Part shown: positions 1 through 52,818 of the stretch, piece after piece
How the letters are laid out: every line of letters begins with the position of its first letter
Numbering within the stretch: the stretch's first letter is position 1
NCBI GenBank assembly: GCA_016183245.1
Contig: JACPEY010000033.1
Location: forward strand, 1-52,818
Source of the DNA: Candidatus Daviesbacteria bacterium
GTDB lineage: Bacteria > Patescibacteriota > Microgenomatia > Daviesbacterales > UBA10151
Length of the DNA stretch: 52,818 nucleotides
Direction of reading: 5' to 3'
The notes under the pieces: model-generated
The model's database searches: none
Seen by the model: only the letters and a program-made list of their open reading frames with translations
Told to the model about the DNA's origin: nothing
Translations under genes and position numbers: made by a program

Positions 1-306
1 ATTATTTCCACTAAACCTGATCCTTTGGATGAAAATATTGTTTCCGGAGCAGAAGCAATAGAAATAACTTTTAACAGGCCTTTAGAAAATGTGGGGGAAT
101 TTAAAAGCAGGATTGAACCGGAGATTGAATACAAAGTTGAATTATCAGGGGATAGGAAAACTGCCAAAATTATCCCGGCCAAACCATATCCTTTAGGCAC
201 AGGATTTACTTTATTTATCGGGCCTGAATCTAAATTTGACGGAGTAGGCAGATGGGGAGAAGAGAAAATTTTCCATTTTAGGACGATTAAATATACCGGG
301 GTGTAA
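1..306 (+). CDS. C-terminal fragment of an Ig-like-domain (SbsA/Big_5-like) protein; 5' end lies outside the window
   Basis: Frame 1 is open from base 1 (IISTKPDPLDENIV...) to TAA at 304-306. The beta-rich pattern resembles surface Ig-like domains. By-eye call only. Confidence 0.45.
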   Translation: MISTKPDPLDENIVSGAEAIEITFNRPLENVGEFKSRIEPEIEYKVELSGDRKTAKIIPAKPYPLGTGFTLFIGPESKFDGVGRWGEEKIFHFRTIKYTGV

Positions 307-312
307 ACACTT

Positions 313-1413
313 TTAGCTTAGTCTCACCGGCATTACAATATACTCCAACCCTTCTATTCCCATTGGTTTTATTAAGGAAGCAGACAGGGAGCCGGAGAAT
401 TCCATCATTATTTGAGTAGCAGGAGAATTTGAAACAGCATCCAGCAAAAACTTGGTATTAAAAGCAATTTTTAACTCCTCGCCCTCAATTTCACCTTCAA
501 TCTCATTTTCCTGACTGCCTACCTCTTTGGTATGAGACTCCAGCTTTAAAATGCCTTTTTTGGTAGTTAAAACAACAATATTAGCTTCATTTTTGGCAAA
601 AATTGCTGCCAGCTTAATCGCTTTTAAAAGTTCATCTTTTTCCACCATAGCCCGGGAGACAATCTTTTGCGGAATGATCTTACCCCAGGCTGGAAACTGT
701 CCTTCAATTAATCTGGAGGAAACCACTGTATTTCCTAAAGTAAATACAATCTGGTTTTGATTCTCCGAAGTTGCAATATTAACTTCATCCACCTCTTCTT
801 CAGAAATCAGCCTTAATACCTCTTCAAAAGTCCTTCTGGGAATTAAACTCCTGAATTGAGCTTGGTCCTTCGGAACATCAAGACGGCGGTGGGCTAATCT
901 AAAACCATCTGTGGCCACAAAATCGAGCTTCCCGTCAGAGACCTCTGTCAGGATCCCGGTCAAAACCGGCCGGCCTTCATCAACTGCTGAAGCAAACAAT
1001 ATTTGGGAAGAAGTTAAGAATGCTTCTTTTGGAAAATTAATGCCCGGACCTGCCGATAAAGGGATTACCGGAAACTCTGAAGCAGATATTCCATTAATAG
1101 ATGCTTTTAATTTACCTGATTCTATATTTAAAACATCACCTTCTGCTACCAACCTTAGATTGTTCTGTCCTAAACCGGATACCAACTCAACCAGAGTTTT
1201 GGCAGGTACAGTAATTTCTCCCGGCGACTCTACTTCTACATTAATATGCTTAATAACTCCTACTTCCAAATTGGTAGCAGCAATTTTCAGTCTCTTTCCC
1301 TCCACCAAAAACAATACATTATCTAAAACCGGCAGGGTTGAACGGACACCTACTGACCTGGCTACAGCTTGTAAAGAAGGCAGTAAATCTTGTTGTAAAA
1401 CAGTAAATTTCAT
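313..1413 (-). CDS. dnaN: DNA polymerase III beta sliding clamp
   Basis: 366 aa with the typical N-terminus MKFTVLQQDLLPSLQAVARSV and a three-domain clamp length. It lies immediately downstream of dnaA. Confidence 0.95.
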   Translation of the reverse strand: MKFTVLQQDLLPSLQAVARSVGVRSTLPVLDNVLFLVEGKRLKIAATNLEVGVIKHINVEVESPGEITVPAKTLVELVSGLGQNNLRLVAEGDVLNIESGKLKASINGISASEFPVIPLSAGPGINFPKEAFLTSSQILFASAVDEGRPVLTGILTEVSDGKLDFVATDGFRLAHRRLDVPKDQAQFRSLIPRRTFEEVLRLISEEEVDEVNIATSENQNQIVFTLGNTVVSSRLIEGQFPAWGKIIPQKIVSRAMVEKDELLKAIKLAAIFAKNEANIVVLTTKKGILKLESHTKEVGSQENEIEGEIEGEELKIAFNTKFLLDAVSNSPATQIMMEFSGSLSASLIKPMGIEGLEYIVMPVRLS

Positions 1414-1471
1414 AAAAGCTATTCGTGTTTCGCCGTTAGCTATTAGCCAAAATCCAATAGCTAAAAGCTAT

Positions 1472-1927
1472 CTATTTCCTTTCCCTGGTAGACACAAATC
1501 TTTGAATTTCATCCTCAGTTACCTTAATTAATCTAAAATTAACCCGGCCTGCAGCTATAAGGTTTTTAATGTGTTTTTCCTCTTCTGTCAAGACATGAAA
1601 TTGTCCTGATTTAACTTCAATAAAATCAATCCGCTCGTTATTTTTAATGCCGATAAAATCAATCGGCCATCCTAAAGGAATAATCCTGTCATAATCATAA
1701 CGAAGTTCGGCATACGTTAAAAGCTCAGCCATCTTACCTTTTTGCGGATTTATAGAACCTTGAATAGTTTGCAAAACTCTTGCCGGCAGATCCTGTACGC
1801 CTTTATAAAGATCAATTAAATCTGTAGGTATATCTGTTTTTCCCCTACCATGCAGTCTGCCAATTAAATAAGTAACTAATAAAAACAAAACCAGTATGCC
1901 TATAAGGGTCCAATTAAAGTTATCCAC
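1472..1927 (-). CDS. Membrane-anchored PD-(D/E)XK endonuclease, Holliday-junction-resolvase-like
   Basis: N-terminal TM helix (WTLIGILVLFLLVTYLIG). Nuclease-like D...E-x-K core in IDFIGIKNNERIDFIEVKSG. The GTG start overlaps a DnaA-box-like 9-mer. Confidence 0.5.
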   Translation of the reverse strand: MDNFNWTLIGILVLFLLVTYLIGRLHGRGKTDIPTDLIDLYKGVQDLPARVLQTIQGSINPQKGKMAELLTYAELRYDYDRIIPLGWPIDFIGIKNNERIDFIEVKSGQFHVLTEEEKHIKNLIAAGRVNFRLIKVTEDEIQRFVSTRERK

Positions 1928-2246
1928 GATTTTTTCGATTATACTACACTCTTTATTAAATAGTAGTAATTGTTAGTATAGTTTGTGGATATGTTGATAA
2001 ACTAAAATTTCTAAGTTGGATTTCGCCTAAGGTTCGTGTTGATTGGCTGTTTATTTCCAGTGGATAAGTTGTGGATAAATAGGAGTTTTCGGTGGAAAAC
2101 TTTTGGATTTTAGTGTCTCAAGACTAGAAGTCATCTCAAAACCCTAATGTCATTCTGGGGACGAACGTAGTGAGGACTCCAGAATCTGTCTGATCCGTGG
2201 ATTCTGGACTCGATGACTCGCCAGAATGACAGTTTTGAAATAGGCT
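1920..2246. promoter_or_regulatory. Putative oriC segment: DnaA-box cluster in the dnaA-dnaN spacer
   Basis: 9-mers matching TTATCCACA or its complement: 1920-1928 TTATCCACG, 1984-1992 TGTGGATAT, 2059-2067 AGTGGATAA, 2070-2078 TGTGGATAA (perfect). The flanks are AT-rich. Confidence 0.6.
2149..2230. repeat. MITE-like palindromic repeat (GTCATTCTGG...CCAGAATGAC), intergenic copy inside the putative oriC spacer
   Basis: Terminal inverted repeats GTCATTCTGG/CCAGAATGAC. The left arm is near-identical to the copy at 16784-16890. Confidence 0.8.
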
Positions 2247-3572
2247 CTAAGAGCTCATTAGCTTTTGTTTGATTTCAATGAACATCCTTTGTACTTCCCT
2301 ATCCTGATTGACCAATTTTTTAATTTTATCCCTGCCGTGCATAACAGTTGTATGATCCCGTTTACCTAACAGTTGTCCTATTTTTTCCACAGTTAAATTT
2401 AATTGTTCACTTAAGATAAACATAGTAATATGCCGCGGCAAAACCAGTTCTTTTTGTCTTTTTGCTCCGGTTAAATCTTTCTGGTTTAGGTTAAAATATT
2501 CACAAACTGTTTCCAGAACTTTTTTGGGTTCAATCTTAATATTACTTTGCTGGATGGATTTAGTCTGAAGATGCTTGCCAATATTCTCCGGCGTAGGAGG
2601 CAGGTTTTGAACTTGCAGGAGTTGTAGTATTCCAACGAGTTGTCCTTCCAACTCCCTTATATTGGTTTCAAAAGAAGCAGCCAACATTTTTAAAGTTTCC
2701 TCCGGCAGGTTTGCTTTGTGCTCCAGGCATTTTGACCGCAAAATTGCAACCCTGGTATCAAAATCAGGTTGTTGGATATCAATCATCAAACCTCCGACAA
2801 ATCTGGACTTTAACCGGTCTTCCAGTTTGGGGATTTCGTGCGGAGATCTGTCTGAGGTTAAAACTATCTGGCTGTTTTTACCAATAAGCTCATTAAAAGT
2901 ATGAAAAAACTCTTCCTGGGTTCCTTCGCGGCCGGAAAAAAATTGAATATCATCAACCAGCAGTACATCTGCCAGGCGGTATTTGGCCCGCAAATCTCCC
3001 ATTTTGCGGGTTTGGATGGCTGCAACATAGTCATTCATGAATTTTTCTGAAGGAGAGTAGATAATTTTGGCATGAGGTTTTTTATCCAAAATAGCATTGC
3101 CGATGCCGAGCATCAGATGTGTTTTTCCGACACCTGTACCGCCATAGATAAATAAAGGGTTGTAAGATGTGCCGGGGTTTTGGACAATTGCCTGGGCTGC
3201 CGCATAAGCTACATTATTAGAGGGACCAACTACATAGTTTGATAAAGAATATTTGGGGTTTAAGACAGAAACTGCAGCTTGAATAGGCTGGAAAAAATCC
3301 TCTTCTTTTTCCTCTGTCTGTTTTTCTGCTTCTTTAACAATAAATTCAACCGCTACACTTTTTCCCAAAAGATTGGCAAAGCCGGTTTCTATAATAGGCA
3401 GGTATTTTTGGCTCAAAGTTTCTTTAACGAAAGCATGAGGGGTGGAAAGTACTATTTTGTCATCTGAGCAGCTTTTTAAAGAAGCTTTTAGAAACCAGGC
3501 CTTGTAATTGACAGGGCCTACTTGGGATTTGATGGTTTCTAAAAATTTGTGCCAAAGGCGTAAATTGTCCAT
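2247..3572 (-). CDS. dnaA: Chromosomal replication initiator DnaA
   Basis: Walker A GGTGVGKTHL, AAA+ core, and C-terminal DNA-binding helix region (HTTVMHGRDKI). I prefer the ATG at 3572 (MDNLRLWHKF) over the track start at 3602, because the extra 10 codons are made of two perfect DnaA boxes. Confidence 0.95.
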   Translation of the reverse strand: MDNLRLWHKFLETIKSQVGPVNYKAWFLKASLKSCSDDKIVLSTPHAFVKETLSQKYLPIIETGFANLLGKSVAVEFIVKEAEKQTEEKEEDFFQPIQAAVSVLNPKYSLSNYVVGPSNNVAYAAAQAIVQNPGTSYNPLFIYGGTGVGKTHLMLGIGNAILDKKPHAKIIYSPSEKFMNDYVAAIQTRKMGDLRAKYRLADVLLVDDIQFFSGREGTQEEFFHTFNELIGKNSQIVLTSDRSPHEIPKLEDRLKSRFVGGLMIDIQQPDFDTRVAILRSKCLEHKANLPEETLKMLAASFETNIRELEGQLVGILQLLQVQNLPPTPENIGKHLQTKSIQQSNIKIEPKKVLETVCEYFNLNQKDLTGAKRQKELVLPRHITMFILSEQLNLTVEKIGQLLGKRDHTTVMHGRDKIKKLVNQDREVQRMFIEIKQKLMSS

Positions 3573-3573
3573 T

Positions 3574-3601
3574 GTGGATAAGTCAAAATCAGTTATCCAC
3601 A
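3574..3601. promoter_or_regulatory. Pair of perfect DnaA boxes immediately upstream of dnaA
   Basis: TGTGGATAA at 3574-3582 and TTATCCACA at 3593-3601, convergently oriented. Confidence 0.7.
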
Positions 3602-3703
3602 ATTTAATTCACATTATCCCCTCTTTCAATATGGAGAAACTATAAATAAGTAGATCAAGTTTGTGTTGATTATAAAGATTATAACAGTTATAATGTTTAT
3701 ATT

Positions 3704-3841
3704 ATGCCAAAAAGAACATATCAACCCAAAAAGTTAAAAAGAATTAAAAAGCATGGCTATCGGGCCAGGGCTGCAACTTCCGGCGGACAGAAGGTTTTAA
3801 AAAGAAGAAGGGCAACAGGTAGGGCTCGCCTCGCAATTTGA
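3704..3841 (+). CDS. rpmH: 50S ribosomal protein L34
   Basis: Hand translation gives [45 protein letters not shown] (45 aa). It is absent from the ORF track because it is short. The stop overlaps the rnpA ATG (ATGA). Confidence 0.9.
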
Positions 3842-4179
3842 TGCTTTCCAAAGATAAACGCCTTAATTTAAAAACAGACTTTAAATGGGCAGCTGGTGGC
3901 AAAAAACTGGAAACAAAGTATTTAAAACTTTTTGTTAAGGTAGGAGATAATGAGTTTCCAAGGGTAGGGATAGCTGTTTCTTCTAAAGTTTTTAAAAAGG
4001 CTACAGAGCGCAACAAAGCCAGAAGAGTTGTTTCTGCAGCATTTGAATCTCTTTACTCAAGTTTGCCGTCTACTATTAATATAGTGGCTCTTCCCAAAGC
4101 AGGGGCAACTAATGTAAAATCAGGAGATATTCTTTTGGATCTGGAGGAAGGGTTAAAAGAAGCGCGAATAATACAATGA
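3838..4179 (+). CDS. rnpA: RNase P protein component
   Basis: 113 aa and basic, in the conserved rpmH-rnpA-yidD-yidC order. The start overlaps the rpmH stop. Confidence 0.85.
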
Positions 4180-4379
4180 TTATAAATTTTATGACTTTTA
4201 TAATAAATTTTTATCAAAAATATCTCTCTTTTGACAGGGGAGTTTTGGCAGTTTTTGCACCCGGCGGGGCTTGCAGGTATGAAGTAAGTTGCTCGGAATA
4301 TACTAAGCAAAAAATCAGGGAAGTTGGGGCAATGAGGGGAATTTGGTTAGGTTTGATAAGAATCTGGAGGTGCAGGTGA
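4176..4379 (+). CDS. yidD: Membrane protein insertion efficiency factor YidD
   Basis: Motif FYQKYLS...CRYEVSCSEY, ~67 aa, located between rnpA and yidC. Confidence 0.85.
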   Translation: MIINFMTFIINFYQKYLSFDRGVLAVFAPGGACRYEVSCSEYTKQKIREVGAMRGIWLGLIRIWRCR

Positions 4380-5254
4380 GCGGTATCGGCGATATATTTA
4401 ATTTAATTTTTTTCGGCCCGGTTATTAATCTGTTGGTGTTAATTTTCCAGGGATTGCAAGCGCTGCATATACCGGGAGCATTAGGTTTTGCCATATTGTT
4501 TTTGACAATTTTGATAAGGATTTTGGTCTGGCCGTTTATGGCTTCACAAATTAAAGCCACTAAAAAAATGGCGGATCTTAAGCCCCACCTGGATGCTTTG
4601 AAGAAAAAGCACAAAGGTGATAAGCAGGCTTTTGCTGCTGCACAGATGGCTCTTTATAAAGAGCACGGTGTAAATCCGGCCGGAGGCTGTTTGCCTGCCC
4701 TTATTCAAATTCCCGTTTTTATTGCTCTTTACCAGTCAATAATTCATATTTTGCCTGGAGGCAATATTAACCAGATAAATTCTTTGCTGTATTTTCCTCA
4801 GCTAAAGCTTCCATCCACCTTAGACCCGAATTTTTTCGGACTGAACTTAGGCATTAAACCATCGGAGTTTGGAAGCCAGGGATTCTTGTTGCTTTTAATT
4901 CCCCTTTTGACTGCAGGTTTAACCTTTGTGCAATCCAAGATGACTTTACCGAAACCGATTAAGCACTATCCGTCTGATTCCCCTAAAGAAGAGAAGGAGA
5001 AGGAGGGTTTGGAAGAAAGTATGGGACAGGTTCAGTCGCAGATGGTTTATCTGATGCCTATTATGATTGGTTATTTTGCTTTCTCTTTTCCGGTGGGGCT
5101 TGCAATTTATTGGAATACGTATACAATACTCGGGATAATCCAACAGCACCGGGTTTCCGGCTGGGGAGGATTGACTGACCTTACGGTCAGAATTAAAAAT
5201 TTAAAATTTAAAATTTCTAAAAAACAAAAAGACTATGGAAAATCAGTTGAGTGA
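4376..5254 (+). CDS. yidC: Membrane protein insertase YidC (short form)
   Basis: Conserved MADLKPHLDALKKKHKGDKQ...YKEHGVNPAGGCLPALIQIPVF. I prefer the GTG at 4376, which has GGAGG at 4366-4370 and a GTGA overlap with the yidD stop, over the TTG at 4343. Confidence 0.9.
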   Translation: MSGIGDIFNLIFFGPVINLLVLIFQGLQALHIPGALGFAILFLTILIRILVWPFMASQIKATKKMADLKPHLDALKKKHKGDKQAFAAAQMALYKEHGVNPAGGCLPALIQIPVFIALYQSIIHILPGGNINQINSLLYFPQLKLPSTLDPNFFGLNLGIKPSEFGSQGFLLLLIPLLTAGLTFVQSKMTLPKPIKHYPSDSPKEEKEKEGLEESMGQVQSQMVYLMPIMIGYFAFSFPVGLAIYWNTYTILGIIQQHRVSGWGGLTDLTVRIKNLKFKISKKQKDYGKSVE

Positions 5255-5724
5255 AATACTAGATAACTTGCTCGGCATGCTGCTTTTAGAGGGTAGTTAT
5301 GAGATAGAGGAAAATGATGAAAACTTTCTGGTTTCTATTGAAACAAAAGATGCCGGCAGGTTAATCGGAGCCAGAGGTGATTCTTTGGATGCTTTGCAGC
5401 TTCTCGTTAATCAGATGGTTGCTTATAGATGTTGAAGGATGGAGAAAGCAAAAAGAAGAAGAGCTTAAAAAAAGTGCAGAGAGTTGGGGTAAGCAGGTTT
5501 TAGAAAGCGGTAAAGAAATAGCGCTTGAACCACAATCCCCCTGGCAAAGAAGAATTGTGCATATGGTGATTTCAGAAATGGAAGGCGTGGAAAGTGAAAG
5601 CGCAGGAGAAGGAAGAGACAGGCATATTATTATCAAGATCAAAAATCATCCTTCGGCTTCGCTCAGGACAAGAAAATCAAAGGTTGAAACTGAAGAACCA
5701 GATGCTGAAAATAAAGAAGGCTGA
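5235..5724 (+). pseudogene. khpB: jag/khpB-like KH + R3H RNA-binding protein split by a 1-nt frame change
   Basis: The KH part (GRLIGARGDSLDALQLLVNQ) ends at the stop at 5433-5435. The R3H part (IDVEGWRKQKEE...PWQRRIVHMVI...ESESAGEG) continues in the +1 frame to 5724. This could also be an assembly indel. Confidence 0.6.
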
Positions 5725-6919
5725 AGACACTCTCCTTTTTTTAACCCTACTCTTTTTGCCCACTCAACTAGGTAAACATTTTTGGCCTTCGTTCTCTTAT
5801 ATATATTCTTTAAAAATTGACTATCTGTCCCCTGTCATTTATTTTTGGGACATTCTGGCAGCAGGACTTCTGGCAGTTTGGTTTCTGCAAAAACCAAAGA
5901 TTAATAAACTTGCGCTTAACCTTTTGTTGGTGTTTTTGTTTACCCAGGCTTTGTCTTTAATTGGTGCCGGAAATATTGGAGCAGGGCTGGTAAGACTTGA
6001 GCAATATATACTGGCTGGTTTTTTTGGAGTATATCTTTCCTCCCTGGACTTTAAAAGTCTGGCGCAAAAAATTTTCCTGCCGCTTGCTTTAGGTATTTTA
6101 GGGCAAGCTCTTATAGCAATCCTGCAGTTTTTAAAGGGTTCAACTATTGGTTTTTGGTTTTTGGGCGAAAGGACTTTTAGTATTACAACACCCGGGATTG
6201 CCAAATTTGACTTTTATGGCAACCAGTTTTTAAGGCCTTATGCAACTTTTCCTCTCCCAAATGTTCTGGCAGGATATTTAGTAGTTATGGTTTATGGTTT
6301 ATGGTTTATGGTTTATAGGCAGAAACGTCTTTTAAAAGCAGTTTCAATATTAGCAGCAGTGATAATTTTTCTGACTATGTCAAGGGTGGCAATTTTGGCT
6401 GGAATGGTGGCGGTTCTGGTAATGCTGCGGCGTCAATCAATAAAGATTATAATTCTTATAACTATTATAACAATTATACTTTCCCCTATTCTTTTTATCC
6501 GATTTTCTGCTATTTTTAACTTTGACAGTTTAACACTAACAAGGCGGGAGGAGCTGATAGGAAGCGCATGGCAGATTTTTTTAAAAAAGCCTTTTTTTGG
6601 AGTGGGTTTAAATAACTTTATTCCGGTTTCAGCCGGAGATTTATTAACAGGTCCCAGCCGTTTTCTGCAGCCGGTCCATAATATTTTATTACTGGAACTG
6701 GCTGAGACAGGAATAATTGGCTTGATGGGATTATTGGGTCTCATCGGATACCCGGTATTAAAAAGATCAAAATTCAAAATTCAAAATTCAAAATTATTGT
6801 GGGTTATAATTCTTTTTCTGGGGATGTTTGATCACTATTTTTTAACTTTGCCTCAGGGTTACCGGCTGCTGTTTTTAATCTGGGGATTATCTTTTAGTTC
6901 TTCTGCAAAAACTGCTTAA
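5702..6919 (+). CDS. O-antigen ligase/polymerase-like (Wzy_C-type) polytopic membrane protein
   Basis: Many TM helices plus typical segments MSRVAILAGMVAVLV and PVHNILLLELAETGIIGL. The start is placed at the ATG at 5702, since upstream codons overlap jag. Confidence 0.7.
   Translation: MLKIKKAEDTLLFLTLLFLPTQLGKHFWPSFSYIYSLKIDYLSPVIYFWDILAAGLLAVWFLQKPKINKLALNLLLVFLFTQALSLIGAGNIGAGLVRLEQYILAGFFGVYLSSLDFKSLAQKIFLPLALGILGQALIAILQFLKGSTIGFWFLGERTFSITTPGIAKFDFYGNQFLRPYATFPLPNVLAGYLVVMVYGLWFMVYRQKRLLKAVSILAAVIIFLTMSRVAILAGMVAVLVMLRRQSIKIIILITIITIILSPILFIRFSAIFNFDSLTLTRREELIGSAWQIFLKKPFFGVGLNNFIPVSAGDLLTGPSRFLQPVHNILLLELAETGIIGLMGLLGLIGYPVLKRSKFKIQNSKLLWVIILFLGMFDHYFLTLPQGYRLLFLIWGLSFSSSAKTA
6767..6794. 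repeat. Heptanucleotide tandem repeat (TCAAAAT)x4 inside a CDS
   Basis: Four perfect 7-nt units, translated as KFKIQNSK near the C-terminal part of the O-antigen-ligase-like protein. Confidence 0.9.
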
Positions 6920-7433
6920 GTTTTTTAACAGCCAGTCCTCTCATGCTGATGGAATTTTTTTCTTTTAGGGTCATTTGGGCAAAGGTTTTATTGTAGCCTT
7001 CCGGCATAAAAATATCATTCCATCCAAAACTCTTATCTCCTTTTGGCGAGACGATTTCTCCTTTGATTTCTCCGCTGAAAAAATGGATATTATTTTTATC
7101 TTTTGCATAACCGATGATTGTTTTGGCCAAAGCCTTGCTATTATCCAATTTATTTGTCAGTTTATATAAACCAAAACTTCCAAGTTTTTGCAAAAACCAC
7201 TTTATTAAAGGCCCGGGTAAACCGTTTAAACAATCCAGATAAAGTGATGTATCCTCAACAATAAATTCTCCGCTATGATGCAAAAAAGCCTCTTTTAATT
7301 TTTCCGCTATAATTTTTTCAGCATCAGTTTCCTGCAGTTCGGGTAGTGCAATATTAAGCTGTTTTAACTCCGGCATTAAATCCTGCATTTCTTTAAACTT
7401 ATGTTTGCTGCCGGTAATAAAGTATAAAGCCAT
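6894..7433 (-). CDS. rdgB: Non-canonical purine NTP pyrophosphatase (HAM1/RdgB/ITPase family)
   Basis: FITGSKHKFKE..., EDTSLYLDCLNGLPGP, FGWNDIF, and SMRGLA near the C-terminus. Confidence 0.85.
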   Translation of the reverse strand: MALYFITGSKHKFKEMQDLMPELKQLNIALPELQETDAEKIIAEKLKEAFLHHSGEFIVEDTSLYLDCLNGLPGPLIKWFLQKLGSFGLYKLTNKLDNSKALAKTIIGYAKDKNNIHFFSGEIKGEIVSPKGDKSFGWNDIFMPEGYNKTFAQMTLKEKNSISMRGLAVKKLKQFLQKN

Positions 7434-7476
7434 ATCAGGAGTATATCATCTATGAAGCATATAATTTGTTTATTAT

Positions 7477-8922
7477 CTAAGGATCTTTTGTAAACAGTTC
7501 CTCATAATCAATTCTCTCTCCTGCAATCACTTTTTTTTGTAATTCAGTAGCCGAATAAGCTAGTTGCTCGCAACGGGCATCTAATAGTTTTTTGATCGGT
7601 CTGGCTATTTCATCGTAATTTTTAGGGCAGAAGCTATTTTTACCGTGTCTGCTAATAGGTTTATAGGATGTAGAGAGTCTATAGAAAACGTCAGGGAAAT
7701 CAAGTGATTCATTTAGAGCTTCCGAGAGGATTTTGCTCTTTTTTTCCGGATCAAGATTGGGGTTATTTGCAACCCCGTTTTGAAATGCCGCCAGTATTCT
7801 AGGTATTCTTTGTTCAACTACCTCTCTTAGCATATCAACTATATTTTGCAAAGGAACTGTAACGCCTTCCATGGCTTTTAAAGCTAGAGAATCTGCGTAT
7901 TCTAATTCTGCTAATCCGTTTAAGCAGGTGCTAAATGATTCTCTGGCATATTGTTGCGCAGAATAGTATTCGCCGTAGGTAATCCGAGAAGCAAAAAGTA
8001 TGAAATCTTTCCAGAATCTTACGGTTCGCCTTTTTACATTCAGATAATTTTCTCCTTGGTAATCTTTTTTCCACCGCTTTACATCGCTTATTATAGGAGA
8101 CCCTTTTTTTAAAAAAGCATTAATTAGATATGCTTGAGCGGGAGTTAAAAAAGTTATGATATTTTCAATCTCTTCCGGGGTTTTTCCGGCTACAACTAAT
8201 GCTCTGTGTCTTTCTCCTAAATACCTCATCTGATATTTTGATCTTTCAAGTTCTTCAAAAATCACTTGCTCCCAGATTGTTTTTGTAGTTCCAGAACCAG
8301 AAAGCGCTCTTCGGTATGACTCGATATCTTCCTCTAGCGCTGATTTATAACATCCTTCTTTACCAAAGTATATTTCATGATTGATACTTCTTATGTAAAG
8401 CCAAGATTGAGAATCTTGTCTGCTGGTAATATATTCTTCTGTGATTGCCTGAAGTTCGTCAAGATATGTGCCAACCAAATAAGTCAGACCGCCTTTAATA
8501 AGCCTTCTAAAGCCATGTATATCCCCCGCATTTAGAAGTGTTTCGATTGCCAAAGTTGATTGATCCTGCAGTCTTTGTTTATTTGCTAGCCAATCTTCTA
8601 CTGAAGCTGGTTCTTTGCAGAGGTACTGAGGATGAAAGTAGCTATATTTCTGATGTCTTCTTTCATGAGAAACGCTCTGAGGAATATTATGACGAAAATC
8701 AGGATCATCATTTACCAAAAAGTATGGAGCCTTAGCTCCTTCTATAGAAATAAGATACCTTTCAGAAGAAGATCCGATTACGTTAGTCCTATTATGGGGA
8801 TCCTTCCTAAGTTCGTAGAAAGGATCTTTTCTTACTAATATCGCAAGAGAGGTTGGGTGTATCGATATTTCCATGATATCTTCTATACTGCATCCAAGTG
8901 AAGTTGCCACAATTTCATCCAA
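7477..8922 (-). CDS. Hypothetical protein (ORFan), probable downstream part of a frameshift-fused gene
   Basis: Long open frame whose track start is a TTG. The frame stays open upstream to the stop at 8971-8973. No motif I recognise. Confidence 0.6.
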   Translation of the reverse strand: MDEIVATSLGCSIEDIMEISIHPTSLAILVRKDPFYELRKDPHNRTNVIGSSSERYLISIEGAKAPYFLVNDDPDFRHNIPQSVSHERRHQKYSYFHPQYLCKEPASVEDWLANKQRLQDQSTLAIETLLNAGDIHGFRRLIKGGLTYLVGTYLDELQAITEEYITSRQDSQSWLYIRSINHEIYFGKEGCYKSALEEDIESYRRALSGSGTTKTIWEQVIFEELERSKYQMRYLGERHRALVVAGKTPEEIENIITFLTPAQAYLINAFLKKGSPIISDVKRWKKDYQGENYLNVKRRTVRFWKDFILFASRITYGEYYSAQQYARESFSTCLNGLAELEYADSLALKAMEGVTVPLQNIVDMLREVVEQRIPRILAAFQNGVANNPNLDPEKKSKILSEALNESLDFPDVFYRLSTSYKPISRHGKNSFCPKNYDEIARPIKKLLDARCEQLAYSATELQKKVIAGERIDYEELFTKDP

Positions 8923-9227
8923 TTTATCCGGATCTTTTTTTGAATCTTTGATGCTTTTTGTAAAGCTTTTCTATGTTCAACCAGAAAAGGTAAAGCTGTG
9001 GTTAAAACGGTTGATTGCCTTGCAGACAAAGGATAATTTAATTCCTGCAAGAACCGGTCTACATTGTTTCTATCTAACCGGTGGCTGTTTTCAAATAATT
9101 TTCTAAGTTCAGCAACAACTTCGGGTCCACGAAGAATTCCTCCGAATCTGTAATTTGTCGTATCCGCGCTTTCGCCAGGTTTAGGTCCAACTCTAAAAAA
9201 TCCAGACTTTTTTTCTCCCTCAGACAT
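8883..9227 (-). CDS. Hypothetical protein (ORFan), upstream part overlapping the 481-aa frame
   Basis: 114-aa ORF with an ATG start. It overlaps the next frame by 40 nt and contains A_AAA_AAG at 8934-8940 in the zero frame. Confidence 0.55.
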   Translation of the reverse strand: MSEGEKKSGFFRVGPKPGESADTTNYRFGGILRGPEVVAELRKLFENSHRLDRNNVDRFLQELNYPLSARQSTVLTTALPFLVEHRKALQKASKIQKKIRINWMKLWQLHLDAV

Positions 9228-9305
9228 ATTAAGTGATTCCTATCAGTGATAGTGGCAGATTATATACGCATTGTGCTTAGGATTCAACTTGGATAGAATG
9301 GATAG

Positions 9306-10568
9306 ATGCAAAGTTTAATTAAAATTTCCCAGCAAACTATTTGGCAGGTTTTGGGGAAAGCGGTTACTTCCCTGTCTACCTTTATTATATTAGGGCTGGT
9401 TGCAAGAAATTACGGCCCCAACGGAACAGGTATTTTTACTCTGGCACTTACATACCTTGCGATATTTTACCTTCTGGCGGATTTTGGATTTAATGCCCAC
9501 GAACTAAAAAGAGTCAAGAGACTAGAGTCAAGAGATAAGGAATGGAATAAATTGTTGGGGACAAGGGTGGTTTGGTCTGGCATTTTGATTATTTTGGCAA
9601 TAGGGCTATTACCTTTCTGGCCTTTTGCTACAGCGCAGTTTAACACAGCAGTTTTTATAGGAAGTTTGGCAATTGCGGCTTCAGCAATATTTATAACCTG
9701 TAATTTAATTTTTCAAAGTAAATTAAGATATGACTTGTCTGTAATTGCTTCTAGTATTGGCACCTTAGTTGGGTTGGTAATTACAGTTTGGTTAATAAGT
9801 TCCCGCTTCCCTGTTTCCCAGATTATCCTGGGTCATTTAATAGGATGGGTATTCATAGCAGCCAGCGCGCTCATTTTATGCGGAAGATTGCTTCGTTCCT
9901 TCGCTCCTCGCAATGACAAACAAGAAAAGTTTCCCAGTTGCATTGGGAAACCAATTATTGATTTATCATATGCCGCTAACTTGTTTAAGCAGTCTTGGCC
10001 AATTGCTGCAACATTGTCTTTAAATGTTTTATATTTTCGGGCAGATTCTTTTTTAATAGCTTATTTTAAATCCGTCTCAGATGCAGGAATTTATAATGTA
10101 GCTTATTCTTTTTTTCAAACTGCTTTGGTTTTGCCGACCTTTATTATGAATGCTTATTATCCTTTAATGTTAAAATCTTTAGCTAAAGTAAAAGTGATGG
10201 GACTTAGTTTACTGGGGATATCCTTGCTCGGGACCGTCCTTACTTTAACTGCTGCGCCTTTAATCATTAAGATTTTGACTGGTGGTGGTTTTGCCGGTTC
10301 AACTTTGTCTTTGCAGATTTTATCTTTAGGTTTTCCGGCTTATTTTTTATCATCGCTTTTAATGTGGATTTTTGTGGCTAAAAATAAGTATAAAACCTTG
10401 TTTTTGCTTTACACGTCCGGGACGATTTTCAACATCTTATTAAATATTTTCTATATTCCAAAATATTCTTATATAGCTTCATCATGGATTACCGTGATTT
10501 CAGAATATTTTATTTTGATTTTGCAGATTATGGTATTATGGTTTGCAGAAAGCAGGTTCAAGAGATGA
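9306..10568 (+). CDS. MOP-superfamily polysaccharide/lipid-linked oligosaccharide flippase (Wzx/MurJ-like)
   Basis: 420 aa with ~12-14 TM helices and the typical N-terminus (QQTIWQVLGKAVTSLSTFIILGLVAR). Carries in-frame repeat fragments at 9511-9535 and 9884-9917. Confidence 0.7.
   Translation: MQSLIKISQQTIWQVLGKAVTSLSTFIILGLVARNYGPNGTGIFTLALTYLAIFYLLADFGFNAHELKRVKRLESRDKEWNKLLGTRVVWSGILIILAIGLLPFWPFATAQFNTAVFIGSLAIAASAIFITCNLIFQSKLRYDLSVIASSIGTLVGLVITVWLISSRFPVSQIILGHLIGWVFIAASALILCGRLLRSFAPRNDKQEKFPSCIGKPIIDLSYAANLFKQSWPIAATLSLNVLYFRADSFLIAYFKSVSDAGIYNVAYSFFQTALVLPTFIMNAYYPLMLKSLAKVKVMGLSLLGISLLGTVLTLTAAPLIIKILTGGGFAGSTLSLQILSLGFPAYFLSSLLMWIFVAKNKYKTLFLLYTSGTIFNILLNIFYIPKYSYIASSWITVISEYFILILQIMVLWFAESRFKR
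9884..9917. repeat. Half copy (right arm) of the GTCATTGCGAG-type palindromic repeat inside the flippase CDS
   Basis: AGATTGCTTCGTTCCTTCGCTCCTCGCAATGAC matches the right arm of the copy at 47445-47522. Translated as LLRSFAPRND. Confidence 0.7.
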
Positions 10569-10975
10569 AGATTGTTATTTACACAGATGGCGCCTCGCGT
10601 GGTAATCCGGGTCAGGCCAGTTTCGGTTTTACAATTGCTGATGAAAACGGAAAATTGCTTTATGAGAAGGGTCAATGCATTGGGGTTGCTACTAATAATG
10701 TAGCAGAATATACCGCAGTGCTGGAAGCGTTTAAAAAAGCGCGCGAGATGTTTTCAGGAAAAGTTGTACATATTGAGCTTTTTGCAGATTCTAAACTAGT
10801 GGCAGAACAATTATCAGGGCGGTATAAAATAAAAAGCCCTCATCTTAAGCCGATTATTGAAGAGATTAAGATTTTAGCAGTGGAGCTGGGTGGAGTAGTA
10901 TACACACATATACCTAGGTCAAAAAATACCGCAGCAGACAGACTGGCTAATTTAGCGCTTGATAATAGAGACTAG
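10565..10975 (+). CDS. rnhA: Ribonuclease HI
   Basis: IYTDGASRGNPGQASFG, NNVAEYTA, ADSKLV and NTAADRLAN motifs. The ATG at 10565 overlaps the flippase stop (ATGA). Confidence 0.9.
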   Translation: MKIVIYTDGASRGNPGQASFGFTIADENGKLLYEKGQCIGVATNNVAEYTAVLEAFKKAREMFSGKVVHIELFADSKLVAEQLSGRYKIKSPHLKPIIEEIKILAVELGGVVYTHIPRSKNTAADRLANLALDNRD

Positions 10976-11063
10976 ACTTTTGACTCTAGTCACCTGCCAC
11001 TTGTTACTTTCCGATATCTTTTCATCCTCTTGATTTTATATTATAGAGTGTTACGATTTACCC

Positions 11064-13949
11064 GTGGCCGAAATTACCGATAATAGCATAAGCAAAGCGA
11101 GCATTAACCTTTCGCGAAACAGCCCGGTAGCTTTAGTTGTGGGAGCTGCCTCCTTTTTGGGCTCTCACCTGGTTGACAAATTATTGGACAAAAGTATTCA
11201 GGTTATCGGAGTAGATGATTTGGCATCTGGAGAAAAACGGAATTTAGAAAAAGCAGCAGAAAACCGCAATTTCCACCTGATCATTGAGTCTCCTGATAAA
11301 TTGGATATAGATTTATCAAGACTTGATTACATATTTATATTGCCGGGAGGGGAATGGAATTTAGGGAAGGTCCTGGATCTTTTTAAAAAAAATAACTGCC
11401 GTTGCCTTTTTGTTTCCTCAATTGATTTATATGAAAAAGATAATGATAGCGATGAGTTGGGCAGGCTTAAAAGCATTGAAAGCAGGATTGCCAAATTTGC
11501 TGCTGATTTTAACTTAAATGCCAGAATTCTAAGGCTCGGCTCTGTATACGGACCAAGGATGCAATTTAAAATTAAAGAACCGCTTGCTAAGCTGATTCAG
11601 CAGGCATTAACTGGAGATTTGCACAAAGATGTTTCTTTGGAGTTTTCCTCAAGGGCTTTATATGTTTCAGACGCGGTAGATTTGATGGTAAGAACTATTT
11701 TAGCAGGAAGCACTGCCCAGAAGATTTTTGACGGAGTGCTGCCAACTCCGGTTAAAGTGGCTGAGATAAAGATGGTGCTTATGGATCCTTTGTGGTACGA
11801 AAGCCGGGATTTTACTCCTTCTGAGTTGCCTCCCTGGTCAACCCCGAATTTAGAAAAAACAATTAAATTTTTAAACTGGCAGCCGAAAATTTCTTTGGTA
11901 ACTGCTTTAAGAGAAACCATACAGTTTTTTAAAGATAATGAGATCAGTGTACCCAAACTGGAGGAGAAAGTTGTCAAAGAGATCAAGGTTGATTTAGACG
12001 AGGATAAAAAAGAGGATTTGGAATTTTTAAAGCTGGGGGGTAAAGAAATTGCGCAGAAGGTTAAAAAAAAGGCAGAGTCTAAATTTTCTTTACCCATGTC
12101 AAAAATATACCTGATTTTGGTAATTTTCCTGGTGGGTTATGCTTTAATTTGGCCAGGTCTGGTTTTTGGATGGGGGCTTTTTACTTTCAGTTCAGGAATT
12201 TCCCAGGGTCTTAGAAATTTGGAACGAGGTGAGTTTGAAGAAAGTTTAGCAAATATCAAGCAGGCAAACATAGGGGTGCAAGCTGCAAAATCTGTTTTTA
12301 ATACACTGGAGCCAATCCGGAAGCTGGAGGTTTTTGATCAACAGTTTATACTGGCAGATAATTTGTCAAATTTGTCTATTCTTTCTGTCACTTCAGCGGA
12401 GAATGCTGTTTTAGGCATGCAAGCACTTTTGCAAAGCTTAAAAGCAGTAACAGGGGAAACAGCTGAGTCTCCGAATGCTTATTTTGCTTTGGCTCAAGTG
12501 GAGCTGTCCTCAGCCAGTGATGATTTATCTAAAATTACAGCTCTTTTAAAAAGTCCAGAATTTGGCGAAAGTATTCCGCCTGTTGTAAAACAGCAAATAG
12601 AGAGCTTTTCTAAAAAACTTGAGTTTTACCAAAGCTTGGTAACCCGGGCCAAAACCATGAGTATGCTGTTGCCGCAGCTGGTTGGGATGGAAGGGAATAA
12701 AAGCTATCTGATAATTTTGCAAAATAACATGGAACTTAGGCCGGGAGGAGGCTTTATCGGTTCTTTTGCCAAAATCAACTTTGAGGTTGGAAAGCTGAAA
12801 AAATTAGAGGTTAATGATATCTATAATTTGGATGGCAGCTTAAGTATGCATGTTGAGCCTCCAAAAGAAATTAAAGAGGATTTAGGGCAGAAGGATTGGT
12901 TTTTACGGGATTCTAACTGGGAGCCTGATTTTCCTACTAATGCCCGGCAGGCAGAGTGGTTTTACAACAAAGAGGCAGGGGAAAGAGTGGAGGGGGTGAT
13001 AGCTTTAGATATTTCAGCCATGGAGGAGCTGCTTTCTGTTATCGGTCCTTTAGATCTTGCTGATTACAGTGAACAAATTACTTCAGAAAATCTGTTTGCA
13101 AAAGCTATAACTTATGCTGAAAGCGGGTTTTTCCCCGGGTCTCAGGCCAAAAAAAGCTTTTTAACAGCTTTGACAAACCAGGCTTTTAATAAAATTTTTT
13201 TCCTGCCTCAAAAAAACTGGCCGGGGATTATCTCAGCTATAGGAAGGTCTTTGGATGAAAAACACATCAGCATCTATTTAAATGATCCGAAACTATTCTC
13301 ATATTTGGATTCTCAAAACTGGGTGAATATTTTGCCGAGAGGGGCAACTGCAAAGACAAGCCAGGACAAAACAGGGCAGGATCGCGATTTTTTGGCTTTG
13401 GTTGAAGCAAATTTGGGAGCTAATAAAGTAAATTATTATTTGGACCGGAGTTACAAGCTGGAGACTGTAGTAGGGAAAGAGGGAGAGATCAGGCATACAA
13501 TGCGTATAAACTACACCAATAGAAGTCCTTCAGACACTTTTCCCGGAGGGAAATATAAAAACAGAATGCGGGTTTATTTGCCTTTTGGCAGCAAACTAAC
13601 AAAAGCTTTATGGGGGGAAACTGATATTACCAAACAAGTCAGTAGTTTTACAGATTACGGCAGGTCGGGGTTTTCTATGCTTTTGGAGCTTTTGCCTAAA
13701 GAGCAAAAAAGCCTGGTTTTGGATTATTCAGTGCCATTTAAAATTGAATTTAAAGATAACCTGGCAACATACAGACTGGATATTATTAAGCAGGCAGGTA
13801 CTTTAAATGATCCGCTGCAATGGACAATCAGTTACCCGATAAATTATCAATTAGCCTCAGGTAAGACAACAGCACTTGGCCCTCAGGAGCAAACTATTTC
13901 TACTGATCTGTCCCGTGACAGGAGCTTTGAGGTAGGGTTTAAGAAATAA
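11064..13949 (+). CDS. Fusion protein: degenerate SDR/epimerase-like N-domain, one TM segment, and a DUF4012-like C-domain
   Basis: N-terminus VVGAASFLGSHLVDKLL...VYGPRM is NAD-epimerase-like. TM segment at IYLILVIFLVGYALIWPGLVFGWGLF. C-terminus has LRPGGGFIGSFA, typical of DUF4012. GTG start. Confidence 0.7.
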   Translation: MAEITDNSISKASINLSRNSPVALVVGAASFLGSHLVDKLLDKSIQVIGVDDLASGEKRNLEKAAENRNFHLIIESPDKLDIDLSRLDYIFILPGGEWNLGKVLDLFKKNNCRCLFVSSIDLYEKDNDSDELGRLKSIESRIAKFAADFNLNARILRLGSVYGPRMQFKIKEPLAKLIQQALTGDLHKDVSLEFSSRALYVSDAVDLMVRTILAGSTAQKIFDGVLPTPVKVAEIKMVLMDPLWYESRDFTPSELPPWSTPNLEKTIKFLNWQPKISLVTALRETIQFFKDNEISVPKLEEKVVKEIKVDLDEDKKEDLEFLKLGGKEIAQKVKKKAESKFSLPMSKIYLILVIFLVGYALIWPGLVFGWGLFTFSSGISQGLRNLERGEFEESLANIKQANIGVQAAKSVFNTLEPIRKLEVFDQQFILADNLSNLSILSVTSAENAVLGMQALLQSLKAVTGETAESPNAYFALAQVELSSASDDLSKITALLKSPEFGESIPPVVKQQIESFSKKLEFYQSLVTRAKTMSMLLPQLVGMEGNKSYLIILQNNMELRPGGGFIGSFAKINFEVGKLKKLEVNDIYNLDGSLSMHVEPPKEIKEDLGQKDWFLRDSNWEPDFPTNARQAEWFYNKEAGERVEGVIALDISAMEELLSVIGPLDLADYSEQITSENLFAKAITYAESGFFPGSQAKKSFLTALTNQAFNKIFFLPQKNWPGIISAIGRSLDEKHISIYLNDPKLFSYLDSQNWVNILPRGATAKTSQDKTGQDRDFLALVEANLGANKVNYYLDRSYKLETVVGKEGEIRHTMRINYTNRSPSDTFPGGKYKNRMRVYLPFGSKLTKALWGETDITKQVSSFTDYGRSGFSMLLELLPKEQKSLVLDYSVPFKIEFKDNLATYRLDIIKQAGTLNDPLQWTISYPINYQLASGKTTALGPQEQTISTDLSRDRSFEVGFKK

Positions 13950-13954
13950 TTGTA

Positions 13955-14013
13955 GTTCTCGACTTCGCTCGAACAATATTATTCTTCGACCGAAGCGTAG
14001 CGAGTGGAGAAGT
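13955..14013. repeat. Palindromic repeat (TTCTCGACTTCGCTCGAAC ... CGAAGCGTAGCGAGTGGAGAA), intergenic
   Basis: Imperfect inverted repeat. It shares the CGACTTCGCTC word with 17617-17640 and the TTCGAC/GTCGAA words with other copies. Confidence 0.55.
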
Positions 14014-14039
14014 ATGTATAGTTATCGTATAATGAATCA

Positions 14040-14882
14040 ATGGCAAACATAGGTTTTTTGGCAGCTTTGGGTGCGGCAGTGGCCTGGGGCACCTGGATGG
14101 TTCCTTTTAAAAAGTCAGGCAGCTCCAATTTAATTCAATTCCAGGCTTTGATTGCTGTATCAATTGGTTTTTCCGGCCTGATTATTTCATTAATATTGGG
14201 TTTTCCGTTAAGTTTTAATATTTACGGCCTGGTAAGCGGGGCACTGTGGGCGGTCGCAAGCGCAATTTCGCTGACCGCAATAGTAGATTTAGGCTTGTCA
14301 AAAGCTGTGCCGCTGGTATCATCACTGGTAATACTATCTTATTTTTTGTGGGGGGTATTATTTTTTAATGAACTACCAGAGGGGCTGATGCTTGGTTTTT
14401 TAGGGATTGGGTTAATGGTAGCCGGGGTTGTGCTGGTTAGCAGTACCGGCAATATGGCAAGCCGCAATGTTAAAAAAGGGCTTTTGGCCGGAGTATTGGC
14501 CGGTTTAATCTGGGGAAGCCAACTGGTACCGGGTAAATTAGGTAATGTTGCGACCGGAGATTTTTTCTTTCCGGTTTGTTTGGGGATATTGATTACCGGC
14601 CTGTTAATTGCTTTGATAATGAGAGTTAAATTTCAGAAAGAAGCAGTGGGCGCCAGTTTGGTTTGCGGAATAATTTGGAATATCGGTAACTTGTTATCAC
14701 TTATTTCTTTATCTTTAATTGGTTTATCGAAAATGGGTCCGGTGAGTCAGACAGCATCCCTGGTGGCAGTACTTTGGGGATTGTTTTATTTTAAAGAAAT
14801 TACCAGGGCTAAGCAAAAAGTACAGGTTTTAATAGGGGCATTAATTTTACTTGCCGGAATAATTACTCTTGGATTTGCTTAA
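14040..14882 (+). CDS. DMT-superfamily (GRP/GlcU-like) 10-TM transporter
   Basis: 280 aa, two similar five-helix halves, glycine-rich helices. By-eye call. Confidence 0.5.
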   Translation: MANIGFLAALGAAVAWGTWMVPFKKSGSSNLIQFQALIAVSIGFSGLIISLILGFPLSFNIYGLVSGALWAVASAISLTAIVDLGLSKAVPLVSSLVILSYFLWGVLFFNELPEGLMLGFLGIGLMVAGVVLVSSTGNMASRNVKKGLLAGVLAGLIWGSQLVPGKLGNVATGDFFFPVCLGILITGLLIALIMRVKFQKEAVGASLVCGIIWNIGNLLSLISLSLIGLSKMGPVSQTASLVAVLWGLFYFKEITRAKQKVQVLIGALILLAGIITLGFA

Positions 14883-14946
14883 CTATTGTGAAATATGCCT
14901 GAATGTGGTAAATTGACAATTTGCGTATAATATCTAAGCGCGAATT

Positions 14947-14995
14947 GTCATCCTGAGCGAGCGATTAGCGAGTCGAAGGATCCCGGTCAGGACGA
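14947..14995. repeat. Truncated MITE-like repeat (GTCATCCTGAGCGAGCG...GTCAGGAC)
   Basis: Shares CCTGAGCGAGCGA..GCGAGTCGAAGG with the fragment inside tsaD at 19713-19739. Confidence 0.6.
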
Positions 14996-15004
14996 GGAAC
15001 AAAT

Positions 15005-15787
15005 ATGGACAGATTATCACTGGATGCTGAAGAAAGAAAAATACTGGGTAAAAAAGTTAAAAACTTGCGCAAAAACGGCAAGCTGCCCGGTCATGTGTTT
15101 GGTAAAAAACTAGAAACAGAACATGTTTCAGTTGACGGCAAAACCTTTTTAAAAATCTTTAAGGAGGCAGGGGAGACTGGTTTGATTAATTTAAGGATCG
15201 GATCTGAAAAAGTCAGGCCGGTTATGGTTAAAGGCGTGCAATATGACCCGGTTTCCGGTGACCCGATCCACATTGATTTTTATCAGGTAAATTTAACCCA
15301 AAAAGTCAAAGTCCCTGTGCCGATTGTTTTAGTTGGTGAAGAGCCGGAGGCAGTGAAATTGGGTGAGGCAATTGTTTTGCAGACAATGAACGAGCTTGAA
15401 GTAGAAGCGCTTCCGGCTGATTTAATAGAAAAAATTGAAGTTGATATTACTAATTTAAAAAATATTGATGATGCTGTAACTGTTGGGGGTTTACAATTTG
15501 ACAGGGAAAAGTTGACAGTTTCAGCAAACGATGAAGACATCGTAGTTAAGCTGGCGCCGGCAATCACAGAGGAGATGAAGAAACAAATGGAAGAAGAAGC
15601 AGCCCAGGCAGCTGCTGTTGCTGCAGAATCAGGGGCAGAGGCAGCCGGAGAAGAAGGTGCGGCAGCTGAGGGTGGAGAAGCTCCAGCAGAAGGCGCAGAC
15701 GGCAAACCAGATGAAGGTCATGGTCCTGAGGAGTCGAAGGGTGGAGAAGCAAAACCAGCTGAAGGGGAGGCAGAAGGAACAAAATGA
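15005..15787 (+). CDS. rplY: 50S ribosomal protein L25/Ctc with a long acidic A/E/G-rich tail
   Basis: N-terminus LSLDAEERKILGKKVKNLRKNGKLPGHVFGK...IHIDFYQV. The last ~70 aa are low complexity. Confidence 0.85.
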   Translation: MDRLSLDAEERKILGKKVKNLRKNGKLPGHVFGKKLETEHVSVDGKTFLKIFKEAGETGLINLRIGSEKVRPVMVKGVQYDPVSGDPIHIDFYQVNLTQKVKVPVPIVLVGEEPEAVKLGEAIVLQTMNELEVEALPADLIEKIEVDITNLKNIDDAVTVGGLQFDREKLTVSANDEDIVVKLAPAITEEMKKQMEEEAAQAAAVAAESGAEAAGEEGAAAEGGEAPAEGADGKPDEGHGPEESKGGEAKPAEGEAEGTK

Positions 15788-16017
15788 GTCCTGAAGATCC
15801 TTCGAAAAAAGAGATCAGAGAAGGTGAAAGGTTGCTGCATGGTGATATAAGAGATCTTAGGTTAAGTAAGAAAAGTGGCTCACCAGGTGATGCTGACGCT
15901 ATGGATGAATCTTATAGGCGTGTTTTAGAGGCATGTGATAATGGTTTGATTGCTCCAGATAGAATAGCGGAGATGTCTGTAGAGGACATGAATTCAACGA
16001 CTGATATACCTTCTTAA
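15784..16017 (+). CDS. Hypothetical small acidic protein
   Basis: The ATG overlaps the rplY stop (ATGA). No recognisable motif. Confidence 0.35.
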   Translation: MSPEDPSKKEIREGERLLHGDIRDLRLSKKSGSPGDADAMDESYRRVLEACDNGLIAPDRIAEMSVEDMNSTTDIPS

Positions 16018-16084
16018 TCTAGAAGCCGAAGAAGAAGAAATGATCGCGTTTAATTTGCGTTAATCTTGCGGGAATCCAAAAAAA

Positions 16085-16420
16085 TTATCTAGGAGCGCTT
16101 ATAAAGGCAGCTATTCCTGAGGTGTGTTCTATAGTAAAATTGGTTCGTTTTTCTGGATCACTCATTATTATATCGCCGTCTGGAGTTTTTTGAATAGTTC
16201 CATTTACAAAACCAATTATTCTCGGGTCGCCTTTGGGTTTTGTTAATGCAACCTCGCATACCTCTACTGCTGCGTTGATTCGTTCTGCAGTTACAACTAC
16301 TAAATTATTGCTTTGATCCCTCCCTGCAAAAAAAACTGCTCCGCGGTTAGTTCTGGTGGCTTCAGTGCCCAATCCTCTAGCGATTTCTCCGAGAATTTCC
16401 AAATTATCTATTATAGGCAT
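16085..16420 (-). CDS. Hypothetical protein
   Basis: First ATG at 16420 (MPIIDNLEIL...), 38 nt downstream of the valS stop and co-directional with it. The track start at 16462 is a TTG. Confidence 0.45.
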   Translation of the reverse strand: MPIIDNLEILGEIARGLGTEATRTNRGAVFFAGRDQSNNLVVVTAERINAAVEVCEVALTKPKGDPRIIGFVNGTIQKTPDGDIIMSDPEKRTNFTIEHTSGIAAFISAPR

Positions 16421-16458
16421 ATAGTAAGTTACTTTGATAATATTATATAGAGAATAAG

Positions 16459-18777
16459 TCAAGTGTTTATATTATTAGGCCACTTAGTAACCATAATAGT
16501 TTTGCCTTCATGGGGCAGTTTTTGCCATAATTCTTCAGTTATAAACGGCATGAATGGGTGCAAAAGCTCCAAAGATGTCCTGAATACGTATTCTAAAACC
16601 GGCTGGGCTTGGGCCCGCCTGTCTTTTGTTGATTCAATATATTTGTCTGCAAATTCATGCCAGATAAATTCATATAAAGCATCTGATCCGTCATGAAATC
16701 TATAAGAATCCAAGGCTTTGGTGACTGTTTTAATGGTTTGGGAAAGTTTTTCCAGAATTTGTTTGTCATCCTCATTTTTTCCTGTCATTCTGGCGAACGT
16801 AGTGAGTCCAGAATCTGTGTGATTCGTTGATTCTGGAGTCGTCGCGGAGTTTACCCCGTACTTTGATACGGGGTCCCTCCCCAGAATGACAGCAGTGGGA
16901 TTTAAATGTTTAGCATCTTCCGGGGCAAAGTCGATAATAAAACGGCCAATGTTCCACAATTTATTGGTAAAATTTCTCATGGCTTGCAGTTTAGGATGGG
17001 ACAACGCCTGATCGTGACCAAAAGCATTGCCATACATTAAAGCCATCCTTAAAGCATCTGCTCCGTAAAGGTTGGCAATTTCAATCGGGTCAACCACATT
17101 GCCTTTGCTTTTGCTCATCTTTTTACCAAGCGGGTCCAAGACTTTGCCATGCAGGAGAATATCTTTGAAGGGGATTTTGCCGGTGATGTAAATTCCCAGC
17201 ATGACCATCCGGGCTACCCAGAAGAGCAAAATATCATAGCCGGTTTCCATCACAGATGTCGGATAAAACTTATCAAAATCTTCCGGTTTGGTGGATTGCA
17301 GGGTAGCAAAGGGCCACTGGCCGGAAGAAAACCACGTATCAAATACATCCGGATCTTGTTCCAGTTGAGCAGAGCCACAATCTGGACATTTTTCAGGTTT
17401 TTCGCCTTCAGTCACAATCCAGATTGTATTATTTAGTTTTGAACTTTTAGTTGTAGTTTTGACTTTTGACTTTTGACTTTTGACCTCGCTGCATTTTATG
17501 CAGCGCCAGGCCGGAATCTGCATCCCCCAGACAATTTGCCGGGAAATATTCCAGTCTTTTAAATTCTCCAGCCAATTAAAGTAAGTAGTTTCCCAATTTT
17601 TAGGGACAATTTTTATGGTTCGACTTCGCTCACCATTAACCGCTTCAATGGCAGTTTTTGCTAGCCCGTCCATTTTTAGAAACCATTGTTCCAAAGGCAG
17701 CGGTTCAATTTCTGTACCGCATTTATAACAAACCCCCACCCTGTTTTTGTAATTTTCATCCATTTTTTCAATTAAGCCCTTCTCTTGCATCTCTACGGCA
17801 ATGGCTTTTCTGGCTTCCTTTACTCTCATGCCAGCAAACTTGCCGGCTTTTTCATTTAAACGGCCGTCAAAACCAATTACCTGGCGGATCTCCAGGTTAT
17901 GCCGCTGTCCTATTTCAAAATCTATTGGAGCATGGGCAGGGGTAACTTTAATGACTCCTGTTCCAAAGTTGGGGTCAACAGCTTTGTCTGCAATTACTTT
18001 AATTTTGGCCGGGCCTAACACTGTTTCAATACTTAAGGTTTCTCCTATATATTTTTGATAACGTTTATCATCAGGATGAACTGCCACGGCAGTATCACCG
18101 AATTTGGTTTCCAGTCTAACTGTAGCCAGTGTTAACGGCCCGTATTTAATGTAGTAAAGCGGGGTAGTCCGGTCCTCATATATAACTTCCAGATCAGAAA
18201 ATGAGGTGCCATGTCTGGTGCAGTAATTAACTAACCTCAGTCCCCGGTAAGCCAGGCCGTCATTAAATAATTTCTTGAAAGTTTTATAAACTACTTTGAC
18301 AATATCCGGGTCAAGGGTAAATTTTTCCCGCGACCAGTCAACAGAAAAGCCTAATTTACGAAGCTGTCCTTCCATGGTGCCTTTATTGGCCTGGACAAAA
18401 TCCCAAATCATTTTATATAAAGTTTCCCGGTCAAAGTCAAAACGGGACTTACCTGTCTTTTCCAAGTGTTTTTCAAATACTACTTGAGTTTCAAAGCCGG
18501 CATGGTCTGAACCCGGCAGCCATAAAGCAGCCTCACCTTTCATCCTATGATACCTGATTAAAATGTCCTCAACAGTATATAAGGCGTGGCCAAAATGCAA
18601 AGGGGCATTGGCATTTGGCGGGGGTAGGATAATGGTGTAAGGCTTGCCTTCAGGGTTTATCTCAGGTTGAAAATAGCCTGCTTTTTCCCAAATGTCATAC
18701 CACTTTGGTTCAACTTTAGTCTGGTCGTATACTTTCTCCATGGAGTAAGTATAGTGTTTTGGAAGGGGGAAGGTCAA
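16459..18777 (-). CDS. valS: Valyl-tRNA synthetase (short form, no long C-terminal coiled coil)
   Basis: PPPNANAPLHFGHAL (HIGH-type), KMSKSKGN, an editing-domain-length insert, and DKYIE in the anticodon-binding region. Carries two in-frame repeat insertions. Confidence 0.95.
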   Translation of the reverse strand: MTFPLPKHYTYSMEKVYDQTKVEPKWYDIWEKAGYFQPEINPEGKPYTIILPPPNANAPLHFGHALYTVEDILIRYHRMKGEAALWLPGSDHAGFETQVVFEKHLEKTGKSRFDFDRETLYKMIWDFVQANKGTMEGQLRKLGFSVDWSREKFTLDPDIVKVVYKTFKKLFNDGLAYRGLRLVNYCTRHGTSFSDLEVIYEDRTTPLYYIKYGPLTLATVRLETKFGDTAVAVHPDDKRYQKYIGETLSIETVLGPAKIKVIADKAVDPNFGTGVIKVTPAHAPIDFEIGQRHNLEIRQVIGFDGRLNEKAGKFAGMRVKEARKAIAVEMQEKGLIEKMDENYKNRVGVCYKCGTEIEPLPLEQWFLKMDGLAKTAIEAVNGERSRTIKIVPKNWETTYFNWLENLKDWNISRQIVWGMQIPAWRCIKCSEVKSQKSKVKTTTKSSKLNNTIWIVTEGEKPEKCPDCGSAQLEQDPDVFDTWFSSGQWPFATLQSTKPEDFDKFYPTSVMETGYDILLFWVARMVMLGIYITGKIPFKDILLHGKVLDPLGKKMSKSKGNVVDPIEIANLYGADALRMALMYGNAFGHDQALSHPKLQAMRNFTNKLWNIGRFIIDFAPEDAKHLNPTAVILGRDPVSKYGVNSATTPESTNHTDSGLTTFARMTGKNEDDKQILEKLSQTIKTVTKALDSYRFHDGSDALYEFIWHEFADKYIESTKDRRAQAQPVLEYVFRTSLELLHPFMPFITEELWQKLPHEGKTIMVTKWPNNINT
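16784..16890. repeat. MITE-like palindromic repeat inserted in frame in valS
   Basis: GTCATTCTGGCGAACGTAGTGAGTCCAGAATCTG...CCCCAGAATGAC. The left arm nearly matches 2149-2230. Translated as ILGRDPVSKYGVNSATTPESTNHTDSGLTTFARMT. Confidence 0.85.
17437..17484. repeat. Heptanucleotide tandem repeat block (GACTTTT x3 plus degenerate units) inside valS
   Basis: Perfect units at 17461-17481. Translated on the minus strand as KSQKSKVKTTTKSSKL. Confidence 0.85.
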
Positions 18778-18786
18778 TTGTAACTA

Positions 18787-19965
18787 TTACTGGACTAGAG
18801 ACAGGTTGGGGTTGGCCTGGAGGGTTAAGGGGTCTATAGGGTGGTAGTTATAAAAGGCAGTGGAGGCAATCATGGCAGCATTATCAGTGCAAAGCTTGGA
18901 AGCAGGTACATGTAATCTAATTTTGAATTTTGAACTTTGAATTTTGAATTTCAAATCAGAAACCAGTTTCTGATTTGACGCTACTCCTCCTGCAATCATA
19001 ATTTGATCAACTTTATACCTTTGGGCTGCTCTGACAGTTTTTTCAACAAGAACATCTACAATAGCAGCTTCTATAGAAGCTGCTAAGTTATTAGTGATTA
19101 GTTTGTAGTTTGTAGAATTTTTGTCTTTACTACCAACTACCAACTCTGAACTCTGAACTAAATTAGCAACTGCAGTTTTTAAGCCTGAAAAGGAAAAATC
19201 CCATCCATAGGTTGGTCGTCCTCTGGACGAAAAATCTTTCATCATTGGCCTGGGGAGATTAAAAGCATTAGGATTACCAGACTTGGCTAACTTAGCGAGA
19301 TTGGGGCCGCCCGGGTATGGAAGCCCAAGAAGTCTGGCGCATTTGTCAAAACACTCTCCTGCTGCATCATCCCGGGTTCCCCCTAGGTATTCATACTTGC
19401 CATGGTCTCCAAATAAAACTAAATCAGTATGTCCGCCGGAAACAAGCAGGCCAATGCAGGGGAATTTAGGTAAGTGACTAGTCGCTAGAGTCGAGAGACT
19501 AGACTTTTCTTTTTTATTCCTTGACTCTTGACTCTGGACTCTTGACTCTTCCCATATCCAGTTTGCATAAAAATGGCCGAGCAGGTGATTAACCGGTATA
19601 AGAGGTTTACCCCAAACTAAAGCCAGAGTTTTGGCTGTTTCTATTCCTACTAAAAGCGAGCCGATTAGTCCTGGTCCCTGCGTGACTGCAATAGCATCTA
19701 AACTTTGTTTACCCTGAGCGAGCGAAGCGAGTCGAAGGGCCTCTTCAATTACGGGAATAATGGATTTAATTTGTTCTCTGGCAGCTTGTTCCGGAATCAC
19801 GCCGCCGTATTTAGCTTGTAAATCAGCTGACGATGCCACAATATTGGATAAAATTATTACCCCTTTGTCTACCAAAGGCTTGTCGTAGGCGGATATTTCC
19901 ACTACAGCAGCTGCCGTTTCATCACAACTGGTTTCAATTCCTAGAATAACTTTTGGTCGTGTCAT
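18787..19965 (-). CDS. tsaD: tRNA N6-adenosine threonylcarbamoyltransferase
   Basis: ILGIETSCDETAAAVV, GPGLIGSLLVG, LLVSGGHT and IAGGVASN. At 392 aa it is lengthened by three repeat-derived inserts. Confidence 0.95.
   Translation of the reverse strand: MTRPKVILGIETSCDETAAAVVEISAYDKPLVDKGVIILSNIVASSADLQAKYGGVIPEQAAREQIKSIIPVIEEALRLASLAQGKQSLDAIAVTQGPGLIGSLLVGIETAKTLALVWGKPLIPVNHLLGHFYANWIWEESRVQSQESRNKKEKSSLSTLATSHLPKFPCIGLLVSGGHTDLVLFGDHGKYEYLGGTRDDAAGECFDKCARLLGLPYPGGPNLAKLAKSGNPNAFNLPRPMMKDFSSRGRPTYGWDFSFSGLKTAVANLVQSSELVVGSKDKNSTNYKLITNNLAASIEAAIVDVLVEKTVRAAQRYKVDQIMIAGGVASNQKLVSDLKFKIQSSKFKIRLHVPASKLCTDNAAMIASTAFYNYHPIDPLTLQANPNLSLVQ
18921..18948. repeat. Heptanucleotide tandem repeat (TTTTGAA)x4 inside tsaD
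   Basis: Four units, one with a single substitution. In the sense orientation this is the same TTCAAAA unit as 6767-6794. Translated as FKIQSSKFKI. Confidence 0.9.
19088..19160. repeat. Period-7 repeat block forming an imperfect inverted repeat inside tsaD
   Basis: TTAGTGATTAGTTTGTAGTTTGTAG ... CTACCAACTACCAACTCTGAACTCTGAACTAA. Translated as SSELVVGSKDKNSTNYKLITNN. Confidence 0.8.
19474..19550. repeat. Repeat block inside tsaD ending in (GACTCTT)x4
   Basis: GACTAGTCGCTAGAGTCGAGAGACTAGAC ... with heptamer units at 19523-19550. Translated as EESRVQSQESRNKKEKSSLSTLATSH. Confidence 0.85.
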
Positions 19966-20363
19966 GAGGATATTTTAACAGAAATGCCTTTGAGCCATTT
20001 GGAGATTTGGTCGATGGTTAAGTTGCCGTTGTCTACTCTGATTGCAAACTCAACTTCTTTCTGGTGGCTGTTGATTAATCGGTAACCGTTTTTCCGTAGA
20101 AATAAACCAGCAGAAGTTAAGGCTGTTCTTTTATTTCCATCTACAAAAGGGTGGTTTTTTAGTAAAGATTGCAGCAGGGCAGCTGCTTTATCAAAAATGG
20201 AGATGTAAAGAAATTTACCTCCAAAAGTAGCTTGAGGTCTTGCTACTGCCGATTCCACCAGCCCTATATCCCTGATTCCGTGGGAACCACCAAATCTTTT
20301 TACCATCTGATTGTGGATAAAAAGGACTTGATTGATATTCAAAAATACAATTTGTTTAGTCAC
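19962..20363 (-). CDS. doc: Doc (death-on-curing) Fic-fold toxin
   Basis: HPFVDGNKRTALTS motif, 133 aa. The stop overlaps the tsaD start. Confidence 0.85.
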   Translation of the reverse strand: MTKQIVFLNINQVLFIHNQMVKRFGGSHGIRDIGLVESAVARPQATFGGKFLYISIFDKAAALLQSLLKNHPFVDGNKRTALTSAGLFLRKNGYRLINSHQKEVEFAIRVDNGNLTIDQISKWLKGISVKISS

Positions 20364-20596
20364 TTGCGGGAAAGTTCTTGGAGCACATCTTCATGTTCGT
20401 TCATAAATTCATCCACCATTTTAGCAAATTTTAAATCTATCCCGCTTGCCTTTATTTTCTTTTGTGGCATTAGAGTCAAGCCAGCGTCTGTTTTTCTCCA
20501 TTCCACTTCTGAACCTGCCCTGATAGACAACTGGTGAGCATACGTTTTGGGAACTGTGACAGCCAAAGAATTACCGTTTCTAAAGACTTTTCTCAT
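20360..20596 (-). CDS. AbrB/MazE-fold (SpoVT-type) antitoxin partnered with Doc
   Basis: MRKVFRNGNSLAVTVPK is the swapped-hairpin signature. 4-nt overlap with doc. Confidence 0.8.
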   Translation of the reverse strand: MRKVFRNGNSLAVTVPKTYAHQLSIRAGSEVEWRKTDAGLTLMPQKKIKASGIDLKFAKMVDEFMNEHEDVLQELSRK

Positions 20597-20602
20597 GATT
20601 TA

Positions 20603-20636
20603 ATTATATCACAAATGTACTGACAATGTACTGACA
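20603..20636 (-). promoter_or_regulatory. Putative antitoxin promoter (extended -10 TGATATAAT) with a tandem 11-mer operator
   Basis: Minus strand reads TGTCAGTACAT TGTCAGTACAT ttg TGATATAAT taaatc ATG. The -10 ends ~6 nt before the ATG, suggesting a leaderless or near-leaderless mRNA. Confidence 0.45.
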
Positions 20637-20691
20637 TTTTTCATTTATCCCAGCCTAAAGGCGTGGTACTCTGTTTTGTATGATAGATGTA

Positions 20692-21051
20692 TTAAAGTGG
20701 GTATTGATAGGAAGTTGCGGCATCTTCCCTGATAATAGTTAAAGAATTCAAAATGATTGATTCTTTATTATTTCTCAGAAAGTCTAGGGTTTTGTTTGTA
20801 ATATATTGCGCATCTGTTTGATTGATCAGTCGGATAGCAATAATAGGCACCTGATATTTGGGAAATTGCGCTAAGGCAATATAATCCTTGTCCCGTGTCA
20901 GAATTACTCTTGATTCGTCTCTCGCAATTTTAATAATCTCGAGATCATTAATTTCCAGATTAATCCTTTTAATATCTAAGACTCTATGGTTTAAAATTCT
21001 TAACTTCCTGATAAGTAATTGGGGGATATTAATGTCGGCGACGAATTTCAT
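20692..21051 (-). CDS. DUF5615/Mut7-C-like PIN-fold putative toxin
   Basis: MKFVADINIP...ILTRDKDY pattern, paired with an upstream DUF433 gene. Start moved to the ATG at 21051. Confidence 0.6.
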   Translation of the reverse strand: MKFVADINIPQLLIRKLRILNHRVLDIKRINLEINDLEIIKIARDESRVILTRDKDYIALAQFPKYQVPIIAIRLINQTDAQYITNKTLDFLRNNKESIILNSLTIIREDAATSYQYPL

Positions 21052-21289
21052 GGGTATAAGCAGATGCTTTCTCAAACATATAGCTTTTTTCTTTGCTGAC
21101 AATCTTGGCAGCATAATCTATTGCCGCCTGAAGATGCTCTTTTTTTAAAAAGGGATATTCCTTTAACATCTCTTCCATACTCATGCCTCCGGCCAAAGAC
21201 TCCAGAATTACCTCCACAGACATCCTTGTGTTTTTGATAATGGGCTTGCCGCCCAGAATTTTGGGATTTTGCGTGATGTATTTGTTCAT
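21029..21289 (-). CDS. DUF433-family putative antitoxin
   Basis: NPKILGGKPIIKNTRMSVEVILESLAGGMSMEEMLKEYP is the typical DUF433 core. Confidence 0.8.
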   Translation of the reverse strand: MNKYITQNPKILGGKPIIKNTRMSVEVILESLAGGMSMEEMLKEYPFLKKEHLQAAIDYAAKIVSKEKSYMFEKASAYTHEIRRRH

Positions 21290-21387
21290 AAACCAATTAT
21301 ACCACTTTTAGGAAAGAAATATTTGATCTCTTTTGTTCTATTTAAGCTATCTTGCCTTGAAAGTATTTAAAAGAGTAATGTGGAGGC

Positions 21388-22224
21388 GTGATTGCGAAGC
21401 AAAAATATGAATATATCAAAGATGCTTTGTGGATTTCATATACGGGTTTGAAGGATTTTTTAAAATGCCAGCGTTCTTACTTTTTAAAAAACAGATACCG
21501 GGATCCTAAAACCGGCTACCGCTTACAAATTGCTTCCCCTTATATGACTTTAGGCTCTTTAGTGCATGATGCCATCAAGTGGTATTTACAAACCGGAAGG
21601 ACGGCAGACAAGGATGCAGTTATAAAAAAGTATAGAAACCACTGGTTAAAATATAGGGGTAAAAGAGGGGGCTTTAAAACTCTAGAAGAAGAGGCGGAGT
21701 TTGGAAAACGCGGTTTAAATATGCTGGGATTTTTCCTGGAAAATGCTGCCAATTTAGAACCAAATGCCCCCCTTTATGACTTTTTAAGGTATAAACTTGA
21801 TGAAAAAATAGTCTTAAACGGCAAGCCGGACTTTTTGGGCATTCTGCCGGATGGAAGTCTGCATGTAATGGATTTTAAAACAGGGACCAGAGACGAGCAG
21901 GACCCAATACAGCTTCATACATATGCAATTTTGGCTCAGGCACATCTTCAAAAAGAAGTTTCACAAATAAGTTACTGGTATCTGGACAAAAAAGAACCTC
22001 CAAAAGAAGCAGTTTTGGACCCTTTGGAAGAAAAGCTTTTGTGGCTCAAAGAAAAGGCTTTACAGATTGCAAAAGCTATAAAAGAAGATAAATGGGAATG
22101 TAAGGAAGAAGATGGTTTGTGTTCAGAGTGTCAAAGTTATCAGGATATAATTGAAGGTAAAGGCGAGTTTCAGTTTTCTGATAATGAATTTAAAAAAGAT
22201 ATCTATTTTCTGCAAAAAGCTTAA
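21388..22224 (+). CDS. PD-(D/E)XK nuclease with a Cas4/AddB-type four-cysteine cluster
   Basis: N-terminal Cys in FLKCQRSYF, nuclease core GKPDFLG...HVMDFKTG, QLHTYAIL, and C-terminal CKEEDGLCSECQ. Confidence 0.65.
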   Translation: MIAKQKYEYIKDALWISYTGLKDFLKCQRSYFLKNRYRDPKTGYRLQIASPYMTLGSLVHDAIKWYLQTGRTADKDAVIKKYRNHWLKYRGKRGGFKTLEEEAEFGKRGLNMLGFFLENAANLEPNAPLYDFLRYKLDEKIVLNGKPDFLGILPDGSLHVMDFKTGTRDEQDPIQLHTYAILAQAHLQKEVSQISYWYLDKKEPPKEAVLDPLEEKLLWLKEKALQIAKAIKEDKWECKEEDGLCSECQSYQDIIEGKGEFQFSDNEFKKDIYFLQKA

Positions 22225-22799
22225 GGTCGGGCCGGGGTAATAGGAACCGGAGTCCCGTTTATCTCATTAGTGTTTGTAACAGGTGTACCGGGAAATGGGG
22301 TGCCGTTTATTTCGTTGGTATTTGTAACAGGAGTAATAGACGGAGTAAGCGCGACTCTGGTTGTATACGCTGTGGGGAAACTTATAATAGTGGGCACGGG
22401 GGATCTGTTTATTATTGGTGTGCTTACAATAACAGTCACTTCTGGTGAGGGAGTTAAAGTTGGTCTTTCTATAGGTGATGGCCAGGTTGGGGTTAAACTT
22501 GGGGTAGCAGTTGGTTCTGGAGTATTGGTGTTTGTGGGTTTTTCTACAGGTGATGGTTGGGTTTCAGTTGCGCTTGGAGTTGCTTTTCCAGCAGGTGTAG
22601 TGCTGGGTGTTGCAGTTAATTTATCAGGTTTTGCATTATTTTGGACATTTGGCAGGAATACTGTATGTGCGGCGCTTCTGTTTTCTGCCAAAGCATCTGC
22701 AATATTAGGGAGTAGGCTAATATAACCGCCTGCTAATGTAGCTACTGCGGTGATTGTACGGATTACTGCTTGTCCTGTTTCAATACGATCTGCTGACAT
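22221..22799 (-). CDS. Pro/Thr-rich low-complexity protein with a C-terminal tandem repeat
   Basis: PT-rich linker. The 16-aa unit PVTNTNEINGTP(F/V)P.. occurs twice (DNA ~22240-22335). One hydrophobic segment near the N-terminus. Confidence 0.5.
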   Translation of the reverse strand: MSADRIETGQAVIRTITAVATLAGGYISLLPNIADALAENRSAAHTVFLPNVQNNAKPDKLTATPSTTPAGKATPSATETQPSPVEKPTNTNTPEPTATPSLTPTWPSPIERPTLTPSPEVTVIVSTPIINRSPVPTIISFPTAYTTRVALTPSITPVTNTNEINGTPFPGTPVTNTNEINGTPVPITPARP

Positions 22800-22846
22800 G
22801 TCTCATAGTTTATCATAGAAAGCCATTGCTGTCAAGTTCAGCAGTC

Positions 22847-23464
22847 TTAAGCTGCGGGTTGGTCTGAAGAATAGTTCTGTCTTAATTGGGCAATGTTTGT
22901 TTTTTCTCGTTCAAAAATCTCCTCTAGAGCCTGTGCTGTTTCAGCTGATGGTGTGTATAACTTTTTGGATGGCTGGCTGTTACGAGTTTCTGCTGCTAAT
23001 TTAAGTAGGTCAATGATACGTGTTGTTAGATAAGCTTTATTTGAGGGAAGTTGTTTGTCTTCAAGGCCGCCTGCCACAGCCAAACTAACCTGACGAGCTG
23101 CATCATCAATAGCTCTTATGTGAGTAATTTTATATCGATCATTAAGACCTGCGGTTAGATTTCCTATTCTATTTTGAGTGGTATCATCCACGGCGATCCT
23201 ACCTAATTGTATGACAAGGCGTCTTGCAAAAAGATCCTGCTCCCACCTTTCGATAAGCCCTAGCTTTCCAAAAGCGTCAATATAGCAGGCTAAATTTCTT
23301 CCTGCTAATAACTGTTTATCAATTATCTCTACCTCAGTAGATAAAACTTCGTCCACTTTGCGGGCTATTCTTTCTGTGCCTAGTAGCTTTTTTACATAAG
23401 AATTCATTCTTTGGCGGAATGTAGGGGTAGTCCTGTGTGTTTCATTTTCTCCTCCCCATTTCAT
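22847..23464 (-). CDS. Hypothetical protein (ORFan)
   Basis: Coding-like from MKWGGENETH. The 114 codons upstream in the track ORF are Cys/Phe/Leu/Ser-rich, which is typical of antisense translation. Confidence 0.5.
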   Translation of the reverse strand: MKWGGENETHRTTPTFRQRMNSYVKKLLGTERIARKVDEVLSTEVEIIDKQLLAGRNLACYIDAFGKLGLIERWEQDLFARRLVIQLGRIAVDDTTQNRIGNLTAGLNDRYKITHIRAIDDAARQVSLAVAGGLEDKQLPSNKAYLTTRIIDLLKLAAETRNSQPSKKLYTPSAETAQALEEIFEREKTNIAQLRQNYSSDQPAA

Positions 23465-23539
23465 AAATTTAAGTATATCACCCAGAATTTGATTTTGTGT
23501 ATATCCCCGGTTAAAATACTTCAAAGATTGAAGTTTAAT

Positions 23540-23839
23540 ATGGAAACAAGAATTAGAGAATGTTGTTTTACAAGTGCAGAGAGTTATGATGAAAAACTGG
23601 CAATACAAACCTGTCCTGGTTATGATGAGGCTCTTCAAAGAGCAGTAGATGATCCTTGGGAAGAAAAGAGACTGAGATATTCCTGTAAGGCTCTTAAGGA
23701 AAGAAATCAAAGGTTCAATGAAACAACAAAAAGGGGCAGAAAGTGGCCTGATCTTAAAATAGCATCTTGTCCAGTTACGCTGTGTTTTACTCCTTATGTA
23801 AGTCAATTAATTATCAGAGGCAAATGTTTGATGGAGTGA
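23540..23839 (+). CDS. Hypothetical Cys-containing small protein
   Basis: METRIRECCFTSAESYDEKLA... looks more protein-like than the opposite strand over the same DNA. It is divergent from 22847-23464. Confidence 0.3.
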   Translation: METRIRECCFTSAESYDEKLAIQTCPGYDEALQRAVDDPWEEKRLRYSCKALKERNQRFNETTKRGRKWPDLKIASCPVTLCFTPYVSQLIIRGKCLME

Positions 23840-24475
23840 TTAAAATCCTAAGAGGTTGGAAAACAGGCCCACAAAAAAGCCCAGGATTGTTTGCAGAAGT
23901 GAAGATCTGCCAAAAGGCACCATCATTAAAATAACCAGAATTAAAAATCCATAAGGCTCAAGTCTCTGATAAGACCTTGCCAGGTTATACGGAAGTTGGG
24001 ATAAAAGCACTTTTGATCCATCAAGCGGCGGGATAGGGAAAAGGTTAAAAATGCCCAAAACTAAATTGATTAAAACTGTAAAACGCAGCAAAGAACCCAA
24101 AAGAGCGGGAAAAGTTTGAGGCAGGGCGTTTAAGATATGAAAAATTACAGCTGCTGCAATAGCCAGGCTGAAATTGGCCGCAATTCCTGCCGCAGCTACC
24201 AAAAGCTCGCCTTTTCGTAAATTTGAAAAGTTTAAAGGATTAACCGGAACCGGTTTGGCCCAGCCAAATAAAATAGGGGAACCGGTAAAGATTAAAAGTG
24301 CAGGCAGTAAAATTGTGCCGAAAAGGTCAATATGCGGGATGGGATTTAAGGTTAATCTGCCGGCTTGTTCTGCTGTATGGTCTCCAAATTTTAAAGCCAC
24401 CAGTCCATGCATGACTTCATGGATGATAACTGAAAAGAGCAAAATAATAATAGATAAAGCAAATAATTCTGGCAT
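23840..24475 (-). CDS. Site-2 protease family (peptidase M50) membrane metalloprotease
   Basis: HEVMHG zinc motif within a TM helix, multiple TM helices, LDGS motif. The ATG at 24475 is preceded by AAGAGG. Confidence 0.8.
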   Translation of the reverse strand: MPELFALSIIILLFSVIIHEVMHGLVALKFGDHTAEQAGRLTLNPIPHIDLFGTILLPALLIFTGSPILFGWAKPVPVNPLNFSNLRKGELLVAAAGIAANFSLAIAAAVIFHILNALPQTFPALLGSLLRFTVLINLVLGIFNLFPIPPLDGSKVLLSQLPYNLARSYQRLEPYGFLILVILMMVPFGRSSLLQTILGFFVGLFSNLLGF

Positions 24476-24505
24476 TTTCCCGCCTCTTATGTTATAGTTT
24501 ACCAC

Positions 24506-24745
24506 ATGTTAGCATGCACAAGATGCGGAAAAGGTAAAAATACGCTTTCTTTTTCAAGGCACAAAAAAGGTTCCTCAGGAGCAGGAGGGGTGTGGGCCCT
24601 TCGCGCCCCAATTCATAAAAGAGTCCAGAAACCTAACCTGCATAAATTTAATGGTCAAAAATATTGCACTAAATGTTTGCGGGTAGTTAAAGTTCCTTTA
24701 AAGGAAAATCAGGGTAGCCGTTTAGAAAGTCCTGTATTGGCATAA
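24506..24745 (+). CDS. rpmB: 50S ribosomal protein L28 with an internal GC-rich insertion
   Basis: CTRCGKG...SRHKK...KRVQKPNLHK...YCTKCLR matches the L28 layout. The tail overlaps the fmt 3' end by 59 nt, convergently. Confidence 0.7.
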   Translation: MLACTRCGKGKNTLSFSRHKKGSSGAGGVWALRAPIHKRVQKPNLHKFNGQKYCTKCLRVVKVPLKENQGSRLESPVLA

Positions 24746-25649
24746 CTTTTTTCCCTTCCATTTGAATCAGGATTTTGTCATTCTGAGGAGTCTTCGACGA
24801 AGAATCTCCCACTCGCCTCGCTGAGTCGGCGAAGCGGGCGTATGTGGGTCTCGCATGCGCGAGAGATCCTTCCCCGCCCTCACTGCCTCCGGCTGAGAGG
24901 CGGGTCAGGATGACAGAGGGAAGAAATTTTACAATTTTACCCTTCCAGCGGGTCCAAACCCCCGGCCAGGGGTAGTAAGCCCTAATCATTCTGTCTAAAA
25001 CTTCTGGAGATGGAGGATTTTCAATATCAAAAAATCCATCCTGTTTGGTAAAGTGTTTGGTATAGGTGGCTTTGGACTGATCCTGTTTGATGGGTTTAAT
25101 TTCCCTTTTCAGATATTTGTTGATAACTGAAACTAGTAATTCTCCGCCCATTTTATTTAAAGTTGTTAAAAGCGAGTCAGTATTTTCTTTTGCTGACAAA
25201 ACATATTCTTTCTGTGCCAGGAGATCTCCGGCATCCACCTCTTTAGTCATCTGGATCACAGTTACCCCGGATACTTTATCACCATTTAAGATAGCAAAGG
25301 GTGCAGGAGAAGGACCGCGGTATTTTGGGAGGATAGAGTGGTGGATATTTAAGGAAGCATATCCTGGGATACTTAAAAGCTCATCCGGTAAGATTAAACC
25401 GAAATCTTCCACAACTAAGAAATCTGGCTGCTGTTTTTTCACCCTTTCTATAACAGTTTGGTCTAATTTATCAGTTTCTACCAGAGGAATATTTAACTTC
25501 TCTGCCATGTTTTTAACAGGGTTAAAATCTAACTTTTTAGTAATAATTAACGACAGAGGATGGGTTGAATTGATAATCCGGGCGCCTATTGTTGAGTACT
25601 TTGTGTTACCAAAGAAAATAATGGATAGATTTTTCATAAAACGCTTCAA
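24687..25649 (-). CDS. fmt: Methionyl-tRNA formyltransferase
   Basis: IIFFGNT..., NIHHSILPKYRGPSPA, GVTVIQM..VDAGD. Contains a 138-nt in-frame repeat insertion in the C-terminal domain. Confidence 0.9.
   Translation of the reverse strand: MKRFMKNLSIIFFGNTKYSTIGARIINSTHPLSLIITKKLDFNPVKNMAEKLNIPLVETDKLDQTVIERVKKQQPDFLVVEDFGLILPDELLSIPGYASLNIHHSILPKYRGPSPAPFAILNGDKVSGVTVIQMTKEVDAGDLLAQKEYVLSAKENTDSLLTTLNKMGGELLVSVINKYLKREIKPIKQDQSKATYTKHFTKQDGFFDIENPPSPEVLDRMIRAYYPWPGVWTRWKGKIVKFLPSVILTRLSAGGSEGGEGSLAHARPTYARFADSARRVGDSSSKTPQNDKILIQMEGKKVMPIQDFLNGYPDFPLKEL
24777..24914. repeat. MITE-like palindromic repeat inserted in frame in fmt
   Basis: GTCATTCTGAGGAGTCTTCGACGAAGAATCTCCC...GGGTCAGGATGAC, 138 nt = 46 codons, GC-rich. 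Translated as ILTRLSAGGSEGGEGSLAHARPTYARFADSARRVGDSSSKTPQND. Confidence 0.85.
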
Positions 25650-25690
25650 CAGCTTACATTACGTTCCACGATCGTTACAAGTTATGTAAA

Positions 25691-26206
25691 CTATATTGCT
25701 ACCTCTTCAAAAGTATCAGTTCCTGTTTTGTCCTTGCCTGTAAACTTATAAAACCTTCCTTTTTGCTGCAAACAGCGGTCGGAAAATAAAATCCCGTTTA
25801 AATGATCTATCTCGTGCTGGAATATCCAGGCCAAAACCCCTTTTAAAGGCACAGTAACAGTTTTTCCGCTCTCGTCCTGATAGGAAACTTTAATAGAAGT
25901 ATATCTGTTTACCTCTGCCCACATATTCGGCACAGACAAACAGCCTTCAAAATATTTTTTGGTTCTTTTACCCGTTGATAAAATCCTGGGGTTAATAACA
26001 GAGATAAAATCTTCTCCGTCTTTGGCCACAAAAAAACTGCCTTCAAGGCCGACTTGTGTAGATGCCAAACCTACTCCCTCAGGGTCTTTAAAAGTTTTAG
26101 TAAGTTTTACCATCTCTTTTAAAGTCTGAACTAATCCGGGGTTAATTTTTTTAACTGGTTTGGTCTGAACCCGCAGTTTGGGATCAGGCGCTTTAACTAC
26201 ATGCAT
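25691..26206 (-). CDS. def: Peptide deformylase
   Basis: GVGLASTQVG, EGCLSVP and HEIDHLNG motifs. Confidence 0.95.
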   Translation of the reverse strand: MHVVKAPDPKLRVQTKPVKKINPGLVQTLKEMVKLTKTFKDPEGVGLASTQVGLEGSFFVAKDGEDFISVINPRILSTGKRTKKYFEGCLSVPNMWAEVNRYTSIKVSYQDESGKTVTVPLKGVLAWIFQHEIDHLNGILFSDRCLQQKGRFYKFTGKDKTGTDTFEEVAI

Positions 26207-26219
26207 GAGGCCAATTGTA

Positions 26220-26786
26220 TCAAACTAATTTTATTTCTGCGAGTGTGTTGTGTTTGTGCAGCCCGCCTTCGGGGACAGATTCAAATAATTTGATGGAAAC
26301 AATCTGAATCGGTTCAAAGTTGGCAGCCATGATCTTTTCCAGGTTTCTTTCCAGATTCCGGTCAATTAAAAAAGGTGGAGGATTATTTATTTTGGCAATG
26401 GTGATATGAGGAATAAAACGCCTTTCATCAGCTGGCAGTTTTAAATATTCCAGTCCGTCGTGAATTCTTTCATGGATCATATAAAGTTTATCTATATCAT
26501 CTTTGACTCCTACCCATAAAATCTTCGGGTGGTGAATATTGGGAAAGCCGTCAATATAGGCCGGGGTAATTTCAAATGGCCCAATCTCTTTTGCAGCTTC
26601 TTTGAGAAGCAGGCATAAGTTTTCTCTTAGATGATCTGATTGCTCGCCGATAAAGGCTAAAGTCAGGTGGATTTTGTCCGGAGTAGTAAGTCTTGCTTGA
26701 GGAATTAATGTATGTAAACTGTTCTGAATAGCTTGAAACTGAGGCTTATTCTCTTCCGGAATCTCAAGGGCAATAAAAAACCTCAT
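26220..26786 (-). CDS. thpR: RNA 2',3'-cyclic phosphodiesterase (2H phosphoesterase, LigT/ThpR-like)
   Basis: Two H-x-T-x motifs: HLTLAFIG and HITIAKI. Confidence 0.8.
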   Translation of the reverse strand: MRFFIALEIPEENKPQFQAIQNSLHTLIPQARLTTPDKIHLTLAFIGEQSDHLRENLCLLLKEAAKEIGPFEITPAYIDGFPNIHHPKILWVGVKDDIDKLYMIHERIHDGLEYLKLPADERRFIPHITIAKINNPPPFLIDRNLERNLEKIMAANFEPIQIVSIKLFESVPEGGLHKHNTLAEIKLV

Positions 26787-26899
26787 ATTATACTAATCCT
26801 AAATTTATCTTATCATAATTGTAGGATTTGACAAAATAAAGTATATGGTATAAGATAAGCATATAAGGTAGACTATAAGTCTATTATAGATATCTGAAT

Positions 26900-27622
26900 A
26901 TGAAAATGGTTGAACTTATCACAGGTGCCGGATTTATTGTAGATGATAGATTTGGATCGGTTGAAAGTACAGGAAGAGTATATTCAGATCTTCCTCCTTC
27001 TCTTAAGCGTTCTTTCGATGGGTTGTTTAGAAAGTATCGCGGGTTAATTGAACAAACCCAAGTAACAGAATGGTCAAGTAATTTTGGAGTATTACCCAGT
27101 GTATTACCCAGTGAGCCTCTTCTGTTTGAGTTGTCGCCTGAGTTTTTAAGTCCCGAGAATTTTTTAGAAAAAGCAGTAACAAGATGGGGAGATCGGAGTA
27201 TAGATATACTCTATAGACAAAATAGGCAAACCCTGGAGGAGGAAGAGGAGCACGTAATTGTTTTATCTTCGCAGATTTTAGCAAATGGTAAATCACTTTC
27301 AATAGTATTGGGATATGTGCCAAGGGAGAAAATGAATAAATTGATGATACCCGTAAGAGAATCTTCAGAAGAAATACCTGGAACACTAACATCTGCTCTT
27401 GTGATTGCAGGAGCTATAGACGGTGCAGCTTTTAGATTTTATCAGCAAGGTACGCCAGCGGAAACTTTACAGGTTTTAGGAGAGGAAACATGGAAATCAT
27501 ATGGAGCTCGTCTTTTAGGACAGAATTCGGCTATACCCGTTATGCAAGGTGGCGTATTGGATTTTTCGTTATTAACTAGATCTCAGCCTTCTTCTGGTAA
27601 TGGCAATGGTAAATTTGTTTGA
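26900..27622 (+). CDS. Hypothetical protein (ORFan)
   Basis: 240-aa ORF with an ATG start and no motif I recognise. Confidence 0.5.
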   Translation: MKMVELITGAGFIVDDRFGSVESTGRVYSDLPPSLKRSFDGLFRKYRGLIEQTQVTEWSSNFGVLPSVLPSEPLLFELSPEFLSPENFLEKAVTRWGDRSIDILYRQNRQTLEEEEEHVIVLSSQILANGKSLSIVLGYVPREKMNKLMIPVRESSEEIPGTLTSALVIAGAIDGAAFRFYQQGTPAETLQVLGEETWKSYGARLLGQNSAIPVMQGGVLDFSLLTRSQPSSGNGNGKFV

Positions 27623-27703
27623 AACTATTGACAAAAGCGGTTATTTATCTTAAGATTTAAATTAACAATTTAATATTAATAAACCGTAGGATTTAAGTCC
27701 TGC

Positions 27704-27848
27704 GGACAATCAAGAGTGATGGCCTCTTTCGCTAAAGCTTCAAAGGCTAAAGGGAGAGATAGAGAATTGGCTCGAAACCATCCAGCAACCGAATATTTTT
27801 ATATGTCGCGGTGCTACACCCAACCCTTATAAAGGGAGGATTAGGTCC
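27704..27848 (+). promoter_or_regulatory. SAM-I (S-box)-like riboswitch aptamer
   Basis: By-eye match to S-box landmarks: P1 GGACAAUC/GAUUAGGUCC, J1/2 AAGAG, UUGGCUCGAAACCAUC closing P2, CAGCAACC, P3 hairpin CGAAUAU-UUUU-AUAUGUCG, GGUGCUACACCC, P4 CCCUU-AUA-AAGGG. There is an extra hairpin insert in P2. Confidence 0.6.
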
Positions 27849-27864
27849 GAATGTGGGCAAATTT

Positions 27865-27891
27865 AACCTCTCTTTGAAAGAGAGGTTTTTT
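27865..27891 (+). terminator. Intrinsic terminator serving as the riboswitch expression platform
   Basis: AACCUCUCU-loop-AGAGAGGUU followed by UUUU. The 5' arm CCUCUCUUU can alternatively pair with AAAGGGAGG of the aptamer 3' side (anti-terminator). Confidence 0.7.
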
Positions 27892-27929
27892 AATGGTTTA
27901 TTGGTTTTTATATGAAAGGAGGTGAAATT

Positions 27930-28325
27930 ATGGCAAATAGAATAGAAGCTTCAGCAGGACGAGCAATTGATGCAGTAGAAGCTTTACCAAGAGGCGGTCA
28001 GGTAGCAGAGGAGGTTTATGTTGGCAAGCACCCTCTTTTAGATGCCCATTTACAAGAAGTAGGACGCGTAGTTGGTTTGACTGCGTTAGGGAAGGGAGCA
28101 GCAAGATTAGCTGGAAATGAAGGGATTAGATGTATAATTCTTGAAAAAAATGGAGGGCTTCGTAATTTTAAAGGTGCAATTTTTTTAGCGATAGATCAGG
28201 GAAATCAAAAAGGCGGCGAGAGAAAAAATTATATCTTTGAACCAGGAAAAGAGCTTGATATACCTGATGGTGAGAGGCGTTTAGTGCAAACAGTTCTTGA
28301 AAATATTGCCCAGCTGGCTGTGTAA
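27930..28325 (+). CDS. Hypothetical protein, first gene of the riboswitch-controlled operon
   Basis: The ATG at 27930 is preceded by AAAGGAGGTG (27916-27924). 131 aa, no recognisable motif. Confidence 0.55.
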   Translation: MANRIEASAGRAIDAVEALPRGGQVAEEVYVGKHPLLDAHLQEVGRVVGLTALGKGAARLAGNEGIRCIILEKNGGLRNFKGAIFLAIDQGNQKGGERKNYIFEPGKELDIPDGERRLVQTVLENIAQLAV

Positions 28326-28427
28326 CTTTGAATCTCGTTATGAAGATTATGATAAGAGCTGGGTGTTAAAACACCCAGCTCAAAGGCTTGAATAAGTATT
28401 TGATGAAGCAGACGAAAGGAGAAAAAT

Positions 28428-29582
28428 ATGAATACTACAGAAATTAAAACAAGAGTGCCGTCATTTCCTAATATAGAGGCGGTTCAGGCTGCTCAATTGG
28501 CAAAAAAAGAGCAGCGTGAGGCTGATTTGTATCCCCGGGATGGCAGCAGGGAGCTTTTTGGGCTGGAGAGAGATATTGCGGAAATGTTGGGTGTGAGACC
28601 GGGCAACCTGTTGCTTTACAATACCGGCATGTCGGCTGTGGTAGATGCTTTGGAAATTTTACGGCCTACTGCTGGAACCAGAATACTTAGAGCGACTGAG
28701 GGCTATAGTCAGGCAAGGGGTTATATCAATGATGAATTAAAATCAAGGGGTGTAGCCGTGGTTGAAACAAATGCACAGTCAACCCAAGAACTTAATCAAG
28801 ATCTTGAGGCTAAAAGGCCAGATATAGTTTTTTTGGAAACTGTTACTAATGGTTCTGAGATGGCAGTTTTAAATGTAGATGAATTTCTAAATTTATCAAG
28901 CTTACGAAAATTGGATCCTTTGATAATCCTGGATAATACTTTACCAACCTCTACGGGTTTACCATTAGGCCAAATACTGGAAACATCGGACAGAAAAATA
29001 ATAGGCGTTGAAAGCGGAACAAAGTTTTTGGGTTTAAATGCGGAGATGTGTGGGATGGCTTATACTTATAATCTGGAATTACTATCACTTTTAAGAAAGA
29101 GGAGACAGCGGACAGGATCATTGCTTAGCGCATCAGCAGCAGAAACAATTAGGGATTGTATGCCTGGAACAGCAGAAGAATATTACCGGAGAAACAAAGC
29201 TATTTTTAAACATACATTAAGACTTGCCAGAGTGTGTGTTGAAAGCCAAAACCCGGAGAGCCAGTTTGTAGTAAATCATCCAAATTTACCAAATCACGAA
29301 AATAGCTATTATGTCAACTTGCATGCACCAGATGGAATATCGCCAGTCCTTTTTCTCGTGCCTGCAGATTTAGACAGTCATGTTCGTATTGCTGAAGCAC
29401 TCTGGTCAAATTTAACTATTTCGTCATTGTGCGATTTGGGGCAAAGTTTCGGTTTTGACAGGACCAGGATTTGGCCTGATGATAGTAGTCCCGTGGTTAG
29501 GGTTAGCGGTGGAATTTATTCAGAAGCAGAGCAGGCAGCATTAGATAAGGCTTTTTACCAAGTTTTATCAGATTATCAATAA
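28428..29582 (+). CDS. Divergent Cys/Met-metabolism PLP-dependent enzyme (cystathionine synthase/lyase fold)
   Basis: Layout Y-x-R...NTGMSAV...FLETVTNGSEMAV...ILDNT...ESGTKFLG (putative PLP lysine). AAGGAG SD. Confidence 0.65.
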   Translation: MNTTEIKTRVPSFPNIEAVQAAQLAKKEQREADLYPRDGSRELFGLERDIAEMLGVRPGNLLLYNTGMSAVVDALEILRPTAGTRILRATEGYSQARGYINDELKSRGVAVVETNAQSTQELNQDLEAKRPDIVFLETVTNGSEMAVLNVDEFLNLSSLRKLDPLIILDNTLPTSTGLPLGQILETSDRKIIGVESGTKFLGLNAEMCGMAYTYNLELLSLLRKRRQRTGSLLSASAAETIRDCMPGTAEEYYRRNKAIFKHTLRLARVCVESQNPESQFVVNHPNLPNHENSYYVNLHAPDGISPVLFLVPADLDSHVRIAEALWSNLTISSLCDLGQSFGFDRTRIWPDDSSPVVRVSGGIYSEAEQAALDKAFYQVLSDYQ

Positions 29583-29584
29583 GT

Positions 29585-30163
29585 ATGGAAAGAGTAAAAA
29601 ATGCAGTAATATTTCATGGTAGTGGAGACGGTCCTAGCTCATACTGGATACCCTATATGAGGCAGGGTCTGGAACTGAAAGGTTATCAGGTGAGGACACC
29701 ACAACTGCCTAATGATTCAGAGAGACTAGGATTAGACTTGTGGTTGCCTGAAGCTTTAAAGGCGCCTGATGTAAACACACGCCTTTTAATTGCCCACTCA
29801 GCCGGAGTGCCCCTTGCTTTGAGTGTGTTAGAAAGTCTAAAGGATGTAACCATAAATCAGGTAATTTTAGTGGCAGGTTTTTGTTCGCCAAGGGAATTAG
29901 ATGAATGGTGTGATGAGAGAAATCCAATTCTACAAGCCAGTTATGATTGGGATGCAATCCGGGCTCGCGTGGGACAGGTTATCTGCCTTAATTCAGATGA
30001 TGATCCATACACCTGTGATGATAGAAAAGGGCAGGAAATAGTTAATTTAATAGGATCGGATAAAGCTAGACTTATTGTGATGAAAGGCCAGGGACATATG
30101 GGTTCAGACTTTTTTCAGCAGCCTTATAAGGAGTTTCCGTTTCTTCTTAGTTTGGTGGGATAA
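29585..30163 (+). CDS. YdeN/RBBP9-like serine hydrolase (alpha/beta fold)
   Basis: VIFHGSGDGP..., nucleophile elbow AHSAG, SDDDPY, GHM. 192 aa. Confidence 0.6.
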   Translation: MERVKNAVIFHGSGDGPSSYWIPYMRQGLELKGYQVRTPQLPNDSERLGLDLWLPEALKAPDVNTRLLIAHSAGVPLALSVLESLKDVTINQVILVAGFCSPRELDEWCDERNPILQASYDWDAIRARVGQVICLNSDDDPYTCDDRKGQEIVNLIGSDKARLIVMKGQGHMGSDFFQQPYKEFPFLLSLVG

Positions 30164-30183
30164 CTTTTTCAGATATTCATAAT

Positions 30184-30217
30184 TCAAAATCCAGTAAAAG
30201 AGGCAGGTGGTCGGAGA
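30184..30217. repeat. Direct repeat copy A (pseudo 3' end of the EEP gene)
   Basis: TCAAAATCCAGTAAAAGAGGCAGGTGGTCGGAGA. Matches 31344-31377 at 33 of 34 positions. The reverse strand still reads SDHLPLLLDFEL-stop. Confidence 0.9.
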
Positions 30218-30228
30218 TATTTGTCAAA

Positions 30229-30258
30229 TCTGCTATAATCTGCTATAATCTGCTATAG
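30229..30258. repeat. Tandem 10-mer (CTGCTATAAT x3, last unit CTGCTATAGT) upstream of the Fic gene
   Basis: Three consecutive units, each carrying a TATAAT/TATAGT -10-like hexamer, ending ~20 nt before the Fic ATG. Confidence 0.85.
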
Positions 30259-30278
30259 TTAAAATATCACTTGCAATT

Positions 30279-31340
30279 ATGATTAAAAACAGAAAGTTTG
30301 AAAAAAGGTTAGAGCTGATTCCTGCGCAAATTTTGCTAAAACTTGCTCAAATTGATGAGCTAAAAGGTAAGTGGAGCGCAGGAGCCAGTTTAAATCCCCA
30401 ACTTCTGGGCAGGCTTAAAAAATCAGTTCTGATTACCTCTACAGGCGCTTCTACCAGGATTGAAGGCGCCAGGTTATCAGATGATGATATTGAAGATTTA
30501 ATGCAGGGTATTGCCGTGCAGAAATTTACTGATAGGGACAGACAGGAGATCCAGGGTTATTATGAATTGCTGCAGATAATTTTTGAAAACTGGGAACATA
30601 TCAGATTTGGGGAAAATACAATAAAACACCTGCATCAGGAATTATTAAAGTATGCTGAGAAAGACCAGAATCACAGAGGTAGATACAAAAGTACCGACAA
30701 TAAGGTTGAGATGGTTGATGAAAAAGGCCGCAGGATTGGAGTTATTTTTGATACTACTCCGGCATATCTCACGCCCAAACAGATGCAGGAATTGGTTGAA
30801 TGGACCAGGGGCGCTTTGGATACCAAGCTCTCGCATCCCCTTATTATTATTGGCAACTTTTTAGTTGAATTTTTAAATATCCACCCTTTTAGAGATGGAA
30901 ATGGCAGATTATCCAGAATTTTGGCTAACCTGCTTTTGATTCAGACAGGCTATCTATACATACCGTATGTTTCTCACGAGAGGCTGATTGAGGATCAAAA
31001 ACCCCAGTATTATCTTGCTCTAAGAAAAAGCCAGAAGACTTTTAAAAAGGGTGTTGGTAATATTGCACCGTGGCTGGAGTTTTTCTTAGATATTGTTTTT
31101 GCTCAATCAAAAGAGGCTATAAGTTTAATGTCCGGTGAAAATATTGAGGATATTTTATCCCTCAAACAAAGAGTAGTCTGGCAGTATCTGCAAAACGTTG
31201 ATGAAGCCTCACCCGGGCAGATAGCCAAATCGACAAAAGTTGCTTATGCAACCGTCAGACAGGCGCTTGCAAAGCTGTTTGACCTGAAGAAAGTTAAAAG
31301 AGTAGGCATGGGAAGAAGTTCCCGTTATTGCAAAGTTTAA
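30279..31340 (+). CDS. Fic-domain protein (AMPylase-type) with an N-terminal inhibitory motif and a C-terminal wHTH
   Basis: HPFRDGNGRLSRIL active-site motif. STRIEG matches the (S/T)xxxE(G/N) inhibitory helix. C-terminal ASPGQIAKSTKVAYATVRQAL is HTH-like. Confidence 0.85.
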   Translation: MIKNRKFEKRLELIPAQILLKLAQIDELKGKWSAGASLNPQLLGRLKKSVLITSTGASTRIEGARLSDDDIEDLMQGIAVQKFTDRDRQEIQGYYELLQIIFENWEHIRFGENTIKHLHQELLKYAEKDQNHRGRYKSTDNKVEMVDEKGRRIGVIFDTTPAYLTPKQMQELVEWTRGALDTKLSHPLIIIGNFLVEFLNIHPFRDGNGRLSRILANLLLIQTGYLYIPYVSHERLIEDQKPQYYLALRKSQKTFKKGVGNIAPWLEFFLDIVFAQSKEAISLMSGENIEDILSLKQRVVWQYLQNVDEASPGQIAKSTKVAYATVRQALAKLFDLKKVKRVGMGRSSRYCKV

Positions 31341-32143
31341 ATATCAAAATCCAGTAAAAGGGGCAGGTGGTCGGAGACGTCAGTGTCTAAAACTTTGAAG
31401 GAATTTATCTTTATACCTTTGCTTACTAAAATATAATCTACAACATTTCTTTCCAGATGATTTAGCTCATTAGTTTGCGGTCTGGTGGTTTTGATATGAT
31501 GTTCATCAACTAAGCTGATGAAATCTTTAAAGACCCTCATGGATTCTGTATCCGGAAATAAATTAAAATCCCCTGTAATTATGACCGGATAATCAACTTC
31601 TTTGGCCAGTTGATTAACCTTTTGACAAGCCTTTAAAGTATCTTTATTGCCAATTTTTTCCCTGGTCCAGATGCCGTGATAATTTATAACCCTTAACTTT
31701 TTTAAGTTTGGTAATTTAAAATCTACAACCTGTACTGCTTTGGATTCGGATTTTGGCCAGGTAGACCAGTCTAGAATCTGAATATTTTTATTGTCGGTGA
31801 TAAATATATTTATTTTTTTTAATATTTTAAATTTACTTTTAATATAATTTCCGGATTCTAAAAATCCCCCGAAATCAAAATCAAAATTTTCTTTTTGATG
31901 AAAATTCTTCCGGTGGAAATCGCGAATCTTACAGGTGGGGGCAAAAAAGGAATAACTTAATTTTTTAGTAGCTTTATCTATCAAATCTTTTGAGAGGTAA
32001 TTTGGATCAACTTCAGTATCAACTTTATCTGCAACTTCCTGCAAACAAACAATATCAGGATTTTGCTCAAGCAGGAATTTATATAACTGCTCATTATTGG
32101 TTTCAAACAAGGCAACATTTAATGAGATAAGTTGCATGTTCAT
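31337..32143 (-). CDS. Endonuclease/exonuclease/phosphatase (EEP) family protein
   Basis: N-terminal IVCLQEV, GDFNLFPD, and C-terminal SDHLPLLLDF motifs. Confidence 0.8.
   Translation of the reverse strand: MNMQLISLNVALFETNNEQLYKFLLEQNPDIVCLQEVADKVDTEVDPNYLSKDLIDKATKKLSYSFFAPTCKIRDFHRKNFHQKENFDFDFGGFLESGNYIKSKFKILKKINIFITDNKNIQILDWSTWPKSESKAVQVVDFKLPNLKKLRVINYHGIWTREKIGNKDTLKACQKVNQLAKEVDYPVIITGDFNLFPDTESMRVFKDFISLVDEHHIKTTRPQTNELNHLERNVVDYILVSKGIKINSFKVLDTDVSDHLPLLLDFDI
31344..31377. repeat. Direct repeat copy B (true 3' end of the EEP gene)
   Basis: TCAAAATCCAGTAAAAGGGGCAGGTGGTCGGAGA, encoding SDHLPLLLDFDI-stop on the minus strand. Confidence 0.9.
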
Positions 32144-32430
32144 TTGTATTCTTTGTGTGTTCCAGAATGTTTAGTGACGGCAAATAAAAGAATAATTTGC
32201 TTCTCTTCTGCATCAAAAGCCCAAATAATTCGTAAATCACCAGTCACCCAACTACTCCATTTTTCTCCGAAATTTCGTGTATTTACTTTATGACTTTTTA
32301 GTGAAGGATAGGCTGGATCGTTTTTCAGTAATCTCAATGCTTTCTCTATTCGTTTTTCAAGTTCCTGATTATCTTTAATTAGTGTTTTGTAGGTAGGAGC
32401 AAAGGTACTTGCGAAATGGAGAGCGTACAT
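32140..32430 (-). CDS. RelE/ParE-superfamily toxin
   Basis: 96 aa with the pattern LKSHKV...SSWVTGDLRIIW...ILLFAVTKH. 4-nt overlap with the EEP gene start. Confidence 0.65.
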   Translation of the reverse strand: MYALHFASTFAPTYKTLIKDNQELEKRIEKALRLLKNDPAYPSLKSHKVNTRNFGEKWSSWVTGDLRIIWAFDAEEKQIILLFAVTKHSGTHKEYK

Positions 32431-32432
32431 CT

Positions 32433-32690
32433 TTAAAGGCTCTTGAGATACGCATTAAGATCTTTATCTGTTCTGACTACAGTATATCGTCCGTTTTTGT
32501 AATCTTTTAAACCTTTTGCAATGAGCTTTTCAGTTGCTTCGTCTATGAGTGGAGCGCTTACCTCTTTTGAATACTTTTCAGCAAGAGCTACTTTTATAAT
32601 CTCAGCTTCGGACAATAGTAAGTACTTGCTTCTAAGATAAGCTAAAACTTCTGCTAGTTCCGGTGTTTTATTTAATCTAATCTGTGACAT
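32433..32690 (-). CDS. Putative antitoxin partnered with the RelE/ParE-like toxin
   Basis: 85 aa, immediately upstream of the toxin (2-nt gap). Assigned by position only. Confidence 0.5.
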   Translation of the reverse strand: MSQIRLNKTPELAEVLAYLRSKYLLLSEAEIIKVALAEKYSKEVSAPLIDEATEKLIAKGLKDYKNGRYTVVRTDKDLNAYLKSL

Positions 32691-32737
32691 ATACTGACTA
32701 TTTTAGTGTATTTACTACCCAATGTCAAGTAGTCGAT

Positions 32738-33994
32738 TTAGGTTCCTTCATTCCAGGAGGATAAATATTTTTTCTGTTCTTTGGTTAAGGTATCAATTTT
32801 GACCCCTAATGATTCCAGCTTTAGTTTGGCAATCATGTCATCTAACTCTTGCGGCACAGTATAAACATCTGTTTTTAATTTGCCGCGGTTTTGCACCAAG
32901 AATTCAGCAGCCAAAGCCTGATTGGCAAAGCTCATATCCATTACATCAGGCGGGTGGCCTTCTGCTGAGGCTAAATTAATCAGCCGGCCTTCTCCCAGCA
33001 CAAAAATCTTTTTACCGTCACTTAAAATAATTTCTTCCAGATTATCCCGCAAAATTCTTCTGCTTTTGGCAATCTTGACTAAACCATCATAATCAAACTC
33101 CACATTAAAGTGGCCGGTATTGGAAACAATGCATCCGTCTTTAATTTTTTTAAAATGTTCAACTGATAAAACGGTTTTATTGCCGGTGGCAGTACAAATA
33201 ATGTCGGCAATTTTAACAGCTTCGGAAACCGGCATTACCTCAAAACCATCCATTACAGCCTCCAAAGCTTTTAAAGGATCAACCTCTGTGATGATTACCT
33301 GTGATCCCATGCCCCGGGCTCTTTGAGCCAACCCCCTTCCGCACCAGCCGTAGCCTACTACTACAAATTTTTTACCTGCCAAAAGCACATTGGTGGCTCT
33401 GATTATTCCGTCAACGGTGGATTGGCCGGTGCCGTAACGGTTATCAAACATGTGTTTGGTGTTACTATCATTGACTGCAATGGCGGGTATTTTTAGCGTG
33501 TCGTCTTTTAACATGGCCCGAAGTCTTATAACTCCGGTGGTTGTTTCTTCGGTAGAACCTAAAACTTTAGGTAGTTGGGATTTCCTTTTTGTGTGCAGTA
33601 AAGTAACTAAATCTGCCCCGTCATCCATGGTAATTTGTGGTTTAAAGTCCAAGACTTCATTTAAATGCTTATAATAGGTATCTTTGTCTTCGCCCTTGAG
33701 GGAAAAAGTAGGGATATTAAAATCTGCTGCCAATGAGGCAGCCACATCATCTTGAGTGGATAAGGGGTTGGAAGCACAAAGCGCCAAATTTGCTCCTCCT
33801 GCTTTTAAAGCAATCATTAAATTTGCAGTTTCTGCAGTTACATGCAGGCAAGCCCCTAAGGTTATACCTTTTAAGGGTTTTTCTTTGGTAAAACGATTTT
33901 TAATAAGTTCCAAAACCTTCATCTGGGAACCAGCCCATTCAATTCGGAGTTTTCCTTTAGGTGCAAGTTTAATGTTTTTAATATCTTTTTTCAT
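32738..33994 (-). CDS. ahcY: Adenosylhomocysteinase
   Basis: Classical SAHH motifs ([44 protein letters not shown]). The start is moved to the ATG at 33994, because the track ATG at 34009 lies inside the repeat terminus. Confidence 0.95.
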
Positions 33995-34004
33995 AAAATG
34001 TTTT

Positions 34005-34085
34005 GTCATTGCGAGGAGCGAGTCTTCGAGCGACGTGGCAATCTATTTTATATAGAAGATTGCTTTGCTAATCGCTCGCAATGAC
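34005..34085. repeat. MITE-like palindromic repeat (GTCATTGCGAG...CTCGCAATGAC) between the PfkB kinase gene and ahcY
   Basis: 11-nt perfect terminal inverted repeats plus an inner GCAATCT/AGATTGC pair. Confidence 0.85.
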
Positions 34086-34087
34086 GG

Positions 34088-35023
34088 TCACAGCAGATTC
34101 AATTCCTCTTCAAAATTATGTTGGTATCTTTTACAAAATTCCTCAACTGTAAATTTGTGATTAGTTGTACCATATTTTTCTACTGAATAACAAGAAGCAA
34201 TAGAGCCCATTTGCCCGCAAACTTTCAGGTCCAAACTCTTTAAATGCCCTGCTAAAAATCCAGCTCTATAAGCATCTCCTGCCCCGGTGGGGTCAACAAC
34301 TTTGCCTGGTTTGGCTGGCTGAATTTGAATGGTTTGATTTTTGGTCTGGATAATAGACCCTTTTTCACCTAAAGTGGTAATAAGTATCTTAGCCTGCCCC
34401 AAAAGTTTGGCCTCGTCCAGGTTAAGTTTTTCTTTTAAAAGAGCAATTTCATAATCATTGCCAATTAAAATTTCTGCGCCTTTTAACATACTTTCTAAAT
34501 TACCGGCAGTCAGAGCCGGCAGCTGCATGCCGGGGTCTAACATATAAGGGATGTTTTGTTTTTGGCAATCAGAGGTAAGATTTATCATCGCTTGAGGGTT
34601 GTTGGGGGAAATAACTGCAAAATCAGTTTTGATTCCTTTCAAAGATAACTTCTGGGCATATTCCATGGCTCCCGGATAAAAGGCAGTAATTTGATTGTCT
34701 GATTTATCAGTCATGATAAAACAGGAAGAAGTGAGGTTGTTATCAATGGTTTTAATCAGGGAAATATCTACCCCGGCATCTTTTAAGAACCTGGCATATT
34801 CTAAAAAATCCACCCCGGCCATACTAACAATAGAAACAGGAGTTTTTAGCAGGGCTAAATTGTAGGCAATATTGCCGGCAGTGCCGCCTCTTTGTTTGCT
34901 TAAAGTGTTAACCAGAAATGAAAGATTTATCTGGTGGATTTTATCAGGCATGATGTGGTCTGCAAATTTGCCAGGAAAATTCATGATATGGTCAAAAGCC
35001 AAAGATCCGGTAACAGTAATCAT
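34088..35023 (-). CDS. PfkB-family carbohydrate/nucleoside kinase (adenosine-kinase-like by context)
   Basis: DPTGAGDAYRAGF anion-hole motif and GG dipeptide region GGTAGNIA. Located upstream of ahcY. Confidence 0.8.
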   Translation of the reverse strand: MITVTGSLAFDHIMNFPGKFADHIMPDKIHQINLSFLVNTLSKQRGGTAGNIAYNLALLKTPVSIVSMAGVDFLEYARFLKDAGVDISLIKTIDNNLTSSCFIMTDKSDNQITAFYPGAMEYAQKLSLKGIKTDFAVISPNNPQAMINLTSDCQKQNIPYMLDPGMQLPALTAGNLESMLKGAEILIGNDYEIALLKEKLNLDEAKLLGQAKILITTLGEKGSIIQTKNQTIQIQPAKPGKVVDPTGAGDAYRAGFLAGHLKSLDLKVCGQMGSIASCYSVEKYGTTNHKFTVEEFCKRYQHNFEEELNLL

Positions 35024-35054
35024 GTTTTTAAGTATACACTGCTATACTATATCT

Positions 35055-35159
35055 GTGAATGAAGAATTTATTAAAAAGGTAATTGCATTAAGAGGAGATG
35101 AAGGGAAAAGGTGGTTAAATGATTTGCCAAAACGTTTGGGTTTTATGTTTCTCCGCTGA
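35055..35159 (+). pseudogene. Possible N-terminal remnant of an aminoglycoside/streptomycin-phosphotransferase-like kinase gene
   Basis: The GTG-initiated VNEEFIKKVIALRGDEGKRWLNDLPKRL resembles APH(6)-type N-termini. It then runs into antisense sequence of the next gene and stops. Confidence 0.25.
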
Positions 35160-35499
35160 TAATAGTCAATTTACCAAAAAGAGCGCGTTCGGAACTTCTG
35201 GTAAAAAGGGCCGTTAATTTTTTATCAATATCGTCTTCGCTTAGATTAGTGGAAACACCCACAATACCTGTAGTATTACTCAACTCTACAAACTCCACAA
35301 AATCTTTGACATTAAATGTTACGACTACCATATGATTTTTAGAAGCAAATTGAAATATTTGCCAATCAGACCAACCTTTACGTTCCGGATTTTGCAGAAC
35401 GTGTTTTACAGTAAACTTTTTGTTTAACCTGGGTAGATATGAACGCACGAAGAAATTTTCGTCAAGGAGAATTTTGTGCTTGAAAAATTTTACCTTCAT
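35143..35499 (-). CDS. DUF5615/Mut7-C-like PIN-fold putative toxin (second copy)
   Basis: ILLDENFF..., HMVVVTFNVKDF. Overlaps the upstream DUF433 gene. Confidence 0.6.
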   Translation of the reverse strand: MKVKFFKHKILLDENFFVRSYLPRLNKKFTVKHVLQNPERKGWSDWQIFQFASKNHMVVVTFNVKDFVEFVELSNTTGIVGVSTNLSEDDIDKKLTALFTRSSERALFGKLTIISGET

Positions 35500-35710
35500 C
35501 CTTATTAGTATCTATCTTGGTAGCTAGCTCCGCAATAGCTCCTTTGAATGCTTTTTTGGGAACCCATGGATAATGATCGTGAATCTCGTCGATTGTGTAC
35601 CCTTCAGAAACCATATACAAAATTCTCTCTATCGGTACACGGGTACCGGTGATAACCAGTGCCCCGCGCATAATATCTGGTTTAGATGAGATGTAAGATT
35701 GTTTTTTCAT
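35462..35710 (-). CDS. DUF433-family putative antitoxin (second copy)
   Basis: KPDIMRGALVITGTRVPIERILYMVSEGYTIDEIHDHYP. Confidence 0.8.
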   Translation of the reverse strand: MKKQSYISSKPDIMRGALVITGTRVPIERILYMVSEGYTIDEIHDHYPWVPKKAFKGAIAELATKIDTNKDEGKIFQAQNSP

Positions 35711-35792
35711 ATATTAATTATACATCACATCGCCAAAAGCAACACTTCTACTGGCAGGCCTGTCATTACCCAAATTTTTATCCCACCAAATT

Positions 35793-35822
35793 TTGACTTT
35801 CAGCCTTATAGTGTGGTAGAAT
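35793..35822 (+). promoter_or_regulatory. Putative sigma70-type promoter for the 710-aa gene
   Basis: TTGACT (35793-35798), an 18-nt spacer ending in TGG, then TAGAAT (35817-35822). The first ATG is only 9 nt downstream, so the transcript may be near-leaderless. Confidence 0.45.
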
Positions 35823-35831
35823 TTGCCATCT

Positions 35832-37955
35832 ATGGATACAGAAAGAAGAGCAGGAAGAGAAGTTTTGGTTCTTCCCGAGAGAACTTTGGTTTTATGGAGA
35901 GATCCTACTGAGCTATTGAGAGATAATCCTGCAGCCTTGATTATTAACAGGGTTTCCTACGATAGTATGGTAGCCTCTCCTTCAGAGGCCAGATATATGA
36001 GTTCGCCCCCTCATATTGCCAGAGTCAGAATATACACACCAAATGGTGAAGTTGAAACAGAGTTAATAATTGATGGATTAACCAGAACGAAATTTGCAGC
36101 TGATCATAAAGGTCAAATATTGCAGGCTGCTCCTAATATGAAATTCGATCAGATCCGCGTGGTTGATATCACTGATGATCTGTTAAAAGACGAGAGCATT
36201 GTTCCCGAAAAGGAACGCCAAAAGAATCAAACATCTCTTACCTTAATTCAGTATCTGCGAGCGGTGATACCGTGGACAGTTGAGCATCAGGCAATAGCAC
36301 CTGAAAGGATTGCAGGTCATTTGATTAACAGCTGGAGGGGGATGGTAGGTGATGATTTGGCAGCGAAATTTCCTGCACTGGCCGCACTTTCGTTTATCGC
36401 TAATCAAAATATAGATATTAGCACCGAGAGAGGATTTAGGAAATCCTTGGCAGAGCAGGAAAGATTTATAGTTGATGAGAAAAGCGAGGAAAAAGAGAGA
36501 CTGGAAAAGGCCCTTTGTGATATTGCAGAAATCATCCGAAAGTCGGGATTACTTAGAGGAATTGTAGCAGAGTCAGCATATTCTTTAATAGGAACAAAAT
36601 CTGCTGTAATCGGGGGATCAGAAGGAGCGCAAAAAGAAATATTCGGGCTGTTGCACTCCCATAGTTTTGAAAGTAAATTACGCAGGGAATATCTAAACCG
36701 CTTGGCTGAAGCGGAAAGGGTTAGAATTGAATTTTCCAGAGCTTTGCAGGAAACCTTTGCCAGGTTATCAGCAAGCTTACCTGGTAATGAGTCTGAACGC
36801 TCTGAGGCGAGGCGCGCTTTAAATGACATATCCTTAAATATTGAGCAAACTTTACAAATAATTACGGCTGGATCTCCAATGAAAAAATCTAATGAAATTA
36901 AAGTAGATTTAAATAGACAAATCTTAAAAAGATATTACCATGGGTTAACAAAAAAAGGAACTTTAACACAAGATGAGAAGATGCTGATTAATAATCTTGG
37001 TGGACATACCAACCTTGAAGAAACTAAATTGCCGGGGATGGCAGAGGATATCCGTACCGCAGCCACAATTTTGCGCCAAAGCCGGCAGTGGCAGGATAAC
37101 TTAAGAAACGGACTGGATAATATGGTCAATAGGGGAGTTGGTAAGGATACTATTGAACAAGCCTTAGCCTCAATGTCACAGAGACAGGAGACAGTTTTGT
37201 CAGCGGCTACTGAAGGTGCTCTTTCGGAGAGAGCAAGGTTATTGCAAAAAACCGTGGCAGAATTTCAGGAAAAGGTAGGCAGGGAAATACTGCAGTTTGA
37301 AATTGGACAAATTGTCGCTACTGTAATGGAAGAAGAGCTAAAAACTACTAAAGATCTGTATCTGCAGAAAAGGCTTGTGACAATAATAATTGAGGATCGC
37401 AATGTTGATGCCACTGATAAGGCAGCGGTTACAAGATGGATTCAAGGTTTTAGGGCGCTTGATGCACATGTTCAGAAAGAAGTATTACAAGGCAGTATAC
37501 CTATGGCCGCTGCAATCAGGATGCATAAGGTAAGGCAGAGCCTTGATAGACCCCCGGAAGCAAAACCCCCGGAGGCTGTACCTGTTCCTACCGTACCATT
37601 TCAGCTTATTGAAGACTATCCTCAAATCAGTCCGGAAGAGATCAAACACAGAAGAATTGAGAGAAATATTGAAAGATTACAAAGGGAAGTTATTGAAGCC
37701 CATCTTGAGCCGGCAATCAGAATTTTGGCTACACTGGATCTTGCTGCTGAAGAAGTGCCTCTTCCTGTAAAAAAGATTTTGGGGGATGCCGTAAGGATCA
37801 TTGAAAAACTACGATCCGGTCATCCGGATGTGGTTAGAGTGATGGACAAAGATTATAATAATCTTTTGGAAGAAACTGCGCGACTCAGAAGTATGATAGC
37901 AACTATACAAAGACAGCAGGCAGACCGCGATACCTATTCAGGTCAAAACAGTTAA
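35832..37955 (+). CDS. Large helical protein with a ParB/Srx-like N-terminal domain (tentative)
   Basis: First ATG at 35832. N-terminal ~110 aa show a ParB-N-like layout ending in ELIIDGLTRTKFAADHKG. The remainder is predicted alpha-helical, with a Pro-rich linker PPEAKPPEAVPVP. Confidence 0.5.
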   Translation: MDTERRAGREVLVLPERTLVLWRDPTELLRDNPAALIINRVSYDSMVASPSEARYMSSPPHIARVRIYTPNGEVETELIIDGLTRTKFAADHKGQILQAAPNMKFDQIRVVDITDDLLKDESIVPEKERQKNQTSLTLIQYLRAVIPWTVEHQAIAPERIAGHLINSWRGMVGDDLAAKFPALAALSFIANQNIDISTERGFRKSLAEQERFIVDEKSEEKERLEKALCDIAEIIRKSGLLRGIVAESAYSLIGTKSAVIGGSEGAQKEIFGLLHSHSFESKLRREYLNRLAEAERVRIEFSRALQETFARLSASLPGNESERSEARRALNDISLNIEQTLQIITAGSPMKKSNEIKVDLNRQILKRYYHGLTKKGTLTQDEKMLINNLGGHTNLEETKLPGMAEDIRTAATILRQSRQWQDNLRNGLDNMVNRGVGKDTIEQALASMSQRQETVLSAATEGALSERARLLQKTVAEFQEKVGREILQFEIGQIVATVMEEELKTTKDLYLQKRLVTIIIEDRNVDATDKAAVTRWIQGFRALDAHVQKEVLQGSIPMAAAIRMHKVRQSLDRPPEAKPPEAVPVPTVPFQLIEDYPQISPEEIKHRRIERNIERLQREVIEAHLEPAIRILATLDLAAEEVPLPVKKILGDAVRIIEKLRSGHPDVVRVMDKDYNNLLEETARLRSMIATIQRQQADRDTYSGQNS

Positions 37956-37984
37956 GTTTTTTATTCTTCAGGAGGATTTATCTT

Positions 37985-38995
37985 ATGTCACCAGAGGGAT
38001 TAAATAGAGGGGAAAAATTATTAGGATATGTTCAGGAAAGTATCCGGAGGCTTGAAGCAGGTGAAATTACTAGATTACCAACCGGTCAAGCTTTAGCTAA
38101 TCAATTTGGATATGAACAATATCCATCTGTATATTCACTACTTAAAAGGCATGGAATTAAATTGAGTCAATATGAAGTTCCTTTCAGACCTCCAGAACCA
38201 TCAGTAGATTTAGCGTGGTTTCTAGGAACTTTATCTAATGGGGGATATGTGCACAGCAACGGTAATATCCGAATGATGGGTGCTGATAGGAATGTACTGG
38301 AGAAATTTAGGTTACTAACAGATAGTTTATTCTCTTTAAATACATACGAGGATCACTCCGGTACTGGAAAAGAATTAGGGTATGCTTTTAATAGCAGAAA
38401 AGTAGCCAGATTTTTAGGAGATTTGAGGTCTGATGCCTGGGCTGGAACAATTTCGTCTACTCATCCCTGGGTAGTAATGAATCCCAGATATATTTGGGGT
38501 TTTGTAACAGGATTTTTTGACAGGATAGGAAAAGTAATCATTGATGAGGATAGAGGGCACTATATTGTTACATTACCAACTTCATCACAAGGAGGGGCAA
38601 GTCTGCTGGCCGAGATGCTGGTTCGGGTTGATATACGGAAACCAAGTATTCAGAATAAACTTGGAAAAACTAAAGATGTATCAATTTTTAACTTGATGGA
38701 TATAAGATTATTCGCTCAACACGTTCATTCTGTTGTTCCTGAGAAGGAAGCAAATTTGGAGTATTATCGAGAAAGGTTTCCAAAGAGGTTCAGAATTACA
38801 GAGGACAGTATGATTCAAGAATGGAAAGATATGAGTGAGGTACTTGGACATGCTCCTACTATGGTTGATATAGATGAATTCTATAAGGCAGGAAAGATTA
38901 CTACTTCATTGACAACTTTTAGGAGAAGATTTGGGAATGGGAGTTTTGTTAAAGCCAGAGAAGAGCTGGAAAGAATTATTAGGAACGGCCAGTAA
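37985..38995 (+). CDS. Free-standing double-motif LAGLIDADG-like protein with an N-terminal HTH-like region and a C-terminal homing-endonuclease-associated repeat
   Basis: AGGAGG SD at 37969-37974. Motif-like segments LAWFLGTLSNGGYV and IWGFVTGFFDRIGKV. C-terminal LGHAPTMVDIDEFYK...SLTTFRRRFGNGSFVKAREELE. Confidence 0.6.
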   Translation: MSPEGLNRGEKLLGYVQESIRRLEAGEITRLPTGQALANQFGYEQYPSVYSLLKRHGIKLSQYEVPFRPPEPSVDLAWFLGTLSNGGYVHSNGNIRMMGADRNVLEKFRLLTDSLFSLNTYEDHSGTGKELGYAFNSRKVARFLGDLRSDAWAGTISSTHPWVVMNPRYIWGFVTGFFDRIGKVIIDEDRGHYIVTLPTSSQGGASLLAEMLVRVDIRKPSIQNKLGKTKDVSIFNLMDIRLFAQHVHSVVPEKEANLEYYRERFPKRFRITEDSMIQEWKDMSEVLGHAPTMVDIDEFYKAGKITTSLTTFRRRFGNGSFVKAREELERIIRNGQ

Positions 38996-39130
38996 GGATT
39001 TAATAATAGATAAATATACAGGGCTGCAATAAGTTTGTCAGTTTACATTAATATTACGGCCGTAGTATTAATGTTTTTGCATTGCCGATGCCAGCCTTTG
39101 CAGGCAGATTTTCATGGTATAATTAGCTTT

Positions 39131-39337
39131 ATGGCAGCTATTGATTGGACTCATATCTATAAAAAATATAAAGGCCTGTGGGTGGCTTTGGAAAATGATG
39201 AGGTAACTGTTATTTCCGCTGGAAAAAGTTTGGAGGAAACATCCAAAAAGGCTGAAAAAAAAGGCTTTAAAGAACCCATTTTCTATTTTGTGCCAAAAAA
39301 AATGACATACTTTGTTGGTAAGATAACAAAAAAGTGA
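39131..39337 (+). CDS. DUF5678-like small protein
   Basis: MAAIDWTHIYKKYKGLWVALENDEVTVISAGKSLEE...KKGFKEPIFYFVP. Start moved to the ATG at 39131. Confidence 0.55.
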   Translation: MAAIDWTHIYKKYKGLWVALENDEVTVISAGKSLEETSKKAEKKGFKEPIFYFVPKKMTYFVGKITKK

Positions 39338-39747
39338 AATTTAAATATAGAGAAGTTAATTTAGCTGCACCTTTTTCCACAAAAAGAAGACTTTTAAGAC
39401 CAATAATCCCAGTAAGTTTGAGATATAAAAGGCAGGCAATTTATTATGAAGCGCTCATTGATTCTGGAGCTGATTTTTGTATTTTTCCTACTGAAATTGC
39501 CCAGAAATTGGACATGGATTTTAAGAAGGCAAAAAAGGTTTATTTCTCAGGAGCAACAGGAGAACCGATACAGGGAGTAGTTGGAAAGTTATTTCTACAA
39601 GTTGGAGAAATAGCCTTTAAGACAAGGATTGTCTTTGCGGATCTTTCCAGTAAGGTGGCTTTACTTGGTCAATATGGCTTCTTTAATCTGTGTAAAGTGA
39701 AGTTCGATCTTGAAAGTGCAGAAATTGAGATAGAACACAAGAATTAA
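39334..39747 (+). CDS. Retropepsin-like aspartic protease
   Basis: ALIDSGADFCIFP contains the D-S-G-A catalytic signature. The GTG start overlaps the upstream stop. Confidence 0.7.
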   Translation: MKFKYREVNLAAPFSTKRRLLRPIIPVSLRYKRQAIYYEALIDSGADFCIFPTEIAQKLDMDFKKAKKVYFSGATGEPIQGVVGKLFLQVGEIAFKTRIVFADLSSKVALLGQYGFFNLCKVKFDLESAEIEIEHKN

Positions 39748-41528
39748 TTTTCTTTTGTCCCCACTAAAAATACAGCCTGCCAGGGTCTGTAAACTGATTT
39801 CCAGGTTTCAGAGATTAAAGTTTCGTTCCCTCTTACTACGGTTCTGGTAAAGGTAACGGTTGCTCCCTGGGCTGCCCAGTCAACCTGTTTTACAGTGCCT
39901 TTTGGCAAAGCCGGGTCATCCTGTCTAAGTTCCGTAGGTGCCGGGATCAAATTAGTAACTTGGGACTTGGATAAGATAGATGTTCTGCCGTCTGGTGTAC
40001 CGTATAAATCAACATACAGGGTAGTACCGGAAGTATATGCCTGGATTAAGATATGATTTGACGTATCATTTTTAAATTGAAAATCAACACTCGGATAAAA
40101 AATTGTAGCATCAAGGCCAGGAGGAAATCCCTGTTCATAGTAACTGACTCTATAAGCATGGGCTGTTCTTTTAATAACAGGCAGTCCGGCATTTAAAACT
40201 GCCCTAAAAAGTGTGGTTGAATCCTGGCAGACTCCGCCCCCGTCATCTAAAACAGTCCTGCCTTCTTTAATAACATAAGCCTGTTTAAAACCTGTTGCTG
40301 CAGAAATGTCTCCGACTGTTTTATTAAAAGAAAAAGTTTCACCCGGTGGTACCAGCACCCCGTTAATTCTGGTGGCAGTTAAGCCAATATTGTAGATCCT
40401 GTTAGGGATTGATCCGGCAAAGTTAGAAATCCCCCTTCCCAGAAGCTCTTTAATCCCTAAACTATTAACATTTGAGGTTTCTATTTTGGGTTTGACGATA
40501 TCAACAGGCAGGGTGATGGTTTTTAGAGAACCTGCAAGCAGGGACTCCGAAATAAGGTCAAAGGTTTTATCAACATCCAATTTCCGTCCTTCCCGGGAAG
40601 GCTTAAAAGCGTTTACTCTTTTTGTATCAGGATTGAATTCAAATAATCCTTCCTGGACTTCAGTGTCAATTTCCTGGGCAAGTTTTTTTAGATAAGTGTT
40701 GCCTTGATCTTGATCCAGCAAAGAAGTGCCTTTTTTAAAATCTAGTAAGGTCAACAGTTGTTTAGCATCTAAAACAAAAGTCTTGTTATCAAATGTCAAT
40801 TTGACTGGTTCTTTTAATACTGTGTCTAAAACATCTTTGGCACGGGTGACGTGACTGGTGGTAATTTGGGGAGGTATAGTTTTAGCAGGCAATAGGGGAG
40901 AATATTTGCCGGTCAAAAGGAAATCTTTGATTATCTTTTCCGTGCCTTCTTTATCTAAGGCCAGACCATCAACACTTTCTTTGATCTGAATGCGGGCAGA
41001 AGAGCTGCTTTCAGGTTCCGGTGTTTCGTCAAAAATCAGCTGGGCATTTTGTGGAGGAAGATCAATTTGTGAAGCTACAGCATTAAATTGTTTTTCTAAA
41101 GATAAAGCTATTTTTGGGGAAATTCTGGATGCAAAAAAGAGGGAATATGCTTGAGAGTTTATTTGATCCCAAGGCGTGCCGCTGTGGCTTTGCCTGAAAT
41201 TACTATCCAGTGAGGAATAATCCAGGGAAGCAGAGGAGGTAGCTAAATCAATGGTAAATGTTTGTCCTGATTTGCTGGCAGCGGAGAAATTAAACTGCAG
41301 TTTTTGCCGGGATCTTTTTTGAAAACTTAATTGGACTTTTTGAATTGCCTGGCCTTCTGTTAAAAAAGAAATATTGGTATCTCCCACAAAAGTCTGGGGG
41401 TAATATTTATCTGCCAGGAATGATTCAACAGTGATGATTGTCAAAACAAAAAGCACAATAAATAAAATAACCGGCAGGAGGTTTTTTTTAACAAATTGAA
41501 AATGCGCGATTTTTTTAGCTTTAGCCAT
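39744..41528 (-). CDS. VanW/YoaR-family protein with an N-terminal membrane anchor
   Basis: TM at LLPVILFIVLFVLTIITV. VanW core PPGETFSFNKTVG...GGGVCQDSTTLFRAVLNAGLPV..R.AH. Confidence 0.85.
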   Translation of the reverse strand: MAKAKKIAHFQFVKKNLLPVILFIVLFVLTIITVESFLADKYYPQTFVGDTNISFLTEGQAIQKVQLSFQKRSRQKLQFNFSAASKSGQTFTIDLATSSASLDYSSLDSNFRQSHSGTPWDQINSQAYSLFFASRISPKIALSLEKQFNAVASQIDLPPQNAQLIFDETPEPESSSSARIQIKESVDGLALDKEGTEKIIKDFLLTGKYSPLLPAKTIPPQITTSHVTRAKDVLDTVLKEPVKLTFDNKTFVLDAKQLLTLLDFKKGTSLLDQDQGNTYLKKLAQEIDTEVQEGLFEFNPDTKRVNAFKPSREGRKLDVDKTFDLISESLLAGSLKTITLPVDIVKPKIETSNVNSLGIKELLGRGISNFAGSIPNRIYNIGLTATRINGVLVPPGETFSFNKTVGDISAATGFKQAYVIKEGRTVLDDGGGVCQDSTTLFRAVLNAGLPVIKRTAHAYRVSYYEQGFPPGLDATIFYPSVDFQFKNDTSNHILIQAYTSGTTLYVDLYGTPDGRTSILSKSQVTNLIPAPTELRQDDPALPKGTVKQVDWAAQGATVTFTRTVVRGNETLISETWKSVYRPWQAVFLVGTKEN

Positions 41529-41567
41529 GCCGCTATTGTATCGTTTTAGGGTATAATTTACAAAGAA

Positions 41568-42881
41568 ATGAAAAAGATTATCATCATTGTGCTTGTCCTG
41601 AGTATTATCATAGGACTTATAATCTGGAAATTTGGGTCAAGCATTTCTTTTTTTAATAAACCAAAACCACAAGGTCCGATAACTTTAACTTACTGGGGGC
41701 TTTGGGAGGATAATACTTTAATTGGACCCGCAGTTGCCGAATACCAAAAGCAGAACCCGAATATCGTAATAAATTACGAACGTAAATCGTCCGTAAATTA
41801 CAGAACCAGGGTGCAAACTCAAATCAGGGAAGGGGTAGGGCCGGATATTTTCAGGATTCACAATTCCTGGCTGCCTATGTTTACTTCTGATCTGGCCCCT
41901 GCTCCTTTGGAAGTCTTTACTTTACCCGATTTTAAAAACACATTTTATCCGGTGGCAGCAGACAGTTTTGTGAAGAATAGTCAAATTTATGGCGCGCCGA
42001 TGGAAATAGATGGTTTGGCCCTTTTTTATAACGAAGAGATGCTTTTGGGGATTGGGGGTCAACCGCCGAAAAATTGGCAGGAGTTTATAGATCTGGCAGT
42101 AAAAATGACTGTCAAAGATGCCACCGGTAACATCCAAACTGCGGGTGCTGCCTTAGGAACTGCCGGGAATGTTGACCACTGGCCGGATGTTTTAGGGTTG
42201 CTGATTTTGCAGCAGCCGGGTGCTGATTTTAATAATTTGGCAACTTCCCAAGCTGCAGAAGTATTAAGGTTTTATACCGGTTTTGTGACAGATCCCCGGA
42301 AAAAAACATGGGATGTGAATCTGCCAAAATCAACAGATATGTTTGCCCAGGGGAGATTAGGTTTTTATTTTGCTCCTTCCTGGAGGGCACATGAGCTGCG
42401 AATTGCCAACCCCAACTTAAAATTTAAGGTAGCACCGGTGCCGCAGCTTTCCGGCAAGAATGTGGGTTGGGCTACTTTTTGGGGTGAGGTAGTATCGGTA
42501 AAATCTCAAAATCCAGCAGAAGCCTGGAAATTTGTCAAATATTTAACCTCTGCTGAGGCAGAGAGGCTAGTTTACCAGCAGGCTTCACAAATCAGGTTAT
42601 TTGGTGAGCCTTATTCGCAAGTTAGCCTATCAAACGAACTTGCTGCTGACCCGATTGTGGGAGCCTTTGTTACTCAGGGTCCGATTTATAAAACCTGGTA
42701 CTTATCATCAAACACTTTTGATAACGGAATCAATGATGAGATGATCAAATATTTTGAAGACGGGATAAATGCAACGTTGGCAGGAACTGATCCGCAAAAT
42801 GCTTTGCAGACAGTTGACCAGGGAGTCAAACAGGTTCTGGATAAATACACCAAGCCTCAGCCAGTTCCAACTACCAGATAG
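41568..42881 (+). CDS. ABC-transporter extracellular solute-binding protein (family 1, sugar-type); orphan, with no permease or ATPase nearby
   Basis: Signal anchor, ITLTYWGLWE, and IYGAPMEIDGLALFYN pattern. Confidence 0.8.
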   Translation: MKKIIIIVLVLSIIIGLIIWKFGSSISFFNKPKPQGPITLTYWGLWEDNTLIGPAVAEYQKQNPNIVINYERKSSVNYRTRVQTQIREGVGPDIFRIHNSWLPMFTSDLAPAPLEVFTLPDFKNTFYPVAADSFVKNSQIYGAPMEIDGLALFYNEEMLLGIGGQPPKNWQEFIDLAVKMTVKDATGNIQTAGAALGTAGNVDHWPDVLGLLILQQPGADFNNLATSQAAEVLRFYTGFVTDPRKKTWDVNLPKSTDMFAQGRLGFYFAPSWRAHELRIANPNLKFKVAPVPQLSGKNVGWATFWGEVVSVKSQNPAEAWKFVKYLTSAEAERLVYQQASQIRLFGEPYSQVSLSNELAADPIVGAFVTQGPIYKTWYLSSNTFDNGINDEMIKYFEDGINATLAGTDPQNALQTVDQGVKQVLDKYTKPQPVPTTR

Positions 42882-42954
42882 TACAAAATATTATTGCTGA
42901 ATTTTTATACGAAGAAATATTAATAGAAATTTGGTTGAATTTTTCAGTCGGTGT

Positions 42955-43158
42955 TTACTTTAGACCCGCTTCTTTTTCCAGGTCTTCAAAAACGCAGTTG
43001 AGTATATAGCGGGCTGTGGCAAGAGAAAGCTGCTCTTCGGTTAGTTGAATCAGATTCCCGGGGGTTATTGATGGCGCACTAGCTCGCTCCGTGAGAACAG
43101 ATTTCACGATCTCGGGTTCTTTTTGGTTGGATCCTAGTCTTTCTGGCATATTTGGCAT
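42955..43158 (-). CDS. Hypothetical small protein
   Basis: 67-aa ORF only. Confidence 0.3.
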   Translation of the reverse strand: MPNMPERLGSNQKEPEIVKSVLTERASAPSITPGNLIQLTEEQLSLATARYILNCVFEDLEKEAGLK

Positions 43159-43279
43159 AATGTTTTGGCAACTTTACCTTGCTGCTGCATTTTACCAAAC
43201 GGTTGTCTGCTTTGTCAAATCGACTCGACGACGATCGGGCCATGTTTGTTGCATACTGATTTTATGGTAAAATGAATTT

Positions 43280-43552
43280 ATGCAAAAGAGGATTTTAAAT
43301 TACAGAATTATTATAGAACCGGAAAAAATGGGTAGGAAAACTGTTTACAATGCCTATTGCCCGACTTTGGGTGTAGCCGACTATGGCGATTCAATCGATG
43401 AAGCTTTAAAGAGCATTAAGGATGGCATTGAATTGGCTATAGAATGTATGAAAGATGAGGGAAAAGAGATCCCTATGGATAATACAGAAGAACAGGTAGT
43501 CATAACAACTAAAGTTAAAGCTCCGCCTGATGCCAGAATAGTTGTGGTATGA
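43280..43552 (+). CDS. hicB: HicB-family antitoxin
   Basis: YRIIIEPE...YNAYCPTLGVADYGDSIDEALKSIKDGIEL. Confidence 0.85.
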   Translation: MQKRILNYRIIIEPEKMGRKTVYNAYCPTLGVADYGDSIDEALKSIKDGIELAIECMKDEGKEIPMDNTEEQVVITTKVKAPPDARIVVV

Positions 43553-43773
43553 ACAAACTGCCGCGTAATATTAAACCCTTACGCCTAATAAAATTCCTAA
43601 TAAAATATGGTTTTAGAAAAGGTAAAGGTAAGGGGAGTCATATCAGGCTTACTCATTCAGATGGTCATTGGACTCAAGTGGCAGTACACCCTGGACCAGT
43701 CCCGGCAGGAACGTTAAGGAAAATTATCAAACAGACAGGATTGAGCGATGATCAATTAAAAGACTTGAAGTAA
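43549..43773 (+). CDS. hicA: HicA-family mRNA interferase toxin
   Basis: LIKFLIKYGF...GKGSHIRL..., 74 aa. 4-nt overlap with hicB. Confidence 0.85.
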   Translation: MNKLPRNIKPLRLIKFLIKYGFRKGKGKGSHIRLTHSDGHWTQVAVHPGPVPAGTLRKIIKQTGLSDDQLKDLK

Positions 43774-43775
43774 GT

Positions 43776-44102
43776 ATGTTTAAAATTGTCACTTTTGTGC
43801 CGGTTGCTGATGCCCAAAAAGTAAGAATGGCTATGGGGGATGCCGGAGCAGGAGTTTTGGGAAATTATCATCATGCCTCTTTTTCTACCAAAGGGGTAGG
43901 AAGGTTTATTCCGGGAAAAGGTGCAAAACCGGCAATTGGAGAGATCGGGAGATTGGAAGAGGTGAAGGAAGAAAGAATTGAAGTAATTTGCCGGAAAGAA
44001 AAAGTTAAGGATGTAGTGGCAGCAATTAAAGCAGTTCACCCTTACGAAGAAATCCCTCTGGAAGTTTATCAATTGATAGATGTAAATGATGGAGTAGCAT
44101 GA
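43776..44102 (+). CDS. COG3323/YqfO-C-like (NIF3 cap-domain-like) small protein
   Basis: MFKIVTFVPVADAQKVRMAMGDAGAG...YHHASF...G.F.P...A.P.IGE...EE.RIEV...VHPYEE. Confidence 0.55.
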   Translation: MFKIVTFVPVADAQKVRMAMGDAGAGVLGNYHHASFSTKGVGRFIPGKGAKPAIGEIGRLEEVKEERIEVICRKEKVKDVVAAIKAVHPYEEIPLEVYQLIDVNDGVA

Positions 44103-45073
44103 GCAACTAAAAATTGTCCTCGATTACAGGCAAAAGTAGGAATACGATTCGTTAGAACTGGATCTAACATTGCCCTGAGAATGCTTGGTAATTGTTGAGG
44201 CAGACTCAGGATGCCAGTTATCCTGTCTACTGTAAAGCCAGCTTTGCAAAGAGCTTGATATAATTCTGGAGAAGTAAAGTTATAATAATATAATTTTTCT
44301 TTTTCACCATTAAGGTCATGATATCCGGAGCGGAAGTTTCCTCTGTGTTCATCTGGGAATGTACCAATTACTAAAGAAAATATATCAGCAGGATGACGCC
44401 GGATATCTCGTCCGGTAGCCTTTAGGTTATAAACAGACATTGCCAGATGTCCCTCTGGAGTTAAGGAATTTTTTATATCAGTTAAACACGCAACATGCGT
44501 CTCTGGTTTGAGGTGTTCTAATACTTGAGCAAATAAAGCGACATCAAACTTTTTAGGTTGAAGCGGCAAAGCAGTGGCATCAGCAACAACGTAGTCAATT
44601 CTACTTGCCACATCTGGAGGAAGAGTGGTTTGGGCTATTGTAGCGTTTAAAAGTAACATCTCGGGAGAAAGATCAATAGCTACTACTTGTCCTGCTCTTT
44701 GAGCCAGATCATGCGTATATCGTTTGCCAGGACCGGCTCCTATATCTACTACCACGGTATGCGAAGAAAAATTAACTCCTTGATATAATGCCTTTCTTTC
44801 TTGTTTTGTTTCATAAGGAGCTTTAGTCTTTTCATAACCAGTAGCGTCTTCGTCCCGGGCTGTTTGTTCAGAAAGTGAATGCAAACTAAGGTGGGGGGGC
44901 AACAAAAAGGCTATTCCGTCTTGTATTGGGTAAGCTGTTTGACAATCAGGGCAACATAATCGGGCCTTAAATATCCGTGATCCTTGCCATTCGGCACCGG
45001 ATATATCGTCTTGACCAAAGGGTCGCCTGTCTGTTGGACATGCAAGTTTATTTGTGATAGTTTCCTCTTTCAT
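44069..45073 (-). CDS. Class I SAM-dependent methyltransferase with an N-terminal Cys-rich (Trm112-like) zinc-ribbon
   Basis: VVDIGAGPGK motif I, DVALFAQVLEHL, and N-terminal CP...CCPDC. Confidence 0.8.
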   Translation of the reverse strand: MKEETITNKLACPTDRRPFGQDDISGAEWQGSRIFKARLCCPDCQTAYPIQDGIAFLLPPHLSLHSLSEQTARDEDATGYEKTKAPYETKQERKALYQGVNFSSHTVVVDIGAGPGKRYTHDLAQRAGQVVAIDLSPEMLLLNATIAQTTLPPDVASRIDYVVADATALPLQPKKFDVALFAQVLEHLKPETHVACLTDIKNSLTPEGHLAMSVYNLKATGRDIRRHPADIFSLVIGTFPDEHRGNFRSGYHDLNGEKEKLYYYNFTSPELYQALCKAGFTVDRITGILSLPQQLPSILRAMLDPVLTNRIPTFACNRGQFLVAHATPSFTSIN

Positions 45074-45120
45074 GGACGGGAATTATATCATTTTTCTCTC
45101 TAAAACGCTATGCTAATGCT

Positions 45121-46071
45121 CTAGCGGAGCGGTGGCAGATTGATCAGTTGGACTTCCGGTTCTAAGGTGATGCCGAATTTTTCTTTGACTTTTTGGGTAT
45201 AAGCTTTGGCTAAATTATAAAAAGCTTTGGCTGTGCCGGTGCCGCTGTTAATAAATAAATTAGCATGGTAGTCAGCTATTTTTATGCCGTCTACAGATTG
45301 ACCTTTGGCACCAACTTCTTCAAGGAGAGCTCCTGCAGTTAATTTGCCGTACACAATTTTTTCCGGCGGGATTTTATCCAAAATCTCTTTGGGTAAAGTT
45401 TCTGCAATGATGTTTTTAAAAAAGCTTCCGGGGCATTTTATGCCGGGAGGATATTTGACAAACCTTTTCCAGGTGATTTCTTTTTCCTCCATCTGCATTT
45501 TTTCTAAATCTCCTTTTTCCAGCTGAAATTTTGCTTCCAGGATGATGTATTTATTCTTTTTGAAAATGCTGTTTCGATAGCCGAAATTACAATCTTTATT
45601 GCTAAATTGCTCAGTAGTTAAACTGTGAGGATTTAAAACAGTGACAGAAATAAGATGATCAGAAATAGTCTGGCCGTAAGCTCCGGCATTGCCGTAAACT
45701 GCCCCACCAACTGTCCCGGGAATTTTGGTCAGTTTTTGCAAACCTGCCAGATTGTGGATGATAGCATAATCAACCAGGTCTTGTAATTTAGTGCCGCTTT
45801 TTACGGACACCTGGGAGATGGGCTTTGGCTCCTCCCAGGTGGATATACCACTAATTTCATTTTTAATAACCAGAGAATTTACTCCTTCATCTGAAACCAA
45901 TAAATTGCTGCCAGCGCCAATTATAAGATATGGTATTTTTTGACTGACGGCATATTCAATGGCTTCTATTAAGTCTTTTTCAGTTTTGACTGTCACAAAC
46001 TTTTTGGCCGGTCCACCGATTTGTAAAGTTGTGATATTTGAAAGAGAGTAACTATCCTTGAAATTTAGCAT
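45121..46071 (-). CDS. murB: UDP-N-acetylenolpyruvoylglucosamine reductase
   Basis: TTLQIGGPAK, IIGAGSNLLVSDEG, GGAVYGNAGAYG, PGSFFKN. Start moved to the ATG at 46071. Confidence 0.9.
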   Translation of the reverse strand: MLNFKDSYSLSNITTLQIGGPAKKFVTVKTEKDLIEAIEYAVSQKIPYLIIGAGSNLLVSDEGVNSLVIKNEISGISTWEEPKPISQVSVKSGTKLQDLVDYAIIHNLAGLQKLTKIPGTVGGAVYGNAGAYGQTISDHLISVTVLNPHSLTTEQFSNKDCNFGYRNSIFKKNKYIILEAKFQLEKGDLEKMQMEEKEITWKRFVKYPPGIKCPGSFFKNIIAETLPKEILDKIPPEKIVYGKLTAGALLEEVGAKGQSVDGIKIADYHANLFINSGTGTAKAFYNLAKAYTQKVKEKFGITLEPEVQLINLPPLR

Positions 46072-46699
46072 TATTGTTTTCTGCCAGATGGGCATGGTCA
46101 TTCCAGGTAATAAGATGCCAGTCGTTATTTTTATTTTCACAAATAGTTAATCCGCTGGTTTCAATCTCTAAGAATCTATAAGCACGCAGTAAAATTTCTG
46201 AATTTAAATTTTCTTTCAGCATCATAGCTAAAACAACAGCCTGAATAAAAACAAGGTGTGTGACTACTAAAATATGCTCGTAATTTAGAGATTCCAGATA
46301 TTTTATAAAATCTAATGCTCTTTTTTTAAAGTCATAAAAATTTTCTTCATCAGAATAACGCCAGTTAGGTAGATGGAATTTTTTATCCATTTCATTTTTT
46401 ATTTTTATAACTTCCGGATCACCCTGAAATTTACCCGCAATTTCAGAAGGCCTTCTAATCTCAGTTACCAGGTCAGAATATATTACTTCTTTTTTAAGAT
46501 GCTTATTTATAACTTCAGTTGTCTGCATGGTTCTTTTAAATGTACTGGAAATAATTATCTCTATAGGTAAAGATTTGATTCTTTCTGCAGCTATTTTTGC
46601 CTGTAGTTTCCCTTTCTCCGTTAAGGAAAAATCCGGATGTGAATAAAGCTTTCGGACATTATGATCACCTTCACCGTGGCGTACAAAGTAAACTTTCAT
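46052..46699 (-). CDS. Histidine phosphatase (phosphoglycerate-mutase-like) family protein
   Basis: VYFVRHGEGDHN (RHG motif), and VVTH later in the protein. Confidence 0.8.
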   Translation of the reverse strand: MKVYFVRHGEGDHNVRKLYSHPDFSLTEKGKLQAKIAAERIKSLPIEIIISSTFKRTMQTTEVINKHLKKEVIYSDLVTEIRRPSEIAGKFQGDPEVIKIKNEMDKKFHLPNWRYSDEENFYDFKKRALDFIKYLESLNYEHILVVTHLVFIQAVVLAMMLKENLNSEILLRAYRFLEIETSGLTICENKNNDWHLITWNDHAHLAENNNAKFQG

Positions 46700-46764
46700 A
46701 ATAAGGATTATAACTTATGCGGTTTGTTTATGCATAATAGGAGCAGTTGTGATAAATTAGCTTC

Positions 46765-47721
46765 ATGGAAAAAGCGATTTTAAAAACACTAATTTATGCA
46801 GATATTTTTGATTACCCCTTAAAGATAAATGAAATACATAAATGGTTGATTGGGAAAAAAGTAACACTCAGGCAGTTGGAGAAAGCGCTGGGGAAGTTAG
46901 TGGGTAGGTTACAGGTCTTCGACTCCGAGGTCGCTCAGACTCGAGGAGTTGCAGCCTGCAGAAGATTTTATTATTTGCCAAAAAGAAAAAAACTGATTAG
47001 TAAAAGGTTGGAAAAAGCCAGGCAGTCTGAGGTCTATTTAAAAAAGGCCAGAATGCTTGCCCAGGTTTTGAAAGTAATCCCTTGGATTAAATTGGTTGGG
47101 ATTTCAGGGGGCTTGGCTTTAAATAATGCCGGCAAATATGATGACATTGACCTTTTTATTGTTACTGCCAAAAACCGTTTGTGGGTTTCAAGACTGCTGG
47201 CTTTAGGACTACTGTCTTTAACAGGACAAAGAAGAAAGGCAGGAGAAAGCGGGAAAAAAGTTGCCGGGAAAATATGCGCTAATATTTTAGTGGAAGAGGA
47301 TAAACTGGAGCAGAAAAATAAAGATATATATACTGCCCATGAAGTTTTACAAATGAAAGTTTTGTGGCAGCGGAATGGGATTTATTCTAAATACTTATAT
47401 GATAATGAGTGGGTTTTTAAGTTTTTGCCAAACTGGGTGGATTCGTCATTGCGAGCCCCGAAGGGGCGTGGCAATCTAGTACCGCAGAAGATTGCTTCGT
47501 CGCATTCGCTCCTCGCAATGACGTGGATGGAGGGTCTTGCTAAATGGTTTCAGCTGAAAATAATGCAGAAACAAAAAGGGATGGAGCGGATAGAAGACGG
47601 GGCCCTTTATTTCCATCCTCAGGATTGCCGCCTGGGAGTTTTATCAGAATATAAAAAGAAATTATCTAGATTTTTTGACTCTTGGCTCTCGCGACTAGTC
47701 ACTGACTTAATCAGTCCTTGA
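46765..47721 (+). CDS. Hypothetical protein with a Pol-beta-type nucleotidyltransferase-like motif
   Basis: GISGGLALNNAGKYDDIDLFIVT resembles the G-S...D-x-D NTase signature. Carries in-frame repeat insertions at ~46911-46955 and 47445-47522. Confidence 0.5.
   Translation: MEKAILKTLIYADIFDYPLKINEIHKWLIGKKVTLRQLEKALGKLVGRLQVFDSEVAQTRGVAACRRFYYLPKRKKLISKRLEKARQSEVYLKKARMLAQVLKVIPWIKLVGISGGLALNNAGKYDDIDLFIVTAKNRLWVSRLLALGLLSLTGQRRKAGESGKKVAGKICANILVEEDKLEQKNKDIYTAHEVLQMKVLWQRNGIYSKYLYDNEWVFKFLPNWVDSSLRAPKGRGNLVPQKIASSHSLLAMTWMEGLAKWFQLKIMQKQKGMERIEDGALYFHPQDCRLGVLSEYKKKLSRFFDSWLSRLVTDLISP
47445..47522. repeat. MITE-like palindromic repeat inserted in frame (78 nt = 26 codons)
   Basis: GTCATTGCGAGCCCCGAAGGGGCGTGGCAATCT...AGATTGCTTCGTCGCATTCGCTCCTCGCAATGAC. 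Translated as SLRAPKGRGNLVPQKIASSHSLLAMT. Confidence 0.85.
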
Positions 47722-47746
47722 CAAGTAGTGCTAGTTTTGATATAAA
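47718..47746 (+). promoter_or_regulatory. Putative sigma70-type promoter of groES
   Basis: TTGACA (47718-47723), a 17-nt spacer, then TATAAA (47741-47746), ~60 nt upstream of the groES ATG. Confidence 0.5.
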
Positions 47747-47808
47747 CCATATTTAGTCCGCCTACGCCAAGGCTTCGGCGGATAAATCTGCCTCTTAAGA
47801 AATTCCAT

Positions 47809-48135
47809 ATGCCAAAAGCTAGAAAAGAGTCAAGAATCAAGAATCAAGAATCAATAAAGCCCCTAATGGGTTATGTGTTGGTACAGCCTTCTGAAGCAGA
47901 AACTAGAACTGCCTCCGGTATAATTTTGCCGGAATCTGCCCAGGAAAAACCAGCCCAGGGAAAAGTGGTAGCTTGTGGTGATGAGATGGTTATGGAAAAT
48001 GGAAAGTCTGTGAAGTGTCCGGTTAAAGTGGGAGATAAAGTAGTTTACAAAAAATGGGGCGGGGATGAAATAAAAGTTGACGGCCGGGAGTTGAAATTAG
48101 TAAAGTTTGATGATTTGATGGCAATATTGGAGTGA
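47809..48135 (+). CDS. groES: Co-chaperonin GroES with a repeat-derived N-terminal extension
   Basis: IKPLMGYVLVQP...TASGIILPE...GKVVACG...VGDKVVYKKWGG. The conserved core is preceded by MPKARKESRIKNQES, encoded by the heptamer repeats. Confidence 0.9.
   Translation: MPKARKESRIKNQESIKPLMGYVLVQPSEAETRTASGIILPESAQEKPAQGKVVACGDEMVMENGKSVKCPVKVGDKVVYKKWGGDEIKVDGRELKLVKFDDLMAILE
47830..47854. repeat. Heptanucleotide tandem repeat (TCAAGAA)x3.5 inside the groES 5' end
   Basis: Perfect units at 47830-47850 plus a partial unit. Confidence 0.9.
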
Positions 48136-48144
48136 TTCTCCATT

Positions 48145-48258
48145 GTCATTCCGAGCGATTAGCCCGCTTCGACTTGTCGAAGACGAGGCGAGCGAGGAAT
48201 CTCCCACGAATGTGGGTCTGAAATAAATTCAGAGATTCTTCACTGCGTTCAGAATGAC
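48145..48258. repeat. MITE-like palindromic repeat in the groES-groEL spacer
   Basis: GTCATTCCGAGCGATTAGCC...TTCAGAATGAC. It shares the GAATCTCCCAC core, followed by a related GTGGGTCT motif, with the fmt copy. Confidence 0.85.
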
Positions 48259-48280
48259 AAATAAAAAAGAGGATAAAAAT

Positions 48281-50168
<1,888 letters not shown>

Positions 50169-50212
50169 GCTTGTATCTTGCTTTTGCTTTATCCTAGTGC
50201 TAGATTAAGATT

Positions 50213-50959
50213 ATGGAATGGGCATTTGTAGTTTTGGGAGTTTTAATTTTCCTGCTGATTTTGTCCGGAATTAAAATCATCAATCAATACGAAAGAGGTG
50301 TAGTTTTAACTTTAGGGTCATATTCATATACTTTGAGTCCGGGTTTGAAAATCGTTATCCCTATTATTCAAAGAGTGATTATAGTGGATATGAGGATTAC
50401 CACTTCTGATATCCCCCAACAAGAGGTGATTACAAAGGATAATGTGCCGGTAGGTATTAATGCTGTTGTTTATTTTCAGGTAGAAAGACCGGAAGATGCG
50501 GTTTTAAAAATACAGGATTATGCTTATGCCATTACCCAATATGCCCAAACAGCTTTAAGGGATATTATTGGCGGAGTTGAACTGGATACACTTTTAACTG
50601 AACGGGAAAAAATAGCAGAAGAAATTAAAATTATCGTTGATAAAGAAACTGCCGAGTGGGGAGTTAATGTGACATCTATTAAGATGCAGGATATTGAACT
50701 TCCTGCTGATATGAAAAGGGTGATGGCCAAGCAGGCTGAGGCAGAAAGAGAAAGAAGAGCTACAATTATCAGGGCACACGGAGAACTGGCTGCTTCGGAA
50801 AACTTAAAAAAAGCCATGGAAAACATGAGTAATTCAGGGGCAATTTCTTTGCGGACTTTACAAACCATTGAAGCCACCACTGCCAATCCGGCCAACACCA
50901 TCATTTTTGCCCTGCCAACAGAAATTTTAGCAGGGTTAAGGGAACTCTTTAAAAAATAA
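50213..50959 (+). CDS. SPFH/band-7 (stomatin-like) membrane protein
   Basis: N-terminal TM, then IINQYERGVVLTLG...ITKDNVPVGINAVVYFQV...RDIIG...AEAERERRA. Confidence 0.9.
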   Translation: MEWAFVVLGVLIFLLILSGIKIINQYERGVVLTLGSYSYTLSPGLKIVIPIIQRVIIVDMRITTSDIPQQEVITKDNVPVGINAVVYFQVERPEDAVLKIQDYAYAITQYAQTALRDIIGGVELDTLLTEREKIAEEIKIIVDKETAEWGVNVTSIKMQDIELPADMKRVMAKQAEAERERRATIIRAHGELAASENLKKAMENMSNSGAISLRTLQTIEATTANPANTIIFALPTEILAGLRELFKK

Positions 50960-50980
50960 TATTAATATTTTTCTGTATCT

Positions 50981-51751
50981 ATGAGCCATTTAAAAGATGG
51001 TCCCAGATGGAAACTCTTATTCATTACTGTAGTATTGGTGAGTATTTTTTCTGTTACTGTTTCTGATACTGATGGTTTCCAGCATTTACCACAGTTAAAT
51101 GACAGTCTCAAAAAATTGTTCCTGCAAATTGTTGTACTGTCGTTTTCTTTCTTTCTTTTGGCTTTTGTCCTGCCGTCTATACTTATGGTGATTGCAGAAA
51201 TACCCGGTAAATTTAAAAAATTTAAAAAATGCGATCTTTGCCAACAACCTGCTTATGATATTCTTTCTGGCAGCTCCAATAAGGATGAGAAAATGGGAAT
51301 ATTTTGCCGGCGTCATTTAATAGAAAGATATTCCCAACAATTTATTAAAACTTCTTTGAATTTTGTAATGGTTGAATTTCAGCCGCGGGCGACCCGTTAT
51401 ACAGGAGCTGTTTATGGTTATTACCCTGTTTCTCAGTTACAAAAATATTTTTTTAAAAAAGATGAACGTCAAATTGTAGAACAACTACTTGCAACTATCC
51501 TTGAAAAAAAATGCCGGTCTTGCGATAAGAAAGCCCAAGTGTTATTTATTTCCAAAGAAGCCGCACCTTGGGAAAAATATAATTGTTATCCTTTTTATGA
51601 GTATGCAGATAAAGGAGAATATCTCTGTTTGGAACATACTCTTAAAAGAATCCTCCCCAGCATTCAAAATAACCCTAAGCATTTTGATGATGGTGGAGGT
51701 TTATGGTTGCCGTACCTTGAAAATGGATATCAGGTAACCACAGAACTTTAG
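50981..51751 (+). CDS. Hypothetical two-TM membrane protein with duplicated CxxC...C..H zinc-ribbon-like motifs
   Basis: KCDLCQQ...FCRRH and KCRSCDKK...LCLEH. Co-directional with the SPFH gene, 21 nt downstream. Confidence 0.5.
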   Translation: MSHLKDGPRWKLLFITVVLVSIFSVTVSDTDGFQHLPQLNDSLKKLFLQIVVLSFSFFLLAFVLPSILMVIAEIPGKFKKFKKCDLCQQPAYDILSGSSNKDEKMGIFCRRHLIERYSQQFIKTSLNFVMVEFQPRATRYTGAVYGYYPVSQLQKYFFKKDERQIVEQLLATILEKKCRSCDKKAQVLFISKEAAPWEKYNCYPFYEYADKGEYLCLEHTLKRILPSIQNNPKHFDDGGGLWLPYLENGYQVTTEL

Positions 51752-52423
51752 TTACTTTATTACTTTTAAGAATTCTTCTGCCAACTGTCCTGTGTTTGAG
51801 GCAGGATTGTAGAAGTTTTTCCAGACCACCACAATATTGGCATCATTAAATATAGCCCTTTGTACCTCCCTTATAGTATCTCCGCCGGCAATTGAGATTA
51901 AGGTATTAAAACTGCTTCTGATTTTATTAATCTGTATATAGGGGACAGGTTTATTTTTATCAAAAGCTTCCTCATCCACCCCCCGGTGCAGTATGACAAC
52001 TGTCGGCATTTCTTTAAATTTTCGCATTATTTTAAATGGTTGTTCAACACCGATCATATCTACCATTGAGTCAAGGCCTGAATCCTGGCATGAGGCAATA
52101 AAATAATTAATTGTCTCCAAAGGTGCAGCGCCTAAGGCTGTGGCAGCATTGGCTCCTCCTTTTAGGGCAATTTGGACTTCAGTTTTACCCCGGTCCATGC
52201 ATTTGGTGTCTGCTACTATATAACTTTCAAAATCATTGCCTACTTGAAACTCCCAGGCATCTTTAAGCCTGCGGATTCCTTCTATGCCATATGCTTTGAC
52301 CAACGGCGTGCCTGCTTCTATAAGTATTCTTTCAGAAGATGGTAATTGGGAAATAATCTCCGCGCCTTCCCCGGGAGTGCTATTTAAAGCTATTTGTAAA
52401 TAACGTTTTTTTCGATCAAGCAT
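51752..52423 (-). CDS. 3-hexulose-6-phosphate synthase / OMP-decarboxylase-superfamily (HPS-like) protein
   Basis: YLQIALN..., IEAGTPLVKAYGIEGIR, ADTKCMDRG, GANAATALG, ISIAGG layout typical of HPS/KGPDC. Confidence 0.65.
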   Translation of the reverse strand: MLDRKKRYLQIALNSTPGEGAEIISQLPSSERILIEAGTPLVKAYGIEGIRRLKDAWEFQVGNDFESYIVADTKCMDRGKTEVQIALKGGANAATALGAAPLETINYFIASCQDSGLDSMVDMIGVEQPFKIMRKFKEMPTVVILHRGVDEEAFDKNKPVPYIQINKIRSSFNTLISIAGGDTIREVQRAIFNDANIVVVWKNFYNPASNTGQLAEEFLKVIK

Positions 52424-52512
52424 CTTAAAACTTATCTTATCCTATTGTTAATTTAAAACCAATACTTATTACTTTTTGACAAGGTAGAGTGGTTGTGTTT
52501 TACTGGATATAC

Positions 52513-52818
52513 ATGCCAAAACTCAGCCAGCGTGGTGTTGCCCATATCATGTTTCTTCTGTTGCTCGTGGCAGGATTAATAGTGGGAGTATATTTAATTA
52601 CTTCCAAAACTCCTTTTAATTTCTTACCCAAAGCTTCCTTATCCAAACCCACCGGTCCTGAAACCTCTTTTACTCTGGTTGGTCCAACAGGCTGTACTGC
52701 CGGTATACTTTGTGCTCTTTACGGCCAGCATGACCCGGGATCAGAGTTTGAGGTAAAACTGTATGCCAGGTCTGACATTGAAACAGCCAATTTATTTATA
52801 GCCAAGATGAAATTCCCT
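52513..52818 (+). CDS. N-terminal fragment of a membrane-anchored hypothetical protein (3' end outside the window)
   Basis: The ATG at 52513 opens a frame with no stop to the window edge. MPKLSQRGVAHIMFLLLLVAGLIVGVYLI is a signal/TM anchor. Not in the ORF track. Confidence 0.5.
   Translation, partial: MPKLSQRGVAHIMFLLLLVAGLIVGVYLITSKTPFNFLPKASLSKPTGPETSFTLVGPTGCTAGILCALYGQHDPGSEFEVKLYARSDIETANLFIAKMKFP

Follow-up and report, generated by a model that had tools for sequence, protein, structure and literature searches.

The window analysed here, a 52,818-nucleotide stretch of a groundwater Candidatus Daviesbacteria (CPR/Patescibacteria) genome, carries two overlapping open reading frames (ORFs) that, judged from homologous proteins and a structure model, are the halves of one 583-codon gene for a single predicted polypeptide, broken by a one-nucleotide deficit in a run of adenines. 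The probable explanation, which we advance with some reserve, is that an accessory gene, itself dispensable, has undergone a natural indel from A8 to A7; the lesion would be an ordinary homopolymer frameshift, and the slippery heptamer A_AAA_AAG at the junction would not be an evolved recoding signal. The elements of the locus are as follows:

7477 to 9227, minus strand: the whole gene, 583 codons, broken by a 1-nt deficit in an A run and now annotated as products of 114 aa and 477/481 aa.
8883 to 9227, minus strand: ORF-A, ATG start, 114 aa; the true N-terminus of the gene spans codons 1-98, after which 16 codons are read out of frame (IRINWMKLWQLHLDAV) up to the TAG.
8935 to 8941, with the G at 8934, minus strand: the A7 run, giving A_AAA_AAG at 8934-8940 in the zero-frame register; site of the A7/A8 length polymorphism.
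7477 to 8970, minus strand: ORF-B, the -1 frame, open from the codon that follows the TAG at 8971-8973; residues 99-583 are encoded from GAT (8934-8932) on.
9259 to 9287, minus strand: a promoter-like site (TTGAAT-17-TATAAT), recognized by its match to consensus only; the ATG of ORF-A follows 32 nt further on.

Around the junction ORF-A reads ...ATT CAA AAA AAG ATC CGG... on the minus strand. A preliminary description of this DNA had placed the heptamer in the X_XXY_YYZ register of the 114-aa ORF, and had proposed that a -1 slip there enters the frame of the 481-aa ORF to give a 583-aa fusion and that the zero frame terminates 16 sense codons past the heptamer (IRINWMKLWQLHLDAV, then stop); the minus-strand sequence and its translation confirm all three points. 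The fusion has the junction peptide ...ASKIQKKDPDKLDEIVATSLGCSIEDIMEISIHPTSLAILVR, and the zero-frame tail of ORF-A includes IRINWMK. Equally correct was the statement that the 481-aa frame lacks an ATG at its head and is open back to the TAG at 8971-8973, after which it begins KSFTKSIKDSKKDPDKLDEIV..., with no ATG, GTG or TTG before the TTG at 8922. The frame switch is placed by homology between ...HRKALQKASKIQKK and DPDKL.... The intact form of the gene reads CAA AAA AAA GAT (A8) at the junction, and the Lys-Lys linker of the 583-aa protein is encoded by the poly-A tract. The promoter-like site, with 10 of 12 consensus matches, is tied for the top score in the region scanned and sits in a 78-nt divergent spacer common to a flippase gene.

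The proposal that both ORFs form a unit, joined at the A run, is borne out by homologues and by an AlphaFold2 model. An exhaustive HMMER search yielded 20 distant matches (23-30% identity), most of them 560-670 aa long, and no orthologue above 30% identity from another species. The full-length relatives (560-670 aa) are single ORFs that span the junction, with residues ~27-520 of the fusion aligned; P0124 (662 aa, E 3e-35) and P0125 (661 aa) align with query residues 27-517 and 28-520, respectively, each in one stretch across residues 98/99. Family patterns are matched on either side of the junction: the N-terminal motifs RGP, Y-LS-Q and EHR-A of ORF-A are kept in the relatives, which align with the ORF-B side from DP..L...VA..LGC onward. 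These relatives came from the HMMER search alone: with either the fusion or the family alignment as query, word-indexed protein searches recovered nothing beyond the protein of the window itself, and a scan of genome contigs with the fusion gave no match. Modelled by AlphaFold2 with family alignment A1, the fusion reached a pLDDT of 81.3 and a pTM of 0.81 (the single-sequence model, at pLDDT 39.6, was unusable), with residues 30-140 at pLDDT 87-96 and the junction flanked by helices at residues 69-98 and 100-111. Since the relatives are single ORFs and the modelled fold forms one unit, ORF-A and ORF-B are read as parts of one polypeptide.

These data also bear on the idea of a functional split gene, in which ORF-A and ORF-B (restarting at TTG 8922, GTG 8910 or ATG 8875) would be translated separately and reassemble. 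Gene callers do assign ORF-B a GTG start and a 477-aa product, ORF-B holds the HExxH motif described below and most of the fold, and the genome uses weak or no Shine-Dalgarno signals, a habit compatible with internal starts. We nevertheless regard such an arrangement as very unlikely: the break falls between two confidently modelled helices that are predicted to pack as one unit, no relative is split at the junction, and any 1-nt deletion would yield the same overlap. The candidate starts likewise lack a distinct ribosome-binding signal (-3.1 to -3.3 kcal/mol versus a background mean of -2.1), but this analysis is uninformative because the genome's Shine-Dalgarno signal is itself weak (median -1.5 kcal/mol for the genes of the window genome versus -2.1 for background, with many genes bearing a -10-like box directly before the start).

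Public assemblies contain both forms of the gene. One protein cluster at 90% identity unites the 114-aa form, from 8 contigs, the 477-aa form, from 4, and P0003, whose 583 residues all agree with the predicted -1 fusion. The contig encoding P0003 has A8 at the run and a continuous 583-aa ORF, and its alignment with the window, 2,268 columns long, has a single gap and no mismatch (2,267 nt otherwise identical). A7 is the majority state, present in the window and in 7/8 other assemblies, which are independently assembled Logan contigs. By contig the site is distributed as follows:

A7 at the A7/A8 site: window, L001, L002, L004-L007.
A8 at the A7/A8 site: L003.

The A7 contigs come from two run series, SRR121133xx-4xx and SRR43434xx, and both tract lengths occur within one groundwater run series on otherwise identical sequence. 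Contigs were compared as consensus sequences, and the A8 allele rests on one short-read contig. A7 is found on two haplotypes, the window type and a variant type with 9-13 SNPs outside the gene; because L002 and L003 both stop at 9338, short of the SNP cluster at 9339-9396 that separates the haplotypes, these two contigs are assignable to neither. All SNPs between the haplotypes lie outside the gene, and the sampled strains are at least 99% identical, so that neither half offers divergence for an estimate of dN/dS or selection. A search of metagenome contigs with a DNA pattern allowing any run length found no match.

The preliminary description had offered, as an alternative to recoding, a sequencing or assembly error at the homopolymer of a single gene. 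The single gene and the length change are upheld, whereas the error is contradicted by A7 in seven assemblies and on two haplotypes. Homopolymers are error hotspots and one assembly does have A8, as expected if A8 were true everywhere and A7 were a systematic sequencing or assembly error; this is highly improbable, however, given that A7 was recovered not only in the window but also in seven assemblies made independently from single runs of two series, and that no other gene of the window is broken at a homopolymer. Moreover, among 37 instances of runs of at least 7 nt compared across the contigs, the sole length difference is at the A7/A8 site and in the frame-restoring direction, the other 36, three A8/T8 runs included, being identical.

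A survey of all A/T runs of at least 7 nt and all G/C runs of at least 6 nt on both strands of the 52.8 kb identified A7 8935-8941 as the only run at which two long frames meet (99 codons upstream, 485 downstream), and hence as the sole frame-breaking homopolymer in the window. Such a frame switch is unusual. A frameshift that arose by an indel in a run would of necessity have its junction at that run, and loss of one base from A8 creates exactly this kind of junction, with A_AAA_AAG perfectly in register; the heptamer is therefore weak evidence for programmed recoding. By itself A_AAA_AAG is not unusual in the window: the genes of this AT-rich genome contain 38 in-frame A_AAA_AAN heptamers in ~15,400 codons, of which 13, in 52 kb, are A_AAA_AAG. 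A_AAA_AAG is the most efficient bacterial -1 shift site, and the Lys tRNA set of an organism governs the slipperiness of AAG, which a tRNA-Lys(CUU) would reduce; Rfam and tRNA scans of the window returned no matches. In E. coli, A_AAA_AAG is present in 68 genes, where slippage is normally unproductive (PMC9307594).

If the locus were subject to programmed recoding, A7 would be the functional form, and either a -1 frameshift on A_AAA_AAG or programmed RNA-polymerase slippage would set the ratio of 114-aa to 583-aa product. The efficiency of the heptamer, its correct register and the exact family-type protein generated by the -1 shift all speak for this, as do the predominance of A7 across samples and haplotypes and the missing ATG at the head of ORF-B. 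We nonetheless consider it quite unlikely. The preliminary description had suggested folding the 60 nt downstream in search of a stimulatory structure, and this segment proved less stable than its shuffles (MFE -6.3 kcal/mol versus -9.2, z +1.08), as did 100 nt (-12.4 versus -17.6, z +1.81); neither contains a stimulatory fold, and all that is predicted downstream is a weak hairpin of 6 bp, directly adjacent to the heptamer, whereas a stimulatory stem-loop or pseudoknot would be expected 5-9 nt beyond it. By inspection, the upstream sequence CTTTACAAAAAGCATCAAAGATTC contains no GGAGG/AGGAG-like element that could serve as a Shine-Dalgarno-like stimulator, expected about 10 nt 5' of the heptamer. 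A comparison with related genomes, likewise suggested there, showed neither overlap nor heptamer to be conserved: the two-frame arrangement is absent from relatives, all of which are single ORFs, one (L094) having an in-frame A8 (GCA AAA AAA ATG) 2-3 codons from the aligned junction with its ORF intact and another (L095) no run at the junction. The existing A8 allele needs no recoding, in-frame A_AAA_AAG is common in ordinary genes (13 in the window), and the 114-aa product is a fragment of a modelled fold that continues past the junction, which makes an independent role for it improbable. A programmed -1 frameshift of the dnaX or insertion sequence (IS) type, as first proposed, is thus countered by both observations that the preliminary description had named as refuting it, the continuous A8 ORF of L003 and the lack of a conserved overlap or heptamer among relatives.

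An IS3/IS1-type orfA-orfB element was considered and rejected. Searches of Pfam, NCBIfam and PHROGs gave no match to transposase, HTH or DDE domains, and no flanking inverted repeats or target duplications were found around 7400-9300, where there are only scattered imperfect 14-22 nt pairs. The gene is single copy in the window and resembles its neighbours in base composition, and its homologues stand in housekeeping contexts as single ORFs.

The gene lies between a flippase gene and a HAM1 gene and adjoins cell-envelope polysaccharide genes (flippase, O-antigen ligase-like). In the relatives L089-L092 (HAM1 identity 69-72%) the flippase-HAM1 slot is empty, and in the relative L088 (HAM1 identity 83%) it is occupied by an unrelated 452-aa ORF; elsewhere in the family one member is broken by an in-frame TAG (L099) and another is truncated (L098). 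These comparisons suggest that the gene is probably a dispensable, lineage-specific accessory gene.

Its putative product is distinguished by a zincin-like motif:

8632 to 8667, minus strand: HExxH-x6-H motif, HERRHQKYSYFH, residues 188-199, conserved in relatives; zincin-like.

HExxH is present in 14/15 relatives covering the motif (the exception is P0142, and P0141 is gapped there), and a third His, seven residues after the second, is present in 15/15. The AlphaFold2 model places the motif in a helix that comes after a beta-sheet at residues 118-173. Sequence and model provide HExxH together with a third candidate metal ligand, the combination expected of a zincin-like metallohydrolase, in which that ligand lies on or after the active-site helix. 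Pfam, NCBIfam, PHROG and PADLOC contained no family at E <0.1, PDB sequence and profile searches gave no match, and Foldseek gave none at E <0.1 (best E 0.11 in PDB and 0.28 in BFVD). The product is a member of an uncharacterised protein family for which similarity to an established metallopeptidase family was not found.

Under the preferred explanation, replication slippage would have contracted the poly-A tract in the window and in most sampled populations, presumably in the direction A8 to A7, shifting the frame and leaving A7 as a largely or wholly inactive allele. A_AAA_AAG would then be a by-product of losing one A from A8 in that register, and the population would carry both alleles. 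The heptamer is slippery by nature and the run offers RNA polymerase a slippage substrate, so that A7 may yet give rise, through non-programmed ribosomal or RNA-polymerase slippage, to a little full-length protein; because the product of a -1 slip is the exact A8 wild-type protein, such leakage could rescue the function of the allele. Insertions during transcription are mostly of a single A or T in homopolymer runs, and they become exponentially more frequent as runs lengthen (PMC5574713).

The A7 alleles retain a 1.75-kb gene that has no second lesion and keeps its good promoter-like site. These features, together with the A7 majority on two haplotypes, are also what is expected of an allele that is maintained through slippage or is phase variable. 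It is thus conceivable, though doubtful, that A7 is kept in the population because slippage on A7G (ribosomal -1 or RNA-polymerase +A), reversible A7/A8 switching, or both, give low or stochastic expression of the zincin-like protein. Of similarly low probability is phase variation proper, with the gene as a contingency locus in which slipped-strand mispairing reversibly alternates A8 (ON) and A7 (OFF) and so varies an accessory, possibly surface or host-interaction, zincin-like protein. Such switching would account for both tract lengths in one groundwater run series on otherwise identical sequence, for a change of tract length that opens or closes the ORF in sequences without a mismatch over 2,267 nt, and for the fact that the only length change among the 37 compared runs falls at the ORF-toggling site; the variable slot beside cell-envelope polysaccharide genes and the OFF alleles free of secondary damage also fit. 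On the other hand, a tract of 7-8 nt is borderline for high-frequency switching: in the contingency loci of Neisseria, Campylobacter, Helicobacter and Mycoplasma this length is at the short end, and slippage is typically elevated at 8-9 nt or more. Furthermore, ON was observed a single time, five other runs of at least 7 nt in or beside the gene, including an A8 at 7531-7538, are invariant, and other family members show ordinary decay by nonsense codon or truncation.

For annotation, the 583-aa gene stands in the public record as two hypothetical proteins, of 114 aa and 477 aa; as its fragments, they should be merged or flagged as frameshifted. Should phase variation or slippage-maintained expression prove true, the locus would give initial insight into stochastic gene expression among ultra-small episymbiotic bacteria and a handle on an uncharacterised HExxH protein family. 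To our knowledge phase variation is not established in CPR bacteria, and we know of no contingency or compensatory-slippage locus documented earlier in a CPR (Patescibacteria) bacterium; a slippage-maintained or switching A7 allele would be the first.

The locus can be compared with several known systems. It shares with E. coli dnaX (tau/gamma) an identical A_AAA_AAG in the zero-frame register, but in dnaX the heptamer is preceded by a Shine-Dalgarno-like stimulator and followed by a stem-loop, both absent here, and the shifted frame of dnaX stops almost at once to give a shorter product, whereas here the shift opens 485 codons; the proteins are unrelated, and relatives of the present gene do not conserve the shift site. 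As in IS3/IS1 orfA-orfB, a short upstream ORF overlaps a long -1 ORF that lacks an ATG, with A_AAA_AAG in the overlap; unlike those elements, the gene has no transposase/HTH/DDE domain, terminal inverted repeats or target duplications, is single copy with neighbour-like composition, and has homologues that are single ORFs in housekeeping contexts. With phase-variable genes of Neisseria, Campylobacter, Helicobacter, Haemophilus and Mycoplasma it has in common a 1-nt difference in a coding tract that toggles a full-length ORF and the position of an accessory gene beside cell-envelope glycan genes, although the tract here is short (7-8 nt) and the ON state rests on a single observation. A further parallel is provided by the poly(A)-tract frameshifted genes of Buchnera and Blochmannia, and by the herpesvirus thymidine kinase G7 'savior indel' with its low-level compensatory frameshifting (Atkins et al. 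2016, PMC5009743). In the documented cases of productive transcriptional slippage the run has about 9 nucleotides or more, as in the A9 of Thermus dnaX and of IS elements (PMC5009743) or the A11 of Citrobacter tssM (PMC4256274). In contrast to slippage-rescued alleles, the run here is only A7 and the gene is apparently dispensable rather than essential. Like the Buchnera and Blochmannia alleles, however, it combines a one-base indel in an A run with an otherwise intact gene in an AT-rich reduced genome, and, as in slippage-rescued poly(A) alleles, the exact wild-type protein would be restored by a -1 slip of the ribosome or by one A added to the mRNA.

The 114-aa ORF of the minus strand (9227..8883, ATG start) reads ...AAG ATT CAA AAA AAG ATC CGG..., and because a run of seven A residues (A7, at plus-strand 8935-8941) is followed by a G at 8934, the heptamer A_AAA_AAG (8934-8940) lies in the X_XXY_YYZ register of this zero frame. 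The zero frame ends 16 codons past the heptamer (IQKK, then IRINWMKLWQLHLDAV and a stop). The -1 frame opens directly after a TAG at 8971-8973 (the stop is followed by KSFTKSIKDSKKDPDKLDEIV) and extends to 7477; no start codon occurs between this TAG and a TTG at 8922, leaving the second ORF with no ATG at its head. A -1 slip at the heptamer enters this second frame and yields a product of 583 aa. The register, the fusion, the nearby zero-frame stop and the open frame of the second ORF are thus as the preliminary description had given them. By itself, A_AAA_AAG is common in the window's genes (~15,400 codons), where it accounts for 13 of 38 in-frame A_AAA_AAN heptamers. The frame switch sets this A run apart: on neither strand of the window does any other long homopolymer join a 99-codon upstream frame to a 485-codon downstream frame; since a frame switch is seen at this one long homopolymer only, the window assembly is not generally indel-prone.

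The two ORFs are a single gene joined at the A run. When each part and the fusion were queried, there was no Pfam, NCBIfam, PHROG, PADLOC or PDB sequence match, and a word-indexed protein search returned nothing beyond the query protein. Searched exhaustively with HMMER, 1.84 billion representatives yielded 20 proteins with E <= 1e-3, 15 of which had E <= 1e-10. Full-length relatives are single polypeptides of ~560-670 aa, with one unbroken alignment over fused residues 98/99, the junction. Three of them are:

P0124, 662 aa, E 3e-35, aligned to query residues 27-517
P0125, 661 aa, E 1e-32, aligned to query residues 28-520
P0128, 663 aa, E 9e-25, aligned to query residues 27-392

In the family alignment (A1), the zero-frame side, ...EHRKALQKASKI, fits the pattern EHR.A...A.. 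and the -1-frame side, DPDKLDEIVATSLGC, fits the pattern.DP..L...VA..LGC; because both sides fit, the frame switch is narrowed to a few codons around the A run. An AlphaFold2 model built on this alignment was confident (mean pLDDT 81.3, pTM 0.81), with pLDDT of 87-96 for residues 30-140 and the junction lying between helices 69-98 and 100-111. The N-terminal 98 residues are predicted by this model to be integral to the fold. With relatives that are single polypeptides across 98/99 and with this model, the proposed fusion of the two ORFs at the run stands, but not as a programmed signal.

A conserved family motif, HExxH-x6-H, is present as HERRHQKYSYFH (residues 188-199; window 8632-8667, minus strand), and HExxH is kept in 14 of the 15 motif-covering relatives in the alignment. 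The model places the motif on a helix following a beta-sheet, a predicted arrangement that is zincin-like, and the motif, read alone, suggests a putative hydrolase function for the family. Foldseek detected no structural neighbour (best E 0.11 in PDB and 0.28 in BFVD). The family numbers ~20 representatives when clustered at 50% identity, and its full-length members span 560-670 aa; it matches nothing in Pfam, NCBIfam or PDB and may be a new zincin-like family. Members at the examined loci come from uncultured groundwater and environmental bacteria, CPR among them. In one aligned protein of 157 aa (P0141), the family's N-terminal ~100 residues are fused straight to a RILLWAKENNIS... segment resembling a module of ~50 residues (LLWAK motif) that closes the long members C-terminally and is absent from the window's protein.

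Clustering at 90% identity groups the 114-aa protein, present on 8 contigs, with the 477-aa protein from 4 contigs and a single protein of 583 aa (P0003), whose sequence matches the predicted -1 product exactly. The contig encoding P0003 (L003, from the Logan assembly of SRR12113431) reads CAAAAAAAAG, an A8 run that gives one continuous ORF and argues against a programmed shift; aligned to the window over 2,268 columns, it shows one gap and no mismatch. A7 is found in six of six contigs listed (SRR12113384, SRR12113385, SRR12113424, SRR12113429, SRR4343428 and SRR4343430), a count to be read as at least six, as more similar places exist beyond the matches listed. Five of these six (L001, L004-L007) represent a second haplotype, 9-13 SNPs from the window, with every SNP outside the gene. 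Because A7 recurs across contigs and in the second haplotype, it is real and widespread rather than an assembly error; an artefactual A7, found as it is in seven independent assemblies, is extremely improbable. From the alternative first offered, a homopolymer error in a single gene, the single gene and the change in run length survive and the error does not. Among 37 instances of runs >=7 nt compared between contigs and window, one differs in length, namely the A run, in the ORF-restoring direction; this argues modestly that A8, with one contig behind it, is a genuine allele rather than a random error. The A7/A8 polymorphism and the envelope genes in the neighbourhood would also suit reversible phase variation of the run, which is nevertheless unlikely, the tract being short and the ON state having been observed once.

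Contigs L002 and L003 both stop at 9338, directly before a SNP cluster at 9339-9396, and these breaks suggest that both haplotypes coexist in their samples. The cluster, at the 5' end of the flippase/Polysacc_synt gene (9306-10568, plus strand), comprises 9 substitutions in 58 nt between the window and the second haplotype. Beside it, the 1.75-kb gene and the remaining shared sequence show few or no differences; the cluster looks like local recombination or a hypervariable patch.

The preliminary description had favoured a programmed -1 frameshift of the dnaX or IS type. A7 is predominant and the heptamer is perfect, but recoding at this site is improbable: stimulators are absent, the site is not conserved, and an A8 allele exists. 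Downstream RNA, in which a stimulatory fold had been sought, is less stable than dinucleotide shuffles (z +1.08 for 60 nt and +1.81 for 100 nt); its sole element is a weak 6-bp hairpin abutting the heptamer, and nothing resembling a Shine-Dalgarno sequence lies in the 25 nt upstream. Neither heptamer nor two-frame layout is conserved in relatives, which have single ORFs. At the aligned junction of two relatives' loci the shift site is missing: L094 has an in-frame A8 (GCA AAA AAA ATG) 2-3 codons away within an intact 662-codon ORF, and L095, without a run, reads TAC AAA CAA GAC. Lys-rich linkers in these AT-rich genomes yield A runs naturally, and A runs are mutational hotspots. An IS element was also considered and rejected: no transposase domains or terminal inverted repeats were found, and the GC content of the gene (0.37) is similar to that of neighbouring genes.

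The window is chromosomal, since it carries dnaA, tsaD and an aminoacyl-tRNA synthetase gene, and its GroEL is 90% identical to those of Candidatus Daviesbacteria MAGs. The gene occupies the following site:

7434-9305, the flippase-HAM1 slot, holding the 583-codon gene here and variable among Daviesbacteria

In L089-L092 (HAM1 69-72% identical), flippase and HAM1 are adjacent and the slot is empty, with a 55-62 nt spacer; in the closest relative (L088, 83% identical), an unrelated 452-aa ORF with no Pfam match occupies it. What fills this variable slot here is therefore a lineage-specific insertion, and the gene appears to be an accessory, dispensable one in this CPR genome. Other family members examined are single ORFs amid housekeeping genes, and some are decaying. 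In one (L099:2188-4185; GCA_964564535.1, CAZMBH010000035.1), an in-frame TAG (ATT AAA TAG TCT) stands in place of the Glu of relatives and leaves two ORFs of 269 and 394 aa, the result of either a sequencing error or a nonsense mutation that has made a pseudogene; another (P0127, at L098) is C-terminally truncated at 352 aa. Because dnaA (2247-3602) and probable dnaN (313-1413), both on the minus strand, are ~4-6 kb from the gene, the slot lies near the presumed replication origin; the order rnpA-yidD-yidC-jag...dnaA-dnaN also occurs in relatives (L089).

Shine-Dalgarno duplex energies at window genes (median -1.5 kcal/mol) are not better than background. Many of these genes have a TATAAT-like box ~7-12 nt from the start codon and a weak or absent Shine-Dalgarno (examples are at 14040 and, on the minus strand, 25691-26206, 44069-45073 and 46052-46699), which suggests that leaderless or short-leader mRNAs may be frequent in this CPR genome. 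That Shine-Dalgarno analysis is uninformative here leaves some room for a functional split gene with two separate products, a reading we hold to be very improbable.

The best explanation, and a probable one, is a natural indel in an apparently dispensable gene; all of the evidence agrees with it. In the most likely history, an ancestral CAA AAA AAA GAT (A8) would have lost one A via replication slippage. This loss would itself yield CAA AAA AAG ATC, with an in-register A_AAA_AAG and the remaining gene in the -1 frame; given the ancestral frame, that register would be a one-in-three chance. A7 would then be an allele put out of frame and left largely inactive, in a gene that appears dispensable. 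Either a -1 tandem slip of tRNA-Lys or insertion of one A by RNA polymerase would restore the exact A8-encoded protein, and among insertion errors of transcription those of a single A or T predominate, becoming exponentially more frequent as the run lengthens (PMC5574713); some leaky full-length expression from A7 is therefore plausible.

The site adds one more case of a well-known phenomenon, frameshift polymorphism at a homopolymer, here within an accessory gene. As by-products, the annotation of two ORFs is to be corrected to a single gene, and an uncharacterised HExxH family outside Pfam is brought to light. In E. coli, 68 genes contain A_AAA_AAG, and slippage in them is usually unproductive (PMC9307594). 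There are established precedents for 'savior' indels accompanied by compensatory slippage and, in endosymbionts, for transcriptional slippage at A/T runs (PMC5009743). Productive transcriptional slippage has been documented at longer runs, such as the A11 of Citrobacter tssM (PMC4256274), compared with which the A7 run described here is shorter.

Follow-up and report, generated by a model that had tools for sequence, protein, structure and literature searches.

A REP-type palindromic repeat, probably tolerated as a disordered loop, in the valyl-tRNA synthetase of a Daviesbacteria bacterium

The valine--tRNA ligase gene (valS) of a Candidatus Daviesbacteria bacterium contains a 107-nt palindromic element through which the reading frame of the gene stays open. 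We put the probability at about 85% that this segment is selfish, non-autonomous DNA of the REP type, inserted in a linker of the enzyme and read through as a tolerated loop. The phenomenon, a repeat inside a gene, is of the type known from Rickettsia, and Daviesbacteria (CPR) is a new host lineage for it. In the following, the window is the whole stretch of DNA that was analysed, 52,818 nt in length.

The element lies at 16784-16890, on the minus strand, and is bounded by exact 10-nt inverted repeats, GTCATTCTGG at 16784-16793 and CCAGAATGAC at 16881-16890. A T precedes the left arm, which makes the tag TGTC, and an A follows the right arm. The repeats can be extended to 12 nt (CTGTCATTCTGG/CCAGAATGACAG, 16782-16892, 111 nt), and with its flanking bases the copy reads cTGTCATT...AATGACAg. 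Inside, TCCAGAATC (16807-16815), whose CCAGAAT core is that of the termini, pairs with GATTCTGGA (16829-16837), and the long arm holds a nested 8-bp hairpin, ACCCCGTA/TACGGGGT (16853-16874). The element has four ATTCTGG/CCAGAAT motifs and YGTC-tagged ends and is made up of two small hairpin units arranged as an inverted dimer, in which each unit follows the pattern YGTC-ATTCTGG-loop-CCAGAAT-C. It can therefore form a single long hairpin with side arms, or else two hairpins next to each other. The predicted fold of the transcript strand combines an outer and an inner stem with a side hairpin; its energy is -55 kcal/mol, compared with -29 +/- 3.5 kcal/mol for shuffled sequences (z = -7.4). An earlier, sequence-only reading had described a palindrome of about 107 nt here, and its coordinates and inverted termini are exact. 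It had also called the element much more GC-rich than the gene: at 52% G+C, against 42% in the rest of valS and 39% in the window, the element is indeed richer, but "much more" is an overstatement.

The host gene occupies 16459-18777 on the minus strand; its longest open reading frame has 772 codons, while the database gene call is 760 aa. As first proposed, the 772-aa frame continues through the element. The number of added residues, given then as about 35, corresponds to 36 codons (the element plus base 16783, minus strand), which read VILGRDPVSKYGVNSATTPESTNHTDSGLTTFARMT. The junction peptides are ...HLNPTAVILGR... (AKHLNPTAVILGR) on one side and ...TTFARMTGK... on the other. Since the 107 nt between the termini are not a multiple of three, the insertion cannot have been a simple 3n addition, and flanking bases must have been gained or lost. 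The Pfam domains are tRNA-synt_1, residues 25-584, and Anticodon_1, residues 671-768, so that the insert, at residues 631-666, falls in the inter-domain linker; this agrees with the earlier placement between the KMSKS region and the anticodon-binding domain.

In the AlphaFold2 model, residues 619-652 of the 760-aa protein have a pLDDT below 50 and no secondary structure, and they are flanked by helices at 582-604 and 657-678 with pLDDT 82-94. Whether a structure model would contain a surface loop had been raised as a question, and a disordered loop between confident helices is what is seen. According to this model, which is of moderate quality (mean pLDDT 72, alignment of 30 sequences), the insert most likely adds a floppy, disordered surface loop of 36 residues to ValRS. 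Low loop confidence in AlphaFold2 is partly to be expected of any lineage-specific insert.

The valS element has relatives in the window. GTCATTCTGG occurs there exactly four times, only at the ends of the valS element and of an 82-nt sibling copy at 2149-2230, which is intergenic and lies 16 nt past the stop codon of dnaA; these two are the only copies of the CTGG type in the window. The near match of the left arm to this sibling, noticed early on, is real: on the plus strand the initial 54 nt of the valS element align with 2149-2208 almost base for base. The two copies are a 25-nt arm and several substitutions apart, and the nested hairpin is missing from the intergenic one; in other family members the same slot of the long arm is filled by unrelated hairpins. 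Related elements are found at 24777-24914 (GTCATT...GATGAC, CTGAG type), within fmt, towards its 3' end; at 34005-34085 (GCGAG type), between pfkB and ahcY; at 47445-47522 on the plus strand (GCGAG type), in frame within an ORF whose function is unknown, where it reads SSLRAPKGRGNLVPQKIASSHSLLAMT; and at 48145-48258 (CCGAG/CTGAA type), between groES and the next chaperonin ORF. At pfkB/ahcY, filled and empty loci are too diverged for boundaries to be drawn, and the ATG in the element terminus is not the conserved ahcY start.

Further, the core motif is present on at least 120 metagenome contigs. From the metagenomes 37 complete copies were recovered, 29 of them with the four-motif inverted-dimer layout. 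All copies have the stem ATTCTGG/CCAGAAT, and sister subfamilies have ATTGC/GCAAT, ATTCT/AGAAT or ATTCC/GGAAT in its place. GTCATT is preceded by C in 16 copies and by T in 20 of the 37 (C or T in 36), and AATGAC is followed by A or G, again in 36 of 37. One arm is short, ATTCTGG-CTTGT-CCAGAAT, with a 7-bp stem and a 5-nt loop. In the other, the two stem halves stand 13-56 nt apart, and a hairpin is often nested in this stretch. The untagged end shows a one-base tail (C in CCAGAATC) and then a variable spacer; the CCA consensus is absent. Hairpins are kept across copies though the sequences differ, and 12 of 33 long arms have z < -2. None of the 37 copies is flanked by a direct repeat that could be a target-site duplication. 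Daviesbacteria DNA amounting to 200 kb yielded 12 superfamily copies, against 0-1 after shuffling, and a control set of 80 loci from 80 other species contained 2 in 1.4 Mb.

In twelve of the 37 copies the frame stays open through the element and for 40 codons or more on each side. The hosts of in-frame copies, confirmed by Pfam, include TsaD, the large chain of carbamoyl-phosphate synthase (CarB), ATP-dependent DNA ligase, Ham1, thymidylate kinase, a Mur-ligase-like protein and prepilin peptidase. The peptides of the 12 intragenic copies are of the forms VILG...ARMT (valS), RHSG...QND/ARMT and SFW...PRMT, and three frames are used.

In ValRS itself the segment is lineage-specific, and occupancy of the linker is recurrent and polymorphic among relatives. 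The comparison covers the 111 orthologues whose linker could be delimited. Linker length ranges from 36 to 77 aa and is 36-38 aa in many Daviesbacteria orthologues; the 77 aa found here are the longest. In T. thermophilus ValRS (1GAX) there are about 15 residues where the Daviesbacteria protein has 54. Different members of the family occupy the same linker in roughly 25-30 of the 111 orthologues, at several positions. At the DNA level these occupants were confirmed as GCGAG, CCGAG, CTGAG and CTGG types and a half element, at differing codon positions, and those of different subfamilies encode unrelated peptides. Alignment with related ValRS proteins confirms the lineage specificity: many orthologues have no insert at the site, and the nearest ones (75-78% identity) carry another element or none. 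When a genome collection was scanned for relatives of this valS, the closest among the matches listed were Levybacteria at 60-62%, and no Daviesbacteria were among them.

Turnover has also been recent, as two near-identical genomes show, L209 and L210, a filled/empty pair that concerns the valS of relatives and not the window's own copy. Here valS and its flanks are 99-100% identical save for a patch of about 220 nt, in which one genome has a 66-nt element and the other has none. Recurrent occupancy could stem from allele exchange by recombination and not from repeated transposition. The orientation of the window element was compared with that of the same-type element in the valS of another relative (L086), and the scores, 24.6 and 28.8, have no power to separate out independent insertion, since the sequence of the element and its reverse complement are almost the same.

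In the reading that we favour, the linker between the Rossmann-fold/KMSKS core and the helical anticodon-binding domain would have been entered by transposition or on a short recombination patch. An element that keeps the frame open, in a linker that tolerates extra residues, would then persist, and it would be transcribed and translated together with valS as a hydrophilic, disordered surface loop of 36 residues. The preserved frame suggests that the insert is translated in vivo. It is probably neutral, and has no demonstrated role in the enzyme.

It is improbable, in our view, that the element has been domesticated, with a hairpin that delays the ribosome between the two ValRS domains or determines how stable the mRNA is, or with a loop that binds tRNA or a partner. 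Roughly 25-30 of 111 orthologues do have an insert in this linker, but the inserts are of different subfamilies, at different positions and with unrelated peptides, and many orthologues have none. The RNA fold is very stable (z = -7.4) and hairpins are kept in the arms despite sequence change (z < -2 in 12 of 33 long arms), whereas L209 and L210 differ in presence and absence, and the loop is predicted to be disordered. Varied occupants, absences, polymorphism and disorder all fit tolerance of the insert better than a requirement for it.

The sequence-only reading had considered that the synthetase either tolerates the element or requires its removal. Tolerance is supported by the open frames and the disordered loop. 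Features of an intron, ribozyme or intein are lacking, and removal before ValRS functions, whether by processing of the RNA, by translational bypass or by protein splicing, is very improbable. Removal would not need an open frame, yet the frame is open in the valS copy, in other insert-bearing ValRS orthologues and in 12 of the 37 family copies. Only the strong hairpin with its exact inverted termini, which could in principle join both junctions, speaks for it. Rfam gives no gathering-score match in the window and, around the element, only noise at E <= 10; further, 36 residues are far below the size of an intein, and intein junction residues are absent. Intein, self-splicing intron and translational bypass were rejected on these grounds and on the open frame. 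In Rickettsia, proteins with RPE-1 insertions are expressed in vivo according to Di Nocera et al. (BMC Genomics 14:522), which also counts against removal.

A repeat-induced chimera that put the intergenic copy into valS during assembly is just as hard to sustain. Dispersed repeats can mislead short-read assemblers and the protein is on a single contig, but the valS codons are contiguous in the same frame on both flanks, the two copies differ by the 25-nt arm and the substitutions, and independent assemblies from NCBI, ENA, JGI and Logan show inserts of this kind in this linker; the chimera was rejected for these reasons. That the segment is ordinary fast-evolving linker, similar to the intergenic copy by coincidence or by copying from gene to intergenic region, is hardly credible: linker length is variable among orthologues (36-77 aa), but protein-level drift would not be expected to give exact palindromic termini, 12 pairs were observed against 0-1 in shuffles, and the recurrence of the four-motif architecture, with those termini, on many contigs, in intergenic regions as well as in unrelated genes, contradicts an ancestral linker sequence.

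We know of no mobilising enzyme for REPs of the CGTC type, the repeats, published as "orphan", that the element resembles. There was no transposase among 10 ORFs scanned from two copy-dense contigs (L173 and L136), and no RAYT (IS200/IS605-like Y1 transposase) gene at the loci examined, the window being about 5% of a CPR-sized genome. As no transposase lies beside the dense copies, it is from their distribution that we infer the family to be mobile. The nearest model would be that of RAYTs and GTAG REPs, in which single-stranded hairpins are the substrate of an HUH/Y1 transposase. It is possible, though rather doubtful, that the valS linker and at least three loops of TsaD are true hot spots, in which REP dimers are repeatedly targeted or swapped on recombination patches of about 200 nt. 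Breaks induced by cruciforms or hairpins, or older remnants such as an AKHLD-type linker extension, might then direct REP dimers to these sites.

If the hot spots are true, selfish DNA would systematically diversify the loops of essential CPR proteins, in length as well as in sequence. In any case the CPR are another lineage with small genomes and host-dependent lifestyles in which carriers include essential translation-related enzymes, ValRS and TsaD. For some of the lineage-specific insertions by which CPR proteins are lengthened, REP-type elements provide a concrete source. For annotation and structure prediction, a low-confidence loop bounded by VI...MT/ND may be a repeat and not a functional motif. 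Near-identical genomes with a single 220-nt patch of difference provide a natural experiment on the spread of the element and on the tolerance of a class I synthetase linker. Nothing is overturned by this, as the kind of element is known and aminoacyl-tRNA synthetase hosts had been listed before.

A full-text literature search with the terminal sequences returned only primers and unrelated constructs, and nothing relevant was found on MITEs or REPs in CPR or Patescibacteria. The element had been called MITE-like, which is correct in so far as it is a dispersed palindromic repeat. With IS-derived MITEs (Correia/NEMIS, RUP, ERIC) it shares short length, terminal inverted repeats, dispersal and RNA hairpins, and such MITEs are occasionally intragenic with in-frame fusions. 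However, it has no target-site duplication, no parent IS was recognised (none of the 10 ORFs scanned is a transposase), and it is a dimer of hairpin units, not a deleted IS. The absence of target-site duplications in 37 copies, together with termini and encoded peptide ends equal to those of published CGTC-1 repeats, make a REP-type CGTC inverted dimer a better description than an IS-derived MITE.

REPINs, the GTAG-tagged REP doublets mobilised by RAYT transposases, are overwhelmingly extragenic. The inverted doublet, the long hairpin, the non-autonomous nature, the lack of target duplication and the conserved unpaired tag at the hairpin foot are common to both, but the tag here is YGTC and not GTAG, and no RAYT/IS200-like gene lies beside the copies examined.

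In Rickettsia, nearly half of the copies of the palindromic elements (RPE) are intragenic (Ogata 2000 Science 290:347, Ogata 2002 Genome Res 12:808, summarised in PMC10969869 and PMC3733652). As there, the Daviesbacteria repeat is palindromic, sits in frame in many unrelated housekeeping genes of a host-dependent bacterium with a small genome, and uses sites compatible with the fold. The genus and phylum are different, and RPE-1 is about 150 bp long with a conserved peptide, whereas in Daviesbacteria both the arms and the encoded peptide differ widely from copy to copy, and three frames are used. In sequence the link is only indirect, through RPE-4 and RPE-6, which Di Nocera et al. assigned to CGTC families.

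The CGTC-tagged REP superfamily, which includes dRS3 of Neisseria and RPE-4/RPE-6 of Rickettsia (Di Nocera, De Gregorio & Rocco 2013, BMC Genomics 14:522), is built of units with an unpaired head tetranucleotide CGTC (variants TGTC, CCTC), a stem of 8-9 bp with complementary A and T at positions 1-2, a loop of 4-5 nt and a short unpaired tail, CCA in "most" but not all; the units are mainly inverted dimers that can fold into a larger structure, and most of these repeats reside in alpha-Proteobacteria (BMC Genomics 14:522). The Daviesbacteria element shares with it, and especially with the CGTC-1 dimers, the CGTC/TGTC tag, the A-T start of the stem, the inverted dimers foldable into a larger hairpin, the lack of a target duplication and of a dedicated transposase nearby, and the location of copies just downstream of genes and in ORFs. 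Published intragenic CGTC-1 copies encode VIPAKAGI..., ...IPASAGMT, RHSGGGRNL and SFLRKQES...RGND (BMC Genomics 14:522, Additional file 3); the GTCATT/AATGAC ends, the frames and the peptides V-I/T-P-A..., ...A-G-M-T, RHSG... and SF...RGND are common to both. In contrast to the four published families, with 8-9 bp, the Daviesbacteria stem core ATTCTGG has 7 bp, and with its 5-nt loop the short arm is an approximate fit; the "loop" of the other arm is usually greatly expanded, to 13-56 nt, and frequently has a hairpin nested in it, a single C makes up the tail where most elements have CCA, and the host is a CPR bacterium in which about one third of the complete copies, a high fraction, are in genes. 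Such an insertion in an essential aminoacyl-tRNA synthetase had been called unusual, and it is, but it is not unprecedented: REPs of the CGTC superfamily have already been listed in the genes of isoleucyl- (IleRS) and glycyl-tRNA synthetase (GlyRS-beta) and in many Rickettsia genes (BMC Genomics 14:522).

The 107-nt segment at 16784-16890 has perfect inverted repeats of 10 nt at its ends, GTCATTCTGG and CCAGAATGAC, which grow to 12 nt when the flanking CT/AG is included. In the whole window the terminal decamer is present at four places only: both ends of this element and both ends of an 82-nt copy at 2149-2230. On the plus strand the first 54 nt of the two match nearly base for base, in line with the similarity of the left arm noticed in the sequence-only reading; beyond that they differ by a 25-nt block, where the valS copy has an extra 8-bp hairpin. 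The transcript strand of the valS element folds with -55 kcal/mol (z = -7.4 against dinucleotide shuffles). Its host ORF (16459..18777, minus strand) is, by Pfam and the best database matches, the valine--tRNA ligase of a Candidatus Daviesbacteria (CPR/Microgenomates). The frame stays open across the element, as had been claimed, and the encoded peptide is VILGRDPVSKYGVNSATTPESTNHTDSGLTTFARMT. The element was also described as much more GC-rich than its gene; it is indeed richer, but the difference is modest (52% against 42% in the rest of valS). Overall the earlier interpretation holds and the finding is genuine: the DNA belongs to a dispersed, polymorphic repeat family and lies in an open frame, in a linker of 36-77 residues.

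The copy at 2149-2230 is intergenic and starts 16 nt past the dnaA stop codon. About 220 nt from it is a gene (1472-1927) with an Endonuc_Holl domain (PF10107, related to archaeal Holliday-junction resolvase); that a junction-resolving nuclease adjoins a cruciform-forming repeat may be a coincidence.

Scanning metagenomes with the pattern GTCATTCTGG-N(0-30)-TCCAGAATC matched at least 120 contigs, most of those listed having 32-46% G+C. From the matches listed we extracted 37 complete copies of 34-122 nt, 29 of which are built as GTCATTCTGG-[arm]-CCAGAATC-[spacer]-GATTCTGG-[arm]-CCAGAATGAC. This is one 7-nt motif used four times in alternating orientation, so that a small hairpin unit forms an inverted dimer. 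Of the two arms, one is usually minimal (CTTGT) and the other expanded. Among the arms of at least 16 nt, 12 of 33 hold a nested hairpin whose stability far exceeds that of shuffles and whose sequence is unrelated between copies. Perfect examples are GTCCTCCGAATCGGAGGAC, CCGCCAGCTGGCGG and GTCCCGCCAGGGCGGGAC, among others; copies with such arms lie at 1870-1961, 1586-1677 and 7214-7295 of the contigs L090, L146 and L173, and the valS copy has ACCCCGTA/TACGGGGT at 16853-16874. These hairpins may have arisen in place or may belong to a further family of small palindromes that inserted into the arms. In all 37 copies from the matches listed no target-site duplication was found, while in 36 the base preceding GTCATT is a pyrimidine and in 36 the base following AATGAC is a purine. 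Sister subfamilies in the window and its relatives keep GTCATT/AATGAC, while the bases that follow have changed in step in each of the four motif copies (ATTGC, ATTCT, ATTCC).

To place the insert in the protein, we aligned 30 ValRS orthologues and then delimited the linker, from the conserved NKLWNIGRFI helix to the YRFHD helix, in 111 of the 120 best database matches. Many sequences have only 36-38 residues (consensus IEFKPEDxxTEISxHxDDK), a second group has 44-46 (...DAKHLDPxxx...), and a long tail runs from 50 to 77, the window's protein being the longest of the 111, which agrees with a lineage-specific segment. In the Thermus thermophilus enzyme (1GAX) residues 4-591 and 607-706 align to 2-604 and 659-755 of the query, so the characterised enzyme has about 15 residues where the window's has 54. 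In the AlphaFold2 model (mean pLDDT 72) the insert, residues 619-652, has pLDDT below 50 and no secondary structure, between confident helices at 582-604 and 657-678 (pLDDT 82-94). The added residues are thus predicted to form a disordered loop.

A second lineage-specific insert of valS, at 17440-17480 (minus strand), lies between the zinc-knuckle cysteines. It consists of four tandem copies of AGTCAAA plus related sequence, reads EVKSQKSKVKTTTKSSKLNN in frame and has pLDDT below 50; similar K/S-rich inserts are found at the same place in the orthologues P0007 and P0118.

DNA was recovered for eight orthologous loci, all with a conserved tsaD-valS-rplY context. The linker contains a 105-nt GTTATTGCGAG...CTCGCAATGAC element in L081, a GTCATTCCGAG...CTCGCAATGAC element in L083, GTCATTCTGA(A/G)...CTCAGGATGAC elements in L084 and L085, a 57-nt element of the window's own GTCATTCTGG...CCAGAATGAC type in L086, and, in L088, no more than the right half of an element; the linker DNA of L082 and L087 has none. 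Where inserts are present, their position after AKHL(D/N) varies by zero to five codons. Other orthologues have an insert some ten residues further upstream, following IEF(D/N)P, or one entered in another frame, such as SSWLVQDPDSGVAVAPQND in P0083, which, judged from the peptide, fits a CTGG-type copy like that of the window. Differing elements at differing positions indicate that different members of a single repeat superfamily have repeatedly come to occupy the linker. At the peptide level, another palindromic family (HPELVSGS...MLKQVQHD) is seen in the same linker in P0063, P0066 and P0084 and in a TsaD loop of L081.

Two Daviesbacteria assemblies, L209 and L210, match at 99-100% in every 100-nt interval of valS and the sequence on either side of it; the exception is a patch of about 220 nt (L209 ~4765-4985) that covers the linker and the first anticodon-domain helix. 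In this patch a 66-nt element is present in one assembly and absent from the other, and the surrounding ~150 nt are only ~70% identical, a pattern resembling a short recombination tract. Occupancy has therefore changed in recent time, in some cases at least via short-patch recombination between alleles.

Insertion in frame is not confined to valS. Among the 37 copies from the matches listed, 12 have a frame that stays open through them and for 40 codons or more on either side, and they are entered in all three frames (VIL five times, xHSG six times, SFW once). Seven further hosts were identified by Pfam: TsaD, carbamoyl-phosphate synthase large chain, ATP-dependent DNA ligase, Ham1, thymidylate kinase, a Mur-ligase-like protein and prepilin peptidase. 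Daviesbacteria DNA totalling 200 kb contains 12 complete superfamily copies, where shuffles give 0-1. Long ORFs hold eight of them in frame: two are in tsaD, one is in an unknown ORF, and the other five are the valS inserts by which the loci had been chosen. The valS surroundings of 80 other species listed, 1.4 Mb in all, have only two such pairs. TsaD orthologues have element-like in-frame inserts in three different loops (L081, L083, L085, L086, L088 and window 18787-19965; alignment A3), e.g. PSSLRATAKQSSQEINPTQIASSPSAPRND, SPVILSAAKNLSRMRDSNKLRDPSLIVQDD and NVIPSKARNLPRIWDPNKLGDPSLIVQDD, so the essential gene neighbouring valS shows the same phenomenon.

The window has other members. An 81-nt GTCATTGCGAG...CTCGCAATGAC element (34005-34085) lies exactly between pfkB and ahcY, genes that overlap or abut in the relatives L082 and L086; an ATG in its terminus lengthens the longest ahcY ORF, while by alignment the conserved start is the next ATG downstream. 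A related 138-nt element (24777-24914) is located towards the 3' end of fmt (methionyl-tRNA formyltransferase) and seems to replace or extend the C-terminus of the protein: with 320 codons the ORF is longer than in relatives (233-238), and Formyl_trans_C is matched only up to profile position 56 of 100. A complete GCGAG-type copy (47445-47522) is in frame in an ORF without Pfam match (46765..47721), and a right half (9885-9917) is inside a Polysacc_synt flippase gene (9306..10568).

Heptamer runs related to that in valS (GAGTCAA/GAATCAA) number nine in the window against 0.15 expected, and include 19518-19548 (tsaD), 9511-9534 (the flippase), 47827-47850 (5' end of groES) and 47672-47688. Several are within coding regions, read for example as ESRVQSQESR in TsaD and as KESRIKNQESIK at the GroES N-terminus. 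The runs form a second family of repeats that are read as part of essential genes. A (TCAAAAT)n-type run in the 3' part of tsaD (18918-18947), encoding KFKIQSSKFKIR, recurs in inverted orientation at 6767-6796 (97% complementary).

The open frame suggests that valS is translated through the element. Since close relatives have differing, unrelated inserts or empty sites, the loop is probably tolerated rather than needed. The elements may spread by a transposition that recognises the hairpin, as RAYT does on GTAG REPs, and also by homologous recombination between alleles, as in the L209/L210 patch; no mobilising enzyme was identified among the 10 ORFs scanned from copy-dense contigs. Targeting may bring elements back to the valS linker, but selection explains the recurrence most simply: insertions elsewhere in an essential synthetase would be lethal, which leaves for observation just the ones that hit a permissive loop in an open frame.

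The closest known repeats are those of the CGTC-tagged REP superfamily defined by Di Nocera et al. (2013, PMC3733652). Their tag is CGTC, often TGTC or CCTC, their stems begin A-T, the units are mostly inverted dimers, and a dedicated transposase is not known; Neisseria dRS3 belongs here, as do RPE-4 and RPE-6 of Rickettsia. Intragenic copies are reported in many species, with tRNA synthetase genes among the hosts, e.g. Erythrobacter litoralis isoleucyl-tRNA synthetase (VTPAEAGVSPGHEQIPASAGMT) and glycyl-tRNA synthetase beta. Their peptides (VIPAKAGI, ...IPASAGMT, RHSGGGRNL, SFLRKQES...DSRFRGND; Additional file 3) are what the GTCATT.../...AATGAC termini encode when read in the frames used by the copies described above. 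For Rickettsia, a 2024 MITE review (PMC10969869) gives 44 copies, nearly half in frame in ORFs. A repeat in an essential synthetase, described earlier as unusual, is genuine and of a known kind, with published precedents that include class I synthetases. What is new is the lineage of the hosts, the striking way in which a single linker is used over and over across a candidate phylum, and the patch in which near-identical genomes differ by the presence or absence of an element. In the searched literature we found no description of such elements in CPR bacteria, which is absence of evidence only. As no target-site duplication was found in the copies listed, "REP-type" describes the element better than "MITE-like". 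The valS element works like an RPE, and its family differs from the described REPs in its 7-bp stem core, its one-base tail instead of CCA, its greatly expanded, hairpin-bearing arms and its CPR hosts. With the features they share, the window's element is best classed as a CGTC-1-like REP heterodimer family not described before, in a host lineage that is likewise new.

What the first reader, a model, noticed from the sequence alone, without database searches (positions are those of the whole stretch)
18921..19550. Three separate period-7 repeat blocks are embedded in frame in the essential tsaD gene
tsaD carries three blocks. The first is (TTTTGAA)x4 at 18921-18948. The second is a period-7 block forming an imperfect inverted repeat at 19088-19160 (TTAGTGA TTAGTTT GTAGTTT ... 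ACTACCA ACTACCA ACTCTGA ACTCTGA). The third is a block ending in (GACTCTT)x4 at 19523-19550. All are translated into hydrophilic K/S/Q/E-rich loops (FKIQSSKFKI, SSELVVGSKDKNSTNYKLITNN, EESRVQSQESRNKKEKSSLSTLATSH), lengthening TsaD to 392 aa. A 7-nt unit is not a multiple of three, so gain or loss of one unit by slipped-strand mispairing would frameshift an essential gene. Their persistence is therefore puzzling.
Basis: partly seen in the sequence, partly recalled or inferred. Interest (0 to 1): 0.65.

Follow-up and report, generated by a model that had tools for sequence, protein, structure and literature searches.

The report
Heptamer repeat elements inside CPR tsaD
The three 7-base repeat blocks in this essential tRNA-modification gene are real, translated copies of a class of small repeats found throughout this group of ultra-small groundwater bacteria (Microgenomates/CPR), and they persist because only copies that keep the reading frame, avoid stop codons and sit at tolerant sites can survive.

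Summary
All three period-7 blocks are confirmed at the stated coordinates. They are identical in contigs from five groundwater metagenome runs, so they are not an assembly artefact. They are not peculiar to tsaD. Period-7 arrays are the only enriched tandem-repeat class in the window (8 against 0.2 expected). Around tsaD they are about 15 times denser in CPR bacteria than in other bacteria. TsaD of this clade has four recurrent repeat sites. Block 3 is a 78-nt element: four heptamers, an A-rich loop, then four inverted heptamers. Its 19-nt core recurs in about two dozen other low-GC loci, mostly 1-8 nt upstream of start codons (dnaK, rpsC, rpsQ, rplN). In tsaD it lies in a disordered loop, is open in only one of six frames, and is far better conserved at nucleotide level than the rest of the gene. 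Block 2 has the same architecture in another loop. Block 1 is not an insertion. It is a resident array in native helix and strand, and its 7-nt periodicity is kept in nine species while the unit sequence changes. The frameshift puzzle is largely explained by short arrays and purifying selection. What generates and homogenises the arrays remains unknown. New variant of a known kind; interest about 0.6.

The parts
18787..19965 (-). tsaD coding sequence (392 aa), intact, carrying repeat-derived segments at four sites (A-D)
   Evidence: ORF. Pfam TsaD 2.7e-84. PDB TsaD matches at 1e-63 to 1e-65. All invariant residues of 29 homologues are present.
18919..18951 (-). Block 1 / site D: (TTCAAAA) x4.7 on the coding strand, encoding DLKFKIQSSKFKI. 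A resident array in native helix/turn/strand, not an insertion.
   Evidence: TRF. Structure model: H332-344 and E350-352, pLDDT 83-93. Segment length is 24 aa in 87 of 121 homologues. Lag-7 identity is 0.70 in 9 species against 0.22 in a control region.
18951..18978 (-). Perfect 13-bp hairpin TCAAATCAGAAAC/GTTTCTGATTTGA over codons SNQKLVSDL, directly 5' of block 1 on the mRNA
   Evidence: Fold: -13 kcal/mol, z = -3.0. Hairpins at the same codons but with different sequence in L001, L017, L081 and L082.
19086..19159 (-). Block 2 / site C: 4x7 nt, a 13-nt A-rich (coding) spacer, then 4x7 nt inverted. Encodes QSSELVVGSKDKNSTNYKLITNN in a loop between helices.
   Evidence: Sequence and TRF. Fold: -15.5 kcal/mol, z = -2.5. 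Loop between H260-271 and H285-316. About +11 aa relative to solved TsaD structures.
19474..19551 (-). Block 3 / site B: a 78-nt composite element. Left arm (GAGTCAA)x4, A-rich loop, right arm TCTAGTC TCTCGAC TCTAGCGAC TAGTCAC. Encodes EESRVQSQESRNKKEKSSLSTLATSH in a disordered loop.
   Evidence: pLDDT below 50 at residues 144-162. Orthologous copies in L081, L082, L113 and L114, and an empty site in L112. Dispersed copies of its core in L084-L110. Open in only 1 of 6 frames.
19712..19739 (-). Site A: CCCTGAGCGAGCGAAGCGAGTCGAAGGG (LRLASLAQGK), a further repeat inside tsaD that is very abundant in the community
   Evidence: Contig depth 7,700-9,500 against about 84 for the flanks. Site A length is variable among homologues.
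47667..47702 (+). Second copy of the block 3 right arm (TCTAGATTTTTTGACTCTTGGCTCTCGCGACTAGTCAC) at the 3' end of ORF 46765..47721, upstream of groES
47825..47854 (+). (GAGTCAA)(GAATCAA)x3 array lying within the groES ORF as called from ATG 47809, where it would encode KESRIKNQES as an N-terminal extension. The start codon is not confirmed.
17457..17484 (-). (GTCAAAA)x4 in frame in valS (VKSQKSKVK), within a 10-12 aa insertion relative to orthologues
9509..9539 (+). GAGTCAA-type array in frame in the flippase (Polysacc_synt) gene. The orthologous site in L081 carries (GGTTACA)x4, and L082 has none.
6285..6316 (+). (TTATGGT)x4.6 in frame in the Wzy-like gene. The same gene also carries arrays at 6147-6164 and 6767-6795 ((TCAAAAT)x4, KFKIQNSK).
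5191..5216 (+). (AATTTAA) array in frame near the C-terminus of yidC (RIKNLKFKISKK)
10973..10995 (+). Short right-arm-like motif TAGACTT TTGACTC TAGTCAC at the stop codon of the RNase H gene (an intergenic copy)

Best explanation
The three blocks are in-frame, translated instances of a repeat class typical of Microgenomates and other CPR bacteria. The class consists of arrays of about four tandem heptanucleotides, often arranged as two inverted 4x7-nt arms around an 11-15-nt A-rich spacer.

Block 3 is a copy of a dispersed element. Its usual place is the short spacer between co-directional genes, ending 1-8 nt before the next start codon. Block 2 has the same architecture built from other units. 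Block 1 is a resident array within native coding sequence.

Inside genes, such repeats are seen only where three conditions hold:
1. The net length change is a multiple of three.
2. The orientation and frame are free of stop codons. A heptamer array is read in all three frames, and the composite element is open in only 1 of 6 frames.
3. The site tolerates extra or arbitrary residues. In TsaD these are the four sites A-D.

Slippage by one or two units would frameshift an essential gene and is purged, and with four units slippage should be rare. The arrays are therefore fixed in unit number. Their unit sequences still turn over and are homogenised within each array (concerted evolution). The likely routes are intra-array or hairpin-templated conversion, or re-copying from other genomic copies.

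Shown: reality of the blocks, lineage-wide enrichment, recurrent sites, dispersal of the block 3 core, the frame and stop constraint, nucleotide-level conservation, and retained periodicity. Inferred: how copies arise (transposition or recombination versus local slippage) and how they are homogenised.
For: - The blocks are real and identical in 5 runs.
- Only period 7 is enriched: 8 arrays against 0.2 in the window, 26 against 0-1 for periods 5-12 in 46 tsaD genes, and 40 against 0-6 in 285 kb.
- Density per 100 kb around tsaD is 28.9 in Microgenomates-like loci, 16.2 in other CPR loci and 1.9 in non-CPR loci.
- The arrays fall at four recurrent TsaD sites.
- Block 3 lies in a disordered loop, block 2 in an inter-helix loop and block 1 in native fold.
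- The 19-nt core of block 3 is found in 28 metagenome stretches. In 19 occurrences it ends 1-8 nt before the ATG of a long ORF (dnaK, rpsC, rpsQ, rplN and others). It occurs in frame in two other proteins, read in the same frame as ..STLATSH...
- Five species carry the element at the same TsaD codon position, always with exactly 4 left-arm units but different units. These include a perfect (GGGTCAA)x4 against (GAGTCAA)x4. A close relative has an empty site.
- Co-occurring relatives carry 16-23 nt in place of 83-91 nt, giving differences of 72, 72 and 60 nt, all multiples of 3.
- The composite element is open in 1 of 6 frames. 22 of 27 units are stop-free on the coding strand, but only 4 of 27 on the reverse strand.
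- The same 4x7 + A-rich + 4x7 architecture, with unrelated units, occurs at sites B and C of L001.
- At site D, lag-7 identity is 0.70 in 9 species against 0.22 in a control region, while between-species identity is 0.58.
- The flippase orthologues show +7 aa = (GGTTACA)x4 at one site.
Against: - No target-site duplication, terminal inverted repeat pair or transposase was found, and the empty and filled sites share no nucleotide footprint. Mobility is therefore inferred from distribution only.
- The right arm of block 3 is 92% identical (36/39 nt; third codon positions 10/13 to 13/13) between species whose tsaD is otherwise 68% identical, with 42-44% at third positions. A neutral passenger inherited vertically should have decayed. 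This points either to recent spread or to selection on the nucleotide sequence.
- Intergenic copies at orthologous positions (dnaK, rpsC) in different species also suggest function rather than pure parasitism.
- Unit-number variation could be examined only in assembled contigs, which hide rare variants.
- The neighbour-joining tree used for the patchy-distribution argument is weak.
Confidence: 0.65

Rival explanations
1. The elements are functional nucleic-acid signals kept by selection even inside tsaD. The right arm, ending in the near-palindrome TAGCGACTAGTCACTA, together with the 4x7 arrays, would be a binding site for a dimeric DNA-binding protein or for a protein that reads 7-nt registers. 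Alternatively it would be an RNA stem-loop controlling processing, stability or translation start. The intragenic copies would be maintained for that role, and the peptide would be a by-product.
For: - The right arm is conserved at nucleotide level, with third positions at 77-100% against 43% elsewhere.
- The position of intergenic copies is fixed at 1-8 nt before start codons of highly expressed genes, and is repeated at dnaK and rpsC in different species.
- Exactly four units per arm are also found where no reading frame constrains the number.
- Hairpins at sites C and D are kept with changes on both arms.
- Heptamer repeats directly upstream of start codons are known elsewhere and were proposed to act in translation. 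CspB binds one protein per heptamer (PMC4679880).
Against: - Many close relatives lack the element in tsaD or carry unrelated inserts at the same site, so it is dispensable there.
- The left arm varies freely, so pairing with the constant right arm is not strictly kept. Fold z-scores are modest, from -0.5 to -3.3.
- No Rfam family matches.
- No partner protein was identified, and no RNA data are available.
- Changes on both arms of a hairpin can arise from templated mutation without any selection.
Confidence: 0.2
2. The blocks arose purely by local slippage. Each array would have arisen in situ from a resident heptamer, through a replication-polymerase property that favours 7-nt misalignment, with no dispersed or mobile element involved.
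For: - Excess of heptanucleotide SSRs is reported for many prokaryotes, with a polymerase-slippage proposal (Mrazek et al. 2007, as summarised in PMC4679880 and PMC4692102).
- Units differ widely between species at the same site.
- Block 1 is not an insertion.
- The flippase orthologue shows +21 nt = one unit becoming four.
Against: - The same 19-nt core and right arm of block 3 occur at more than 20 unrelated low-GC loci and in several proteins. Local slippage cannot produce this.
- Slippage does not explain the inverted second arm or the A-rich spacer.
- Single-unit steps are lethal in frame, so stepwise growth inside tsaD is not available.
- No arrays longer than about 6 units were seen.
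Confidence: 0.1
3. tsaD is a contingency (phase-variable) locus. The heptamer tracts would switch tsaD on and off by frameshifting.
For: The unit length is not a multiple of three. Heptanucleotide tracts do drive phase variation in Haemophilus hmwA promoters (PMC8262952).
Against: - There are only about 4 units, against 13-24 in the known case.
- No unit-number variants appear in contigs of five runs.
- The unit number is identical in five species.
- The targets are housekeeping genes (tsaD, valS, yidC and the groES ORF as called), not surface or restriction genes.
Confidence: 0.02
4. The blocks are an assembly or annotation artefact, or tsaD is a decaying pseudogene.
For: Repeats often break assemblies, and unitigs do end inside the blocks.
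Against: - Overlapping unitigs from five runs in two studies agree with the window base for base.
- The ORF is intact and all invariant residues are present.
- The model is confident outside the inserts: pLDDT 81, pTM 0.83.
- Orthologous inserts occur in independent assemblies.
Confidence: 0.01

Closest known systems
Rickettsia-specific palindromic elements (RPE) and other MITE-like repeats with open frames (Correia/NEMIS 107 bp, ERIC, YPAL)
   Same: A dispersed small palindromic repeat found both between genes and fused in frame into conserved protein genes. The insert is tolerated at permissive sites, and filled and empty sites occur among relatives (PMC2229807).
   Different: - The element is 75-78 nt, against 105-168 bp.
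- Its arms are built from four tandem heptanucleotides, and the unit sequence differs between species and sites.
- No terminal inverted repeats, target duplication or transposase were found.
- The host is a CPR bacterium.
- The same architecture recurs with unrelated sequences, so the class is defined by form rather than by a consensus sequence.
Over-represented heptanucleotide simple sequence repeats of prokaryotes (Mrazek et al. 2007; GGGNATC repeats of Xanthomonas/Nostoc, Rehm et al. 2015)
   Same: Tandem 7-nt units are the dominant long-unit repeat class, dispersed over the genome and with a preference for about four units (PMC4692102).
   Different: Those repeats are mainly intergenic and under-represented in coding regions, and their four-unit preference was ascribed to G-quadruplexes. 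Here most arrays lie inside genes, including housekeeping genes. They are A/T-rich without G-tracts, and they sit at orthologous codon positions across species.
TAACTGA heptamer direct repeats upstream of start codons in Beggiatoaceae, cyanobacteria and Bacteroidetes (MacGregor 2015)
   Same: [quoted passage not shown] Orientation within genes is limited by the stops. Distribution across lineages is patchy (PMC4679880).
   Different: The unit differs (TWGACTC/GAGTCWA and many others). An inverted second arm and a conserved terminal palindrome are present. Frequent in-frame intragenic copies occur. The phylum is different.
Coding palindromes in Nematomorpha mitochondrial genes
   Same: Perfect inverted repeats overlie conserved protein-coding sequence, as at the ANQKLV(S/R) hairpin next to block 1 (PMC6649704).
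   Different: The arms here are much shorter (9-13 bp against up to 284 bp). The system is bacterial and is associated with heptamer arrays.
Cyanobacterial STRR heptanucleotide repeats and small dispersed repeats nested in them (Mazel 1990; Elhai 2008)
   Same: From memory, not tested here: tandem heptamers of several sequences are dispersed in the genome, and small palindromic elements are found inserted within heptamer arrays. Compare the 21-nt GC-rich palindrome splitting the site D array of L082.
   Different: Those are reported mainly in non-coding DNA of heterocystous cyanobacteria. I could not retrieve these papers in the library.

Membership tests
RPE/MITE-like coding palindromic repeats | Multi-copy dispersed family with a conserved sequence | tested here: met
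   For block 3: its 19-nt core occurs in 28 metagenome stretches, about 24 of them in low-GC CPR-like contigs, with several copies per contig. There are two copies plus one partial copy in the window. Not shown for blocks 1 and 2 beyond the depth spikes.
RPE/MITE-like coding palindromic repeats | Transcript or strand folds into a long stem-loop | tested here: inconclusive
   Imperfect stems: -21.7, -15.5 and -13.0 kcal/mol, z = -2.0, -2.5 and -3.0 for blocks 3, 2 and 1. Related copies give z from -0.5 to -3.3.
RPE/MITE-like coding palindromic repeats | In-frame fusion into conserved protein genes at tolerated positions | tested here: met
   Also in frame in two unrelated ORFs, L092 and L109.
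RPE/MITE-like coding palindromic repeats | Terminal inverted repeats with target-site duplication, and mobilisation by a transposase | tested here: not met
   Comparison of the filled sites (win, L081, L082, L113, L114) with the empty site (L112) shows no duplication or footprint. No transposase was found among the 22 window ORFs scanned.
Phase-variable (contingency) simple sequence repeats | Long tract whose unit number varies within populations | tested here: not met
   About 4 units. No +/-7 variants in contigs of five runs. Four units in all five species. Caveat: contigs hide rare variants.
Phase-variable (contingency) simple sequence repeats | Located in or upstream of surface, virulence or restriction-modification genes | tested here: not met
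   The hosts are tsaD, valS, yidC, the groES ORF as called, a flippase gene and a Wzy-like gene.
Prokaryotic heptanucleotide long-unit SSRs | Head-to-tail copies of a 7-nt unit, over-represented relative to other unit lengths | tested here: met
Prokaryotic heptanucleotide long-unit SSRs | Predominantly non-coding location, with units that are not multiples of 3 avoided in genes | tested here: not met
   28 of 40 arrays lie wholly inside long ORFs, 7 lie at ORF edges and 5 are intergenic.
Heptamer direct repeats upstream of start codons (TAACTGA type) | Array immediately 5' of translational start codons | tested here: met
   Met for the intergenic relatives of block 3: 19 occurrences end 1-8 nt before an ATG. 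It does not apply to the three tsaD blocks themselves.
Heptamer direct repeats upstream of start codons (TAACTGA type) | Unit sequence TAACTGA | tested here: not met
   The units are TWGACTC/GAGTCWA, TTCAAAA, AGTTNNN and others.
GANTC (CcrM/HinfI-type) methylation-site repeats such as Caulobacter CIR | Genome-wide bias of GANTC linked to a methyltransferase | tested here: not met
   GANTC occurs 151 times against 155 +/- 12 expected.

The most novel reading that the evidence does not exclude
CPR bacteria may possess an active process, or a protein, that recognises form rather than sequence. It would write and homogenise arrays of four heptanucleotides, usually as two inverted arms around an A-rich spacer. 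The stop-rich strand of these elements would serve as intercistronic punctuation placed just before start codons. The same process would continually re-create the periodicity at fixed codon positions inside essential genes. TsaD, ValRS and others would then carry nucleic-acid signals that are conserved independently of the protein they encode.
Probability: 0.2. Interest if true: 0.85.

Novelty: new variant of a known kind. Interest (0 to 1): 0.6.

Why it matters
The excess of 7-nt tandem repeats in prokaryotes has been known since 2007 and has no accepted cause. These CPR genomes put such arrays at orthologous codon positions of universally conserved genes. The reading frame forbids stepwise length change there, and the protein alignment gives an exact register across species. 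This makes array birth, homogenisation and loss directly measurable. It also separates three things that are usually confounded: mutation bias, selection on the protein, and selection on the nucleic acid.

The finding also shows that many 'lineage-specific insertions' in CPR proteins are translated repeat elements. This matters for annotation, for phylogenetic alignments of marker genes and for structure prediction in this large, uncultivated group. I found no paper in the searchable library that links Patescibacteria or Microgenomates with heptamer repeats.

Tried and rejected
- **GANTC methylation or restriction link.** The units GAGTC and GAATC contain the site, but GANTC is at its expected frequency, 151 against 155 +/- 12. 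Rejected.
- **'One native unit plus three added units' as the reason for about 4 copies.** It fits the flippase of L081, which is +7 aa. It does not fit Wzy (+6 aa) or ValRS (+10-12 aa). Intergenic arms also have about 4 units with no frame constraint. Kept only as a partial idea.
- **Promoter reading of TTGACT...TAGTCACTA.** By eye, no acceptable -10 box at a proper spacing was found. Not pursued with the scan tool.
- **Rfam.** No family matches anywhere in the window.
- **RNA evidence.** No RNA run holds the stretch.
- **Read-level copy-number variation.** Only Logan contigs were available. None shows +/-7 nt in the window strain.
- **Literature.** Searches for CPR plus heptamer or palindromic coding inserts found nothing relevant. 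The Elhai 2008 and Mazel 1990 cyanobacterial papers were not retrievable.
- **DNA-uptake-sequence idea for GCGACTAGTCAC.** Considered and set aside. The window holds only 2-3 copies in 53 kb, and the idea does not explain the fixed position before start codons.
- **Splicing or translational bypass of the inserts.** Judged unlikely, because the inserts are always multiples of three and stop-free in frame. This could not be tested directly. The sample is also biased, because only intact ORFs were retrieved.
Full report
**1. Observation**

The ORF at 18787..19965 on the minus strand encodes a 392-aa protein. It matches Pfam TsaD (E = 2.7e-84) and solved TsaD structures at about 1e-64.

Tandem Repeats Finder reports period-7 arrays at 18919-18951 (4.7 copies), 19099-19115, 19129-19145, 19142-19159 (2.4-2.6 copies each) and 19520-19550 (4.4 copies).

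Reading the coding strand gives the following.
- Block 1 is (TTCAAAA)n, encoding DLKFKIQSSKFKI.
- Block 2 is AGTTCAG AGTTCAG AGTTGGT AGTTGGT, a 13-nt A-rich spacer, then ACAAACT ACAAACT AATCACT AATAACT.
- Block 3 is GAGTCAA GAGTCCA GAGTCAA GAGTCAA, a 15-nt A-rich loop, then TCTAGTC TCTCGAC TCTAGCGAC TAGTCAC.

The window holds 8 period-7 arrays, against a mean of 0.2 (maximum 2) in Markov simulations. Neighbouring periods give 0-2.

Contigs from five groundwater metagenome runs in two studies reproduce the gene, including all blocks, with no differences.

**2. Where the blocks lie in the protein**

I aligned the protein with solved TsaD structures and with 120 homologues. I also built an AlphaFold model (pLDDT 81, pTM 0.83).
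- Block 3 (residues 138-165) is a roughly 24-aa insertion forming a disordered loop. It lies just after the helix that carries the conserved HxxxH residues (H127 and H131).
- Block 2 is an insertion of about 11 aa in the loop between helices 260-271 and 285-316.
- Block 1 lies in a native helix, turn and strand with high confidence. That segment has the modal length (24 aa in 87 of 121 homologues).

**3. It is not specific to tsaD**

In the window, similar arrays of about four units are in frame in several other genes:
- valS: (GTCAAAA)x4.
- The groES ORF as called: (GAATCAA)n.
- yidC.
- A Wzy-like gene, with three arrays.
- A flippase gene.

Several units share the core RANTCAA.

Contig depth rises 20-40-fold over blocks 1 and 3 at 90% likeness, and up to about 80-fold at 80% likeness. 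The flanks of those extra contigs are heterogeneous. The same arrays therefore occur in very many other contexts in the community.

**4. It is lineage-wide**

The organism is a CPR bacterium of the Microgenomates group, near Candidatus Daviesbacteria.
- In 46 tsaD genes, arrays of at least 3 copies number 26 for period 7 and 0-1 for periods 5, 6 and 8-12.
- Around tsaD, the density per 100 kb is 28.9 in Microgenomates-like loci, 16.2 in other CPR loci and 1.9 in non-CPR loci.
- In 285 kb of related sequence there are 40 period-7 arrays. Of these, 28 lie wholly within long ORFs, 7 at ORF edges and 5 between genes. None exceeds 43 nt.

The TsaD arrays fall at four recurrent sites: A (residues about 75-90), B (139-165), C (269-290) and D (335-350).

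**5. Block 3 is a copy of a dispersed element**

Orthologous inserts at exactly the same codon position occur in at least four other species. A further three homologues carry the same peptide. The closest relative of one carrier has an empty site (TGGATTTCTCATCCACCA...). Co-occurring relatives in the same samples have 16-23 unrelated nucleotides in place of 83-91 nt. The differences are 72, 72 and 60 nt.

A scan for the 19-nt core GNCTCTNGCGACTAGTCAC returned 28 stretches, and about 24 are from low-GC, CPR-like contigs. There the motif is the end of a degenerate 4x7 array, TTGACTC TAGACTC TAGCGAC TAGTCAC. It is often preceded by a loop and a left arm made of GAGTCTA, GAGTCAA or GAATCTA units.

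In 19 occurrences the motif ends 1-8 nt before the ATG of a long ORF. By their N-termini these ORFs are dnaK, rpsC, rpsQ, rplN, a Lon-like protease, an AdoHcy hydrolase and small membrane proteins. The stop codon of the upstream gene usually lies within or just before the arm.

Two further copies are in frame in unrelated proteins and are read in the same frame (..STLATSH..). This is forced, because the composite element is open in only one of six frames. The window has a second right-arm copy at 47667-47702 and a short one at 10973-10995.

**6. Evolutionary behaviour**

Between the window, L081 and L082, tsaD outside the insert is 68% identical in nucleotides and 42-44% at third codon positions. 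The 39 nt of the right arm are 85-92% identical, with 10-13 of 13 third positions conserved. This is the best-conserved stretch of the gene against L081 and ties for best against L082, although it encodes a disordered loop.

The left arm always has exactly four units, but the unit differs by species:
- (GAGTCAA)x4 with one mismatch in the window.
- A perfect (GGGTCAA)x4 in L082.
- Alternating GAATCTA/GAGTCAA in L113.
- GAATCAA/GAGTCAT in L114.

The same substitution in all four units indicates homogenisation or re-creation of the array.

At site D, nine species keep a lag-7 identity of 0.70, against 0.22 in a control region of the same genes. Aligned positions between species are only 58% identical. 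Unit sequences range from AAATTCA to AATGTAC and CAGGTTA.

L001 has the same 4x7 + A-rich spacer + 4x7 design at sites B and C with unrelated units. Sites C and D also carry short perfect hairpins whose sequences differ between species, with changes on both arms. The recurring feature is thus an architecture, not a consensus sequence.

**7. Why they persist**

An array of three or more heptamers is read in all three frames, so its unit must be stop-free cyclically.
- 22 of 27 units seen in genes are stop-free on the coding strand.
- Only 4 of 27 would be stop-free in the reverse orientation, against a random expectation of 57%.

Net length differences are multiples of three wherever they could be measured. 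The arrays have about four units, whereas the documented phase-variable heptanucleotide tracts of Haemophilus hmwA have 13-24. No unit-number variant appears in contigs of the window strain.

The simplest reading has two parts. First, the arrays arise or land everywhere, but in genes only frame-preserving, stop-free copies at permissive sites are seen. Second, any one- or two-unit slip in an essential gene is eliminated, so the unit number is fixed while the sequence drifts and is homogenised.

**8. What remains open**

No target duplication, terminal repeat pair or transposase was found. Mobility is therefore inferred from distribution alone.

Three observations fit a nucleic-acid function at least as well as pure parasitism. 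I give that rival 0.2.
- The right arm is conserved at nucleotide level and ends in the near-palindrome TAGCGACTAGTCACTA.
- Intergenic copies sit at a fixed position before start codons.
- Four units per arm are found even without a frame constraint.

Pure local slippage, the polymerase idea attributed to Mrazek et al. 2007 in PMC4679880, may explain block 1. It cannot explain the dispersed core of block 3 or the inverted arms.

GANTC bias, Rfam families and RNA data gave nothing.

**9. Comparison with known systems and novelty**

The closest known systems are these.
- Rickettsia palindromic elements and other MITE-like repeats fused in frame to conserved genes (PMC2229807).
- The over-represented heptanucleotide SSRs of prokaryotes, with their preference for four units (PMC4692102).
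- TAACTGA heptamer repeats directly upstream of start codons (PMC4679880).
- Coding palindromes of Nematomorpha mitochondria (PMC6649704).

The present case combines features of all of them but matches none fully. It is shorter than RPEs and lacks their ends. It is mostly intragenic, unlike the known heptamer SSRs. Its units differ from TAACTGA. No paper in the searchable library connects CPR bacteria with heptamer repeats.

I rate it a new variant of a known kind, with interest 0.6.

Noticed in passing
window 19712-19739 (inside tsaD, site A): CCCTGAGCGAGCGAAGCGAGTCGAAGGG, translated LRLASLAQGK, has about 100-fold contig depth in the metagenomes.
   Followed up: partly
window 46765..47721 (+), about 9890-9925 (+) in ORF 9306..10568, and valS near 16.7 kb: Peptides of the 'IASS..LLAMT / APRNDK / FARMT' kind lie in frame in three genes. 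Examples are SSLRAPKGRGNLVPQKIASSHSLLAMTW and LRSFAPRNDKQEKF. They look like translated copies of another palindromic repeat family. The same family also fills TsaD site B in many relatives.
   Followed up: no
L084-L110 (metagenome loci), for example L088:2821-2839, L093:1309-1327, L107:6754-6772: The motif TTGACTC TAGACTC TAGCGAC TAGTCAC ends 1-8 nt before the ATG of dnaK, rpsC, rpsQ, rplN and other genes, leaving no room for a Shine-Dalgarno sequence. It carries stop codons in all three frames, and its last 16 nt form a near-perfect palindrome.
   Followed up: partly
window 19962..20363 (-) and 20360..20596 (-): A Doc/Fic-family toxin gene and a MazE-type antitoxin gene lie directly upstream of tsaD. 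The toxin stop overlaps the tsaD start by 4 nt.
   Followed up: no
window 313..1413, 2247..3602, 3603-4342, 4343..5254: dnaN, dnaA, an AT-rich spacer with short tandem repeats (3668-3701, 4196-4221) and yidC. This is probably the chromosomal origin region.
   Followed up: no
L082:10001-11164 (tsaD site D): The heptamer array at site D is split by a 21-nt GC-rich palindrome, CCTGCCTGCCGGCGAGGCAGG (7 aa). Several other homologues (P0024, P0032, P0051, P0100) also have small inserts inside this array. This looks like nested insertion into heptamer arrays.
   Followed up: no
window 47809-47860: As called from ATG 47809, groES begins MPKARKESRIKNQESIKPL, so the heptamer array would encode an N-terminal extension ahead of the conserved IKPL. 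No other standard start codon was noticed by eye upstream of IKPL, and no Shine-Dalgarno sequence is evident. The true start is uncertain.
   Followed up: no
L003, L004, L009, L010, L018, L079: Genome bins labelled 'uncultured Gammaproteobacteria (binchicken)' carry tsaD genes 48-56% identical to this CPR gene. Three of them (L003, L009, L079) also carry heptamer arrays, and L003 carries a CPR-type palindromic insert. The taxonomic labels are probably wrong.
   Followed up: no
L081:9294-10496 and window 9306..10568: At the same loop of the flippase, one species has (GGTTACA)x4 (+7 aa), the window has a GAGTCAA-type array, and a third species (L082) has neither. This is a second gene with an orthologous array hot spot.
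   Followed up: partly

Follow-up and report, generated by a model that had tools for sequence, protein, structure and literature searches.

How does a palindromic DNA repeat come to lie inside an essential gene of a reduced genome and still be read as protein? The window (the whole stretch of DNA analysed, 52.8 kb) comes from an ultra-small groundwater bacterium, Candidatus Daviesbacteria (CPR/Patescibacteria). The gene in question is a 320-codon ORF on the minus strand (24687..25649) which encodes methionyl-tRNA formyltransferase (Fmt). Its product matched Pfam Formyl_trans_N (E 4.9e-29) and Formyl_trans_C (E 2.3e-10) as well as the TIGR00460 fmt model (E 8e-56), and the top PDB and Foldseek matches were all Fmt structures (4IQF, 1FMT, 2FMT). 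The ORF is intact and the catalytic N/H/D residues are invariant. The def gene adjoins fmt, which lies directly downstream of it. The TIGR00460 score of 189.4 bits falls below the TIGRFAM cut-off of 201.5 bits; inserts of the kind described here inflate or distort protein families, lower model scores and break short-read assemblies.

The element occupies positions 24777..24914, that is 138 nt or 46 codons, and encodes residues 246-291 of the Fmt ORF. A first-pass annotation had described it as a palindromic element, and its coordinates and sequence proved exact. It starts with GTCATTCTGAGG... at 24777 and ends with ...GGGTCAGGATGAC at 24914, with a GC content of 0.65 versus about 0.35-0.40 in the flanks. 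Its structure is composite: two inverted hairpin units, each with a TGTC tag facing outward (24776-24779 on the plus strand and the complement of 24912-24915), are separated by a spacer. Unit A (24777..24806, plus strand, 30 nt) has the form GTC-ATTCT-G...AGAAT-C, its outer pentamer being able to pair with the inner one. Unit B (24865..24914, minus strand, 50 nt) reads GTC-ATCCT-GA...AGGAT-C on the gene strand and has a longer internal hairpin, CCCGCCTC...GAGGGCGGG. The 58-nt spacer (24807..24864) contains two hairpins of its own, CCCAC (24808-24812)...GTGGG (24844-24848) and TCTCGC-ATGC-GCGAGA (24849-24864). Self-pairing of the whole is strong. Folded as RNA, the gene strand reached -68.8 kcal/mol (z -3.9, equalled by 0 of 200 shuffles), the DNA fold had a z of -4.25, and the stable fold brings both insert junctions together. 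Rfam searches, at the gathering threshold for the whole window and at E <= 1 for the element, returned only two chance-level matches, and the tRNA scan found no tRNA.

Is the element an insertion, as had been proposed? Where the insert sits, the Fmt orthologues nearest in sequence (64-66% identical) make do with a tight turn of three residues, and the insert columns are empty in 104 of 120 Fmt homologues, these closest ones included. Empty-site DNA can be read directly in two related loci, as CCC GAA GGC AAA ATC CAG ATG in L002 and CCA GGC GAA ATA ATG CAA ATG in L003. In the window protein the insert is bordered by ...KFLPS before and KILIQMEGK after, and the 29 residues on its C-terminal side align with Fmt orthologues. 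The expectation that orthologues would carry no homologous insert was borne out in these proteins but needs one qualification: canonical Fmt has 33-34 residues exactly at the junction, which form beta-barrel strands, are unrelated to the insert and are missing in this lineage. No target-site duplication or other insertion signature was definable at the fmt element. The string ATCCTGA in the right flank was considered as such a duplication and rejected; it resembles the element terminus, but is absent from the related locus L001.

The annotation had also named misassembly as a possible refutation. Short-read graph contigs do stop inside the element, because its sequence is repeated, and metagenome depth is 10-100 fold higher inside the element than outside. 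These breaks could point to an assembly chimera, yet unitigs of 100% identity tile 24750-24919 in four runs from two studies, multi-kb contigs run across each junction, contigs from six groundwater runs agree with both junctions, and depth over a unique internal 81-mer (24811-24891) equals that of the flanks. The companion idea, that fmt is a decaying pseudogene, conflicts with the intact ORF, the invariant catalytic residues and the conserved C-terminal 29 residues. Neither is a credible account of the locus. The metagenome runs contained no empty-site allele of the same strain (>=99% identity); the empty sites belong to related species, and such species co-occur in the same aquifers with an empty fmt site. 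The element at 24777-24914 is a real insertion in fmt, supported by the assembly.

The same repeat family had been noticed in the groES-groEL spacer, and a common core, GAATCTCCCAC ... GTGGGTCT, was indeed found in that 114-nt copy (48145..48258), whose spacer is of the same type, CCCAC-GAAT-GTGGG. The window holds 14 TGTC-tagged hairpin units in total; the copies other than the fmt element have TGTC or CGTC tags. The motif GTCATYSYGA, which marks the unit termini, was counted 10 times where 0.25 would be expected, and 0 of 100 shuffles reached 10. A second translation gene has been hit, as claimed: valS (16459-18777, minus strand; NF004349, 845 bits) carries a 126-nt insert (16765-16890) consisting of an inverted dimer (16784..16890), read through in frame, and an adjoining remnant (16765-16783). 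Two more copies are in frame, namely a 78-nt ATTGC-type dimer (47445..47522) in an ORF with no family match (46765-47721) and a single ATTGC-type unit (9886..9917, minus strand) in a Polysacc_synt ORF (9306-10568). One 53-kb window has read-through repeat units in fmt, valS and two other genes. The remaining copies are an 81-nt ATTGC-type dimer with all six frames closed, between a ribokinase-like gene and ahcY (34005..34085), an 82-nt ATTCT-type dimer in non-coding context (2149..2230), and a single ATCCT-type unit (14947..14982, plus strand) just upstream of the ORF 15005-15787. A candidate insert in the small convergent ORF 24506-24745 was rejected, since all orthologues share its conserved GSSGAGG segment.

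How widespread is the family, and what does it conserve? A search of 1.3 Mb of Microgenomates DNA gave 118 units, compared with 11 in a reversed-sequence control; 52% of the units lie inside ORFs, which make up 78% of the DNA of the sampled loci. It had been suggested that coding copies would favour lengths divisible by three and one reading orientation. The first part stands, with tag-to-tag lengths divisible by three in 13 of 18 coding dimers versus 4 of 18 elsewhere (Fisher p = 0.007), while the second does not, the orientation bias of single units (15 vs 9) being not significant. Outer and inner pentamers covary: ATTGC pairs with GCAAT in 35/38 cases, ATTCT with AGAAT in 25/38, ATCCT with AGGAT in 23/38 and ATTCC with GGAAT in 10/14. 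Spacer hairpins show compensatory pair changes among related copies. RNAalifold, on an invariant subset, favours the long hairpin, whereas the covariation table favours local unit hairpins; both long-range and local pairing of the arms can form. Conservation across the family is that of DNA hairpins and not of codons or peptide.

Across the element, the fmt-frame translation is V-ILTRLSAGGSEGGEGSLAHARPTYARFADSARRVGDSSSKTPQND, and the ORF reads through it within the C-terminal domain, as had been annotated. This is the single stop-free frame of the six, the other five being closed by stops. The insert peptide is rich in Gly, Ser, Ala and Arg (it carries 5 Arg, 1 Lys and 1 His) and its region has LSAGGSEGGEGSLAHAR and FADSAR as predicted tryptic peptides. 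Must the mature protein contain it? The very stable fold that joins both junctions would suit removal of the element by RNA excision at the hairpin base, or ribosomal bypass, so that mature Fmt lacks the 46 residues. Such a process could work with a closed frame. Here, however, the fmt frame alone is free of stops, and multiples of three are overrepresented among coding dimers; the searches also gave no Rfam family and no sign of an intron or ribozyme, and we regard removal or bypass as very improbable. A self-splicing intron or ribozyme was rejected on the same grounds, the missing Rfam signature and the frame statistics. An intein is contradicted by these statistics too, and by the residues themselves: the insert opens with V-I-L, and the residue after it is Lys, where an intein needs Cys, Ser or Thr. 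The insert is probably translated as part of Fmt.

The structure predicted by AlphaFold2 agrees with a tolerated loop. Mean pLDDT for the window Fmt is 85, residues 245-285 fall below 50, and the bordering strands (234-240 and 289-293) exceed 90. By this model the 46-residue insert is disordered at a loop or surface position, the remaining protein is confidently folded as Fmt, and the fold is left intact.

That essential genes can carry palindromic repeats in frame is a textbook curiosity known from Rickettsia. The work of Ogata and colleagues in 2000 reportedly described Rickettsia palindromic elements (RPE-1) inserted in frame in conserved genes. The NCBIfam library is reported to include an RPE1 domain model. 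RPEs resemble the fmt element in being palindromic, about 100-150 nt or less and present in many copies per genome, in lying in frame in conserved genes, those for translation and tRNA functions included, with host homology continuing on both sides, and in being read through as an extra surface peptide in a reduced genome. There are differences as well: the host is Candidatus Daviesbacteria and not an alphaproteobacterium, the insert peptides gave no NCBIfam match at E <= 10, and, unlike RPEs, the units sampled in Microgenomates loci lie inside genes in about half of all cases. In-frame repeats of the Rickettsia kind are now seen at large scale in the Candidate Phyla Radiation, another reduced-genome lineage.

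Units of this type have been published as CGTC REPs (Di Nocera, De Gregorio, Rocco 2013, PMC3733652), a superfamily that takes in Neisseria dRS3/NTS as well as Rickettsia RPE-4 and RPE-6 (CGTC-4 and CGTC-1, respectively). In Rickettsia conorii, intragenic dimers of CGTC REPs, like the RPEs, are read through in the host frame. CGTC REPs share with the window units a terminal C/TGTC tag (TGTC and CCTC are allowed), a stem that starts with complementary A and T (here within the complementary pentamers ATTCT/AGAAT and ATCCT/AGGAT), a short C-rich tail and intragenic copies. Inverted pairs with a spacer of 20-100 nt that may form small stem-loops are also described, as in the fmt element with its 58 nt and two hairpins. 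However, the published REPs have an 8-9-bp stem and a 4-5-nt loop, whereas the units here, 30 and 50 nt long in the fmt element, have an outer stem of 5 bp that covaries and encloses longer, variable interiors. The same paper reports no associated enzyme gene. REPINs and their RAYT enzymes (Bertels and Rainey 2011, PMC3116915) offer a second parallel. They too consist of two inverted hairpin repeats forming a larger hairpin, are non-autonomous, and are believed to depend for their movement on an enzyme that acts on single-stranded hairpins and is encoded by a single-copy gene with copies of the repeat on either side; a similar arrangement is proposed here. They differ in tag (GTAG against YGTC, TGTC in the fmt element), in enzyme (a HUH tyrosine transposase, while the gene flanked by units in related loci codes for a GIY-YIG nuclease) and in being almost entirely extragenic. 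A literature search for the termini of the fmt element and for RPE-like repeats in Patescibacteria returned nothing. The repeat is not lineage-specific; it belongs to a described cross-phylum superfamily and is a new member of it in Candidatus Daviesbacteria.

Which enzyme, then, could spread such units? Related genomes contain ORFs of about 95 aa with a GIY-YIG domain (PF01541, E about 1e-16). Inverted units flank these ORFs in 8 of 8 local cases (one of them, the 217-nt element at 6182-6398 of L073, has lost all but the final 29 codons of the gene), and the same holds for 3 of 3 genomes picked independently, from Smithella, Omnitrophota and Patescibacteria. ATCCT-type and ATTGC-type units, both present in the window, flank GIY-YIG genes in L117, L045 and L070, and canonical Ssn-related motifs (TGTCATTCCCGCGAAGGCGGGAATCC) lie on both sides of such genes in related genomes. 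The association as such is not new, having been described by Chenal et al. (2025, PMC11893778): Ssn-related motifs flank ssnA, the gene of a 94-aa GIY-YIG single-strand DNA nuclease, SsnA binds the NTS hairpin on single-stranded DNA and cuts beside it, and the authors call NTS-ssnA-NTS IS-like. Their subject is Neisseria transformation and biochemistry, and the main text contains neither 'in-frame' nor 'Patescibacteria'. The units here have the same tag and hairpin architecture and the window types flank GIY-YIG genes elsewhere, but the window units fail the published degenerate pattern, HGTCWYN(0-2)YYVSBRHN(0-5)WNVSBRGN(0-2)RNCYNB, which gave 0 matches across the window where shuffled sequence averaged 0.12. 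A tblastn search for the GIY-YIG ORFs in the 52.8-kb window found none, ssnA included. The same pattern matches GIY-YIG gene flanks in L029, L206, L213 and others. The spread of RPE-like repeats, an old puzzle, can be linked in this way to the Ssn GIY-YIG nucleases characterised in 2025, as a concrete candidate.

The reading that we prefer, with a probability of about 80%, is that the element is a non-autonomous, REPIN/MITE-like inverted dimer of the superfamily of CGTC REPs and Ssn-related motifs. It would have inserted at a beta-hairpin tip within Fmt's reduced C-terminal domain, would be transcribed and translated with fmt as a 46-residue disordered surface loop, and would have been kept by a selective filter. 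A small Ssn-type GIY-YIG single-strand DNA nuclease, encoded by full-length unit-gene-unit copies elsewhere, most likely spreads the family, and its substrate would be hairpins that become exposed where DNA is single-stranded; it is probably this enzyme that moves the element. We know of no Ssn protein for which transposition activity has been demonstrated. The element would persist because it passed the filter: a stop-free orientation and phase (one of six), a length divisible by three and a tolerant site. The site probably tolerates an insert because canonical Fmt makes its 34-residue excursion there, so that the chain ends are naturally adjacent. Most likely the insert only adds a floppy loop of 46 residues, as for the similar Rickettsia repeats, and is neutral or nearly so.

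Is the Fmt turn special? Extra residues occur at the same turn in 14 of 68 species representatives, at least nine of them with recognisable repeat units, and across 80 loci the unit density around fmt is 3.9 times that elsewhere. A turn with varied inserts, at the site where this lineage has lost about 34 residues of the canonical C-terminal domain, goes beyond the earlier observation, and the recurrent use of one beta-turn at a lineage-specific scar of domain reduction makes a natural experiment on insertion tolerance. These counts, and the exact coincidence with the missing canonical residues, might mean that the insert has been co-opted, its loop, with the Arg, Lys and His residues, replacing the lost tRNA-binding part of the C-terminal domain and being kept by selection. 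However, insert length ranges over 7-50 aa, unit subtype and reading phase vary from one insert to the next, only the translated tags are common to the peptides, and the nearest relatives (P0002, P0003, P0005, P0006) have no insert. With the low pLDDT of the loop and the conservation of hairpins but not codons, this makes co-option quite improbable.

Simple random insertion with filtering does not account for this turn, where different inserts recur and filled alleles share their flanking residues: P-S-x on the left and [F/Y]-L on the right, where empty alleles have P-G-G or P-E-G. Such shared flanks would also be left by a single old insertion, inherited vertically, overwritten in its interior by gene conversion or recombination with family copies and precisely lost in many lineages. 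The 99-nt element at the turn in L001, which matches the window copy in modular type, orientation and phase, and the sisters P0015 and P0019 with an identical short insert are consistent with that history. But in a neighbour-joining Fmt tree, which has no support values, the window Fmt has P0003 and P0005, both empty, as its sisters, and P0004, with an insert of the same type as in the window, pairs with P0038, which is empty too; species also vary in subtype and phase. We rate a single old insertion as less likely than not, and keep insertion of a mobile dimer followed by filtering as the preferred account.

The Fmt beta-turn, the def-fmt spacer and two fixed sites in the upstream Wzy_C/TPR gene could be true homing sites, at which Ssn-associated hairpin subtypes repeatedly target and replace each other at the same codon-level position across Microgenomates. 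We consider this unlikely. If it were true, the Ssn/repeat system would be a site-directed, in-frame remodeller of essential CPR proteins, and a few loops might have been recruited to make up for the truncation of the tRNA-binding domain. In L006 the insert at this turn of Fmt also matches the Ssn-related-motif pattern, a canonical motif being read there in frame.

The ORF at 24687-25649 (minus strand, 320 codons) is translated through the element at 24777-24914 without interruption, as V-ILTRLSAGGSEGGEGSLAHARPTYARFADSARRVGDSSSKTPQND. It matches the Pfam domains Formyl_trans_N (E 4.9e-29) and Formyl_trans_C (E 2.3e-10) and the fmt model TIGR00460 (E 8e-56, 189 bits), the latter slightly below the cut-off of 201.5 because the match ends at residue 245. 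Its top sequence and fold matches are Fmt crystal structures, and def lies directly upstream. Thus the first-pass annotation, whose sequence and coordinates for the element we recovered exactly, was right to place it in frame inside fmt; its observation is confirmed and its interpretation supported. The element has a GC content of 0.65 against 0.35-0.40 in its flanks, and it folds much more stably than shuffled sequences, whether modelled as gene-strand RNA (-68.8 kcal/mol, z -3.9) or as DNA (z -4.25). Only one of its six frames is free of stops, and this is the frame of fmt. The window has 10 copies of the element's terminal motif GTCATYSYGA, where 0.25 would be expected.

In our reading, to which we give a probability of roughly 0.8, the element would be a selfish and non-autonomous dimer of hairpin repeats, which Fmt tolerates in the form of a disordered loop at a turn that is structurally permissive, its insertion being filtered by frame, length and position. 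The kind of element is known: RPEs, CGTC-tagged REPs and Ssn-related motifs belong here. New here are the lineage and the host gene, together with the high intragenic fraction and the repeated use of one Fmt turn.

The element consists of two hairpin units in inverted orientation, their tags outward. Unit A (24777-24806, plus strand) has the form GTC-ATTCT-G...AGAAT-C, and unit B (24865-24914, opposite strand) the form GTC-ATCCT-GA...AGGAT-C. They are separated by a 58-nt spacer with two small hairpins of its own (CCCAC...GTGGG and TCTCGC-ATGC-GCGAGA), which show compensatory changes in related copies. The two arms are unlike at two positions, and within each arm the differences are compensatory, suggesting that the unit hairpin is what is conserved. 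Covariation was evaluated in 1.3 Mb of Microgenomates DNA obtained via Fmt and hence unselected for the repeat. Here the inner pentamer is predictable from the outer one (ATTGC-GCAAT 35/38, ATTCT-AGAAT 25/38, ATCCT-AGGAT 23/38, ATTCC-GGAAT 10/14), with almost no off-diagonal pairings.

The window contains 14 units, forming six dimers and two singles. Read-through in frame occurs at four sites: the fmt copy, a valS dimer (16784-16890), a single unit (9886-9917) in a Polysacc_synt membrane-protein ORF (9306-10568, plus strand), and a 78-nt ATTGC-type dimer (47445-47522) in a 318-aa ORF (46765-47721, plus strand) that has no match in Pfam or NCBIfam. The other copies are dimers at 2149-2230, 34005-34085 and 48145-48258 (114 nt, groES-groEL spacer) and a single unit at 14947-14982. 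Two further claims of the first reading also held: valS (NF004349, 845 bits) is hit by the same family, and the core shared by the fmt and groES-groEL copies is the CCCAC/GTGGG spacer module.

In valS (16459-18777, minus strand) the whole in-frame insert measures 126 nt (16765-16890), the dimer plus a remnant GTCATCCTCATTTTTTCCT. It lies at about residues 630-671, between the catalytic core and the anticodon-binding domain, and splits the TIGR00422 match. The groES-groEL spacer (48136-48551) is unusually long, about 416 nt, and also contains a 101-codon ORF (48254-48559) with no family match, which overlaps the groEL start.

How does the Fmt protein accommodate the insert? Its columns are unoccupied in 104 of 120 aligned homologues, including the closest (64-66% identity), so the insertion status proposed earlier stands in the orthologue alignment. 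By the names of the homologues, the organism is a Candidatus Daviesbacteria relative (Microgenomates, CPR). At the empty site the DNA of the closest homologues reads ...AAA TTT TAT CCC GAA GGC AAA ATC CAG ATG GAA GGC..., so that three codons separate the conserved KF[LY]P and [IL]QMEGK, against fifty in the window. AlphaFold2, run with the 120-homologue alignment, predicted a confident Fmt fold (mean pLDDT 85, pTM 0.82; top Foldseek matches 4IQF, 1FMT and 2FMT), with pLDDT below 50 at residues 245-285 (316-residue numbering), between strands 234-240 and 289-293. The 29 residues C-terminal to the insert agree with orthologues, and the catalytic Asn, His and Asp columns are invariant in the alignment.

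A profile comparison with solved structures revealed 33-34 residues at the insert junction in Fmt of E. coli, Bacillus anthracis and Coxiella. These are strands of the C-terminal beta-barrel and are missing from Microgenomates Fmt. The insert thus occupies the scar left by a domain reduction specific to this lineage, at the point where the chain naturally exits and re-enters. Since the canonical segment bears no relation to the insert, it is not the homologous insert in repeat-free genomes that would speak against insertion.

More than three residues occupy this turn in 14 of 68 species representatives, and at least nine of the 14 carry recognisable units of different subtypes and phases. Among these Fmt-neighbourhood loci, VIPAKAGI-type dimers are present in L006 and L059, RHPERSEGS-type single units in L008, L045, L041 and L047, and an SLRG...EAI unit in L029; L001 has a 99-nt dimer of the same type as the window element. 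The filled alleles are dispersed over the neighbour-joining tree, and the window Fmt is sister to empty alleles, which argues against a single old insertion whose interior was later turned over. However, that explanation keeps real weight, since the filled alleles have flanking residues in common that are absent from empty ones. Unit density around fmt is 3.9 times that elsewhere in these loci (binomial p 2e-8, ignoring shared ancestry), with additional peaks in the spacer between def and fmt and at two positions within the upstream Wzy_C/TPR gene.

Across loci L006-L085 units accumulate at equal syntenic positions in many species. One such place is the Wzy_C/TPR gene, located upstream at a distance of 3-4.5 kb from the fmt 3′ end; in this gene of about 690 aa, units of L056 and L059 share one codon position and those of L069, L077 and L083 another. 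Six loci have small dimers immediately 5′ of fmt, and full GIY-YIG elements lie in the def-fmt spacer (L029) and directly 3′ of fmt (L045).

The 1.3 Mb census gave 118 units, compared with 11 when the sequence was reversed as a control. ORFs of at least 150 codons, which make up 78% of this DNA, contain and read through 61 of the 118 units, and they hold 18 of 36 dimers. The first-pass annotation had proposed testing whether coding copies favour lengths divisible by three and one orientation. The former was borne out, tag-to-tag length being divisible by three in 13/18 coding dimers versus 4/18 others (Fisher p = 0.007); the latter was not, as single units showed no significant orientation bias (15 vs 9). 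An average of 1.5 frames out of six are open. Coding copies are filtered, yet not excluded, which argues for translation through the repeats over their removal. A pattern scan of metagenome contigs found this dimer type in more than 120, and since their GC spans 0.33-0.69 the family extends far outside CPR. One metagenome contig (L183, GC 0.43) has five near-identical 95-nt dimers of the family on one strand within 3.7 kb (524-4157), a local array and not dispersed copies.

A search for inverted units spaced 350-3000 nt revealed small ORFs of about 95 aa between them, which are GIY-YIG domains (PF01541, E ~1e-16). Each of the eight close-subfamily members in local loci has inverted units on both sides, no more than tens of bases away. 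In the L073 element (6182-6398) just the last 29 codons of the gene remain, and this is an intermediate towards a gene-less element. Three genomes chosen by protein search, flanks unseen (Smithella, Omnitrophota and Patescibacteria), have the identical unit-gene-unit layout.

The association is already known from the literature. SsnA from Neisseria meningitidis is a GIY-YIG nuclease of 94 aa that binds to the NTS hairpin (CGTCATTCCCGCGMAVGCGGGAATCYRG) and cleaves adjacent to it, in single-stranded DNA only; thousands of its homologues are flanked by "Ssn-related motifs", and NTS-ssnA-NTS resembles an insertion sequence according to the authors (Chenal et al. 2025, PMC11893778). These repeats had already been defined as CGTC-tagged REPs and equated with Neisseria dRS3 and Rickettsia conorii RPE-4 and RPE-6, in work that also listed dimers lying within genes and encoding 20-30 residues (Di Nocera et al. 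2013, PMC3733652). The published degenerate motif has no match in the window; it matches the GIY-YIG gene flanks in L029, L206, L213 and others, and also the in-frame Fmt insert of L006. Window units fail this strict pattern, yet their types ATCCT and ATTGC flank GIY-YIG genes in L117, L045 and L070, and we therefore regard them as variants within the superfamily that do not belong to it on the strict definition. Mobilisation of the element by an Ssn-type nuclease would be a reasonable but unproven and rather tentative step.

Distant small GIY-YIG ORFs, 33-38% identical to Ssn-like ones, occur in L028 (~16600-16730), L043 (~7470-7560), L011 (~15220-15340) and L076 (~13260-13380). Other hairpin repeats precede them, for example GTGATTGGTGCGTTTAACGCACCACC and CCTGCCACGTTCA...TGAACGTGGC, which suggests possible further nuclease-repeat pairings with different tags.

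The locus was found in six groundwater DNA runs from two studies, and in no RNA run. Graph contigs end within the element, the expected behaviour of a repeat. Four of the runs contain exact unitigs that together cover 24750-24919; a unique internal 81-mer (24811-24891) has flank depth, and multi-kb contigs cross both junctions. Depth rises 10-100 fold within the right-hand unit, whose sequence is therefore common in the community. No empty fmt allele of the same strain was seen in these runs, the empty sites there belonging to related species.

In all runs holding the locus the right-flank contig has GTTA at 24939-24942 where the window has ACCC, and is otherwise identical over 511 nt. The change turns Lys-Gly into Asn-Asn directly before KIVKFLP of Fmt, and the four neighbouring changes look like a small replacement, not point mutations.

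Convergent with fmt, and overlapping its last 59 nt, is a conserved 79-aa zinc-ribbon ORF (24506-24745, plus strand; CxxC...CxxC, SRHKKGSSGAGGVWALRAPIHKR), found after fmt in all close loci checked and probably ribosomal protein bL28-like. Two further families of short intergenic repeats, GAGTCAAGAG/CTCTTGACTC-type runs and AAATTCAAAATTC runs, lie at 9502-9543, 10977-11009, 19466-19550, 47679-47710 and 47825-47854, and also at 6762-6796 and 18918-18951; both are unrelated to the hairpin family.
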